Shown piece after piece: positions 1-64,000 of a stretch of 64,000 nt of DNA. The stretch spans positions 34,348,001-34,412,000 of the forward strand of contig NC_043005.1 in NCBI RefSeq assembly GCF_006345805.1, read 5' to 3'. This DNA is from Octopus sinensis. Lineage: Eukaryota. The position numbers were made by a program, and so were the translations under genes. Each line of letters opens with the position of its first letter. Position 1 is the first letter of the stretch. The notes under the pieces were generated by a model, which searched no databases, was not told the origin of the DNA, and was given only the letters and a program-made list of their open reading frames with translations.

Positions 1-1310
<1,310 letters not shown>

Positions 1311-4300
1311 AAACTTGTTCCTTCAATCAAAGTATTTAAAATGTTCAAGACGTGAGATTTTGAAATATATAAGTTTGCAATATCCTATTGTAAAGTATCT
1401 TAACCACGGTTATAGCTAACCTCTAATACTTTGTCTTCTTGATTAGTTAGCTGCAACAAAATATTTTCTTTGAAAATTCTAAATTTAAGTCTTGTCAAGG
1501 TCTAGTTAAATGTATACTATAATTTATATGACAGTCATCTGTATCTTTGCTGCAGATGAACACATTCTCAAACTACACCTACTTTCTTAAAAAGAATATC
1601 TTAATGTAATTTATGCTGGTCTTTTCCTGAACAAAAAATGGGATGGTCATGACTTGGTTTCTTTTCATCCTTGGCCTCTTTAACTAGGATTGGCTTGGAG
1701 CTAAGCAACAACAAACAAATCCTTCTGTTGTAGAAAATTTTTTTTATTTATTGAAGAACAAAAAAAAATTTTTTTAATTCATCTGTTAGTGCTTAGCAAA
1801 TTAATAAATCTAAAGAAATTCTGAATAATTCCTATATTTTAATTTTTGATTTAATCAATTTTTTTTTTACATAGAGATTACATTTTAAAGATTGATTTAT
1901 AATTTCATATTGATGTTTCAGTTTTTCATACATTATTTTTGCATCTTATATCTATTAGTTTAAAAATCAAACGAATCTATGGATATATTCTATAGAAGAT
2001 TATAACAACAAAATGAAACAAATACTGGTAACACATCAATAACTTAATGTCCAATCTTGGTGCCATAAGAATGTTAACTATGCTAATTGGTCTATCCGGT
2101 TTACTTTAACCTCTAATATTAGTGAACTTATAAACAATGTGTTAGTGAATATATAAAGTTGGTACGCAACTGTTCACTCCAGAGAGAGTGGAAAGGTCCA
2201 TTTCTCTCTTTTTGTGTCTGCACACACATACTGTATAGATGAATTGTTATAACACAGTGTTGGCTAACAAAATATCTATAAATATGATCTATATTACACT
2301 ATAGCAATGTAATAAAACATTGTTTATGCATCTGTAATTATCTTTTTTGCAAAAGACTATTATTGTCTGTCTGCCTGTCTCTCCTTCTCTCTTTCTCTCT
2401 CTCTTTCACACACAAACACATGCATACATATGAATACACTTAGCCTTTCTGTGAAGGACTTTGCATTTTAATTGTGGTCAGAAACTAATCTCTCAGCTTC
2501 AAATTTTCTTTAACTCTCTTTAAAGCTACTAATGTAATAAAAGAACATAATATATGATTAAAATCCAAATTCATCACAGAATTTGATTGATATCACTATA
2601 TTTTATATGCAACAAAATGTTACAAAAATGTCTTACTTCACCTAAATTAGAAAATTTGATACTTTGGTACATTGAGCTTAATTTGAGTTTAATATGACTC
2701 AGAGTCATGCTAGCCTAGTTCTTGTTATGGATAGCTTATTGCAGGCTAACATGTAATTAATACACACCTCTATTTGAGATTTTGCAGTGGCAATGATATA
2801 ACTTTTTCACTTCATCTAGTCAAGTAATCCTAAAATATAATCTTTCATTCAAACACACCACCATACATGCAAAAACATTCACATACTCTCATGCACTTGG
2901 AATGCGGATAAATATTGAATGTACTTGTAATGAATACATTATTGTATTTTTTTGCAATGTTCTCAATAATTGTCAGTGTTTGAATTGTTCCATATTTATA
3001 GCTATGATAAAATATTTATGCACTTAACACTATCTTGTAATCCTTTACTAGATCAATATCTGTACACACCAATGCTCTTCATTAATATTAGCAAAGTTGC
3101 CAAGAAAACATTTAGTCATACATGATTTCATAGTTTTTATGAATTTATATAATATGGTATATTGTATGATGAACAAAGCGTGATATCTATGGCTAATATA
3201 ATATTGTTGAAACCAATGTTATTAGAATGAAGTGATATAAATAAAATTATAATAACAATAGTTTTGACCTTTATAAGACCTTCAGATGTAGAGTATGACT
3301 TTATTCTTTTATTTTTTTTACTAGAATTGTATGTAGGAATTCAGTGCTGCATAAACAATCTAATGTGGGTATATATGTCTTAAAGCTAGTAATAATGTAT
3401 TGTGTAAACTGAAAACTAGATTGTTTCATATACATGAACCAAAATCTGTTGACAAAACAGTTGGGAAGACCCTAAGCTTTACCAATGATGAAAATATAAT
3501 TAAAAGTTGTGATTTGTTTATTTTATTATATTCTTTTTGAAAGATTAGAAACCTTTATCTCTGTTTTGCATTGCTTTAAATACACAATGTATTCTGAATA
3601 AAGCTTGCATTATGAAAAACAAAATGATATAACTTACTTAGTTTTTACATCATTACAGGTAAGATAGGTTGTTTATTCAGTAGACCATCAGACATTGCTC
3701 TCCCAGTGCTAGTAAACCCATTCTCCTTTTCTCTATATAATTTTCAGCATTGGGTGCCTGCCTGGTTAGCATTAGAAAGGGCATCTGACTATAAAACAAT
3801 GTCACACCATATTTGTTCAAGCATGGAGAAATGGAGATAAAATAAAGGCATGAATCTCTGAACTATCCACTTCATCCCTCCATCTTCTTCATTGTCATTC
3901 TTTGTTTCTTTTGTGTTGCATCGGAATGAAGTGTGTCATCTTTATCATGAACCTGTTGTAATGCATCCTCTGGATGCATCCAGTTTTATGAACTTAATCC
4001 TGATATGTAGTTTTGTTTTGTTTTTGGATCTATTTCATTGTTTTATGATTCTTCTGCACTATTCCACACATAATTTATTTGTGACCATATTGAGTTGTTT
4101 ATAGCCTGTTTGTTTGGTTCCAACTAAAAATGATACAAACAGAGAAAGAAAAATAAATAATACAGCAAAATACTTCAGATTGGCAAGCCTTCAGGGGAGT
4201 AATTACTATTTTTAGAAGCATAATGCGACCAAGAGTTGTTTAGATGAAGTGAATATTGTATATTGTCCATAAACACTGAAGGAAATTTAAGAGTATGCCT

Positions 4301-5544
4301 GTTATTTAAAAAATGTGTGTTATTATTTAGCCTTGTGTTTTCATTGGTTGAGCAGACCTTATAGTCAAAGGTTTTCTAGTAGCGACCATCTAGTCTTTTC
4401 AGGCATAGTCTTTAGTTATCCACTATATTCTTCCTTTTCTTAATGACAGTAGATTATGGCTTAAGATATTTCTAGTAAGTCAAACAGAGGCTTTCTCATT
4501 GGCTGTTAGACTGTCTTTAATTTTACAAGTTAGTGAGATAAGAGTAATATAAGTAAAGTATCTGATATAGCATGAATGAATACAGTATAAACTTTAAAAT
4601 TTAAAGCGCTTAAAAATTTTTTAAATTGGTGTTTAAGTGAATTTATCAAAAGTTTTTCTTTTTGGATATTGAATAATGAAATTTATAGACAACAATTGTA
4701 CTAGCTATGTATTCTGAACTATTCTATAGTGATTTTTATTTATTTAGCCTACTGAGATTTGGACATGTAAATCTGAGCACATAAACATGTATAAGAACCA
4801 ACATAAATAAAATTAAACTTGAATAAATGTTTTATTTTCACTTTACATCTAATACAGAAGGTAATTGAAAAGATGCAGTCAGGTTTTGATGTGATAAGAA
4901 TCTTCCCCTTTCAGCTATTATCAGTTTCTTTTGGAAATAAACAAATATTATTATTGCAGACCTTATACTATTAAAGGTCATTGTTTCAAGTTGCGGCTAT
5001 TTTACTATTACCGAAACTATCCATATGGCCATTTAGATAAAAGAAACAAATCTGCTTTTTATCATGAGTGCTTATAAGCTCTTTCATGCTTGTTGCAGCA
5101 GTAAAGCATCATGACCAAACTTCTGTCATATGTCAATCATTGAATGGAAGCATGCCTTTATTAAGAGATAATACTATTTTTGTGTTTACAAGTATTTATC
5201 CAAATACCATTGTAATCATATACAATTGGAGTAGATTGTATGATGATATTTTTGCATAATTAATTAGCATTAACAGTCTCTTAAAACTTAAATCTTTGTC
5301 CCAAACACAATTAGAAGTATATTTAATGGAAGACGGCAATGGATTAACCATTAGTTTTAATAATGAGTGTTTAAGTGTTAGATTAACTGAACTCCTGCTG
5401 AGATAATTACATGTAAGTAGCTGAATATTCCACAGCCATATGGAATGTGTTCCTTTAATGTAAATGTCAGGGTCAGTCAGTATGACAAAACATGGTGAGG
5501 CTGGACCTTTGAATTAGAGATACAATCAATCTGAAAGAAAGAAA

Positions 5545-5695
5545 GAGGGAATTTAATCCCAGCAGTGGACTAGTAGTTTATTGACCTTAAAAAGATGAAA
5601 GGCAGTATTGAATTTGGCAAGATTTTAACTCAGAGTACAGAGAGCCGGAAAGAATGCTACAAGGTATTCTATTTGATTGTTATCATTCTGCTAAT
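5545..5695 (-). mobile_element. Degraded tRNA-derived SINE (Nin/Deu-like core)
   Basis: Reverse complement reads ...ctctgagttaaaatcttgccaaattcaatactgcctttcatctttttaaggtcaataaa..., matching the better copies at 27496 and 34376. Confidence 0.6.
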
Positions 5696-5869
5696 ATGAC
5701 ACTTTTTCAATGAAAGTTATTTGTTTGATAAGAATACTTTTTAATTAATCAGTATTATATTTTTATTGACATCCCCCCAAAAAACAACATGAACTATCTC
5801 AATGGATCATTTCAGGTAAAAGCTCTTGGTAAGCACATAGATAAAAGCAATATTTAATCAAACACTTTT

Positions 5870-6245
5870 TCACGCCTGGTTGCGTCAGGTCCAATTCATT
5901 GAGGCAGATTTCCTACAGTCAGACACACTTCCTGTCACCAACCCTCACCTGTTTCCAAGAAAGGTAATATTTCCTCATGGTCAGACATGTTTTTCATGAA
6001 AGATTAGAAATGTACAACCTCACTAGCATGATGATGATAATCATTCAGAACCATTGCATGATGTCAAGATAAGGGTACACATAAAAACACACACATACAT
6101 ATGATGGGCTTCTTTCAGTTTCCATCTACCAGATCTATTCATAAAGCTTTGGTCAGCTTATGACTATAATAGAAGACATTTGCCTAAGGTGCCTCACTAT
6201 GGGATTAAGCCCAAAGCCACATGGTTGGGAATCAAGCTTCTTTAT
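5870..6245 (-). mobile_element. Composite tRNA/CORE-like SINE with (GT)n linker and RTE-like tail
   Basis: Head and core homologous to 42000-42125, 45545-45720 and 59300-59460; tail has the ggttggtgacaggaag motif shared with RTE 3' ends. Confidence 0.65.
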
Positions 6246-6269
6246 TCCCAACACACAGATATACATTAT

Positions 6270-6505
6270 CATGTCCAGTAAGTTCACCATCATCAATTCA
6301 CTGCAGGGAAAGTTCACTGGTTTTTTTCAATAAAATAGTTTTTAACTATTAATGGTGAGATACAATGGATATATTTTCTTGGTAAACTTTCCTCATGGTG
6401 AATTCTCTTCATGGTGAATTGACAGTGGTGAACTTTTCCTGTGGTGAATTTATGGTGATGAACTTTCTTTGCAGTGAATTGATGGTGGTGAACTTACCTG
6501 TAACC
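6270..6505. mobile_element. MULE-type MITE, 236 bp
   Basis: ~45-bp TIRs (gtaagttcaccatcatcaattcactgc / gcagtgaattgatggtggtgaacttac); perfect 9-bp TSD atacattat at 6261-6269 and 6506-6514; internal ggtgaac/ggtgaatt repeats. Confidence 0.75.
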
Positions 6506-7249
6506 ATACATTATACACACATTCACTCATAAATTTATTTTATAGAAAACAATGTGTAAAGAATTAACCTGACATGACAATTAAAAACTGGAGAGTAAAC
6601 CATAACTCATTTTTGAAATATTGAATTATGATTGTTATTATTGTTGTTACTTAACTGTACATTATTTCCGACTGAGTTTCTCTAACCATGGCCATCCTAT
6701 CCAGTTTTTTCAGACAACCTATCTCAGATTACATTATCCAGTATGTCTTTCCTCCCACCTTTTTATGTATATTTTTAAATGATGTAGTAGGCTTTGAGGG
6801 AAATTTGGTTGCTATTTCTAGCTGGTCACCCAACCTCAAAGAGGCTCCCTCAATAGCTCATTAATGTATGATTATTTGATGTGGTTAAATTTTACATCAG
6901 TTGCCACAGTCATTTTAGACACTGATCAACTCATTGACCTGGAAGTCTATGGTGCTTTTAGTACTCAGGATCAATTATTTATGGTTTATTATTAAAATGC
7001 ATTTGTAAAGTAAGCCTGTCCATTAAAAGAGTTTACTAGACAGAATGATCTAAAAGAAATTTTGAATATGTTTCTATTAACTCTGCATTGATAATTATAG
7101 CTTTAGGTACATGCCTGATAGCATCATGCTTCACTGTAGCTTATTATTATTTTACAAACTGTGTTTCTCCATTTGATTATTTATCAAATTAAAGCATCTT
7201 GGTACAATAATAAGATAATGTAAATTATGAAATACTTTGTCTCCTTATA

Positions 7250-7410
7250 GAAAAAAATGAAGTGGGAACGTTCCAGTGGATATGTGTATGAATAACATTG
7301 TATAATTAAGCTAAGAAGAAAACTAGGTGTCAAAAGGAATCAAATGTAGTTTGTCTAAGAAAAGACTGCACTGGTATGGACATGTGATGTGTCTGAAGTT
7401 TGACATAAGG
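7250..7410 (+). pseudogene. Degraded RTE ORF C-terminal fragment
   Basis: Translates in pieces to LRRKLGVK...KRLHWYGHVM, parallel to LREKLDLRGI...RRLRWYGHVV of the 60618 ORF. Confidence 0.6.
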
Positions 7411-7448
7411 AAGTTTTAAAGCACACAAAGTGAATTAAATCTGTGGAA

Positions 7449-7662
7449 TAGTGAAAACTGTTCCCAAAGTAGTGAAAACCAAAATAGTGAAAACCATTCC
7501 CAAAGTAGTGAAAACCGTTCCCAAAGTAGTGAAAACCGTTCCCAAAGTAGTGAAAACTGTTCCCAAAGAAGTGAAAACTGTTCCCATAGTAGTGAAAACC
7601 GTTCCCAAAGTAGTGAAAACCGTTCCCAAAGTAGTGAAAACTGCTCCCAAATTAGTAAAAAT
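7449..7662. repeat. 21-bp minisatellite, ~11 units (gtagtgaaaaccgttcccaaa)
   Basis: agtgaaaac recurs every 21 bp from 7450 to 7654, with one 15-bp short unit. Confidence 0.95.
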
Positions 7663-8395
7663 TGTTCTTTCATCCCCAAGTTGCTTCTTTGTCTATCCAT
7701 TATACCCCTCACTCTCTTTCTACTTTAAAAACCACTGACCATTTCTATGACTGTCCATTATTTTTTCCAACTCTCTCTCCCCACCAATATTCTCTATCTC
7801 TCTTATTACACCTGCCATCACTATCTCTTTAATATTACTGTTCCTCTTCCCTCCTTCTAGCACTGTCTTTTTCATTTCTCTCTCTAGTCACTCTGTCTCC
7901 TTGCCATACTCTTACTTCTTTTCCCCTTCCCACTCTGGTTTATCTTTCATAGTCACTCTCTGTCCTGCTACCCACTCTGTTGATCATGTTGTCCTGAATG
8001 GAGACCTCATGCAATTGCTGTGACCCCTTTTGCCTTGCAGGGTAAAAGGCAACCTAAAAAGTGCTAGTGCTGTAATGAAATGTTTCCATTACACTCTGTA
8101 AAGTAATTAGTGAATGAGATAAGACAAAATAGTGTTGAAAAGTCCCTTTCATCTTGTCTTTCTGTGGAAAATTGACTCCAGGACTTATTTTCTAAGTACT
8201 TATTTCATCAGTTCCTGTTGCTGAACTACTAAGGACATAAAGACACCAACATCAGTTGTCAAGCAGTGGTGGAGGACAAACACAGACACAAAGACACACA
8301 CTCTGGTTGTGTGTGTGTGTATCAACATCATTATTACTCATTAAGATGGGTTTGAACCATGTCTGTCTCATGTTCTATATGTGTGCATGCACATA

Positions 8396-9706
8396 CAAGG
8401 AGGTACCCAAAAGAAACCGAAATTTTGCAATATTATTTTACCCACTTAGTTTTACATGTTTACACTTTTACTGCCTTCAAAGTATTCTCAATTAGAAGCA
8501 ATGCATCAGTCCAGATATATTTTCCACTGTTTAAAGTAGTCTTGGAACTCTTGCAAAGTGATGCCTTTTGATGCCTCTGTTGTTTTTTTCTTCACCTCTT
8601 CCACATCTGCAAAACATTTTCCTTTAAGGACTTTTTTCATTCAGGGGAACAAAAAAATGTCACCGGGAGCAAGATTGGGTGAATAGGGAGGGTGGTTAGG
8701 CAGGGCCATGTCATATTTGGTCAAAACCTGTCTCACACTTAATGCAGTGTGTGCAGGCACATTGTCATGGTGAAACCACCCTCTCCACTTTGTCACAAGT
8801 CAGAGTGTTTTCATCTCATCACTTCTCACAAATGCTTCAGAATTGTCAAGTAAAATGTCTGGTTAACAGTTTGACCAGGAAGAAAAAATTCTGTGTGGAC
8901 AATTCACTTCACATCGATGAAACAAATCAGCATCATCTTGATATTGGACATCACTTGATGTGCTTTTGGGGGGCATGCTGATATTGAATGCTTCCATTGA
9001 CTTGATTGCTACTTCGCTTCCAGGTCATAGCTATAGCATCAGCTTTTGTCACCAGTGATGATCTTCGAAAAATGGTCTGTATCAACTTCCAACTGTTCTT
9101 TCAGTTCACAACATGCCTTCAGCTGTAACTGCTTTTGATCTTCTGTGAGCAAGCGAGGCACAAATTTTGCTGCAACTCTTTTCATTCACAATTCCTCGCC
9201 CTAAATTCATTGGCAGGGGCTGCAGGACATGCCAGTCATATCAACAAGTTCGTCAATTGTTTTTGGCAACTCCAAGATCAGTTCATGAATTTTTATGTTT
9301 TCATCCATTTGAGAGGTTGATGGTCTTCCTGAATGAGGTGAGTCTTCAAGTGACAAGTGATCATTCCTAAAGCCTGAAAACCACTCATGAACTTGTGTTT
9401 TGCTCAAGCAGTGAATTTGTAAGATGTTTGAGGCATGATGACTATTTCTGCTGCTGTTTTCCCTGGCAGAAAGCAGTATTTCATGGAAGAATGCTGTTCC
9501 TTTGTTTCAGCCATTGCAAAAATCATTGAACAAGGGAGAAGCACTGCAATACAGAGATGCACCATGTGGCAGTACTACTTCACTTGCCAATACTGGTTAG
9601 CAGACTGATGCCTGAGGGTCACATCACGTGGCTTCTAGCTTCAGAAGCTTGAACTACAACAGACTTGTCCCATAGAGAATATTTCTGGTTACTTTTGGGT
9701 ACCCCT

Positions 9707-9709
<3 letters not shown>
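8396..9709 (-). mobile_element. Mariner (DD34D) transposon remnant with both TIRs
   Basis: TIRs caaggaggtacccaaaagaaacc / ggttacttttgggtaccccttcg; minus-strand KTQVHEWF..F..DSPHSGRPSTS HTH segment; HHD-x34-D with HPPYSPNLAPGD; frame broken. Confidence 0.9.
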
Positions 9710-9742
<33 letters not shown>

Positions 9743-10016
9743 ATGAAGTTTGAGTATAAAAGGTATTCACTAACCAGCTCATTAACTGTAGTGTCAAATC
9801 CATTCTAGGTACATTTTGGCATCTCTGAACAGGCACTGCTTCAGTATAAAAGTCTAAATGTTTTATTGTGGCTAGGGGAAATATAATTTCAATGATCTTG
9901 AGAGAGTTAATGTCTTAGACAAACATTTTACATAGGAGTTTTGTCTCTCATTGGCTTAAAGTTTAGGAAAGTTGTTCTATAGGTTTACAAAAAAAAGACT
10001 TTATTTAGATACATAT

Positions 10017-10400
10017 GTGGAAGCACTCCGTTGGTTACGGCGATGAGGGTTCCGGTTGATCCGATCAATGGAACAGCCTGCTCGTGAAATTAACGTGTAA
10101 GTGGCTGAGCACTCCACAGACATGTGTACCCTTAACGTAGTTCTCGGGGATATTCAGCGTGACACAGAGAGTGACAAGGCCGGCCCTTTGAAATACAGAT
10201 ACAACAGAAACAGGAAGTAAGAGTGAGAGAAAGTTGTGGTGAAAGAGTACAGCAGGGATTACCACCATCCCTGCCGGAGCCTCATGGAGCTTTAGGTGTT
10301 TTCGATCAATAAACACTCACAACACCTGGTCTGGGAATCGAAACCGCAATCCTACGACCGCGAGTCCGCTGCCCTAATCACTGGGCCATTGCGCCTCCAC
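10017..10400 (-). mobile_element. Full-length young tRNA-derived SINE, 384 bp
   Basis: Minus-strand A box TGGCCCAGTGATTAG and B box GTTTCGATTCC; perfect 12-bp TSD ttagatacatat at 10005-10016 and 10401-10412; CpGs largely retained. Confidence 0.9.
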
Positions 10401-11994
10401 TTAGATACATATATTATATTTGGATACATATATCACCATCATCATTGTCATTATCATCATCATCCTTCTTCACATCAACATTTTAACATTTGTGTTTCTA
10501 TGTTGACATTAGATATTCATTGGATGATATTTAACTCACTTTCTTCGACCTTTGGAGATTTTCTAACTCAGTGCTTGTGTTTTTCTACTCTGTAGCAGTA
10601 TACTCTTCATACGAACTTCTATAATCTACCTTTTGCACAAGCGAAACCCTTGTTGCTACACTAAAGAGATCCTTTATTTCATAATCTCATTACTCAAGAA
10701 ATGCTAGCCTTAAGAACTATAAGAATCAATGCTGATTCTTGCCTGTAACTCCTGTTCTTCACTGAACTCACATCTTGTCCCAAATTTGTTTACTTACACT
10801 CTCAACAACTATTCACATACATCTATTTCCTGCAGTGTCAGTGGGAGGTCTTGTCAAAATTTCTGCAATGGCAAATATAGACTAGTTTGTTCTGCACTAA
10901 AAACTTCTATTACATCTTATCTGAACAAACTCTGTTTTGTATTAACATTATCAAAGACAGTTCCTATATAATATTGTATACCGGTTTTTATATTACATAA
11001 TAAATGAGAACACTTCTTGGGAGGCTTAGTGTTCAATCTAGCAAATGTATTTAGACTTTCAGCAAGAATTATGAATTAAAAACCTTGGAGCAGTGTTAAG
11101 AAGTACTGAAGATTATATGTTAGTATGGTCATGCAGAATATTATATTGTGTGTGTATGCATGTGTCTGTGTGTATTAGGAATCAGTTAATGATTTACTTT
11201 GTAACAAATATATATGTGCTTGTACACATAGAGAACATGAGACAGACATGGTTCAAACCCATCCTGGAAGGCAGTAACTTTTAATTAGTAATAATGATGT
11301 TGACACTCACGCACACACATACGTGCAGAGAGAGAGAGGAGAGAGAGAGAGAGAGCCAGACAGACAGAGTGTGTGTGGTCAGTGTGCAGTGGCTAGGCCA
11401 GTTTTAATTGCTGGAAGCAAGTCAGGTGATTGAACATGTAGCAGGCCAGGAATATTGTTGTTACTAGCTAAAGTACTTTGGTGTAAAGCTAAACCCTCAG
11501 TCCAAATGTAAAGCCATCAAGAGCCAGCTGCTCTGCACCACTTATTCCATAACACTTGTCAAATTGATAGACCATGTCAGGTGTATGGAAGCTTTGCAGG
11601 AGTGATTTTCTCCTATGATAACAATTAGATAATATCTCTGATTTCCAGCTAAGTGTTAATTAATATTGCTGTTTCAAGATCTGCAGTTTTTCAGTAAGGT
11701 TTAGTCTATAGTTTTGGGATCTGTAGCTTCGCCAATGATGTTCTATGACATGGAGATATGCTTTTTAATCTGTGGCCCCTGAGTTTCCAAACAAATTTAG
11801 ACAAGAAAATAGTGTTTATCTTGTTGCTAACTTGAATGGGTTTAGAGGTTGGTAATATTGGCTTTTGACTGCATTCACAATGGGTCCTGTATGATTTCTT
11901 TCAGTGCCATTCTGGAGTGTTATAGATACTCTCTCTCTCTTTCTGTTTCTCTATCATTCACACACACACTCAAAGCATTGGCATTTGGTATCCT

Positions 11995-12263
11995 AAAACC
12001 AAAGTGCCATGTAAAAAGCATTGGTATTTGTGCCACGTAAAAAAGGGCTGATGATAGTGCCATGTAAAAGAACAGGTGATGGTACCATGTAAAAAGCATC
12101 CAGTACACTCAATAAAGTGGTTGGTACTAGGAAGGGCATCTAACTGTAGAAACCAAGCCAAAACAGGCTATAGAACCTGGTGTGACCCCTGGCTTTGCCA
12201 GCACCTGTCAAGCTATCCAACCCATGTCAGCATGGAAAACAGATGTTAAATGATAATGATAAT
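11995..12263 (+). mobile_element. RTE 3'-tail element with ~25-bp reiterated gtgccatgtaaaaagca motif
   Basis: Core gtggttgg..taggaagggcatc..ctgtagaaacc...catggaaaacagatgttaaatgat(aat)n parallels 63200-63372. Confidence 0.8.
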
Positions 12264-13646
12264 GATACATCACCACTTTAGTGAAGTTAGATCCTCTAAC
12301 TGGTCAGCTTGATGTCTGCAACTACAAGCTAGCTGTTGAGGCTCGAATCTGCCTAGGTGTGTGTTACAGGTTGTATTGTGTATAGCTGGGGTATATTGTC
12401 TTATATGTGATAGTAAGTTTTATACATGAAAAAGTATCTTAAAGTAGAAGCTATTTTTAAAATATTCATCAGCTGAACACTTTAAAAATGAACAAGAGTA
12501 AATATATACTATATTGAAATAGTTTTAAGAATATCCAGTTTTAATTTACTATACAAAGTATGCAAAATGCTAGATTGGTGCTATTGAAAATATATTTTTT
12601 TAGAGTTTACCATTCCAGTATTATATTATATTAGAGCTATTTACAGTTTGTGTTATTTTATTTCATTTACTAAATTTATTTAGGATAAAATAAAAAGAAT
12701 CTCAATAAATTATATTATGCTAACTTAAAATTATATTGCAATAATTTCCTTTGTAACAAATAAAGGTATGTTAATGGTATTATTTAATTTATGGCTTAAA
12801 ATAACAAAGGATAAAGAAAGTTTTAAATAGTGTATGAAGTATATTGTTGCTCTCACCAATCATCAATAATGTAGTTCTTGATTGTTTGGCCTACAAAAGA
12901 CAGTAGCGCTATGCTGATTGGTGAGCTGTGCAGTCACCAAAAGCATTGCTTACTGGCTATGCCATCTTTAGCTTAGGGATTTATAGCCAGATAAAATAAT
13001 GTTGATTGCTGAACTGTCAGTCAAGTAGGTTGAAAGCTTTATTTAGGAACTAATTCTGCTTGTATTCCAAACATTTTTATTTGTAGCCATATGTGGCACT
13101 GTAAGCTGTGATGCAGGACATGGCAGTGCAACTTGTATTCATCAGATCACTGCCAATTAACTACATCATTGGTTGCTTTCAACATCTATATTTTCTAATT
13201 ATGCTGAATGGAAACAAACTGAAATGTGTACCTGGATTAATATTTTCCCATACATACCTGTATGTATTTTTTCTTCCTTATATCTGTCAGATATTGTTTG
13301 GTAAATGGCCATAGTTTGCCTCAATTCTTTAGGAATTAGATGCAACATAGCTCGACAGGTAGGTTATTTTCATTACAAATTAAAAACATTACAAATGAAA
13401 AATATCTCTCATTATACTAAACTTCTTTCTAATTATATTTTCTCAATCATTAATAAGATCTGCTCTTTTCATTTGTCAATTAAAAATAAAATTCGAAACA
13501 CTTATGTAAAATTTGTTATTTTTGTAACAATATTTCAATATTCACTCATCATATGAAAGCCATCTGTTTTTGTATTTTTTAATCAGCCAGACAGGTTAGA
13601 ATATACATACATGCATAAATATGTATATATATATATATATATATAT

Positions 13647-14000
13647 GATTGTCCAAGGGCATTTTTACAGCTATATCTGATAACGGTTATTTTCAATACT
13701 TTTCTCGCTGGATTATGTGTTTGTTTCTCTTTTGGTCATCAGCAATTTTATTTTTGATCTTTTATATAAATGAAGATATTTCCTCCGTCTGGCTGTTTTT
13801 CTCTCTACAAAACGGAAAGTTACATTATAGAACAGTTATTTTTACGAGTTGTATTTATTTATTTATTCATCACCCGATGAGATACATCTGAACCAGTTAT
13901 TGAGTGTCCCACACAAAAAGAATTGATGCTAGATGTGTTGAAACAATTGTCGTGATTAATAATAAATTCTCATATATTCCATCTTCTGTCTTTCATTTGT
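13647..14000 (+). mobile_element. Penelope-pLTR-like / retrozyme-like unit between (TA)n arrays
   Basis: T-rich ~350-bp unit bounded by TA arrays; tatataaa at ~13763, hammerhead motif, AATAAA at 13961-13966 immediately after it. Confidence 0.6.
13863..13962 (+). ncRNA. Type I hammerhead ribozyme motif (two core substitutions)
   Basis: Stem I ttattcatcac/gtgattaataa (10 of 11 pairs); core CCGATGA 13874-13880; stem II gatacatctg/tagatgtgtt; GAAA 13940-13943; palindromic stem III ACAATTGT; GUC triplet, predicted cut after 13951. Confidence 0.8.
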
Positions 14001-14261
14001 TATGTATATATGTATATGTATATATATATATATGTATTTATATGTATGTATTTATATTTATATTTATATGTATGTATTTATATTTATATGTATGTATTTA
14101 TGTGTATATGTAGGTATATATATGTATTTATATGTATATGCATGTATATTTATATGTATATGCATGTATATATGTATATATATGTATATATATATATATA
14201 TGTATGTATGTATGTATGTATATATGTATATGTATGTATGTATATATGTATATATGTATAT

Positions 14262-14400
14262 GTAAAGGTCTTAGTTGCCAATTTTGTACAAGACATTGTA
14301 GATCTTTAGCTGGGCTAAAAAGTCACATTCGATCACAGCACCAGTGACAGTTAAGCTTTGTGCAATGGCCATACTCGATAACGAGGGGGCAGCCATAAAA
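14262..14400 (+). mobile_element. 5'-truncated RTE (RTE-1/BovB-like) 3' end with C-terminal C2H2 finger
   Basis: CQFC-x12-H-x4-H then stop, short UTR ggccatactcgataacgagggggcagcc, then an A-tail running into (TA)n. Confidence 0.7.
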
Positions 14401-14409
14401 AAAAAATAT

Positions 14410-14430
14410 ATATATGTATGTATATATATA

Positions 14431-14477
<47 letters not shown>

Positions 14478-14890
14478 GACTGGCCAGACTGGAGCAATCT
14501 CAAGAATAATATATATGTATATATATGTATGTATATATATATATGCATATATATGTATGTATATATATATGCATATATGTATATATATATATGCATATAT
14601 GTATATATATATATGTATATATATGTATGTATGTATACATATCTATATATATATGTTTATATATATATATGTGTATATGTATGTATATATATGTATGTAT
14701 GTATATATATATATATATTTGTATATGTATGTATATATATATATATTTGTATATGTATGTATATATATATATATATATTTGTATATGTATGTATATATAT
14801 TTTTGTATGTATATATATGTATATGTATATGTATATATATGTACATATATCTATCTATCTATCTATCTATCTATATATATATATATATAT
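14410..14890. repeat. Compound (TA)n/(TATG)n/(TCTA)n array (with flanking arrays at 14000-14260 and 15310-15538)
   Basis: Directly visible. Confidence 0.95.
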
Positions 14891-15309
14891 GTCTATTGTT
14901 CTGGCTGTTGCCCATGCAACATCGATATTCTTTCCTGAGTTTGTGAAATTTTTGTAAGGCTTCACTTCCATGCGCGCCAGCTTAATTCAATTCATACTTG
15001 GTTGAAAGACACCTGTTGTTATGTCCTGTTAGTATTTTTATTGTATTTATATTTGTGTGATATTGTCTGTTTTTTTCTGTCCTTGTTTTTGTATATATTC
15101 GCTGCTTTCTTCCAAGGAATCTAATGCTCTTGGCTTAGTTTTTCCTTGGGGCTGGCAAGACTGGAGCAATCTCAAGAATAATCAGCTGAAATTGCGAGGA
15201 TAATCTGGTGCTTGACTGAGGAGTGACCCGTCCTTGTTTTCTTTGTATCGTCTATCTGGATGTTTTGTTGTCATTTTTTGCATCACCTAGCTGTCCGGAT
15301 GTTTTGCGT
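14891..15309. mobile_element. Unclassified ~420-bp CpG-retaining unit embedded in (TA)n
   Basis: Sharp boundaries with TA arrays on both sides; a 35-bp piece is duplicated at 14476-14510. Confidence 0.45.
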
Positions 15310-15488
15310 TATATACATATATGTTTATACGTATATATATTTATATATATATATTTACATATATATGTATATATATGTATATATATGTATATGTATATAT
15401 ATGTATGTGTATATGTAATATGTGCATGTATGTCTATATGTATATATGTGTATATATGTATATATATGAATGCATATATATATGTATG

Positions 15489-15534
<46 letters not shown>

Positions 15535-17868
15535 ATATAGCTCCAAAGCATGTGAACAAAGTAATTATTACATCAAACCTATAAAGTGCTTTTATTGTAG
15601 ATGAAACTCTAGTCCACTGCATTATAAAAATTTATTATACAGAAAATGTTATATATACATTTAATGACTAATTTCTATTCCCTCTCAATTGATGTATTGA
15701 ACTGAATTACTGTTAAAAAAAAAACTTTGATGGGGATACATTACATTTTATATTTGATCTGTTATTTTTATGATATTGACTGTTATAAAATGACATTTTA
15801 CACCTAATAACCTAACAAGTTTTCTTTTTAAAAATAAAGCTAATAATAGTTATTGTTAGCTGCTATGTAAATGTAATGAAAGTGTTTTTAAATGTAGCAT
15901 GGCAAAATAAAATTGTTAATAGAAATATCATGAATTTTATTTCTCCTAAATGTTTATGAATCTTTGAGATCCGAAAGTAAATGTCTAAATTTCCATTTTT
16001 ATCACCATCAACATTTTATACTGGCATTCATTTACTTCTTGGAACTTATATTGTCTTAAGTTCATTTCTATTACAGAAATCTTTATAGATTTTATGAAGT
16101 TATTTTACATCAAGCATTGTTTTATTATTTTACTATACCATTTGTACAGTGTTTTCTTACCTAGTTTCTATTATTAGCAAATGTCTTATCATATCCATTT
16201 CTATACATTTGAATTAAATTTGAAACACTAATTAAAAATGATTTCATCTTAAAATTAGTGAAAAATCTTTTTTCCAATTTTTGTGGGGTGGAGTGCATGG
16301 AGTAGGAGTGGATTCGTCAAAGTATAATCAATCCCTATGTTGTTCTTGGGATGTTGTTCTTGTTACTGTATTTTAATTGCATATTTTTTGGGCTATATAA
16401 TCTCCTTTTATTTTATCTTTCAATACTTCTTTGAGGGTCTGCAAAGACTGGGAGCAGAACCACTTCTTCCAGGCTAACTCTTTAAAAATAAATAAATAAA
16501 AACCAGAAATGACTGTTCACTGTCTTGCTGCCTCTGAAGTTATAATTCTCATCTAAAGATCTTAGAAATTACATTATTAATTTCCCCTGTGTCTATAATT
16601 CAGGGATCCCTTTGATAAAATCTTGTCACGGAAGCTATTGTTGCTATAATACAATATTGTTGTTTGTAAATCAACTTATTTCATATGTTTAATTCTCCTA
16701 TATTGTAGATATAAACAAAAAATGTATACACTCTGTGAATGTCTGTTATGTTATTTGTATTGCATAAAATTTATATTCTATCTCTCACAGGTAACAAATT
16801 AGCAGAGTTGTTAGAGCAGGGTTGTTAGAACTTTGTGGAATTTGTTCTAACTCACTGTGGTCTGAGTTCAAATCCCACCAAGGTCAACGTTGCCTCTTAT
16901 TAATAAAAAAAAAATGAAACCAGGATGAGATAGACTGGTGGATCTGTGAAAATGGTTGACCAGATGACTTGTGGTTTTTGTTCCACGAGACATGTATGTG
17001 TTCTTGCAGTATTGGACTATGTGGATAGTAGGTTTACTCCATTAGTCAGTTTAACACACCACTACCTGCTACCCTTCATACCTTTAGTAGACATCTGTTT
17101 CTTTCAAGCATTTGAGTCAAGTCTCTTCCCAGCAGTCTTGGAGGCTCTGTTATAGGTCAAGGGTTCCACCATCCTCCCTCACTATAAAATAAACTCCCAA
17201 CCATTATTTAGTGCTTTAACCATTTTTGTGTATTTATTTTCTTCTAATTGATTTTTCAAGAATCTTAATTTTTGTTTTTTTTTAATTTCATATTAAAATT
17301 TGCTATAACTTTAGATTTTAGGGCCAAGAAAAGAAACTTTGAAACAGCATACAGTCCTTACATAAGTTGAAAATTTCTTACAAAATATTTTAATTTCTCT
17401 TTTGATGAGAAATTTAATATTCTTTGGGAGTTAGTTTCCTTTTCATAGATGAAATAACTATTGCTTGAAAATGAAAATGTAAGAGTTATTTTTAATTAAT
17501 TCTTATATTTTAACAGTTTAAATATATTTCTCAGATGAACTGTTATTAAAATAACAAGTCAATAAAGTCAGGAGTGATAATATATATTTAGAATGAAGAC
17601 ATGGGTTCTGTGGTAGTGCAATGACTTAGGAAAAATCAAAGTGTTTGTTTGAAAAATCTGCTTAGAAGGATAGTATAACTGTTAAATAATTTATAAAGCA
17701 TATAAAATTGACATGATCTTGTTTCTTCTGGCCAGAAGTAGAGGTGAAATACAACTCATTGCATTATTATTTTAATACTAACACAAAAGATTAAATTAAT
17801 CATCTGATCATTTGTTACTGATCTAAAAGTAATGTAAATTATTTAAGCTGTTATGTTGTGCATGTGTG

Positions 17869-17909
<41 letters not shown>

Positions 17910-18099
17910 AACACAGTGAGCTACTTGTATTTTATTTTTATTGACTTATCAAATCACTTGACATGATCACTCTGTAGTAGAAGATGATGGCTTAGCTTGT
18001 TGGTTCAAACAATCTTTCATTGTTTTATGAGTGAAATAATGACTTAGGTTTTCATCATCATCATTGTTATTCAGTTGAGCTTATTCAAATTTTCCCAAC

Positions 18100-20760
18100 T
18101 CAATCATGCCACTTAATATCATGTTCCTGTAGAACATTGGGGAGATCAGCATAGCAAGAGCTCGTGTCCAAACAGAACTGGTCAATGAATGGTTTTGTTG
18201 GATACCCAACCAATGCTTATATGTCTACAAGAATAATAAATTCCTACTGAGTTCTTCAGCAATGTCATGCAAAATGTCTTTACTTTCTACAATGATATTA
18301 GTGATTTCAAGAAGACTGTCATACACAGTCTTTGCTTGGTCAGATGATTTTTCCTGGAAATATTCAGAATAATCAATACCATGCAAATCCAGGTAAGACA
18401 AATCATGAAGCAATTTTTTGCATCCTTTTCTGTGGATGTGATATTACTGCCTAAGATAACTGTCTACCAGATTTAACTTATGTGAACCCAACCTGTAATG
18501 CAGGAACACATGTCAGGTTGAGGCCAAACATTTGGTGTCTCACATAAGAAAAGGTACATTGCTGGTTGTTATTAGCTGCTTTGTACACTCATGTTTATCA
18601 TTGAGACATTCAGTTTGTGGTGAATCAATGTATTAGTCTCCATTATAGATGATTCAATTTTATTTGTGGTTCTCATTCATAAGCATTGATGCTACAAAGT
18701 TTCAAATTTCCTTCAACTGTTTCCTTTGCCTTTTTCATCTGTACTTTCTTTCGTGTAGATGTGAGTAAAACAACTATTTGAGCAACTGATAGTTCAGTAT
18801 AACTTGACCAGCTCATCAAAGTTGATGTTGTGTAATCATGATTATATTGTTTGAGATATTGTGTGTTATGCCATTGAATCTGGTATGATTTTTCTTGGCT
18901 ACCTCTGGTGTTATATTTCCAGCTTGCAGATGTATTGCTTATAATTTGTTTCAGAGCTAATTAAGACATTGGGTACAATTGCCTTAGACACCCTAAGTGT
19001 GCTTGTTTGTTTCAGATCAATGATTTTCATATACTCCTCTTCTCAGACAACCAAAGAATGCACAGGCACATTTTATCCAGTGGCATGAGTAAAACTGTTA
19101 ACAGAGGTTCATAATTTACAGAATTAACTGACTTAGTGAAAGAAAGCACTTCTCAAATGATCATGCTAATATGAAGGTTGATAGTGGAATGATTCAGCTG
19201 AGCAGTATCCTTGTTAGAATTTTTCCAGCAGTTGGAAAAAGTGAAACTCTTCTGTAGTTATAATCTCATTTGTCTTTGTCTTCCTCCTTGAAGATGGTAA
19301 TAATCGTCATATCTCTGAAATCAAAAGGTATCTCTTCTTGCATTTAGATTAGCAGAAACAGTGCATGTTTTTTTTTTTTTAGTGTTTCATACTCAAGTTT
19401 ATATATTTCACCCAGAACCCTGTCAGACATGGGCTTCCTGTTTTTTTAATCTCTTTTTATTTCTATGGAATATGGATGGTGTTGATTTTTTGCTGTGATG
19501 TTATGGGTGCAGAAAAGCTGTTTATCATCAGTCTTTATAGCAGACCAGAGACATTTTCCTGACTGAACAGTCACAATTAACCAAGTTGAAAATTATTTCC
19601 GTCAATTGCTGAGAGATGCTTTTACCTTTATAAGTTTTTTAAGTCTTTAAATGTGTGGATTGTCGGCCCTACTGATATGCAAGTATCATAGAGTGTTTTA
19701 ATAATACTGAAGAAATCTCCCAGAAACTTTCTGGATTTTGAGATCTCTGACCTGCCACGAGTTGAGCTTCATTGCATAAGTTTGTTTCTGGACTGAAATC
19801 TTAGCTGGTAGGTTTTCCTTTTGCAGTATTCTTATAATTTTGGTAGGTATAAAAATCACTCTCTTTTTCTCCTTGATCAGTTATTTGATTTGGATATTAT
19901 TTTCATGAAAACATTTTTTCTATTTTTGCTGTGAAGTCTATGGAGATACTTATCTTCAGGGTGCCTCATGTACTTTCAACATTATTACAATGTTCCAAGC
20001 TGATAGACAACAGTTTATCATGTAGGTGCTTCTGAAATTGCACTACTTTTGCTGTGTGAGAAAGATTTAAGTCTTGATTTTCTGATGGCATAATTTCTGC
20101 TACTTATGTCACTCTGGAGTGAGTTAAATTGCCATGTTAGATTGTATTAGGTGGTGATCTGTCCAGAATTGTCAATGCCTGTCATGACAAATGTTAGATG
20201 CACATCCTTGTAATCATAGGTCCATGCAATGACATAGTTAATCATATGCTAAGTACTTTGATCTTGGATACTGTTAGAAACACTTGTGTATATTTGTTGA
20301 AAAAAGTGTGTAATAACTAAGTTGTACTCCTCACATCTACTTAGAAGCAGTATATTTGATAGCTTTCCTGCGGCTTCCTTTCCACTTATGTCATTCTAGA
20401 GGTTTAAATCTTTGTTGCTGAAGTCATTCACTATGATAATTTAGATTGTATCATGATATTCTGTACAGAATACTCTGTGTTAGTATAAAATTCTTCTTTA
20501 TCTTCTGTGTTTATCTTCTGTGAAGCACATTTCTACTGGTGACTGTTGCATTTGTGTTAGAGCCACCAAGCTTTAGGCAGAGAATCAGCAGTCTTTCACT
20601 GATGCCAATAGGTTGTTCATATAACCTTCCAGTCAGATCATTGTGGATTGCACAGTCTGTTCCACATGAAGTGAACAGCTATTTGAAGAGAGAACTTAAG
20701 AAGGAACAAACAGCTGTCAACCAAGAACTGATGCCATGGCCATTTCAAAGACTTGGTTAA
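18100..20760 (-). pseudogene. Old degraded RTE (BovB/RTE-1-like) LINE, APE plus RT
   Basis: Minus-strand fragments: PIGISERLLILCLKL (APE, ~20600); EIP.DFRDMTIITIFK..NYRRVSLFPTAGKILTRILL (RT, ~19200-19330); many stops and frameshifts. Confidence 0.7.
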
Positions 20761-21865
20761 TTATAATTAAGCAACCAAAGAAAGATCTTTGGACAACATT
20801 GCATAATGACCAATGACCAATGATGTACTACCTGGCATTGTAGAAATCTCCACCCCAAAATACAATCCATTCCATAAAAGAATAAGGCACTCAAGTCTGT
20901 CTGGATTTTGGCTGAAATATATAAACTTATGCATCATCAGCTAACCTTGTCTTAGTAAGGAGCATAGTGTCAATGTTGAAGCATGCCAATTCTCTTGAAA
21001 TAAGTATTACCCATCATTCTGGTTGAAAGCTGTTTGGCTTCTCAATAAAGATTTAAATGTTCTTAGATCCAACTCATATTATCTATCATTTCTTTTATCT
21101 ACATAAAGATGACTCTTCTGGATGTAGAAGTCCTTTTGGACAACTAGGACAGGCTGTGCTTCAGAAATTTTTTGTAACCTCTTCCCAGTGCAAGATTAGT
21201 GGGGCAGATCACAGGAAGAAATGTTAAGACAGTTTCAGCTGCCAAATGATAATTCTATCTTTATTTAAATGTCTGATAAACATCATTTGATTGCTACTTC
21301 CCTATTTTTTATGTTTAGGGTCTTCCACATGGTGTAATCTGTGAGCTAGTGGTTGTCATTAACAAATGACAGCTCACAGGTACACTATAGCTTCTCACTA
21401 TGTTTTCTATTATATAATAGCTTCTACAGTTCTGTATACCACTACCATTGTCACCCAACTCACCTCTCTTCTTTTTGCCATCCCTCACTGTTTCAACTAG
21501 AATCCTTTGATCAATTATCTGTTTGACTGGGGCAACCCTGGGTCTAAACAACTACTTTACAATGAGTTCTGTCTGGAAAGCAAAAAGGAAACTACTTTAA
21601 GACTTGCAATAAAATAGTTCTTAAAAGTCTGAACATTGATATTTTTTATAGAAGTGGGAGACAGTCGTTGAAAACCATACTCTTTATTATTTTTGACTGA
21701 AGCCAAAGCTGCTTAACAAATAGAGTTGTATGAAAATGTAACTGCAGCAAGCTGCTTTTAAGGAGGATCACCAATACCGCCATACTTGACTTGGGAAGAA
21801 GTAGTTTCATTGCAATCATTGTCTAGACATGTTTTTGTTATTTACATCAGAATTATTGAGAGAGA

Positions 21866-21886
21866 GATTGAGAGAGAGAGAGAGAG

Positions 21887-21950
<64 letters not shown>
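21866..21950. repeat. (GA)n microsatellite
   Basis: Directly visible. Confidence 0.98.
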
Positions 21951-21952
<2 letters not shown>

Positions 21953-23254
21953 ACACAATCACACAGTTATTCAATTTCAAATTTTTATTTATTTATTTTT
22001 CTTGTAACGTATAATTTTCAGACCTGAAACATTTCCACAGTTGAGTAAGTAGATAAAAAATGTACAAAAACAAAATAAGAAATAATAGCCCTTTTTTATG
22101 ATTATAGCTACATGTTGTATCAACAGGGCTGAAAAGAAATGAGGTTAAATTTCATAAACTAAAAATGTACTGTAAATATAAACCCGCCATCTGATTTAAA
22201 AAATTTTTCAAATATTTAGTTGTAATTTATAGATTATTATATATATGTGAGCATGTGTGTGTGTGTATGATTAACATCCACTTTCCAAGTTAGTATGGCT
22301 TTAACTTATATGTGGCAGGATGTTATGGTTGAATACTCTTCCTTTACATGTTTTTCAAGTAAGGGATTTTTTCCTTTATTCCATAAGCATTGAGTGGCCA
22401 GTCATAATGTCAAGAAGGAATGTAGATATCACAGTTTCACTCAGTCAGTGACTAATAAACCATGGAATATTAACATTCATGTATGTGCTTGCACACACAC
22501 ACACAACACAACACATGCCATATGACTTATTTCTTATGATTTCCCATTGACTTGGGGCATTCTTGTAGTTTCCATTAGTTGCTTTGGGGTAATAGTAGAT
22601 GTCATTTGATCAAAGTGCTACACAGTGCAACAGAGCCTAAAACAATGTTGTCATGAAGTGAATTTGTTAAACCCCCCCCACACACACACACATACTGAGA
22701 GAGAGGGGGAGATTGCTAAAAATATCATCTTTATTGTCTTTAGTTTCAGTGACTTTGATTTTATGCTATTTCATTGCATGAAATCACTAAATAATGTATT
22801 TTAATGTAAAATATTTATGTAGAATATTGGTTGCCATTTACGGAAAGTAAGAAAACTGCAAAAGAATGAAACAGTAGATTTTAGAAACTTCTTACTAATT
22901 AAATCATTATTACTATTCTGTGCTGTTTCTATTTTTAAATTTGAACCATTGCAAGTGACTTTATGACCCAATCAACTAGTTTTTCATTAAATTAAAAAAG
23001 GCATGTTATTATATTTTGCATGTAAAGCTGGTACTCCATGTAAAATTGGTGGAAATAAGATATTTTTTATAAGAATACGTGACAGGATTTAATGAAAGAG
23101 GTATCAAGAGTTGATTATTGATAATAATTGATAGAGAAGATGAAAAAAGACTGAGAAATGTTCAGTTATATGTGGTTTAAAAGATTTCAGTATTTCTTTA
23201 AAACTGAGAACAAATAGTAACCTGTCTAAAATCATGAGGTAGTGAGTTTAATTC

Positions 23255-23530
23255 TTGGAGCAGGCTGTGTGTTGTGTTCTTGAGCAAGACACTTTATTTT
23301 ATGTTGCTCCAGTTCACTCAGCTGTAGAAATGAGTTGTGACATCACTAGTGCCAAGCTGTATTGGCCTTTGCCTTTCCATTAGATAACATCAGTAGCATG
23401 GAAAGAGGAGACTGGTATGCATGAGCGACTGCTGGTCTTCCATAAACAACCTTACCCAGACGTGTACCTTTGTAGTAGCTTTTTAGGTGCAGTCCCATGG
23501 TCATTCATGACTGAAAGATGTCTACCCTTT
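23255..23530 (+). mobile_element. SINE remnant with V/Meta-like core
   Basis: gtgttgtgttcttgagcaagacacttt...ctccagttcactcagctgtagaaatgagt resembles the conserved V/Meta SINE core. Confidence 0.55.
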
Positions 23531-24029
23531 ATCCATGCCACCATAGAGAAATAGGCATAAAAACCATTCGTGTATTGATCTTATTTAAGAGCAATTGATT
23601 TGGGTATTGAAAAATACCAAACTCTTTGTCAGTTGGATCTCCTACTTGTGTGCTACTCTCTTTTCTGGATAAGTTAAGAGATATAAACTTACAACTGTTT
23701 ACCTATTTTTTTGTCATGACATATCAAACTTTTGATATTAATAAATATTTAGTGTCTCTGCAACATCTTTGTTAAATATTTCCCCAACCCTAATATTGTT
23801 GTTATCCTCAAATATCATTTATTTGCACAAGCCAATCAAAATTGTACATTGTAAGTTTACGGAGAAATGTGTAGATTAAACATATATTGTATTGTTTTAT
23901 AAGTACTCACTGAAATGTGTCATTTTATTCCACATCTTCACCAATTTCTCTGACTCCACCTGAGCTAGCCACATTACTCCTATTCTGCCAGACACCTTTT
24001 TCTGTCTCTCAGTACAACTCCCCCATTAA

Positions 24030-24255
24030 TTGAGGCATCATGTCTTGCAAGTTACTTGGTGATGTCACTGCTATTGGTACAACATAAAAAGCACCCAGTA
24101 TACTTTTTTAAGATGTTGGCATTAGGAAGGGCATTTAGCCATAGAAATCATGCTAAAGCAAACAGCAGCGCTTGGTGCTGTCTTTTGACTTGCCAGTTCT
24201 GTCAAACTGTCCAACCCATGTCAGCATGGAATGCAAACATTAAATGATGATGATA
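24030..24255 (+). mobile_element. RTE 3'-tail element (older)
   Basis: ttggcattaggaagggcat...ccaacccatgtcagcatggaa...aaatgatgatgat. Confidence 0.75.
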
Positions 24256-24531
24256 TGAAGTTGCTTGTCTTTCATTAATTGTTCAGTGTTTCCTGCTGTA
24301 GTTGAACAATTCAATAAATTCTTGTTTGGTTGAATGTCAACCCAGCAGAATCTTGGAAAATAAATTGTATAGAGTAGTTAGAATTTAACATTCTGCCCTA
24401 AGTAATGTATGAATAGTGATATTTTATACAGTTGAGTAACAAAATATAAACTCCTCAAGTCAGTGTTGTTAAGGTGTTGTTCTTAGTCAACACCACTGAA
24501 GAGCAGTGACATAGATGTTAAGCCTCTAGTT

Positions 24532-24863
24532 CAGTAGATCACAACCATTTTTTATCTATGGACTCCTTTGATTCCTATTTTATTCTGGTGTATCTCCATA
24601 GCCATTTAATGTTTAAAAACTAGTTTTACAGATACTTCTTTCAAAATTCCTATTTTGCTGTCCACTCATTAACTTGTGTAGGTTGAACTATGTAAAATGT
24701 TTGAGAAAGAAATTTAGCTATTTATTGCAATAAATACATCTAAATCAAAATGTTTTCATGGTCTCTTAATATACTACTGTGGGTCCCCAATTTTGCCTGT
24801 GAGGACCCCCAAAAGTCTTATATGGACCCCTAGGGTCATATGGACTGTGGTTAAGAACCACTG
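24532..24863. mobile_element. hAT (Charlie/Buster-like) MITE, 332 bp
   Basis: TIRs cagtagatcacaacc / ggttaagaaccactg; 8-bp TSD ctctagtt / ctttagtt with central TA. Confidence 0.8.
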
Positions 24864-27094
24864 CTTTAGTTGGCTTTACTGGTACTAACCAGCTCATCTT
24901 TTGTGTACATACTAACTTTAGATTTGGGATTTTAAATGGATGAAAAATAACTGAGTTTGAGGTGGAAGATTAGGTTACTAAATCAAATTACATAGAATTC
25001 CTCCTTGCTTGTTTGTGATTATGTAGATTATATTGGTGGTGACTTTACAGTTTTTTTGAGGTTTTGTGTTTGTTGTGTGTTTGATTTTATTATTTTGCAT
25101 AATGAAATTTTTGTTAGTCATTTTAAAATTGTTTTCCAATATCTTATATTTGATTTATTTCGATGTCTTTAATAGCAGCCCAAAGATTATGATGTAACCT
25201 TTAATAGTAACCACCAGGTCATGATGTATCTTTTAGTGGCAACCATATCAGATCTACACTTATTTAAATAAAAGTAACTTATCTTATCTATCAACTTCAT
25301 TTGCAAATAAGGTGTTTACCTTTATTTCTTAATAAAATTCCATTTTTTTAGAATTTGACAAAATATGGGAAGTTTGCTTAGAAAATTTTTCTTTAATCCA
25401 AATTAGACTAATACCTTTATTTTTATCACTTTAATTGCAATTTTATTTTAGCATTTAATTCATTGAATAATATAAAGAAAATTGTTTAGTATTAAACCAC
25501 ATTTTGTGACAATGGAATAAAAATATAGAAAATTGAAAGTAATTACTGATTGTTTTACTTCAGTTAAAAATACTAAAACTCATTGAATTCTCACTATTTC
25601 TCTCTCTCTTTCTCTCTCTCTCTACATCCTGTAACTAATCAATAAAATTGTAATCAGTAATTTTGAACAGCAAATATGAAATTGTAAACATCAAGGAGAA
25701 AAACAAAACAAAACAGCCATCTACAAAATTGCTGCTTTTTTCATTTCATAAATGTAATATACACATTGTCTTATAGCTTTCCAAAAAGTTTTTATCATTA
25801 TATTAGCAAATAATACAATATTTGTAAAACATTTCAAGATATCCGAGTATCAGTTTCTATTACCATTAATAATTAATACATGGATGTTTTAGCTTGAATA
25901 AATTTGATAGATCTGTTTGGAAATATTTGATTTTTTTTATCAACATATACTCACAGCTGCTCTATTGTTAAAATATGTACTAATCTAGATAACAGTGACA
26001 GGTCAATTAAATTCAAAATATTATTCAGTGAAAATTATGCCATTTATGAAACTTTTCGATGTACCAGTGAATGTTTTATAATACTATAGAAATGTAGATA
26101 AAAAATATGGCTGCTTATGTTAAAGAAATATTTTGTATATTATTTTGAAAATAACTCTTCTTTTTTGTTTTATTAATTAAAATTAAATATATTATTTGTC
26201 AATTAGCATTAAATTATAAACAAATAAACTGGTCTTTTTTATAAAATAAAGCAATATCATATATTAATTTTATAAATGTTTATCTTAATATTTAAAAATT
26301 AATCTTAATCATTTAGTCTCACTGAATATAAATAAGGTTTTAAGAATTTTTTCTAAAAAAATAATCACAAATAGAATAGCAATACCTTTGTGAGATTAGT
26401 ACAGTTGATGGTTGTTACTAAACTTCTGGAGGTTAATGTCCGAGAGAAACTCATGTCCAGAGAAAGAATTTCAGAGATTTGCCAGTCTGGGAAGGAATAA
26501 TTATAAAATTGTTCAGTAGATGGTTTGAGCAATGAGACAGTATAGAGGTGGGAGTCTTGGGTGAGACTTAATGGAGTTATTTGTACACTATACTACTTTA
26601 GAGGAATTAATAAAAAAAAAGAAAAACTAGATTTTAATTGAAGATTATTTCCTATTGTAATGATTATTTATGTGTTTTTCTTAAATCAGAAAAGAACCAC
26701 TGATAAATTACCAGTTAACTCAATATTGATATGTATGTTTACTTTCTCTTCTCACTATAAATTTAATAGTTGTTTCTTATAAGGTGTTTGTATATTTAAA
26801 AACTAACTATAAACTTAAAGAGGGCACAGTGCGAAAGAAAAAATGCAGGTCAAATGTCTTGATAAAAAGTCTTTTATAAAATCTAGAATTTTGCTTCAGT
26901 TTCCAGTTAGGACTGCTTAATTTTGGCTTGGTAAGCTTGGAGGAGAGTATCAAAACTGTAACTTCACAAAGATTTCATACCTCTTCAAAATGAATTATTT
27001 ATTTACATTGTTGTTGTTTGTTCCTTCTTGAGCCATGCCTGGCTCATAAGGGTCAGTTTCTCGGTTTCATTGGTGTATAGGTTCCCCAACTGGA

Positions 27095-27345
27095 CAGGAT
27101 ACTGATCTATCACAGGTGAGCTGGTAGATGCAGGAGGAAAGATTCTATGGCTGGATGCCCTTCCTAACACCAAGCACTCTGAGAGTGTAATGGGTGCTCT
27201 TACGTGTTGCCAGCATGGGTGCCAGCTGTGTGACACTAGTATCTGCCATGGCTACAATTTCACGTGGCTTGATGGATCTTCCTTCTCAAGTACAGCATAT
27301 TGCCAAAGGTCTCAGTCATTTGTCATTGCCTCTGTTTTTAATTTC
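27095..27345 (-). mobile_element. RTE 3' end, second subfamily (last codons plus short UTR)
   Basis: Minus strand encodes MTNDZDLWQYAVLEK-like terminus, then the shared ggaagggcatccagcc core; homologous to 57640-57800. Confidence 0.7.
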
Positions 27346-27495
27346 TTTAGGTCATCAGTCCAAATTAAAAATTAATTTTTGTAGGATTTAATCAGTGTAT
27401 TACCATTCATAAATCATTGACAACGACATAAAAATGCCAAATTGCAGAAATGCGATGGGTTGATATACTAAAAATCACTATCATTGTGGTCTCTT

Positions 27496-27709
27496 AAGGT
27501 GGTGATTTGACAGAGTCATTAGCACACCAGACAAAATGCTTAGTGGAATTTTATCCATCCTTACATTCTGAGTTCAAATTCTATTGAGGTCAGCTTTGCC
27601 TTTCATTTTTTCAATTTTGATAAAATAAGTACCATTTGAGCACTGGGGTTGATGTAGTCAACTTATCCCCTCCCTCAAAATTGTTGGCCTTGTGCCAAAA
27701 TTTGAAACC
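27496..27709 (+). mobile_element. Full-length tRNA-derived SINE with Nin/Deu-like core
   Basis: A-box-like tgacagagtcattag and B box gagttcaaattc; core gcctttcat...gataaaataagtacca; TSD attgtggtct at 27483-27492 and 27716-27725. Confidence 0.85.
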
Positions 27710-28663
27710 AGTATTATTGTGGTCTGTACCTAATTCCATAAATTTTAAAGTAAATGTGCAGAATTAATAGAAAAGTCATAATTTTAATCATGAAAGCAAC
27801 TGAAGGTATCAAATTGGTCGATAATATTGTTTTAGGGAAAGTTATTAAGGATGAATATTATGAGTTGCATAAGAATCAGCAACCTTAAATGTTAAACTGA
27901 CACAAGAAAATGCTCATGAGACTCAGTAACCAGACTACTAGTAGTGAATCCTGAGACTCAGTAACTATGTTAAACTGACTGACTACTAACAAATGAGTCC
28001 ATAACTTGTTATATCTGTATGTTATTGAGTAACATCAGGCTCAAATTACTTCAACAATCGTAAGGGAAAGTCATAACTCTACCTAGCCATGTCAGCATTA
28101 AAAAACAAATCAGTGTGTCTGTTTATGCACACAAATAATATTTGATATAATTTTATAGATTGAATTATAAGACAAGTCCTGCCTTAGGGTTAACTTATCA
28201 TATGAACTATGTTTAAATGTCGAGAAGATTATAGAATATTGATATTTCATTATTTAATCCAACTTTTATCTATTAAGCCATCCTTAATTCTCTTTCTTAA
28301 TCAGTTTTCATTGATTATTATTTTTGTTGTTGTTATTATTTGGATTGTTAGAATTGTTAGAACATTTGACAAAATATCTTGTAATATTGCTTCCTGAGTT
28401 TACATCTCATTGAGACCAACTTCCATGATTGATAAAATTTTGTACTAGTCAAATACTAATCCATTAACTCAGCCAACTCCATTTCCACAAAATTTCAGGC
28501 CTTGAATCTATGTTTGAAAAAATTGTTATTGTTGTTGGTAAGGTAGTAAGCTAGCAGAATTGTTAATGTGCTGCACAAAATGTTTAGTGGGATTTCTTCC
28601 AGTTCTAGCAGAAGTACCAACCTTCAAGCAGTTTCTTGCTACTCATTATGTATTAAGGAGGTA

Positions 28664-29943
28664 TTGGGTCTTCCCATAAATAATGTGTTTTTTTTCAATT
28701 GCACGAACTAAAATTCGGAAGCTGATAGGATAAACTACCTGCATCAACTTGCTATAAAAGCAGATAGTAATTTTACTTTGTCCTTATTCTTAGTGTAAGT
28801 TTTGAAGAGTGCAGTACAATTTTAACAGTTATTTTTTCAAAGCTATAATGGAAGTGACAAAGAATATATTCGGCATATTTTGCTTTATGAATTCAGTAAA
28901 AACAACAACACAATGGAAAGTGCGAGGAATATTAATGCAGTATATTGAGATTGCACAATAAGTGTTAAGCCAGTGTCAATGATGGTTCCAGAAATTCTGA
29001 GCTGGAAACTACAGCCTATAAGACAAACCCCTCCCTGGTAGATCTATAGAGCTTGATGAGAATGTTCTCCAAACCCTGGTGGAGCAAAATCCCATTGTAA
29101 CTGTTGAGGAACTAGCAGAGAAACTTGGATGGATTTGGTTATTCAACCATTCACCAACACCTGTGTGCCATCAGAAAAGTTAGGAAATTGGGTCAATGAG
29201 TTCCTCACAATTTTTCCGAGTCTAATCACATGCAGAGAGTGAATGTGTGCTTTTCTTTGTCATGTCTCATAGTTGAACCTTTCTTGGACTGAATAGTGAC
29301 TGGTGATGAGAAATGGGTTCTCTATAAAAATGTCAAGTGCCAAAGACTGGGTAAGGAAAGGAGAAACACTGGCACTCCAGGCTAAAGAAGGTCTTCACCC
29401 ACATAAGGTGTTGTCATCTGTTTGGTGGGATATGAAAGGTTTAGTTCACTTTGAACTTTTAAACCCAAACCAAATGATAACAAAGGAGATCTACTGTAAG
29501 TAGCTTGAATGGCTTAAGTCAGCACTACAAGAAAAATGACCATCTTTAGTTTCAAGACAAAAAGTGTTTTTCCATCAGGATAATGCTCATTCACATACAG
29601 TGAGGACGACATTCCAAAAGCTGGAGCACTTTGAGTGGGAAACAATGCCTCACCCACCATATTCACTGGACAGTGCCCCATCTGATTATCATTTATTCTG
29701 CAGTCTTTAAAATCATTTGGATGGAAAATATATGAATTCTGTAGACGAGATCACAACAGTACTGAAGGAGCATTTTTCGTCATGGAGAAGTGAATTTTGG
29801 AAGAGAGGCCTTGCAAGCCTACCACATAGATGTAAGAGCATTGTAGAAAATGAAGAAGAGGATATTTTAGATTAAAAAGAACTTTATCTTAATTTTGAAA
29901 AATAAAAATATAAAAAAACTGCATTATTTATGGGATGACCCAA
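28664..29943 (+). mobile_element. Near full-length mariner (DD34D), 1280 bp, pseudogenised transposase 28848-29875
   Basis: TIRs ttgggtcttcccataaataatg / cattatttatgggatgacccaa; IVTGDEKWVLY, HQD-x34-D with HPPYSLDSAPSDYHLF; internal stops and frameshifts. Confidence 0.95.
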
Positions 29944-29989
29944 TTCATTATATACACGTGCTCTCTCTCTCTCTCACACACACACTCAT

Positions 29990-30093
29990 ATATATACATG
30001 TACATAAATACATTCTGTCATATATATAAATAAAGCCATATATATAATATATACACACACACATTATACACATGTATATATATATATATATGC

Positions 30094-30127
<34 letters not shown>

Positions 30128-30277
30128 GCATATATATGCATATATATATATATGCATATATATGCATATATATATATATATGCATATATATGCATATATA
30201 TATATATATGCATATATATGCATATATATATATATATATATATATGCATATATATGCATATATATATATATATATAT
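29990..30277. repeat. (TA)n array with periodic TGCA interruptions
   Basis: Directly visible. Confidence 0.95.
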
Positions 30278-31849
30278 GGTAATGTAGCAGTCCCAGGATG
30301 GGACGAATGTTACTCATATATATATATACATAAGACTCATTTTAGAAGTTGCTCTTGGTGTGCTCTCCATAGTATGTAAGAGTGGCAGATACCACACACA
30401 TACACATAACAATAGAAACTTGGATATGATTATGAATCAATTCCTTTTGGGGTTGATAAAATAAGTGCCAGTACTGGGGTTGATGTAATCGCTGGCCTTT
30501 TTTTTTAAGAAAAGTTTGTTCCTTATTGACTCTTTGGTACCTCAGAACCTTAATTCTTGACAGATGGCTGTTTAGCTAAAAAATAGAAAGCTATGTTCAT
30601 AATAAGTTAATGGTACAAACATGTAATGATATATATGATTTTATCAACATTTATTCCTGACTGTATTATTGTCATTTAAATGACAGTAAAGCAAATTTTG
30701 AGGTCATTTGTTGGTAGTAGAAACACTGAAGATCCAAAGATCTCTGGTCCAATCCCAAGTTTTGTCATATTAGCGAGGTTGAAATTATTACTATCATAAT
30801 TATTCATATATACTATGTACCACTATTTTGGGGCAAAGAAAGCTTGTAAAATATACTTTGTGTATAATATACACAAGACTTTATCTTTGAGGAAATCAGC
30901 AATAGTGGGGAATGTTAAAAAATACCTTGGCCTTTTAGAATTACCATAATGAATCTATACTTCAAAATAGGTGAACCATGCTCCATCCTCTAATTTTTTT
31001 TGTGTTTGATTTTTTTTCTATATTTTTTTTCTAAGCAACTCTGGATTTTTGAGTTTTGAATGTTGGACATTCTGTGTTTATGTTAAAATTGCATCATTTA
31101 ATATATATTTGATCTTTTTTTTTGTGTGTGTGTGTGTGTGTGTGTTTTGATCATGTTTGATTCTTATTGTAAAACAGACAGTTAGATTTCTCCATTCATA
31201 AATTTCTTTCCCAATGACTTTCATATCAAAAAACCCTCATTTTGTTTACTTTCATGAGGATTTAATTTTTTTTAATAAGGAAGGTTTCATTTTCAAAATT
31301 GCTTACTTTGTCATCATCATCATTTTTACACCCAAAGGTTGGACAAAACCTTTTTAACAAGCTTTCTGCCATTTGTTGCATTTCTTCTCATCTCTTTTGT
31401 GAGGTTTGGCTTCTTGATATTAGCCTTCATTTCCGCTCATGTCTCTTTTAGTCTTCCTTTTTTTACCAGCTGTTATCATCCACATATATTACATGCCATA
31501 CCAGTGCAGCCATTGCTGGTATGAACATGTAATGTTTCATAAGTTAACTAAGAGTCTTTGAGAAATGAAAATGGTACTATATAATTTCTTTCAAATAATT
31601 TGTTTCAGTTAATCTATTGTCACAAGAAAATAAATACTTTTTTTCTTGAAATATGCTTTAGATTTCTAAATTTTGAATGCTCACATCACATGTCATTACA
31701 TCAAGTAATATTATATATATATATATATACACACACTAATATACATATTAGTATACTAATACAGCGTTATAGTAATACATCTGTTTGTTGTCTACACCAC
31801 TTGTCTTCGTCTTTTGTTTTTTTGTGAATTCTCCCTATATATAAATATT

Positions 31850-31892
31850 ATATTATATATATATATATATATACATACACACACACACATAT

Positions 31893-31955
<63 letters not shown>

Positions 31956-31956
31956 G

Positions 31957-32030
<74 letters not shown>
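31850..32030. repeat. (TA)n microsatellite
   Basis: Directly visible. Confidence 0.98.
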
Positions 32031-34375
32031 AGTTATTTTGATTGCGTTTAGCTTGAGTCATGGAACAGATCGATCTTTTACAAATTTCTTTTTTCCTTGA
32101 AATCCGTCAAATAAGTATTTGCATTTTGGTTATATTTCATAAAAAAAGTACCCTTTGATCTTTACTAGTGTTGGCTGTAAAACTGCATCTATTATCTACA
32201 GACAGTTATAATTTGTTTGTTGTTTTCCTAGAGACTCAATTTACTTTTAATAATGATATACTCAGTTTTAATACATGTTGCTACAGCTGAACAAACATTT
32301 CTGTAAAGATTTTAAAGATTTTAAATCTCCTCAGAACTTTCTTTTATGCAGTTTTCTTTTTCTAAATGTTCTTTGGATTTAGTTGTATTGAACATTAGAC
32401 ATTTAGGATCTGGTAATTTTTTTTAAATAAAAAAAAAATTTTGCAATATATATAATTTAATATAATGTTAAAATCATTGAATAAAATAGAAAATATTTTT
32501 ATATATATTATGTATATACTAAATGATTTAAACATCTCAACAATATATATCGACTGGATGGTCATGACTGGAACACATTTGAATTGATACTACGGAAGGT
32601 TATTGGAATAAAATTTTTGGGAGTGTAGAAGTAAATAAACAGAGATTAAAGTGAATAAACAGAAACTAAGTACCTTCTATCCTTTTGTACTGTTTCTATT
32701 TTGGTTTTACATTTTATTTCTGAATTGTTTCAATGTGTGAATGAGATATTAGTAAGATAGTTAACAACCTTGAGTAATAATGGTCTGAAGGAGATATTTA
32801 TGAAATATAAGGAACATTTAATATATTTTCACTGTCATGATAAAATGTATTATAGTGATTCATAATCTGACACACCAGGTAATAGATATGTTAGGCCATT
32901 CCAAATATGGCTACAGAGAATGAGTGACATTTAGCTTTACCCTTTATATAATGGGTAAAATACACATCCATAAATTTTAGATTTAAAAATTTGTGGAAAA
33001 AAATGTTTATTATTATATAGTAATCAAAATTTGTGTAGTTTGACTTAGTGAGAGTATTAGAAGGGAGAGCTTTTGGGGTTATATATATACATATTGATGT
33101 TTAATCATTGTTATAATAAGACTAACCAAAATATGATAGAAGAAATTGTTCCAAATTTCTTTCAGCCAGCTTATATATGCTATAAGATACAGATTGGAAA
33201 AGTTTAAGAAATGTAAAAAAAAATGTATAAAACAAGAAAATCAAGAAAAATGTTTCTAACATTTTTCTATTTTTTTTTTTTAAGATATCATTATGAAAAC
33301 TTTACCCTATGTTGGAAAAAATCCATTATAATTGCTAAATTTTGTTTATTTTGAAAAACTGTGTGCAATTTTCTGTGATAATCTTTGATGCTAAGGAATT
33401 ATTAGGGAAACTCTGGAAGTTTATTTTGTCTTATCTAATGAAAGTTGGAATATTTGAAAATAATTTTTAGTTTTGGAGAATAATTTTTGTGAATTGTCCT
33501 TAATTGTTCTTTGTCTCTGTACAAATTTCTGTTGAATTGGTTAAGCTAGTGGACCAAATGAAAGAAGTTAATTAAGATAACAAATGTTTAATAAATATGA
33601 TCACATTGAACAATTCAAATATAATTATTCAAGAATTTGATTGTATTTGTATGTTAAAATGTATTTCAATCAGCACAATGTTTTTCCCAATCTTTGATCC
33701 TGTTCTTAGAATTAGCATTAGTCTTTAATTGCTTATTTCAACTGCTTTGTACTCATCTTGCTGTCAGTTGACATTGACAAACTTAGTTGTGATGATTTTA
33801 GTTTCTTTATTGCTAATGAGGATTTAGTTAGATATTTGCTTACAGCACTCAGATGTTTGCATACTGCCTTGCCACGTGCATACTCCTATCACCAGCACTA
33901 CATCCTATCACAAGCAATGGCACCACTGTTAAAAATGGTATTTAAGTACTCCTTTTGCTCCAAATTCAGGCCCACTCTACTCTTATCGAGGCTGTTGGAT
34001 TTTAACCTACCTCAGAATCATCATCCATGACTAGGCAAGCAGAACTTAGTGCCAACAGATATCCAGGGACATGATGTCCATTTCTCATTCGTTTTCTTCA
34101 CCTTCTGCATTTCGGTCTTCATACCGGAATCTTATGCGAACTTTGGGATCTCCTATTCGATCTAATTCTGTTGAGGTCAGTTTTTGCCATCTAGTCTTTT
34201 CTTTAAATTGCCTTTGTTTTTTAATTTATGAATTTGTGATTTATATGTTAATATGTTAGTAGAAAAAGAAATTATCTTTGATAGATGTAACAGTGTTGTT
34301 GGATGCTAAGAGAATTTGCTGTTGATTTTGTTATCAATGTTGATGTTCTTTTGCAGATTATTTTACACTATAATC

Positions 34376-34593
34376 AAAGTGGTAAGCTGGAAGAATTTTT
34401 ACATTGTCGGACAAAATGCTTAGCAGAATTTCATTTGGTTCTTTACATTCTGAGTCCAAATTCCACTGAGGTCGTCTTTACCTTTCATCCTTTTGGGGGT
34501 CGATAAAAAAAGTACCAGTTGACCACTGGAGTTGATGTAATCAACTTAGCTCACTCACCTCAAATTGTTGGCCATGTGCCAAAATTTGAAACC
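34376..34593 (+). mobile_element. Full-length tRNA-derived SINE (same family as 27496)
   Basis: Collinear with 27496-27709, including ggggtcgataaaaaaagtaccag and the gtgccaaaatttgaaacc end. Confidence 0.85.
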
Positions 34594-35545
34594 ATTATTT
34601 TTATACTGAAATAGCATTCTGATTTCTAACAACTTAAAAATATTTAATATTTACTGACTTCTTTTTCTTTATTTTGCTGTTTTTTTTTATTTATAATTAC
34701 AGAAGTAATGTTCAGCTCACTCATGGATTTGGGTGGTTGAGGATTGTTTCATCAAAATTGTTTTCAATAAAATACAGAGAATGATGAGAAGAAAATTCAA
34801 TAGTTGATATTTCTTATTTTGAAAGTGAGAAAATGGAATATTATTTAAGATTGATAATGGCTAATGAGTTTCCAGTTATTTTAAATCTTAAAAAGAACAT
34901 TTTTATCAATTTTGTTACAGGATGGAATTAGAAATAATTTGTAAAATGTATTTATTGAAATGCTTTCTATATTCTGAAATTAGTTACATTTTTATTTAAG
35001 TAGATAGTGACATTGATGAATTACTTGCATAAAGTTAAATACCAATTGTCTTTGGAATTATGTTACATTGTTTTGCTAAGGAGGCAGATGTAGCTGAGTT
35101 GATAAGGGGATAGTTGCAACTGAGTTTTTAAGGAGACAGGGTTTTAATCAAAGCCTTGACTATTTATCTCTGCTGCATTTGCACCTAACAAAATGACACA
35201 GTTTACTTATCAGCTACTAGGTATTGACTTAAGGTATAGTTCACTACTATAAACAGAACTGTATGACTGACAATGTTTGTAAATTAAAAGTGGTGAGTTG
35301 AAATTCTCCTGAGAACTAAAACAACATAGGAAGCCACTCCAGTATTTTACTTTGATGTTAACAATGCCAACATGTATTTTACAGACAAGAAAATAAATTT
35401 TGAATGCAATAAAGCTGTACTGCATTCCAAATTTACTTGTCTGTAAAATACCAATCACATTCGATGCTTCCAAAGTTTGTTTGAAAAATGTCGTCACATT
35501 TCAAAAGCTATAATTTAGCTTTAAAATTGACGGTAAGTATCAGTA

Positions 35546-35616
35546 GGCCATTTAGCATAATGATAGAGTACTTAGCCAGTATCTGAGGGGTACAAGTTCA
35601 ACTCCCATAGCTGTCT
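35546..35616 (+). pseudogene. tRNA-like relic (Thr-AGT-like anticodon arm)
   Basis: A-box tagcataatgatag, B-box agttcaactcc, anticodon stem cttag/ctgag around ccAGTat; acceptor and T stems broken. Confidence 0.45.
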
Positions 35617-36740
35617 GCCGGCAACTTTTTTCCATCTTATAAGAATAAAATACCGTCTTTCTGCTGTTTTCACCGCTATACTGCATTCGAAATTTACTTT
35701 CTAGTCTGTAAAATACAAAAACACATACAATGCTTACAAAGTTTGTTTATAAAATGTTATCGAATACTAATATGCATTTTTCCATCGGTGTCTCTGCTAC
35801 CAAATTCATTACAGGTTGTTAGTTTTACTTTATGAAAGTGAAGTTATTGATTGAAAATTGACCTTTGTTAAATTGGAGGGAAAAATACTTCCTTTTCCTG
35901 ATAAGTGATATTAATGTAAAAAAGGGAAAAAATAAATTTAACTGTCTAAAAATAATTTTCCTTTTTTTTTTTGCAAATTAAACTTTATAAATACCTGAAA
36001 TATAAGACTTTGGCAATGTGACAATGTTTATATTAATTACACTAGTTTTATCTGAAAATTAAAAGAAATCATTAAATCACCTCTTTGTTTCTATTCATCT
36101 GTTTAAACAAAAATTCCACCTGTATTTTACTATTCAAAAATTTTATTTTGTAGATTAACATATTACAACTAATAATCTCGCAACGTAAAAAAATTATTAA
36201 AGATAACTAGTTATTTGTTCTCTTTGGACTAAAATCTCAAGAAAACAGCTAAAGGTTATTTCAACTTAACACTTTATTTGTAGACTATTAAAATAAGTAA
36301 TCATAAAACATCAGATCAGAATATTTGTTCAGCTCACTGTTTAAAATGTTATGTTTATGAAATAGTTTGTTTCTGTTCTGATTTCAATCATGTTAAACAA
36401 TGCTTATTTCAAAACAGATAGTATTGATTGTGTAATTATAGAGTTTTGGCATACTACCAGGAGTATTTCAGCAGGTATAAAACAGTTTTCTGTCTTCATT
36501 TGAGTTACTATAGTCACATCCTGCTATAAAAAGAAAATATTATTGGGAGATGTCTGCAAATAGAAATGATCTGATAACAAATAACCTGTTTCATGAACTG
36601 TTGTCATTACAAATTTATATTCTTCCATACAGCATTTCATTTTAAATAATTGGAAACAACAAAATATTTCCAAGTGTTTGAAATGTGGCAACCATTGCAG
36701 AATTGTTGAACTTTACACTTATTACATACTATAATATTAT

Positions 36741-37065
36741 CTGGCCTCCATGCCGGTCGCACGTAAAAAGCACCATCCAATCGTGGCTGTTGCCAGCCTC
36801 ACCTGGCTTCCGTGCCGGTGGCACATAAAAAGCACCTTCCGATCGTGGCCGTTTGCCAGCCTTGTCTGGCACCTGTGCCGGTGGCACGTAAAAAGCTCCC
36901 CCTACACTCACGGAGTGGTTGGCGTTAGGAAGGGCATCCAGCCGTAGAAACATTGCTAGATCAGACTGGGCCTGGTGCAGCCTTCTGGCTTCCCAGACCC
37001 CAGTTGAACCGTCCAACCCATGCTAGCATGGAAAGCAGACGCTAAACGATGATGATGATGATGAT
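36741..37065 (+). mobile_element. RTE 3'-tail copy with three ~60-bp units and (GAT)n tail
   Basis: Collinear with 63020-63372. Confidence 0.9.
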
Positions 37066-37094
37066 TGTTTTGAACTATACCATTTAAACTATTA

Positions 37095-37649
37095 TTATTA
37101 TTATTGAATGAGAGAGCTTGCCATCAAAGTGATACTGCGATAAAATATACGAAGCCCAGTATACCCATCATGACTACTCGTCTGATAAGGGTACACCAAG
37201 TACATGCATCACAACCATATGTGCACGACATGGTGATCTCTTATCGAGATAAACAGTGCATGACTTTGCAGGTGGGGCCCAGTTAGAATTTTCTTCAAGT
37301 TGAGTAGCTCATCCCACTAAAATGATCCTTGAATAAGGGTTGTTTAAGGATGTTGAGTGAAACAGCCATGTTTCCAGAGGTGAAAAATTCAAACTCCAAA
37401 GAATTCCTCTCAACTCATGGCTGTGATGCTTCCCCACTACTTCTGTTCATGATCAAAGATGCACATATTGTTTGCCAACAAAGAACATGCTCAACTGGTT
37501 AAGGTCAAAAAACTGACAAGCAAGTCTGTGGTATTGAATATTTGCTGTAGCCCATTTGTTATACCAAGACAAAACAATGTACATGATAACACTTCTAATC
37601 AGTTAAGATCAGAAGCTATGAGAGCCACTGCCTGGTACTGCACCAGGGC

Positions 37650-37665
<16 letters not shown>
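37095..37665 (-). mobile_element. Probable non-LTR retrotransposon 3' UTR inserted in (TAA)n (Dong/R4-like behaviour)
   Basis: 570-bp non-coding unit bounded by (ATT)n on both sides; clade assignment is inference from the TAA-repeat target. Confidence 0.45.
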
Positions 37666-37680
<15 letters not shown>

Positions 37681-38824
37681 TATTACATATATTTAACTTT
37701 TAGAGAACATTGTTTTTAGATCTATTACTTTTGTTGAAGCATTAATTTCATGAAAGAAGAATTATACCTGATAATTGTAATTGATAATGCTTCATTCTTT
37801 TCCTTTATTTTCTCTCACATATTTCTCTAAGTAATAATGAAAATAAGAAAACTGAGATGTTAGATACTGAACAAGGAATGTAGGTTAAATAGAAAGTGAG
37901 CCAGTGGAGCTGACAAGGGTGCCAAGTATATAGATTCTATCTGAGACAAATGGGACAACTTTTAAAGATAGTAACTAAGGTGTTAATCATTAAGAGGGTG
38001 TGGCAGACGTTACATACATTCTTAGTTGACTGATTAGAAGGTGTATGAATGTGTATGACTGGTAAGACAACAGTATTGTCAATTGTTGAAATTGTTAGAA
38101 GATATAAAATTTCAGTAACAGAAATTTAAGTAACGATAGTAATAGAAACAACCACAGTGAAATTAATAATAGATACACATTTGGGGCTTAAAATATGCAT
38201 TATTTCAGTCACAAAATATCATTATTGGGTTCACATATTCTGTAGTTTTATTCAACACTCTACTGATTATACAATATGCTTTTAATAATTTCTAACATTT
38301 ATTTAGTGGTCCAATAAGAAAGCCTCTGTTGTTGCTTGACATGCTAGAGGCGACAGCAAAGTATCTTTCAAATTACACCCCTACAACTTTAAAAAGGAAG
38401 GACACATTACACAATGTGGTCTTGGATGCATTATATCTGGATAGAAGAAGGAATGCTCATGACTGGAACACTTTTGATTGTAAGCTTCCCTACCAGTTTG
38501 ATACCAATATACATCACTAATGACATATTTTATTGACCCTCTAGAATGATGGAAGGTAAATTTAGTCATAGTAGAATGTGATATCAAAATGTAACAGGTT
38601 GGAAGTCGCTATTACAAAACAATTTGTCCAGTACCATCAACATTACTACCATTAGTGATGTACAAAAGCAGAATTGCAGTTGGTGTGGGTTTTGACCAAG
38701 TTGTATGCTACATTGGTCACAATAAATTTAAGTAATCATGTGATGACCCATAATAAAACCTCTTACAAGAATATGTTTGCAATGAGAAAACATGATCATG
38801 TTTGAAATCAAATTATTTTGAAAA

Positions 38825-38873
<49 letters not shown>

Positions 38874-39689
38874 TACTAATCCTTGACCTATCATAACATT
38901 GAGAATGTGACAGCTGACAGTTGAAATGGTTGCACTAGCACTAGGTTGGTAGTTGTTTTCAGCTGGGTAAACTGAAAGGAAGTGCCTTGCTCAAGGACAA
39001 AATGTACCACCTGGTTCAAGAATTGAACCAATGATGTCATGATCATGAACCCAAGAAATGTAATAAGAACTTTCTACAAGTATCATTTTGATTGGTCCAT
39101 CTATTTTACTTTAATGAGGTGGAGAAAATATACTGCATGTCCAGTAACTTTGTAGCAATAATAATTAAAATTCAGCTTAAAATCATTTAATCTGTTTTAT
39201 ATTGATTTTGTAGTTAATAAAATCACAAATTTCCAGTCTAAACTGCATCTTTTCAGTGTGATGAAATTTAAGATTGGCAGAATCAAGATAGTTTTTGAAA
39301 TAAGGAAGATATTGAATATAATACTGGTAAAATCTCTGCAAAAGGCATTGATTTTGATTTTGATTTTTCCAGTTTCAGCTAATGAGCTGTGGCCATGCTG
39401 GGGCACCGCATATTTGTTTTTATTTTAGAAAAATTGAATTGACAAAATACTTTGATGTTGCTTTTGCTGGGAGAATGTGCCAAGAAAGGAATAGCAATCT
39501 GATTGGATTGATGAAATATTTAAATAATCCTCGTTTAATTTGGGATGAACTCGACTCATTTCTTACTTTGCAATCAGAAACTTGGTTGCCAAATATGGCA
39601 AAGAAATGGTTTGGAAGAATGTCAACCACTTCATAAGACTTCCCTTCTTATTCTGAGTTAGAACTCATGATAACTAAATCACTCACTCC

Positions 39690-40010
39690 ATCTCCATTTA
39701 ATATTTACTTTTCTATGCTTGCATGGAGCAGATGGAATTCAGTGAGACAGGTATTTTTTTATAGCTCAAAGCCTTTCTTGTCACCAACCCTCAATTGTTT
39801 CTATGTAAGGTAGTATTTTCTCTTGGCTGCTTGTTTGATGGTGACAGTTGTGCAATGTTAACACAAGGAAAGAGAGAGAGAGACACACACTCACACACAC
39901 ACACATGCACATACACAGATGAGGAGCATCTTTCAGTTTCAGTCTACCAAATCGGTTCATAAGGCTTTGGTCAGACTAGAAATATAGAAAACACTTACTT
40001 AAGGTACCAT
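39690..40010 (-). mobile_element. Composite CORE-like SINE, head truncated
   Basis: Parallels 5870-6245 (cttgtcaccaaccctca...; tttcagtttcagtctaccaaatc...aaggctttggtc). Confidence 0.65.
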
Positions 40011-40364
40011 CAAAAGAAAAATCCCTGCCACAGAGATTAAATGTTACCATTAATAAAACTTTTGACGACAATGCTATGATTTAAAAATTAAATATTGTCA
40101 GAGAGTTAGACTGCAGAAACTCTACCTTGCCCACTGTCCTATTCCTCCAACTTACATCAGTGTGGAGAGAGAGAAAGAGTCAGATAACAACTTTTCTGTA
40201 GTAAAACTCTTTGTTACAGAATTATTATCAAGCTCAAGTGACAATACCATCAACATTGCTTCTGGAGACTATATTATCAATTTGATTGAAATATCTTTTA
40301 ATAGTCAGGAAAATTTACATTTTCTTTCATTTTGGGATTTGGTTTGCAAGGTTCTTTATTTGAG

Positions 40365-40670
40365 TTTGTGCTTTGAAGCATATTTTGTTGTGTCTGGGGA
40401 GAGTCATTCTCTTTTAGTGCCTTATTATTTAACACACTCATTGGTAAAATTTCTTCTCATTTACTTATTTTTCCTAAAATTTTCATTGTGTTTTGCAACC
40501 TCTGCAATAGTCATTGACTCTGTCCAGCATCCGAGCTGCATTCTTTTTTTTTGTTTGTGTGCATGTGTGTGGGTTAGTGTGTGTGCATATGATTGTATGT
40601 ATGTATGTATGTATGTATGTATGTATGTGTATACGTTTGTAAGGTTGTGTATGCATGTATGTGTGTACAC
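40365..40670 (+). repeat. Solo copy of the outer arm of the 47.4-49.3 kb fold-back
   Basis: gtctggggagagtcattctcttttagtgccttattatttaacacactca... matches 47434 onward and the reverse complement of 49060-49245. Confidence 0.9.
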
Positions 40671-40782
40671 AACAATACATTTTCTTTAATTTTTGTAAAT
40701 TTTAAAAAGTTTTCTGTATAAGTATACATGTGTTTTAAATGGAATAAATGTTTTGAGGTTCATGAAAAACACCATTTGAGTG

Positions 40783-41000
40783 TGGCCATTGCCAGTACTG
40801 CCTGACTGGCCCTCATGCCAGTGACACATAAAGCACCCTCTACACACTCGGAGTGGTTGGCATTAGGAAGGGTATCCAGCTGTAGAAACTCTGCCAGATC
40901 AGCTTGGAGTCTCGTGTAGCCATCTGGCTCGCCAGTACTCAGTCGAACCATCCAACCCATTCCAGCCTCGAAAGTAGACGTTAAACGATGATGATGATGA
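40783..41000 (+). mobile_element. RTE 3'-tail copy
   Basis: cggagtggttggcattaggaagggtatccagctgtagaaac...aaacgatgatgatgatga. Confidence 0.85.
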
Positions 41001-41764
41001 GGATTGCTGCTTTCTAATGTTTGAAACCCTGAATTACTAAATAAGTGATTTAAAAAGGGAAAATAAAAAATATGAGGTCTCTTGTGAAATTCCTGGAAAT
41101 CTGCTTTTTTGTTTCTTTTTTTTTTGTTTCATACACTTGATTTCTCAGGAATAAGTTCTGGGAAACTGAGAAGCCCTAGTACATAGTACAGGGTTATGGC
41201 TGCATCATCATAATCATCATCACAACCTTGTACTAAAAGAAAAAATGGCTCCAATGAAGGAGAATTTTTTTTTAACTTTAGAATTTGTGAATTGTGGAAA
41301 GAAAATTTTTTAAAATTTACCTTTCTTTTGTATATGAACAGAAATTTTGACTCTTATAAAGAGTATCCATTTTTAATAGAAGTATTAATGCTACATAATA
41401 TTAGTTTAACACAAATAAACATTTGTGTATTGAATTAAAAGATTTATTTTGTATATTGTTTATATTATTAATTGTAATTTTGAATATTTTTATTAAAATT
41501 TTAGTTTGCTTTTCTTATTGAAAGATTAAGATGGGCTAAAAGCTAAATTTATGAAGAGCTATATTATGAAGTTGAATGTTTTATTTATTAATTTAAAGTT
41601 TTATGAGAGGAAGAAAGAAAGATAATATAAGCTCTATATTAACTGTATACTATTAAATGTTATCTAATCATCAAATAGATGAGGCTGCATCTCTCTCTTT
41701 CTCTCTCATGCACATACATACACATGTACACACATGAATGAATTTTGATGGGCAGATTGTTTCT

Positions 41765-42125
41765 TTTATCTTTTACTTGATTTATTAATTGGACTACAGC
41801 CATGTGTGTGTCATATCTTAAAGGGTTTAGTTGAACAAATCAACCACAGTACTTGTTTTTTATTAAGTCAGGCACTTATTCTCTGTGTCTTTTTTGTTAA
41901 ACTACTAAGTTACAGTGATGTAAACAAACAAGTTGCCAAGTGTTGAGGGGACAAACACACACACATCATGAGTTTCCATATAGTTTCCATCTCCCAAATT
42001 TACACACAAAGCAAAGTATTGGTCAGCCCTGAGCTATAGCAGACACTTGCCCAAGATGTCATTTAGTGGGATTTAACCCAAAATCATGTGGTTGCAAAGT
42101 GAGCTTCTTAACCACACAGCCATGC
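41765..42125 (-). mobile_element. Composite SINE: CORE-like head, (GT)n linker, Nin-like tail
   Basis: Head revcomp ggcatggctgtgtggttaagaagctc...; tail homologous to 8170-8290 and 59640-59715. Confidence 0.65.
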
Positions 42126-44199
42126 CTGCACTTATGTTTACATGTTCTTTGTTTTCTTTTTTAAAGTTAGTTTCATCGATTTATGGCTATATAAGTAAAT
42201 ATTAGCTCTATTTCAGTTTCATCTCAATGATTTTGTATGTCAAAAAAGATCTCATACCAGATCTTTATATAGGTTTCTCACAGCATTAAACCAGGGCCTA
42301 AATAAGCTATTGAGTATCATTTGATATTAAAGGAGAGACTTGGGCACCATATTTATCTTTCATTATTTACCAAAGCAATGTATATAGGTGTTTACTTATA
42401 TTCTAGTGCAATGAAAGGCTACAATTTGACTATTGAATTATCAAACATAAATTGTTTCATACTTGTTATTACTGATAATAATAAATAAAGGAGTTAAGTT
42501 TATGGAAATTGATTGATTGTCTTTTTATCCCTTCCTAAAAGATAGGCAATCAATAATCATGGCTTGTATTCTTTTGCAATCTATGGTACTTTCATTTTAT
42601 TGATTCACTCCTTAATTAAATCAGTCTCAGTATGGTAGAGCCATGTAGTTGAAGCTGGTAAACAATTTCCTTGAGAAACAAATAAGATATTATTTTAAAG
42701 GAAAATACTAACAAAAACTAATGAAGGTAAAATGTTGGATTAAAATCACCAGTTCAGTACACTGAGTATTTCCTTTTTATCAATGTATTTTATTTTCTTC
42801 TACATAAAAATTATAGCTTTGTGGTTAAGATGTTAATTTTGCTATCATGTGATGTGATTGGGCTTACTTGAACAAGTGTTTTTTTTTTTATTGTCCTGCA
42901 TGTGCCATATCCTTGCAAGTGCTGAAGCCCATGGGAGGTATATTGTGTGTGTGTGTATGTGTGTGTGTGTGTGTGTGTCTGAGTGAGTGTGTGTGTGCGT
43001 GTGTGTGTGCATGCATGCACATGCACACATTAACAGTTCATGGTACCACCAATAAAAGGATTGAGCAAAAACATCTTGTGATATTACCCCTTACCTTCAT
43101 GTTGTGTTCCTTTACACCTATAGCACCCTTGTCTTTCATTTCTTGGGGTTGATACCAGAAAAGTGGTAGATATAAATGCTAAAAGCCTTAAAAGTGCTAC
43201 AACTCCTGTAGTGAAATGATAAAATACTACTATTGTAAAAAGAGACAATAGTCATGTGCAGAAGATACTTTTAGACACTTAAAATCTGTTGCAGATTGAT
43301 TCTTTGTGTATCTAGACAAGGCTCTTCATTCTATATAACACAGTTGATATAACTTTAAAAAATAGGTAGTAAATCATCTAGGAGTGTTACATAGTCTAAC
43401 ATTTTATCCAGGAGACTTTCCTACTTTGTACTTGAATTTGGTGTAAAAAATTGGAGCCTCTTTTATACTTGATAGACATCTTACTATTCACTTTTAATGT
43501 AGCTACTTCATAGTATTAAAACAAACATAAATTCCAAAAATTTATATAAAATTTTCTAAATTTGCATTAATCATCCCACCTATGTTGGAGAACACAGATG
43601 TTACAAATGGAAATGTGTCAATAATCTTTTTCTAAGCTGCATCACCAACTTTTACTTGGGTTGGATACTAATTGGGTAATTCTTATATTTTAACTCTTAT
43701 TTTCTTATATATTACTGTTATTTATTTTATCAACCACAAAAAAAAAAAAAAAAGGAAAAGCAGAATTGACCTTGGCAGGATTTGAACTTAGAATCCTGGC
43801 AGGATTCAAACTCAGAAAGTATTTGGTTTGGTATTCTACAGTTTCTGCTCCATCTCACCACTATTTTTTTTGAAGATGAGAATAAACACTGCTTGTTAGC
43901 AGTGTTTATTCTCATGAATTTTGGCTTTAGTAGCCCATGCTCTTAACCACTATGCCATATGCCCATTCTTCGAAGAAAGGTGTGGTTATAATGACAATTA
44001 TGATGATGACAGTGATGATAGACAATAAAACAATGATACCTATAAGAATGCTTTAAATTGTTAATTATTATAATGAAAAACATGAGCATAAATTCTTTAA
44101 TATTCTTAAAATTTCTTTCCCTTGCTAATAAAAGCTGTTTTCTGTTTATTCTGTCATTAATAATTGTTACTGTATCCTCTGCTTATGTAATCTAACAAC

Positions 44200-44362
44200 T
44201 TCAGTTCTTATTTACATTATTTACAATTGATGGATATTTGTCCTCATCTTGTTTGTTGTTAACACGTTTCGACTGATATACCCTCCAGCCTTCATCAGGT
44301 TTGTTGGGGAAATTTCGAACCTGGGTTCTCATTCCAAAGGTTATTTTTTGATGTTGTTGTTA

Positions 44363-44410
<48 letters not shown>

Positions 44411-44494
44411 TCACTGCCTGAACGGGCATATGGCATAGTAGTTAAGAGCGTGGGCTACTAACCCCAAGATTCAGAGTTCGATTCCAGGCAGTGA

Positions 44495-44533
<39 letters not shown>

Positions 44534-44612
44534 CAACATCGAAAAATACCTTAGAACTTGAAATCTTGGGGTTAGTAGCCCATGCTCTTAACCACTATGC
44601 CATATACCCGTT
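44200..44612 (-). mobile_element. tRNA-head / (TAA)n / hammerhead SINE-like element with an internal inverted duplication
   Basis: Minus strand reads head (44612-44561), then caggcagtgacctg-(aat)n, then CTGATGA-A-GGCTG..CAGTC-GAAA; inverted head+(TAA)n copy at 44419-44556 with A box 44431 and B box 44476. Confidence 0.7.
44258..44305 (-). ncRNA. Degenerate minimal hammerhead ribozyme motif
   Basis: CTGATGA 44298-44292; stem II GGCTG/CAGTC with 10-nt loop; GAAA 44270-44267; ACGT palindrome; the NUH/stem I junction looks deleted in this copy. Confidence 0.6.
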
Positions 44613-45544
44613 CTTCCAAGAAAGGTGTGGTTATAATGACAATTATGATGATGACAGTGATGATAGGCAATAAAACACATTGTTTCTTGGAATCACTGCC
44701 TAAACAATCCTTCAAGGTTTTACTATTTCCAGTAGCTTCTGGAAGTCTCTATAAGGTTGCTTGATCTGAGAGCATTGTTTCAAAAATTGAATTGTATATT
44801 ATGTAATCATAGTTAAGTATTACTTGAGAAAATGAGAGGAAATGGTCATAACGTGAGTACTGTTGATCATAGGTTTACTGACCTAGGACTTACAAAAAAA
44901 AAACAACTTACATTCTCAACATTGCCTAAACTTGTATAAGGTGGCTTGGGATTTATTAGAATAAAGTATTTCAGTCCTCAACAGTTGACTATTTCCAGAG
45001 CCCAGAGTATTTCACTGTGAAACTTGTTTCTCTCTTTGGGGAAACTGCACTTCCTTTGATCACTGGCATCCTGATCGATAAACCAGATCAATAAACTGTT
45101 TTATATTGAAACTCTTCATCCTCTCTTTCATTGTGTTTCTGTTCTATTTCTGCCTCTTCTGCTGTTGCTGTAATGGACTTTGACCTTCACAACATTGCAA
45201 CCTCTACATAATCCACAAATAAGTTACCTGTTGTATACAACACTCTTCTCATCTATACCATACAAATTTTCCTTTGGTTCAAAACTGTTTTAATGGATCT
45301 CTTTCCTTCTTCACAGTTTGTACAGTAGACAAATCACCAAATCTTTCATCAAAACAATAACTGTCAAAATCTTACCTATATCTTCTAATTTGGCAACCCC
45401 ACCAACTGATTATGGTAATGTTCATCATTTGATGGGTTTGTTAAAAAAGATCCAAGACAGTATATATTAATCTTAATTCTGTTGTTTAGTTTTGTTTATA
45501 TATTTATATATACTCTTACAATACTGTAAGTTATTTAAAATAAA

Positions 45545-46030
45545 ATGGCTGTGTGGTTAAGAAGTTTGATTCTCAACCACATGATTTCAGGTTCAGTCCT
45601 GCATGATACCCTGTATAAATCTCTTCTGTTATAGGTCTGGGCTAACGAAAGTCTCCTAAGTAGATTTGGTCTTTGCTAACCAAAATCTTCTAAGTAGAAA
45701 CAGAAAAGAAACTTGTTATCTGCCCGTCCGTCCGTCTGTCTGTCTGTCCATCCATCTTTCTACTGATTGATGTATCTGTGTGTGTGTGTGTGTGCACATG
45801 TGTGTGTCTGTATTTGTTTTTATTTGCACTCGCTTATTTGTAAGATATGACATTTGAATAGTATTGCTGGCACTTCTGTCAATAACTTATTGGCTTGTTT
45901 CATACCTTAAAAACCATGTGGAATACGACCCCTTACTTGAAAAATAGATATGGGTTGGCTTCAGAAAGGTCATCCAGCTGTAAAAAATGTTTTTATAGGC
46001 TATTTTTCTAACCCATGCTAGCAATAAACA
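45545..46030 (+). mobile_element. Composite CORE-like SINE with (GT)n linker and RTE-like tail
   Basis: tggctgtgtggttaagaagttt...ggttcagtcc head; ggttggcttcagaaaggtcatccagctgtaaaa tail. Confidence 0.65.
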
Positions 46031-47433
46031 TAAGCAATAAAACCAAGTGAACTCATATGCCTATATAAGAAATATCATTGGGAGATAAAAAAAAATAGAG
46101 ATATATGCATGAAGATAACTAAAAGACAAAAAGACTCTTTCAAAAATCTCGTGTCACAATTTCAAAAATGTTTAATCAATTAATTTTGTTATCTAATAAT
46201 TAAGATGATAAACACAATCTATTGCTTATGGCAAATTTGATGCTATATTAGTACACTCATGATTGCTTTGTTGAATAATGGCACTTTTGTTTGATGACTG
46301 GTAAACTACTAATAAAATGATCATTTTTTTTATGCTGTTGAAAATGATGTAAACATATGCTTGTTATTTATTCAAGTATACATGAATTTGTGTAATATTA
46401 TATATCAGTGCAATATATTAAAACAGTAAAATTAAAATTAGAAAACTCTGGGTGGTACATGGTGAAAAGTTTTGGAACAGTAGTTTTGTTGTAGGCTGGA
46501 TTATCATTATCATCATCATCACGTCCATATTCCATGTTAGCAAGGATTAGATAGATTGACAAGATTTGATTGGTCGGAGGGCTGCATCATATTCCACTGT
46601 CTGCTTTGGCATGGTTTCTATGGCTGGATACTCTTTCTAGCATCAATCACTTTGCAATGCATACTGGGTGCTTTTTTTATGGCATCAATACCAGTGAGGT
46701 TGCCATACAGCATGCAAGAAAATTCCCTCTGAGTGAATGAGTCTACAGTAGAGAGGAAAGCAGTTTTATGCCTGGAGAAAAGGGGTTTATTAATGAGAGA
46801 AAGAACTGGAACAGGACAGGTTTCTTGCTGTAGAGAAGCAACATGTTACTCACATTATGGAAGAAAGGGTGGAGCAACAGGGCTAGAACTGAAGAAAAAT
46901 GAAATAGTGGTGATGAAGTGTCAGGATGGAGCTTCAAAGTACAAAATGAGAAGGAGTGGGTGCAGAAGAATTGAGAATATGTGGGGAAGTGGTTGTGTAT
47001 ATGAGAGAGAGAGAGAGAGAGAGAGAAATGGGCAAGGTAAGGATGAGTAGGTGACAACTGCAAAAACTGCGTAAGATTGAGGAGTTGATGTAGTGAATGG
47101 TGGATAAGGGATAGGAAGAAAAGAAAAATCATCTTTATGATTTTGATGCTCATAACCACAATGTCCACAGACAAGCAATATAAGTTACACTGTAAGCCAT
47201 GTTACAAATATGTCATATATATTGCACTACTTGCCCATAATAGAGTGGATAAGTGTCAAATTCCTGCATGGAAAGCAGGAAGGTTCGAAAGTCTAGGCCT
47301 AGCCCTAGTATATGTGCACACACATACGCACATATGCATACACACATGTATTACATTTACAAGGAAAAGGTTGGCAGTTAATTTGAAGTTCCACTTAGAT
47401 AGAAACAAAACCATTTAAAACATTATTTTATGA

Positions 47434-49257
47434 CTGGGGAGAGTCATTCTCTTTTAGTACCTTATTATTTAACACACTCACTGGTAAAGTTTCCACTCAT
47501 TTATTTATTTTTCCTAAAATTTTCATTTCATCTTGCAACCTTTTCAATAATCATTACCTCTGTCCGTTATCTGAGCTACATTCTTTTTGTTTGTTTGTGC
47601 ACGTGTGTGAGTCAGTGTATGTGCGCATACACATGTATGTATGTATTATGTATGCATGCATGTAAGTGTGTGTATGTATGTGTGTGTGTGTGTGCATATA
47701 TATGTATGTATGTGTGTACATTTGTATGTATGTATTCTGCATATTCATGTTTGTGTTTGTGTGTTTTTATGTGTATGTGTGTGTTTTCATGTGTGTGTAC
47801 CTCTGTCTCCTTGTGTGTGCATGTCTGTGTGTGTATAGATTTTTGTGACTATGTACTGTCTGTATGTATGGATGTGTATCTCCATATGTGTGGATGTGTG
47901 TCTCCGTATGTGCCCTTGTGTCAAGTGAAGTGAGTGTGTATATGGTCATGTGTTTCAGTCTTCATTTGCATTTGTGTGTGTAAATGTGCTTGTCTGTTCA
48001 TATTACCTATGTACCTATGTCTATCTGTTTACATTCATATCTATTTGTATACATACATGTGCATATACATACATGTACACACACACACATATATCTACAT
48101 AACAGCCCACTAACTATTCTACCTGTATATAAATATAAACTGCGGGTATGGGGGGTATGATCATGTACTACGTATATTTCCTATTTAGTACTGGGGAGGT
48201 TTCATTTATGAGGACGTACACATGTGCATATACAAAAAAGTAAACACACACACATCTACATGTGGATGTCAGGTTGACCCAGGTTGCCCCCATGTTGGCC
48301 CTTGGTATGTTGATAGAGAATGGAGAACTGTTTTTTGTCATCTTATTTTCTCAAATGTTCATGTAGTCTTTCTGCAATGCTCCTAGACTAAATGAACATT
48401 TAAGACAATATGACAACAAAAAATAGTCCTCCATACTCTATCAACATACCAAGGGCCAACATGGAGGGAACCTGGGTCAACTTGACATCCGCATTTTATC
48501 CAAGCACCCAAAGGACAAAAACCTCAGACAAATACAGGAGCACATCCTCATAAATGAAACATACCCTGTACTACATAGAAAATATACATAGTAGGTAATC
48601 ATACCTCCATACCCACAGTTTATATTTATATACAGGTAGAATAGTTAGTGGGCTGTTATGTAGATATGTGTGTGTTTACTTTTTTGTATATGCACATGTG
48701 TAGGCAAATGAATATGAATGTAATCAGATAGATATTCAGATGGATAGGTACATAGGTTAATATGAACAGACAAGCACACATACACACACACTTCACTTCA
48801 CACAAGGACACATATGGAGACACACATCTATACATATGGAGACACACATCCATACATACAGACACAGTACATTGTCACATACAAACACATACAAACACAC
48901 ACACACACAAACACACAAACACAATTGCATGAATATACAGAATACATACATACAAACACACACACATACATATTTACATATGCACACACATACATGCATA
49001 CACACACTTGCATACATACATACATACATGCGCATGCACACACACACTGACCCACACACACGTGCAAAAACAAACAAAAAGTACACAGCTCAGATAACAG
49101 ACAGAGTCAATGACTATTGAAAAGGTTGCAAGATGCAAGGAAAATTTGAGGAAAAATAAATAATTGAGAGGAAACTTTACCAGTGAGGCACTAAAAGAGA
49201 ATGACTCTCCCCAGACACAAAATATGCTTCAACACACGAACTCAATCCAAAAACGAA
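47434..49257. mobile_element. 1.8-kb fold-back (long inverted repeat) element
   Basis: Arms 47434-48369 and 48385-49214 are reverse complements around a 15-nt loop (ttctgcaatgctcct); 12-bp direct repeat attattttatga at 47422-47433 and 49258-49269. Confidence 0.9.
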
Positions 49258-49791
49258 ATTATTTTATGAGTTTTTTTTTAAACCACAAGGTGAACAATAC
49301 CCCCAAATTGTTCATCTCCCCAATTTAGGGAAGGTAATATGCGAAGGATACACTAAATCTTTGTGTTAATACTTTCTTTTCAGAGTATGAAGAAGCAAAG
49401 CTGGAAGTGAATTTACTAAAAATTTTGAAAAACAATCGTAACTTTAAATGACAAAAGACCAATAAATGCTACAGTATATCAAATCATTAATTCTGTTTGG
49501 TTTGAATATTTTCTTCACATTTCAGATTTAAGTAGTAGTTTTTTTATAATCAATTTAGTGTTAATTGACTTTTGATGAAAGGAGATATATTTATTTCAGA
49601 GGTGCACTGGCTAGACAAGTGATTTGATCTGAGACAGTGTGTTGAAACTAAAACAATTACACGATGAAAGACACATATTAACTATTCAAAAACACATAAA
49701 GACTTAATTTCACTTAAACATTTATTATTTATAGATTTAATATATTGTATTTTTAGTAAGTGATTAAAAATTATCTGTTTATATTTATCAG

Positions 49792-50028
49792 GATGACAGT
49801 GATGAAAGTAACTCCTTGTCTGGATCCCATATTGAAGTTAATACAGTCTCAGGAAACCTTATCCAACATCCTAAACCAAGTCCAAAAAACCTTAAAAAAA
49901 TCAAAGCAATTCAAGAATGGGAGATAATTAATGGATTGAAAGAGGGAGAGAAATGTGAAGAAAAACCAGAAAAATATCAGGGATATTTACTTAAAAAACG
50001 AAAATGGCCCCTAAAAGGTTGGCATAAG
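49792..50028 (+). CDS. OSBPL3/6/7: Internal coding exon of an oxysterol-binding protein-related gene (ORP3/6/7 subfamily), start of PH domain
   Basis: Acceptor tttatcag|GAT, donor AAG|gtaggt; 79 codons ending EWEIINGLKEGEKCEEKPEKYQGYLLKKRKWPLKGWHK. KKRKWPLKGWHK is the ORP3/6/7 PH signature. Neighbouring exons were not found in the window. Confidence 0.9.
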
Positions 50029-51556
50029 GTAGGTTAACTCTCTTTTATATCATTAGTTCTTTTGTTTGATTTATTTTCTTAAACCATTCTTTCTTACATT
50101 TGGTATGAAGCCAAATTGGAAAATATAAATCTGTTTTCTCAAAAATCAGCTTTGATGTAATAAAGGCCAGTAAGGTAGCCTTTATGCAGTCACTTAATCT
50201 GCTAGAAATAACAGTCAAATCACTCAAACTACACTGCTATGTTTAAAAGAGGCTGTGTAATTCTAGGTACACTATCAGAGTAAAATGGGTTAATCATGGT
50301 TAAAAGAGTTTTGATCATTTGTCTGTTCAATCAAGGATGACCTGAACCAAATAAAAAACAGCTTTGTGATATATATGAGAATGTTCTAATGAAAAAATAA
50401 TTAATGGATTTGTTTCTCAAAAACAACTTAGATAACATTAAGATTGTGCAGCCATAAATCTCACAATTATTTTAAAAGTAAAAAATTATGTTTGTCATAT
50501 ACAAAATAAATACTTTAAAAATGAAAGAATTAATTTTTTTTCTTATCTTTATCAAATCATTCTATGGTTATAATATTTTTTTAAATCATACAAACATCTA
50601 AAACTGTCATATTTACAGTTATTTGATCATCAGGAAATACACATTAATTTTGAGTGCAAACTGGATAAACAATATCTGACAGTGGTTATGTGTTAATGAG
50701 GTGAGAGAAAAATGTTGAAATAAAAAAAATAATTATATTTGTACTCTTAATGTAACACTGGTTCATAGTGTGAGTTTTTGGTAGCAATAATGTGAAGAGA
50801 ATTTCTCAAAACTGATTAAAGAATCTTTTTTTACTGATTTGTATTCATTGAAAATATTTTGACCAAATATGTATGGAATTAGCTGTAGAGTTAAATGATA
50901 CTAAGAAGAAGAAAAAGAAGAAAACATCTTTATAGGATATATGAAATAGTTACCTGCCATTTTTGAAGAATAACTTCAAACTTTCAACTGTTATTATATG
51001 TGGTATTGTGAGATTAACTCAGTCTCACTTGCACACTTTTAAATATCTTAATTTATCTATATTTCTGAGAGAATTTTTTTTTTTGTTATATGAATAAAAA
51101 TAAAATAACTTGTAGTTCACCAGTCATTATCATGTACTTTCTATTCTCTAGATTCCATGCCAATTTTCAATTACTGTGGCTTTTTTAACAATGAGTGGTA
51201 GCTTCTGATAGTTCATTCTAAAAATGAAGATGAACAATTACTTTTTTCCTTTATTGCACAAAAAGTTTTACTTTTGGTAAACTAAAAATGCAGTTTCAAT
51301 AAAAGAAAAAAAAATTCAAAACTTCAAGAAAACAAAAAGCAAAAACATTTTCAATAGAATATTAGGGGTTGCTTCTTCCAAAAGAGGACAGATGGATAAA
51401 AATCAGCAACTGATTATGTAATCAGAACAGGTATAATTTTAGGAAAATCAGAGCAAAAAACTTTGATTAACTGACATCCTTCTAGTTTGGAGTGGATATA
51501 GACCTTGAATGTTCTTCACTTATTTAGAAGGTAATCTGGTTGACTGAAGATATATA

Positions 51557-52650
51557 CAGGATGTCCTAAAATTAAGGCAACCAACTTTTTTCAATTTTGC
51601 CAAAGCAAAATATTGTTATATTTTGGGCCCCAGAATTGCAATTATGACACTACCACATTTTTTTCAATATGACCACCTCTGTTTCAAATCACATGTGGCA
51701 TGCAGCTGTTCTTGCAGAATCAAATCCAATTCCTAGTGCAGTTTTGCCTTCAGCGCATCAAATGAAGCATGAGGAGGGCTCAAGACACTTGTCTCCAAAA
51801 TGGACCAAACAGAAAAATCCAACAGGTTGATATTGGGGCTTCTTGAGGGCCATAACATCCTTGCCTATGAACAATGTAATGTTTTTCTGAATTCAGTGTT
51901 GTATCTGTTTGAAGCTGTGGGATGGTGCCAAGTCCTGTTGGAGGCTCCATGATGCACTTTGAAAGGGCTTATTCACCCGTGGAAGCAGTTCAGCTTCCAG
52001 AATGTCACTAATGTATTGTTGGGTATTAATTCTAATACATGAGGCACAAAAACGAGGGGAGACTTTCCAGTGTCTGTCACAGCTGCCTAAACCATAACTA
52101 ACTGTGTATTTTGACGTCAATTTATGAGTCTACCCTCAGTGGAGCCAGATACACTCCAAAGTTGGACATTCTGGTGGTTTACTGTCTGTTGAATGTCAGT
52201 TTTCTTTTCATCAATGAACACCAGGTTGGGCAGCATGCCCTCAGCCATCTGATACAGGATAAGAAGACTTCTCCAGTCTCATGGCCTTGTAAACTTCCGT
52301 GATCTCATGACGGTGAATCATCTTGTAGTGGTGGGTCCTGAGATCCACTTTTGACACTCTGTACATCGATGTTCAGCTTATTTTTGCTGTGGCAGCCAGT
52401 ATTCTGATGGAATGACAAGGATTTCACCATATCTTTTCTTTGGTACTTTTGATAAGCTGATGGGTCTGCACATTTCTTTTTCGGCCACGTCCTGTTTAAT
52501 CAGCAGTGGAGCCAGTCATTTGAAATTTCTGCAATTTTCCAGACTGTTGTTCAGTTAATTTTAAGCTTTTTTGTTAGAGCTGTATTACTTTTGCCTCCTT
52601 TGTGGAGGGCTATGATTGTATTTCAGTCTATAGCTGTTATCTAATTTTTA
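51557..52650 (-). mobile_element. maT-type (DD37D) transposon remnant
   Basis: TA-preceded end caggatgtcctaaaattaagg; minus strand IALHKGGKSN (HTH) and QQD-x37-D (..WPSRSPNINLLDFSVWSILE), with stop and frameshift. Confidence 0.85.
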
Positions 52651-52733
52651 AATCTGAATTAATTTAGTCTGAAACAAAAAGAAGACACACTAAGCTTTTA
52701 TAATAATGTATAATTTTTTATATCTTATTACAT

Positions 52734-53016
52734 CTGGGTCAAGAGGGTGGCTTCTGGAAGACTCCATGTCTGGCAACAGGATTCTGCATCATGCCACACT
52801 AATAGGAGAACCTAGTCATGATGGTCAGACAATTTCTGCAACCTCATCACTCCCCAAATTGTAACCACATAACTCCCCAGACTGCAACCCCCTTGATTAT
52901 TATATGTGCGGCACACTTGACCAACAAAACTACTTGTAGCACCAAAGATGAAGTGAAGGCAAGGATTATGGCAGCATTCACCAACTTAAACAAGGGGACT
53001 GTCCAGAAGAGTTGCA

Positions 53017-53017
<1 letters not shown>
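52734..53017 (+). mobile_element. Fragment of a second DD37D family (catalytic segment)
   Basis: WVKRVASGR..WQQDSASCHT...NSPDCNPLD...KDEVKARIMAAFTNLNK; inverted duplicate of 53243-53533. Confidence 0.85.
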
Positions 53018-53061
<44 letters not shown>

Positions 53062-53063
<2 letters not shown>

Positions 53064-53752
53064 AGTTGCAGTGAATAAACTGTCGTCTAAATTATGCAAA
53101 AATGAATGTAACACTGACATCTCATTTTAACAGATATATTTACCAAATTCACATAAAAATGTCTTGAAATACTAAAGAGTAAATTTATTCAACAAAATCA
53201 CCATTGGGTTCAACCACAGCCACCAGATGACTTCGGAATCTCCTGCAGTTCTTCTGGATGGTCTCCTTGTCAAAGTTGGTGAACGCTGCCATAATCCTTG
53301 CCTTCAGTTCATCTTTGGTGTTACAAGGAGCTTTGTTGGTCTCTCATTCAGCTGTACCTCACACATGACAATCAAGGGGGTTGCAGTCTGGGGAGTTAGG
53401 TGGTCAGATGTTAGAGGTGTTGTGGTTGCAAAAATTGTCTGACAGCTGTGATTGGGTTCTCCTGCTTGTGAGGCATGGTGCAGACTTCTATTGCCAGACA
53501 TAGGGTTTTCCAACAGACACCCTCTTGACTCAAGGCAGCACTGCCTTCTCCAGGCTCTTGATGTAGGCCTTTGTGTTGAGTCTGAGACTGTGTGGAAAGA
53601 CAAATAGAGGCATAACATCACCATCACTAGTGATCACTCCAAACACCATGATGTTGACTGGATGTTTGATTTTCATCACTCTCGGTACATGTTTGGGGAC
53701 ATGGCAAGCCTCAGATTGACACCCAAACACTCTGAAATGTTCATAGTGGAGC
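53062..53752 (-). mobile_element. Second DD37D family, 3' half with terminal repeat
   Basis: HPVNIMVFGVITSDGDVM...WPPNSPDCNPLD...VEPNGDFVE*; end caagttgcagtgaataaactgtcg next to (TA)n; truncated at a TA array. Confidence 0.85.
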
Positions 53753-53755
53753 TTA

Positions 53756-53803
<48 letters not shown>

Positions 53804-53876
53804 TATATACACACACATATATATATATACACACACATATATATATATATACACATATATATATACATATATATAT

Positions 53877-54333
53877 CATCATCATTTAGCATCCGTTTTC
53901 CATGCTAGCATGGGTTGGACGGTTCAACTGGGGTCTGTGAAGCCAGAAGGCTGCATCAGGCCCAGTCTGATCTGGCAGTGTTTCTGCGGCTGGATGCCCT
54001 TCCTAACGCCAACCACTCCGTGAGTGTAGTGGGTGCTTTTTACGTGCCACCAGCACAGGTGCCAGACGGAGCTGGTACACGGCCATGAACGGATGGTGCT
54101 TTTACATGCCTCATCATTTAGCGTCAGTTTCCCATGCAAGCATGAGTTGGACGGTTCAACTGGGGTCTGTGAAGCCAGAAGGCTGCATCAGGCCCAGTCT
54201 GATCTGGCAGTGTTTCTGCGGCTGGATGCCCTTCCTAACGCCAACCACTCCGTGAGTGTAGTGGGTGCTTTTTACGTGCCACCCGCACAGGTGCCAGACG
54301 GAGCTGGCACACGGCCACGAACGGATGGTGCTT
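53877..54333 (-). mobile_element. Tandem pair of RTE 3'-tail copies (~238-bp period)
   Basis: Two near-identical consecutive copies, both ending within the aaaagcacc unit, flanked by TA arrays. Confidence 0.92.
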
Positions 54334-54377
<44 letters not shown>

Positions 54378-54389
54378 CACACACACACA

Positions 54390-54469
<80 letters not shown>

Positions 54470-55216
54470 TATATATATGGTGAAAATAAATATGGTGAGA
54501 AAAGGGTTAAGAGAACAGTAGCTCTGAATATGGTCTGGTTCAACTGTGACTACTCTTCCAATCCGTGCCTTTGAAAGTGGATGTAAAATGATAACGATGA
54601 CAACAACAATGATGATGATGATGATGATGTAATTTTATTTTAACTATGCAGAAATTTTGCATGTAACATTTACATTTTAAAGAAATATTATTATTACTGC
54701 TCTTACCTCATATATACTCTCTGACCAACCAATCAATAAAATAACAAACTGTGGTCTATATATTAAAATTTCTAATCAATAAAGATGTTAAAAATAATTG
54801 TGGTGAAACACCCAAGCACACCACTTATTGTTGATATGGGAATCATTAAAAATAGTAATAAAAGAGTTGCACCAGACTTTAATTGTTTTTCAAAAATTGC
54901 TGGCAAGATTAAGAAAACCAAAGAGAGAAAAAAAAATGAAGTTTTATTCATTATACAGCAATGATATATTTGATAAATACTGTTTTTTGTATAAAAATAT
55001 CTCCATTGACTAATGATTTACAGAACTAAAACTTAAAATAGTTAATGCTGCAAACTATTTTGAATGGCCCTAATACTTATGTTTTACCTTGTATTTTTGT
55101 GCAAGACAACATTCTATTGATAGGCTCATACAGTTTAGCTCTTCCTTTATAAGACATATGGAAGTGGTATTGAAGTGCATATTACCAAAGCAGATAGAAT
55201 CTTTAGAAGGCTATAT

Positions 55217-56200
55217 ACAGTACTGTGCAAGATTCTTCAGGCACTTTAAACTATTGTAAATTTCTACTAAATACCAACATGTAAGTGGATGTTTTGCATT
55301 GCATTTTTTACAGATGAAACATTGGCTCTGTTGGAGTCATTTCCATACCTAATCATTATATTTTGTAGTAGAAGTTCTGAATAAGAGGGGATGATGCAGG
55401 ACAGAAACAAATGCACCTCACATAAACAAATCAAGATACAGTGTTTTAAAGTGTTTTAAAGCAGAAAAATGTTTATAATGGAAATTTATCACATAAATTC
55501 AGTTGCAGAAGGACAATTTGATATCAGACTTAGATGAAGGTGAGATTTTTCAGCATGATGGAGCTCCATGTCACAGATCACATGCAACACAACAGAATCT
55601 GGCTGACGAAGGTGTAACTGCATTGAAAGATTTGCCAGCTCAGAGCCCTGACTTGAATATCATTGAGAAAATGTGGACAGAACTAAAGAGGAGTTCGTCA
55701 GAAGAATCCACACAATTTTGAAGAGTTGTAGAAGCTTGGGTACAGACAAGAAGTTAGTGTACATTGTTAATACTTCATGTGGCTTCCTTTAGCTTGAATA
55801 ATTGCTTCATTGCACCTGGGAAGAGATGCATACAAATCCTTCACCAATTTCACAGGTATGAGATGCCGTTGTCTGTAGCCGAGCTTCCAAAACTCTTCAA
55901 GATTGTGCAGATTCTTCTGACAAACTCTTCTCTTTAGTTCTGTCTACATTTGTTTGGTGATATTCAAGTCAGGGCTCTAAACTGGCCAGTCTTTCAATAT
56001 GGTAACACCTTCATCAGCCAGACTGTTGTGTTGCATGCGATCTGTGGCATGGATCTCTGTCATGCTGAAAAATCTCACCTTTTGTACAGTAACTTCTTGA
56101 AATGAACATTGTGTAATAAATTTTCATTATAGACGTTTTTCTCTTTTAAAATACTGTATCTTGATGTGTTTATGTGAGGTGGTAGAAACTTTTGCACAGC
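55217..56200. mobile_element. Palindromic Tc1-type derivative with DD35E catalytic segment in both arms
   Basis: Ends cagtactgtgcaag / cttttgcacag; arms ~55414-55750 and ~55870-56180 inverted; QHD-x35-E (SPDLNIIE); minus arm continues to AIIQAKGSHMKY*. Confidence 0.8.
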
Positions 56201-56879
56201 TATTTTTTGTGGTCGTCTCACATTTTCCCCTCTCATTCAGAACCCCTACTACAAAATATAATGATTAGGTATGAAAATGACTCCAACAGGGCCAATGTTT
56301 CAATTAGTAGAAATTTACAATAGTTTAAAGTAGCCAAAGACTTTTGCATGGTACTGCACTTACAATCAGAACAATAACATTTCTACTGAATTCAAATCTA
56401 AGTTTGAACTCATTGAACATACCCCTCCTATAGAGAACTTCCAAAAATTGTTTTCTATGAAATGTTATATGACAGAGTGCAACAGATCTGTGATGAGTGA
56501 AGTGGAATGTATTGTTGAATATGTTGGATTTGTCATGTTAGCATCTGAGTGATACTGAACTTAAAGGAATTCGAAAAGTAAATGAGCAACAGAAGTGAGG
56601 TTGAGAACTAGCAGCTGTAGTTTTGACATATCAGTGAAATAGAATATATATAAGCTGCAGGAAAAGTGATGGACATTGACGGTGTGAGGGTCTCATGAAA
56701 AAGACAGATTTCAGTAAATTTAGGAAGTACATAAAATAGATATGGAAAACATTATTATGGAATAACAGATGTAAAATTAAAATTTATGAAAACATGCTTG
56801 AATCCTCCTGATTCCATCAGTGTGGGAATAATAAAGAGATTTTAAAAAATTGATTTTATATATATGCGTAAATATTTCA

Positions 56880-57600
56880 TCATTACCATTTAACATCTGT
56901 TTTCCATGCTGCATGGGCTGGACAGTTTGACGGGAGCCGGCAAGCTGGAGAGCTGCACCAGGCTCCAATTTCTACACATGAATGCCCTTCCTAATGCCAA
57001 CCGCTTAGAGTGTACTGGGTGCTTTTTATGTGGCACCATCACAAATGCTTGTTATATGACACCAGCGTAGATGCTTTTTATGTGGCACCAGCACAGGTGC
57101 TTTTTATGTGGCACCAGCACCTGTGGGGTCACCAAGTAGCTTGCAAGACAAAGACTTCTCAGCTGAGGGAAGGAGTGACTGTGTAGCAGGCAAAAGATTT
57201 GAGTGTGACAATGGATGAGAGATAGTTGTCTTACTAATGTGAGATACTTGGCTATCTCAGTTGGATTAGAAAAGCAGGGAAGGTTGGAAAGATTTGGAGA
57301 GAAAGATAGAGACTGAAGACCTATCCACAGGGAACAGTGAGGGGGAATGTATGTTGTAGGATGGAGGGGAGGAGGATGTTCCATAAGAGTGTGAGAAAAG
57401 ATGTTTAGAGATAGCAAGTGATGGTGAGAGGAATTGAAATAGCTGGGAAGTGGGGTATTGTAGATATGTAAGGGCATGGAGAGTGTGCAATAGGCATATG
57501 AGGGAGAGTGGAGGGGCTTGCAGCAGGTGGTGGAGTGACAGGAAGATAGGTTGTGAGAGAGTATATGTATGGGGGGCAGGGGGATGACCATAAGTGACAT
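56880..57600 (-). mobile_element. RTE-tail element with 25-bp motif repeats and a long pyrimidine-rich leader
   Basis: Tail core at 56880-57030; gtgctttttatgtggcacc x3-4; gtcttgcaagctacttggtga junction shared with 24040-24060. Confidence 0.6.
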
Positions 57601-57619
57601 GCCTGTATGTATGGATGGC

Positions 57620-58295
57620 CACAATTTTACTTACCTTGATGTATCTTCTCAAGTGCAGCGTATTGCCAGAAGTCTCAGTTCCTTGTCATCTCCACTGTAC
57701 ATCATTTCTTACCACTTTGTTCCACATGTATCTTCTCAAGTGCAGCAAATTGCCAGAAGTCTCAGTTCCTTGTCATCTCCTCTGAAGATCATTTCTCACC
57801 ACTTTGTCCCACATTTTCCTTGGGCTGTCCCTTCCATAGGTTCTCTCCAAAATTAGAGATTGGCATATCTTTATGTAACTGTCCTCATCCATATGCATCA
57901 CATGACCATACTAGTGCAGTCTTCTCTTTTGCATATTATATTTGATGCCTTTTATACCCAATATTTCTCTTATATCATTTACACTCTGACATTACCCATT
58001 CAGTGGAACATGCTGGTTTCATTTCTTTCAAACCTTCACTTGTTCTCTGTAGTCACAGCTGTGTTTCACTGCCATGTAGCATAGTTGTTCATATACAGAC
58101 ATCATACAATCTGCCTTTCACTCTGAGGGAGAGGCCCTTTGTTACCAACAAAGATAGTAGTTCTCTGAACTTTGCCTGGCCCATTCTTATTCTAGCAGCT
58201 ATACTTTCACTGCTAACTTGGGTGTCTAGGTAACGGAAGCTATTTACCTCCACTGCCAACTTGGTCACCCAGGTAATGGAAACTATCTACTTCTA
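57620..58295 (-). pseudogene. Degraded RTE C-terminal fragment
   Basis: Minus strand parallels FRYLGDQV..ARIRI..AKFREL..LVTKGLSLRVKGRLYD..MLHGSETWAVT of the 60618 ORF. Confidence 0.85.
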
Positions 58296-59299
58296 AGAAT
58301 ACCCCCAGACATTTGAGAAAATCTATTTCATGTACATTCTTAGTGTTTATTGTGCCTACCACCAACAAATTTTCTACATACCAAGCAGAGCCATCTCCCT
58401 AAAGAGATTAGTGATTTGTCTGTTTTCCTACTTACTAGGATAGCAATTTGCATATTCTTGTTTGAATCTGTTGGAATGTATTAAGAATAAATGTATTTCT
58501 CTTTGTTTTGATTCTCACTTTCTGTATGCACATGGTAATTTATTAGAGTTAAATGTTTCCTCTTAAAATAATTATTCAAGTGGAAACATCACTTGACTTA
58601 GATTAACAAACTGAAGATTCTTGAGAATATGGGATGCAAATCAACTGAGAAAGTGACTGGAGTTGAAAGGCTTTAAGAAATATGTGCTGAAAATTCAGCT
58701 GTATTAATATAGAGAATATGTAATGCAAATGACATTAGCTAAATATGGGTATGTGCTGATTTTGGAAAGTAGTTTCAGAAAGATGAAGGAAAACATGGAT
58801 ACTGGCCCTCACAAGCCTAATGAAATGGTAATATATCATATTAAAAACATAGTCAACATATACTGGCAGAGAAAACACAATGGTGATAAATTTTAATATC
58901 AGATTTTGTGAAGGCTAGGCTGAATGTTAAACTTATTATCATAAACTTATGTTTATAACATTTTTGAATCTAAAGTTGAATTAGCTCATTTCAAAATTTT
59001 TAGATATTGGCAGGTTTAAAATTTTTTTGTGTGTTGAATGATAGGCCATAAAATTCCCTGCATGTAGTACTTTAAGAAGAATTTCTGATAGATATGGTAG
59101 CTCATTGTGACATTAGTTCTTTGATAGTGAAAGCAAGTATTTAAAGGATATCTGTTGTATATAAATACAATTAATATTTTAGTTTTCTTTTACTGATTAT
59201 TGCATATTAAAAATTTTTGCAAAGTAAACAATTCTTCAACTGGCATGTTTTGAATTTGCCAATAATAAAAATAATAATTTTTTATATAAATATGTGGAC

Positions 59300-59460
59300 A
59301 AATGTATGGATGTGTGGTTATGAAGTTTGTTTTGCAACCACATGGTTTTGGATTCATTCCACTGCAGAGGACATTGGTATACACCACCTGTCATAGTTTA
59401 GATTGACCGAATCATATGAGTGAAATCTGGTAGATGGAACTGTGTAGAATAGAATGGTGT
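59300..59460 (+). mobile_element. CORE-like SINE head
   Basis: gtgtggttatgaagtttgttttgcaaccacatggttttggattcattcc...gagtgaaatctggtagatggaac. Confidence 0.6.
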
Positions 59461-59491
59461 GTGTGTGTGTGTGTGTGTGTGCATGCATGTG

Positions 59492-59522
<31 letters not shown>

Positions 59523-60087
59523 AGGAGATGGCAAAATCAGTAGAATGTCAAGCAGATATACTTTCTGTTATTTAGTTACGGCCTCAGTATTCCTGTTGAA
59601 TAATAATTCCATTTTTCCTTTCGTCTTCTCAAGGACCATAAAATAAGTATCAAAATACTTGGTCAATATAATTGATCCAAAGTTTTGAAGGTGATGCCCC
59701 AGCATGGCCACAATTCAGTGGCTGAATCTAGTAAGTTTGGGTTTAAAGTTGGAGGAGAGAAAATTTAAAGTTTTAATTCATAGACAGTATGATACCAGCT
59801 TTAGAACCATAACACATAGTAGGTGAGTTTGGTATTTCGATAATTTCTTTTGATTGGATACAAAAGTAATTTTGTAGAGAAAGCAATATATTTCATCGAA
59901 ACAAGAGAAACGAAATTGAAACCATAAGTAATCCAATTAAGCTTCTAACTTTATTCTTACTGTTCTCATGGATTAACTTAGCCTCTCTGAAATTGGAAAA
60001 CACAAGACATATTTGCATGCTAAAACCTTGTATTCACTCAATGAAACTTAGCTCTGTATATTTGTGGTTGGGATGTTGAAAATATAA

Positions 60088-60277
60088 CCCTTGAGCATTT
60101 AAACCATCCATATCTGGCGAATATGTCCTACTTGTTTTATGCTCAGACTGACCAGATCCAACTTCTCGCATCTACACTACAATATAACTCTAAAATTATA
60201 CAATCAGATTATCAGTCTCAAAGCTATGAGATAATGTGTGATTAATTCAAAACAATGTGAATCTGAATGCTAAAGTG
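60088..60277. mobile_element. piggyBac-type MITE, 190 bp
   Basis: ataa|cccttgagcatt ... aatgctaaagtg|ttaa; (T)TAA flanks and CCC-starting TIR. Confidence 0.6.
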
Positions 60278-60617
60278 TTAAAATGGTTTAATAGTTTCTT
60301 ATTGCTATATCTCACTCTAAACTAACATTAAACATGTTACTAAGCTCACATTGTGTAAAATTTATACTTTAATATGGAACACAAGAAAATTTTAAACTGT
60401 TTTACTTCAGTTTACTTTTGTACACTCAAAATATTTTGGCTTTACAAAATGTACAAGTTATAGAAGTTGATTCTTCAATTTCAAAATCCATTTTATATCC
60501 ATTGAATTTTACCTTTTTTGATTATAGAATAGCGGAACATACTGTCAGTTTTTGTATATAATATTTAATATATACTAATTTGCCAATGTTCTGCACCGTG
60601 AGGACCAAAGACTGGAG

Positions 60618-62483
60618 GTGTTTCGCGTTGCAAGACAGTGTGTGAGAGAGAATTGTGATGTGGTGGGAGAGAAGTGTGTTCGCATGGAAGATGGTTCACT
60701 TGCGCTAAACGAGGATGCAAAGAGAGAGGCTTGGAGATGCCACTATGAAAGGTTGCTGAATAAAGAAAATGAATGGGATAAAGAGAGTCTGCCGAACGTT
60801 GACCCAACAGAGGGACCAGCTATCAGGGTTGATAGTTCCTTAGTAGCTAAGGCAATTAGAAGCATGAAGACAGGGAAAGCTCCAGGCCCATCAGGTATCA
60901 CTGCAGAGATGCTCAAAATATCTGGTAGTGTCGGCTATAGCCTAGTCACCTGTATAGTTAATCAGGTGATACATGAAGGAGTCATACCCAATGACTGGTG
61001 TAGCAGCATAATAGTCAACTGCTACATAGGTAAAGGTGATGCCCTAGATACAAATAATTACAGAGGTATCAAGCTGTTGGATCAGGTGATGAAGGTTACA
61101 GAGAGGGTCATAAGCCAACTAATTAGAGAGAGAGTTAGTTTAGATGAGATGCAGTTTGGTTTTGTGCCAGGGAAAAGTACCACTGATGCTATATTCCTGG
61201 TAAGGCAGCTGCAGGAGAAATACCTAGCCAAAGATAAGGCCCTGTACCTGGCTTTTGTTGACATGGAGAAAGCCTTCGACAGGGTCCCCCGATCCCTCAT
61301 ATGGTGGTCAATGAGGAAACTAGGAATAGAAGAATGGTTAGTGAGAGCTGTGCAAGCCATGTACAGGGACGCTGCTAGTAAGGTGAGGGTTGGAAATGAG
61401 TACAGTGAAGAATTCCGGGTAGAGGTAGGGGTCCACCAAGGCTCAGTCCTCAGCCCCCTCCTATTTATCATAGTCCTCCAGGCAATAACGGAGGAATTCA
61501 AGACAGGATGCCCTTGGGAGCTCCTCTATGCTGATGACCTTGCTCTAATTGCTGAGTCATTATCAGAACTGGAGAAGAAGTTTCAGGTGTGGAAGCATGG
61601 TTTAGAATCGAAGGGCCTTAGAGTCAACCTAGCTAAAACCAAAGTCGTAATAAGTAGGAAGGTAGACAAATCACAAACGCCTTCAGGTAGATGGCCCTGC
61701 TCGATCTGTAGAAAAGGTGTAGGTAGAAACTCTATAAGATGCACCAAGTGTAAGCTATGGACACATAAGAGGTGCAGCAATGTCATAGGAAGGCTAACTA
61801 GGAAGATGGTTTTTGTATGTGGCAGATGCTCGGGAGCATTAACCTCTGAAAATCTGCAGAAAACAACTTCCGTCACTTTCCAGGGGGAAAAACTAGAAGT
61901 GGTTGATAGCTTCCGTTATCTTGGTGACCAAGTCAGTAGTGGGGGTGGGTGTGCTGAAAGTGTAACGGCTAGAGTAAGAATAGCCTGGGCAAAGTTTAGG
62001 GAGCTCTTACCTCTGTTGGTGACTAAAGGCCTCTCGCTCAGAGTAAAAGGCAGACTGTATGATGCATGTGTACGAACAGCCATGCTACATGGCAGTGAAA
62101 CATGGGCCGTGACTGCTGAGGACATGCGTAAGCTCGCGAGAAATGAAGCTAGTATGCTCCGTTGGATGTGTAATGTCAGTGTTCATAGTCGACAGAGTGT
62201 AAGTACCTTGAGAGAAAAGTTGGACCTAAGAGGAATCAGATGTTGTGTGCAAGAGAGACGATTGCGCTGGTATGGTCATGTGGTGAGAATGGATGAAGAT
62301 AGGTGTGTGAAAAAGTGCCACACCCTGGCAGTTGAGGGGACCTGTGGAAGAGGTAGACCCAGGAAAACCTGGGTCGAGGTGGTGAAGCACGACCTTCGAA
62401 CTCTAGGTCTCACCAAGGAAATGACCAGAGACCGAGACCTATGGAAGTATGCTGTGCGTGAGAAGACCCGGCAAGACCAGTGA
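60618..62483 (+). CDS. RTE reverse transcriptase (partial ORF) with inserted C4HC3 PHD-type finger
   Basis: QFGFVPGKSTTDAIF, FVDMEKAFDRV, GVHQGSVLSPLLF, YADD; C-x2-C-x10-C-x2-C-x4-H-x2-C-x14-C-x2-C at 61698-61829. The GTG start is an ORF-finder artefact of truncation. Confidence 0.95.
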   Translation: MFRVARQCVRENCDVVGEKCVRMEDGSLALNEDAKREAWRCHYERLLNKENEWDKESLPNVDPTEGPAIRVDSSLVAKAIRSMKTGKAPGPSGITAEMLKISGSVGYSLVTCIVNQVIHEGVIPNDWCSSIIVNCYIGKGDALDTNNYRGIKLLDQVMKVTERVISQLIRERVSLDEMQFGFVPGKSTTDAIFLVRQLQEKYLAKDKALYLAFVDMEKAFDRVPRSLIWWSMRKLGIEEWLVRAVQAMYRDAASKVRVGNEYSEEFRVEVGVHQGSVLSPLLFIIVLQAITEEFKTGCPWELLYADDLALIAESLSELEKKFQVWKHGLESKGLRVNLAKTKVVISRKVDKSQTPSGRWPCSICRKGVGRNSIRCTKCKLWTHKRCSNVIGRLTRKMVFVCGRCSGALTSENLQKTTSVTFQGEKLEVVDSFRYLGDQVSSGGGCAESVTARVRIAWAKFRELLPLLVTKGLSLRVKGRLYDACVRTAMLHGSETWAVTAEDMRKLARNEASMLRWMCNVSVHSRQSVSTLREKLDLRGIRCCVQERRLRWYGHVVRMDEDRCVKKCHTLAVEGTCGRGRPRKTWVEVVKHDLRTLGLTKEMTRDRDLWKYAVREKTRQDQ

Positions 62484-62539
62484 GAACAATCAAAATCAAA
62501 TCATATATCAGAAAGCAGGGGTTAAGTGACCCATCTGTT

Positions 62540-63203
62540 CGTGTCCACTGTCAGCCTCGTCTGGCACCCGTGCCGGTGATACGTAAAAGCACCATTCGCT
62601 CATGGCCGTTTGCCAGCTCTGCCTGGCCCCGTGTCGGTGGAACGTAAAAGCACCATCCGTTCGTGTTCGTTGCCAGCCTCGCCTGGCCCCGTGCCGGTGA
62701 CACGTAAAAGCACCGTCCGTTCGTGGCCGTTGGCCAGCTCTGTCTGGCCCCGTGTCAGTGGCACGTAAAAGCACCATCCGTTCGTGGCCGTTTGCCAGCT
62801 CTGTCTGGCCCCGTGTCGGTGGCACGTAAAAGCACCATCTGTCCGTGTCCGTTGCCAGCCTCGGCTGGCCCCCGTGCCGGTGACACGTAAAAGCACCGTC
62901 CGCTCGTGGCTGTTTGCCAGCTCTGTCTGGCAACCGTGTCGGTGGCACGTAAAAGCACCATCCGTTCGCGTCCGTTGCCAGCCTCGGCTGGCCCCCGTGC
63001 TGGTGACACGTAAAAGCACCGTCCGTTCGTGGCCGGTTGCCAGCTCTGTCTGGCCCCGTGTCGGTGGCACGTAAAAGCACCATCCGTTCGTGTCCGTTGC
63101 CAGCATCGCCTGGCCCCGTGCCGGTGACACGTAAAAGCACCATCCGTTCATGGCCGTTCGCCAGCTCTGTCTGGCACCTGTGCAGGTGGCACATAAAAAA
63201 CAC
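62540..63203 (+). repeat. ~61-bp tandem array, 11 units, alternating A/B types, in the RTE 3' UTR
   Basis: cgtaaaagcacc recurs 10 times, with a final cataaaaaacacc. Confidence 0.95.
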
Positions 63204-63374
63204 CCACTACACTCGCGGAGTGGTTGGCGTTAGGAAGGGCATCCAGCCATAGAAACACTGCCAGATCTGACTGGGCCTGACGAAGCCTTCCAGCTTCACA
63301 GACCCCAGTTGACCCGTCCAACTCATGCTAGCATGGAAAACGGACGCTAAACGATGATGATGATGATGATGACT

Positions 63375-64000
63375 AGAAGTTATAGTGGAAGTGAGTTGAT
63401 GTGCACTGTGTACCAGTAGTAAGTAGGGAGCTTCAGCCAGATTCCTCACAAACAAGGAACAAATTCTGGGTAGGCAACACTGCTGAAGTTTGTGAAGCAG
63501 GCAGATTGTTAACCAAGAACTGGATAGACAAAGTAATTGAAATAGTCAGAATATAATGACAGAATAAATAAGGTTAGATTAATCATAGACATCACCACAG
63601 CAAAAATGATCTCTGCTTATGCAGCATAATTTGGATTGATTGATGAACAAAAAGATTATTTTTATAAGGGTCTTTTGCAGACTATAGATAGCAGTGACCT
63701 TGTTATTTTGGCTGATGACTTTAATACATTAAGATGACTATTCTGATGTGCAAGAAAGCTAAGGTTATGAATGGAATGAAGAAGAATAAATTGACTTAAC
63801 TGTTTGCAACATTAACTTTAGGAAACTGGCAGCTACATGTTTACCTACCATACAGGCAGTGGTACAGACTTTGTACTCAATGGGAAATAGGCTAGATAGA
63901 TGGTTGGTGAATACTAAGACTTTCTCCAGTGAAGAATGTACCACTCAGCATAGACTAGAGATTAGTGACATCAGGGTAAGAAATCAATGGACCAAGAGAC
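63375..64000 (+). pseudogene. Old RTE APE endonuclease remnant
   Basis: Broken-frame GASARFLT, WIDKVIEIVR, ISAYA, ILADDFN, TF.SEEC.TQHRL motifs. Confidence 0.75.

What the first reader, a model, noticed from the sequence alone, without database searches (positions are those of the whole stretch)
47422..49269. 1.8-kb fold-back palindrome with a 15-nt loop, ending ~530 bp before the ORP exon
Seen: ~830-940-bp inverted arms mixing unique blocks and GT/TATG repeats, no ORF, a 12-bp flanking direct repeat, and a third arm copy at 40365-40670 that also matches the extra ~40 bp present only on the right arm. Established: Foldback-type elements belong to the MULE superfamily with ~9-11-bp TSDs, and coleoids have very high ADAR activity. 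Inference: an unannotated foldback family. If this region is intron, the pre-mRNA would form a very long dsRNA next to a splice acceptor.
Basis: partly seen in the sequence, partly recalled or inferred. Interest (0 to 1): 0.7.

Follow-up and report, generated by a model that had tools for sequence, protein, structure and literature searches.

The report
Decayed inverted-repeat mobile-element insertion
The 1.8-kb palindrome is real, but it looks like an old, dead mobile-element insertion built from two inverted copies of one non-coding repeat (a retroelement-style structure), not a Foldback/MULE DNA transposon, and such structures are ordinary in a repeat-rich animal genome.

Summary
The left arm is 47424-48369 (946 nt), the spacer 48370-48384 (15 nt) and the right arm 48385-49224 (840 nt). 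Substitution identity is about 89-90% in every unique block. That uniformity points to one old duplication event and argues against an assembly artefact.

The Foldback/MULE reading is not supported:
- The arms have no Pfam domain and no protein relatives.
- The two ends just inside the 12-bp repeat are different sequences.
- 12 bp lies outside the 8-10 bp reported for Mutator/Foldback elements.
- The solo copy (40334-40675) has its own 17/18-bp flanking repeat, which is a retroposon signature.

The three copies share one end and differ in how far they extend at the other. The right arm carries 33 nt (49225-49257) that the left arm lacks. The left copy of the 12-mer also resembles the repeat at exactly that truncation point.

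My best reading (about 0.45) is a single retrotransposition event. It produced a head-to-head inverted dimer by snap-back or twin priming, flanked by a 12-bp target duplication. This architecture is documented for Penelope-like elements. Membership is unproven: there is no RT/GIY-YIG ORF and no hammerhead ribozyme.

The rivals are a local DNA-level inverted duplication (0.25) and a foldback DNA transposon (0.1).

If transcribed, the region folds into a long imperfect hairpin 535 nt upstream of the ORP exon acceptor. Intron status is likely but unproven.

The parts
47422..47433 (.). Left copy of the 12-mer ATTATTTTATGA. I read it as the target-site duplication. It also resembles the repeat's own sequence (TATTTTGTGT) at the point where the left arm is cut short.
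   Evidence: Sequence read. Null frequency about 0.008. It matches the repeat at 8 of the 10 bases next to CTGGGG (alignments); the binomial estimate of about 0.002 is my own calculation.
47434..48369 (-). Left arm, an inverted copy of the unit (antisense under the preferred orientation). It lacks the outer 33 nt that the right arm has.
47601..47972 (.). Microsatellite-rich block of the left arm (GT, ATGT, 20-22-nt units). It carries most of the length difference between the arms.
48217..48261 (.). A 45-nt patch in the left arm. It is 44/45 the reverse complement of right-arm 48658-48702 and replaces the partner of 48495-48540. I read it as a later repair event templated from the other arm.
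   Evidence: (I15, D2).
48370..48384 (.). The 15-nt spacer at the centre of symmetry (TTCTGCAATGCTCCT). GCA/TGC are symmetric around A48377.
   Evidence: sequence.
48385..49224 (+). Right arm, the paired part. Its order is inner unique block 48385-48790, microsatellite block 48791-49063, then outer unique block 49064-49224.
49225..49257 (+). A 33-nt extension of the unit present on the right arm only. It is shared with the solo copy and is comparable to the one-sided 'tail' of Penelope-like insertions.
   Evidence: literature.
49258..49269 (.). Right copy of the 12-mer ATTATTTTATGA.
40334..40675 (-). Solo copy of the unit (about 225-nt unique end plus an ATGT/GT microsatellite). It is 83% identical to either arm. 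Under the preferred orientation it is a 5'-truncated copy with AATAAA 21 nt before its 3' end.
40316..40333 (.). Flanking direct repeat of the solo copy, TACATTTTCTTTCATTTT. It matches 40676-40693 at 17 of 18 positions.
   Evidence: Null about 0.003 for non-periodic 18-mers with at most one mismatch.
40676..40693 (.). Second copy of the solo unit's flanking repeat, TACATTTTCTTTAATTTT.
49792..50028 (+). ORP (OSBP-related protein) exon encoding the start of the PH domain (...YQGYLLKKRKWPLKGWHK). The acceptor is ttatcag|GATGAC and the donor AAG|gtaggt. It has no ATG and is the only ORP exon in the window.
   Evidence: The acceptor is conserved in Logan contigs.

Best explanation
The segment 47434-49257 is one old insertion of a non-coding retroposed repeat. 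It went in as a head-to-head inverted dimer, flanked by a 12-bp target-site duplication (ATTATTTTATGA).

In the orientation I prefer, the unit reads 5'-inner block, then microsatellite, then a roughly 225-nt unique 3' end. It is sense on the + strand in the right arm.

The proposed steps are all inferred:
1. Reverse transcription was primed at the right-hand nick and copied the RNA from its 3' end (49257) leftwards.
2. The cDNA was then copied back in inverted orientation. This happened either by snap-back self-priming at its 3' end, which leaves the 15-nt spacer, or by a second priming event.
3. The other target end, ...ATTATTTTATGA-3', annealed to a partly complementary site 33 nt inside the inverted copy and was extended.

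This leaves the left arm 33 nt shorter. It also leaves the target's own 12-mer sitting where the repeat's TATTTTGTGT would be.

The solo copy at 40334-40675 is an ordinary 5'-truncated insertion of the same family with an 18-bp duplication.

The architecture consists of an adjacent inverted truncated copy, a 30-40-bp extension at only one end, a palindromic junction, association with microsatellites, and non-autonomous derivatives. It is the one described for Penelope-like retroelements. L1 twin priming is the LINE analogue.

The copy is now dead, with arms about 10% diverged. Its only likely activity is passive. If it lies in the ORP primary transcript, it folds into a long imperfect hairpin, the generic kind of substrate for ADAR hyper-editing. 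This last step is inference and was not tested.
For: Shown:
- The arms are uniformly 88-90% identical by substitution in all unique blocks, so they come from one event.
- The 12-mer is exact on both sides, with null frequency about 0.008.
- The left 12-mer also matches the repeat's own sequence at 8 of the 10 bases next to CTGGGG. A model in which the target end primed at an internal microhomology predicts both facts. It also predicts that the left junction keeps the target's bases rather than the repeat's.
- The right arm and the solo copy share the 30-33 nt that the left arm lacks.
- The three copies share one end and differ at the other. The solo copy stops inside the microsatellite while the arms run on for 650 nt or more. 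That is the pattern of 5' truncation.
- The solo copy has a 17/18 flanking repeat. In element sense it begins AAAA, and AATAAA lies 21 nt before the 3' end (read).
- The arms have no coding capacity.

Literature:
- Penelope-like insertions often carry an adjacent inverted 5'-truncated copy and a 30-40-bp tail at only one end. They show a microsatellite bias and have non-autonomous derivatives. Remnants are present in Octopus species (PMC8557442).
- They also show palindromes at the inverted junction, interpreted as self-priming; a 31-bp tail; an inverted copy 37 bp shorter than its partner; and 8-10-bp TSDs (PMC3846280).
Against: - Only three copies of the outer block are available, and there is no copy of the inner block outside the palindrome. 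The orientation of the unit and the claim that the inner block belongs to the unit are therefore inferences.
- No RT or GIY-YIG sequence and no hammerhead ribozyme is present. No tRNA, 5S or 7SL head was found. The class of the mobilising element is unknown.
- There is no poly(A) or clear simple-repeat tail at the proposed 3' end, and the 3' ends of the right arm and the solo copy differ by about 17 nt.
- The 12-mer is AT-rich and low in complexity, and its 3'-terminal A mismatches the proposed template.
- No empty site or second genomic copy could be retrieved.
Confidence: 0.45

Rival explanations
1. Local DNA-level inverted duplication. A SINE-like retroposon (unique head plus microsatellite tail, like the solo copy) inserted once, giving the right arm. 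Later, about 0.85 kb comprising that copy and its neighbouring unique DNA was duplicated in inverted orientation. The mechanism would be fold-back repair or replication template switching, with the outer junction formed at a CAT/TATTTT microhomology.
For: - The inner block occurs nowhere else in the 64 kb.
- The solo copy ends exactly at its microsatellite with its own flanking repeat, so a 340-nt unit may be complete.
- The arms are closer to each other (87.5%) than to the solo copy (83%). Site patterns are L=R 17, L=T 9, R=T 12.
- The left arm's homology to the repeat really does extend through 47424-47433.
- The centre is almost spacer-free, as in fold-back events.
- A later inter-arm templated patch shows that the arms interact.
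- Two other inverted TE-fragment pairs lie within 9 kb.
Against: - It gives no reason for the exact 12-mer direct repeat at the two outer borders, which has a null of about 0.008. A further templated switch would have to be added.
- No target duplication for the right-arm 'SINE' is visible at the end of its microsatellite (read).
- A 17-18-bp and a 12-bp flanking repeat around two structures of the same family is more economical as two insertions.
Confidence: 0.25
2. A non-autonomous Foldback-type (Mutator/MULE-related or other long-TIR) DNA transposon. It would be mobilised in trans by a transposase encoded elsewhere, with the 12-mer as its target duplication. The left end would have lost about 33-45 nt after insertion.
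For: - The arms are long composite inverted repeats with internal simple repeats and almost no middle domain, and they are flanked by a direct repeat.
- Foldback-like elements have variable composite TIRs (PMC3169594).
- The window holds a clear foldback derivative of a Tc1/mariner element at 55218-56356, so such derivatives do arise in this genome.
Against: - The termini inside the 12-mers are not inverted copies of each other, and the symmetric ends have no TSD.
- 12 bp is outside the 8-10 bp of Mutator/Foldback elements.
- The similarity of the left 12-mer to the repeat would have to be chance (about 0.002, my estimate).
- The solo arm has its own 17/18-bp flanking repeat.
- There is no family-specific subterminal tandem unit, only microsatellite.
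- There is no transposase in the window related to it.
Confidence: 0.1
3. Assembly artefact, for example a chimeric fold-back long read or a mis-join of two repeat copies.
For: Palindromes with tiny loops are a known product of missed hairpin adapters (my knowledge). No independent reads could be examined.
Against: - The arms differ by 79 substitutions (42 transitions, 37 transversions) and 28 indel events, mostly in microsatellites. An artefactual fold-back would give near-identical arms after polishing.
- The spacer has no adapter-like sequence.
- The left arm holds a 45-nt patch and a 16-nt segment that the right arm lacks.
Confidence: 0.03

Closest known systems
Penelope-like element (PLE) insertions, including Naiad/Neptune/Poseidon types and their non-autonomous derivatives
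   Same: - An inverted, shorter copy lies directly adjacent, so the whole insert is an inverted repeat.
- An extension of 30-40 bp is present at one end only (33 nt here).
- The junction is palindromic, which the literature attributes to self-priming.
- A short target duplication flanks the insert.
- The insert is associated with microsatellites.
- PLE remnants are reported in Octopus species.
   Different: - There is no RT/GIY-YIG ORF, no direct pseudo-LTR and no hammerhead ribozyme.
- Here the two inverted copies make up the whole insert, with nothing between them.
- The TSD is 12 bp against 8-10 bp in the rotifer examples.
- Family membership is therefore untested beyond architecture.
L1 twin priming
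   Same: A single insertion flanked by one TSD contains an inverted segment, because the second target end primes internally on the template through microhomology.
   Different: Twin priming normally inverts a different part of the element, with only a small overlap. Here nearly the whole insert is duplicated, which fits snap-back copying better.
Foldback / Mutator-Foldback DNA transposons (Drosophila FB, Tm1 of Meloidogyne, Galileo-like long-TIR elements)
   Same: The arms are long and variable-length inverted, contain internal repeats and have little or no middle domain. There is no coding capacity in most copies. The arms of a single element diverge (about 93% identical in Tm1).
   Different: - The defining terminal motifs and the 8-10-bp TSD are absent.
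- The ends are asymmetric.
- The internal repeats are generic microsatellite.
- A solo arm carries an 18-bp flanking repeat.
Intronic inverted repeat pairs (such as inverted Alu pairs) as ADAR substrates
   Same: Two inverted copies of a repeat within one transcript give a long imperfect intramolecular duplex. Across metazoans, including octopus, A-to-I editing mainly targets such dsRNA from repeats (PMC9989829).
   Different: Here the pair arose in one event with a 15-nt spacer, rather than from two independent insertions. The arms are 10% diverged, so this is not a 'young' pair. Editing was not examined.

Membership tests
Foldback / Mutator-Foldback (MULE-related) DNA transposon | The two termini immediately inside the target duplication are inverted copies of each other (conserved terminal motifs). 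| tested here: not met
   Inside the 12-mers the left end reads CTGGGGAGAGTC.... The reverse complement of the right end reads TTCGTTTTTGGATTGAG.... The right end has 33 nt that the left lacks.
Foldback / Mutator-Foldback (MULE-related) DNA transposon | Target-site duplication of 8-10 bp, mostly 9. | tested here: not met
   The flanking repeat is 12 bp. At the symmetric ends (47424/49224) there is none. The 8-10-bp range comes from PMC3169594.
Foldback / Mutator-Foldback (MULE-related) DNA transposon | Composite TIRs built largely from tandem copies of a family-specific subterminal unit. | tested here: inconclusive
   The arms hold GT/ATGT microsatellite and two copies of a 22-nt unit, but no array of a specific 10-31-nt unit.
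Foldback / Mutator-Foldback (MULE-related) DNA transposon | Some family members encode a Mutator-like (or P-like) transposase between the arms, and many paired-arm copies exist in the genome. | not testable with these tools
   No genome of the organism is searchable here. In the window the only other copy is a solo arm. There is no such transposase in the arms.
Penelope-like element insertion | An adjacent inverted, shorter copy forms an inverted repeat, joined at the 5' ends. | tested here: met
   Two inverted copies are joined at a 15-nt spacer, and the left is shorter at its outer end. Calling the joined ends '5' ends' rests on the inferred orientation.
Penelope-like element insertion | A 30-40-bp 'tail' extension present at only one end of the insert. 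| tested here: met
   Positions 49225-49257 (33 nt) are present only on the right arm and are shared with the solo copy. The feature is described.
Penelope-like element insertion | RT plus GIY-YIG endonuclease ORF, or 3'-end similarity to an autonomous PLE for non-autonomous members. | tested here: not met
   There is no Pfam domain in the three + frames of 47400-49290 and no homologues of arm ORFs. Similarity to an autonomous partner cannot be tested without a genome or repeat library.
Penelope-like element insertion | Hammerhead ribozyme motif in the pseudo-LTR (canonical clades; absent in Naiad/Chlamys). | tested here: not met
   Rfam at E<=1 over 40000-50200, and at E<=10 over 49040-49290 and 40300-40580, gave no hammerhead.
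Non-LTR retroposon (SINE, or 5'-truncated LINE-dependent element) | Variable-length target duplications of roughly 7-20 bp. | tested here: met
   17/18 bp around the solo copy and 12 bp around the palindrome.
Non-LTR retroposon (SINE, or 5'-truncated LINE-dependent element) | Copies share the 3' end and are truncated to different extents at the 5' end. | tested here: inconclusive
   Three copies share the unique end and differ at the other. That is too few copies, and the opposite orientation (a complete 340-nt SINE) is also possible.
Non-LTR retroposon (SINE, or 5'-truncated LINE-dependent element) | A pol III head derived from tRNA, 5S or 7SL (for a SINE). | tested here: not met
   ARAGORN found no tRNA-like sequence in the window. 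Rfam gave no tRNA, 5S or 7SL match in the units.

The most novel reading that the evidence does not exclude
The unit belongs to an undescribed, ribozyme-less, non-autonomous retroelement family of this lineage that habitually integrates as snap-back head-to-head dimers. Such a family would seed kilobase-scale intronic hairpins next to exons. It would then be a systematic source of long dsRNA substrates for editing, or for small-RNA production, in neural genes such as this ORP.
Probability: 0.12. Interest if true: 0.5.

Novelty: new member of a known kind. Interest (0 to 1): 0.25.

Why it matters
The finding matters mainly as annotation. This 1.8-kb block should be masked as a decayed repeat-derived inverted dimer, not read as regulatory or coding sequence, and it should not be filed under Foldback/MULE.

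If the retro-type reading is right, it gives a clean example outside model organisms of a single insertion event creating a long hairpin. The junction is still legible: the target duplication, the microhomology at the truncated arm and the one-sided 33-nt extension can all still be read.

Its position 535 nt upstream of a conserved ORP exon makes it a convenient test case for two questions. One is whether old, 10%-diverged intronic hairpins are still hyper-edited. The other is whether they affect use of the neighbouring acceptor.

Inverted TE-derived pairs are frequent here, with three in 9 kb of this window. By itself the structure is therefore not surprising.

Tried and rejected
Searches that found nothing:
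1. Protein searches with the open frames of the outer block and of the inner block, meant to fish out other copies among spurious ORFs of public assemblies. The results were 0 scoring hits from 1 candidate, and no candidates.
2. Exact-pattern scans of the metagenome and viral contig collections with the best conserved 22-29-mers of the outer and inner blocks. All returned 0 hits.
3. Exact look-ups of ORFs crossing the spacer, the right junction and the left arm. None is on record.
4. Rfam. It returned only sub-threshold 'long hairpin' (MIR2630) and TG-microsatellite (mir-297/466-like) matches, which are generic. There was no tRNA or hammerhead.
5. Looking for further ORP exons to prove intron status. 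Only one exon is in the window.

Orthologous loci that gave no information:
- Logan contigs of a close relative (L001-L005, 87-91% identical) stop in a homopolymer run at about 49283-49305, just short of the junction.
- Contigs of more distant relatives (L006-L010) align only in the exon.

Models considered and rejected:
- TPRT or twin priming with the unit oriented 'unique head, microsatellite tail'. Any priming on RNA 3' ends puts the tails next to the flanks, whereas here the microsatellites face the centre. That orientation therefore cannot give this structure in one retro event.
- Two independent insertions in opposite orientation. This cannot explain the shared 400-nt inner block or the single centre of symmetry.
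- An ATG-containing mini-exon at 49388-49408. It is not conserved in the close relative, which has a stop and no donor.
Full report
**Observation**

The repeat finder, a self-BLAST and a global alignment agree on the structure. Window 47424-48369 and 48385-49224 are reverse complements of each other around a 15-nt spacer at 48370-48384.

Each arm has three parts:
- an outer unique block of about 175 nt;
- a block of 270-370 nt made of GT, ATGT and 20-22-nt units;
- an inner unique block of about 400 nt.

Counting substitutions only, the arms are 89.4%, 90.3% and 88.2% identical in the three unique blocks. Almost all of the length difference (946 against 840 nt) lies in the microsatellite block and one 16-nt deletion.

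This uniform divergence has two consequences. The whole arm was duplicated in a single event, and the event is old. It also argues against an assembly fold-back, which would give near-identical arms. Here there are 79 substitutions (42 transitions, 37 transversions), private indels, and a private 45-nt patch.

**The third copy and the ends**

A profile built from the outer block finds exactly three copies in the 64 kb: the two arms and 40351-40559. A profile of the inner block finds only the two arms, plus some microsatellite noise.

The solo copy runs from 40334 to 40675. It consists of the outer block and about 110 nt of ATGT/GT repeat. It is bracketed by TACATTTTCTTTCATTTT and TACATTTTCTTTAATTTT, which match at 17 of 18 positions. 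Among random sites of the window with the same geometry, about 0.3% show such a non-periodic match, and most of those lie in one tandem array. A flanking repeat of that length is the mark of endonuclease and reverse-transcriptase insertion, not of a cut-and-paste transposase (my knowledge).

The right arm's homology to the solo copy continues outward to 49254-49257. That is 30-33 nt beyond the point where the left arm stops.

**The 12-mer**

ATTATTTTATGA is exact at 47422-47433 and 49258-49269. An exact match of at least 12 nt in this geometry occurs at about 0.8% of random sites.

The two copies are not placed equivalently. The right copy starts directly after the end of the repeat, at 49257. 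The left copy lies where the repeat's own bases would be. TATTTTATGA aligns with TATTTTGTGT of the right arm and of the solo copy, matching at 8 of 10 positions directly next to the invariant CTGGGGAGAG. I estimate that at about 0.002 by chance in this AT-rich DNA.

Each simple reading explains one of these facts and leaves the other to chance:
- A foldback DNA transposon explains the duplication but not the resemblance or the unequal ends.
- A local inverted duplication explains the resemblance but not the duplication.

**Preferred model**

Both facts follow if the insert 47434-49257 was made in one reverse-transcription event, with the shared outer block as the 3' end of the template.

The proposed steps are:
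1. First-strand synthesis started at the right-hand nick and ran towards the centre.
2. The cDNA was copied back on itself, by snap-back or by a second priming. This automatically gives one centre of symmetry and a short spacer.
3. The other target end, whose last 12 bases are the future duplication, annealed at a partly complementary site 33 nt inside the inverted copy and was extended.

The primer's own bases are kept in this process. That is why the left junction is 12/12 identical to the right-hand duplication but only 8/10 identical to the repeat.

With this orientation the solo copy is an ordinary 5'-truncated copy. Its duplication begins AAAA in element sense, and AATAAA lies 21 nt before its end (read).

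I first tried the opposite orientation, with a unique head and a microsatellite tail. It cannot give this structure in one retro event, because priming on RNA 3' ends places the tails next to the flanks.

**Comparison with known systems**

The literature describes this architecture for Penelope-like elements:
- Insertions are highly 5'-truncated.
- An inverted truncated copy is often directly adjacent.
- A 30-40-bp tail is often present at only one end.
- Microsatellites are preferred targets.
- Non-autonomous derivatives exist, and remnants occur in Octopus species (PMC8557442).

In a rotifer study, the inverted copy was 37 bp shorter than its partners and the tail was 31 bp. Target duplications were 8-10 bp, and palindromes at the inverted junction were attributed to self-priming (PMC3846280).

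This resemblance is architectural only. The arms have no Pfam domain and no protein relatives. They have no hammerhead ribozyme and no tRNA-like head. I therefore say it works like a Penelope-type or twin-primed insertion, but I do not file it as a member.

Foldback/Mutator membership fails two tested criteria, terminal identity and an 8-10-bp duplication (PMC3169594).

**Rival still standing**

A DNA-level inverted duplication of a segment containing a complete 340-nt SINE-like copy remains possible. The points in its favour are:
- The inner block is unique in the window.
- The arms are closer to each other (87.5%) than to the solo copy (83%).
- The 45-nt patch at 48217-48261 is 44/45 the reverse complement of right-arm 48658-48702. 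This shows that the arms have served as templates for each other after the palindrome formed.

I give this rival 0.25, against 0.45 for the retro model and 0.1 for a foldback DNA transposon. With three copies of the outer block and no genome to search, the question cannot be settled here.

**Gene context**

The open frame at 49792-50028 begins at an acceptor (ttatcag|GATGAC), ends at a donor (AAG|gtaggt) and has no ATG. It encodes ...EWEIINGLKEGEKCEEKPEKYQGYLLKKRKWPLKGWHK.

A library-wide HMMER search returned 235 relatives. They include full-length proteins with the OSBP signature EQVSHHPP. One is P0010, a 926-aa protein of Nucella lapillus. In these proteins the homologous stretch starts a few residues after the initiator methionine, so the exon is probably the second coding exon.

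No other ORP exon lies in the window. The acceptor and the exon are conserved in Logan contigs of related species.

An upstream exon must therefore exist, and the palindrome, which ends 535 nt before the acceptor, most likely lies in that intron. I could not locate the upstream exon, so this remains an inference.

**RNA folding**

Folded as RNA, 47424-49224 gives -1060 kcal/mol against -395 +/- 12 for shuffles. There are 713 base pairs across the centre, and the longest uninterrupted helix is 51 bp.

That is the generic kind of substrate that A-to-I editing targets across animals (PMC9989829). Whether this one is edited, or affects splicing, was not testable.

**Assessment**

The structure is real and derives from a mobile element, and its junctions still show how it was probably made. 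It is nevertheless a dead, non-coding repeat in a window full of repeats. The window holds a LINE reverse-transcriptase ORF, Tc1/mariner fragments and two further inverted TE-fragment pairs within 9 kb. I rate it as a new member of a known kind, with modest interest.

Noticed in passing
window 55218-56356: A second palindrome of about 1.14 kb, with arms 55218-55749 and 55869-56356 (about 77% identical, spacer about 120 nt). Its outer ends read CAGTAC..., like Tc1/mariner terminal repeats. Both arms carry the C-terminal half of a DDE_3 transposase reading towards the centre. It looks like a fold-back derivative of a Tc1/mariner element.
   Followed up: partly
window 52735-53017 and 53243-53532: A third inverted pair (79% identical, 226-nt spacer) of a transposase-like C-terminal fragment. 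The left copy is cut off by an (AT)n run, and the right copy is part of a longer minus-strand element reaching about 53900.
   Followed up: partly
window 48217-48261: A 45-nt patch in the left arm is 44/45 the reverse complement of a right-arm segment 400 nt away (48658-48702), not of its positional partner. This looks like a later inter-arm templated repair or template switch within the palindrome.
   Followed up: yes
window 60579-62480 (+), 57986-58209: An uninterrupted 634-aa open frame with a reverse-transcriptase domain (RVT_1, E 3e-32) followed by a weak PHD-like cysteine motif, i.e. a LINE. A 225-nt fragment of the same element lies inverted 3.7 kb upstream (78% identical).
   Followed up: partly
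window 62531-63198; also 36740-37065, 53875-54338, 63049-63370: A tandem array with a period of about 61 nt lies directly after the LINE ORF. It is joined to a dispersed repeat of about 230-330 nt that recurs in both orientations at three other places in the window (83-96% identical).
   Followed up: no
L001-L005 (Logan, SRR118693xx) against window 49283-50209: Contigs from a related species are 87-91% identical through the intron and 100% identical in the 73-aa frame of the exon. All break in a C/A/T homopolymer run that corresponds to window 49283-49305, some 15-35 nt beyond the right 12-mer. They neither show nor exclude the palindrome in that species.
   Followed up: yes
window 49375-49410: The sequence ...ctttcttttcag|AGTATGAAGAAGCAAAGCTGGAAG|gtgaat looks like a mini-exon with an ATG. 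In the related species it reads ATGAAAAAGTAA and has no donor, so it is probably not coding.
   Followed up: partly
window 50029-64000: No further ORP exon lies in the 14 kb downstream of the PH-domain exon, so the next intron is longer than 14 kb and is filled with transposable-element fragments.
   Followed up: yes
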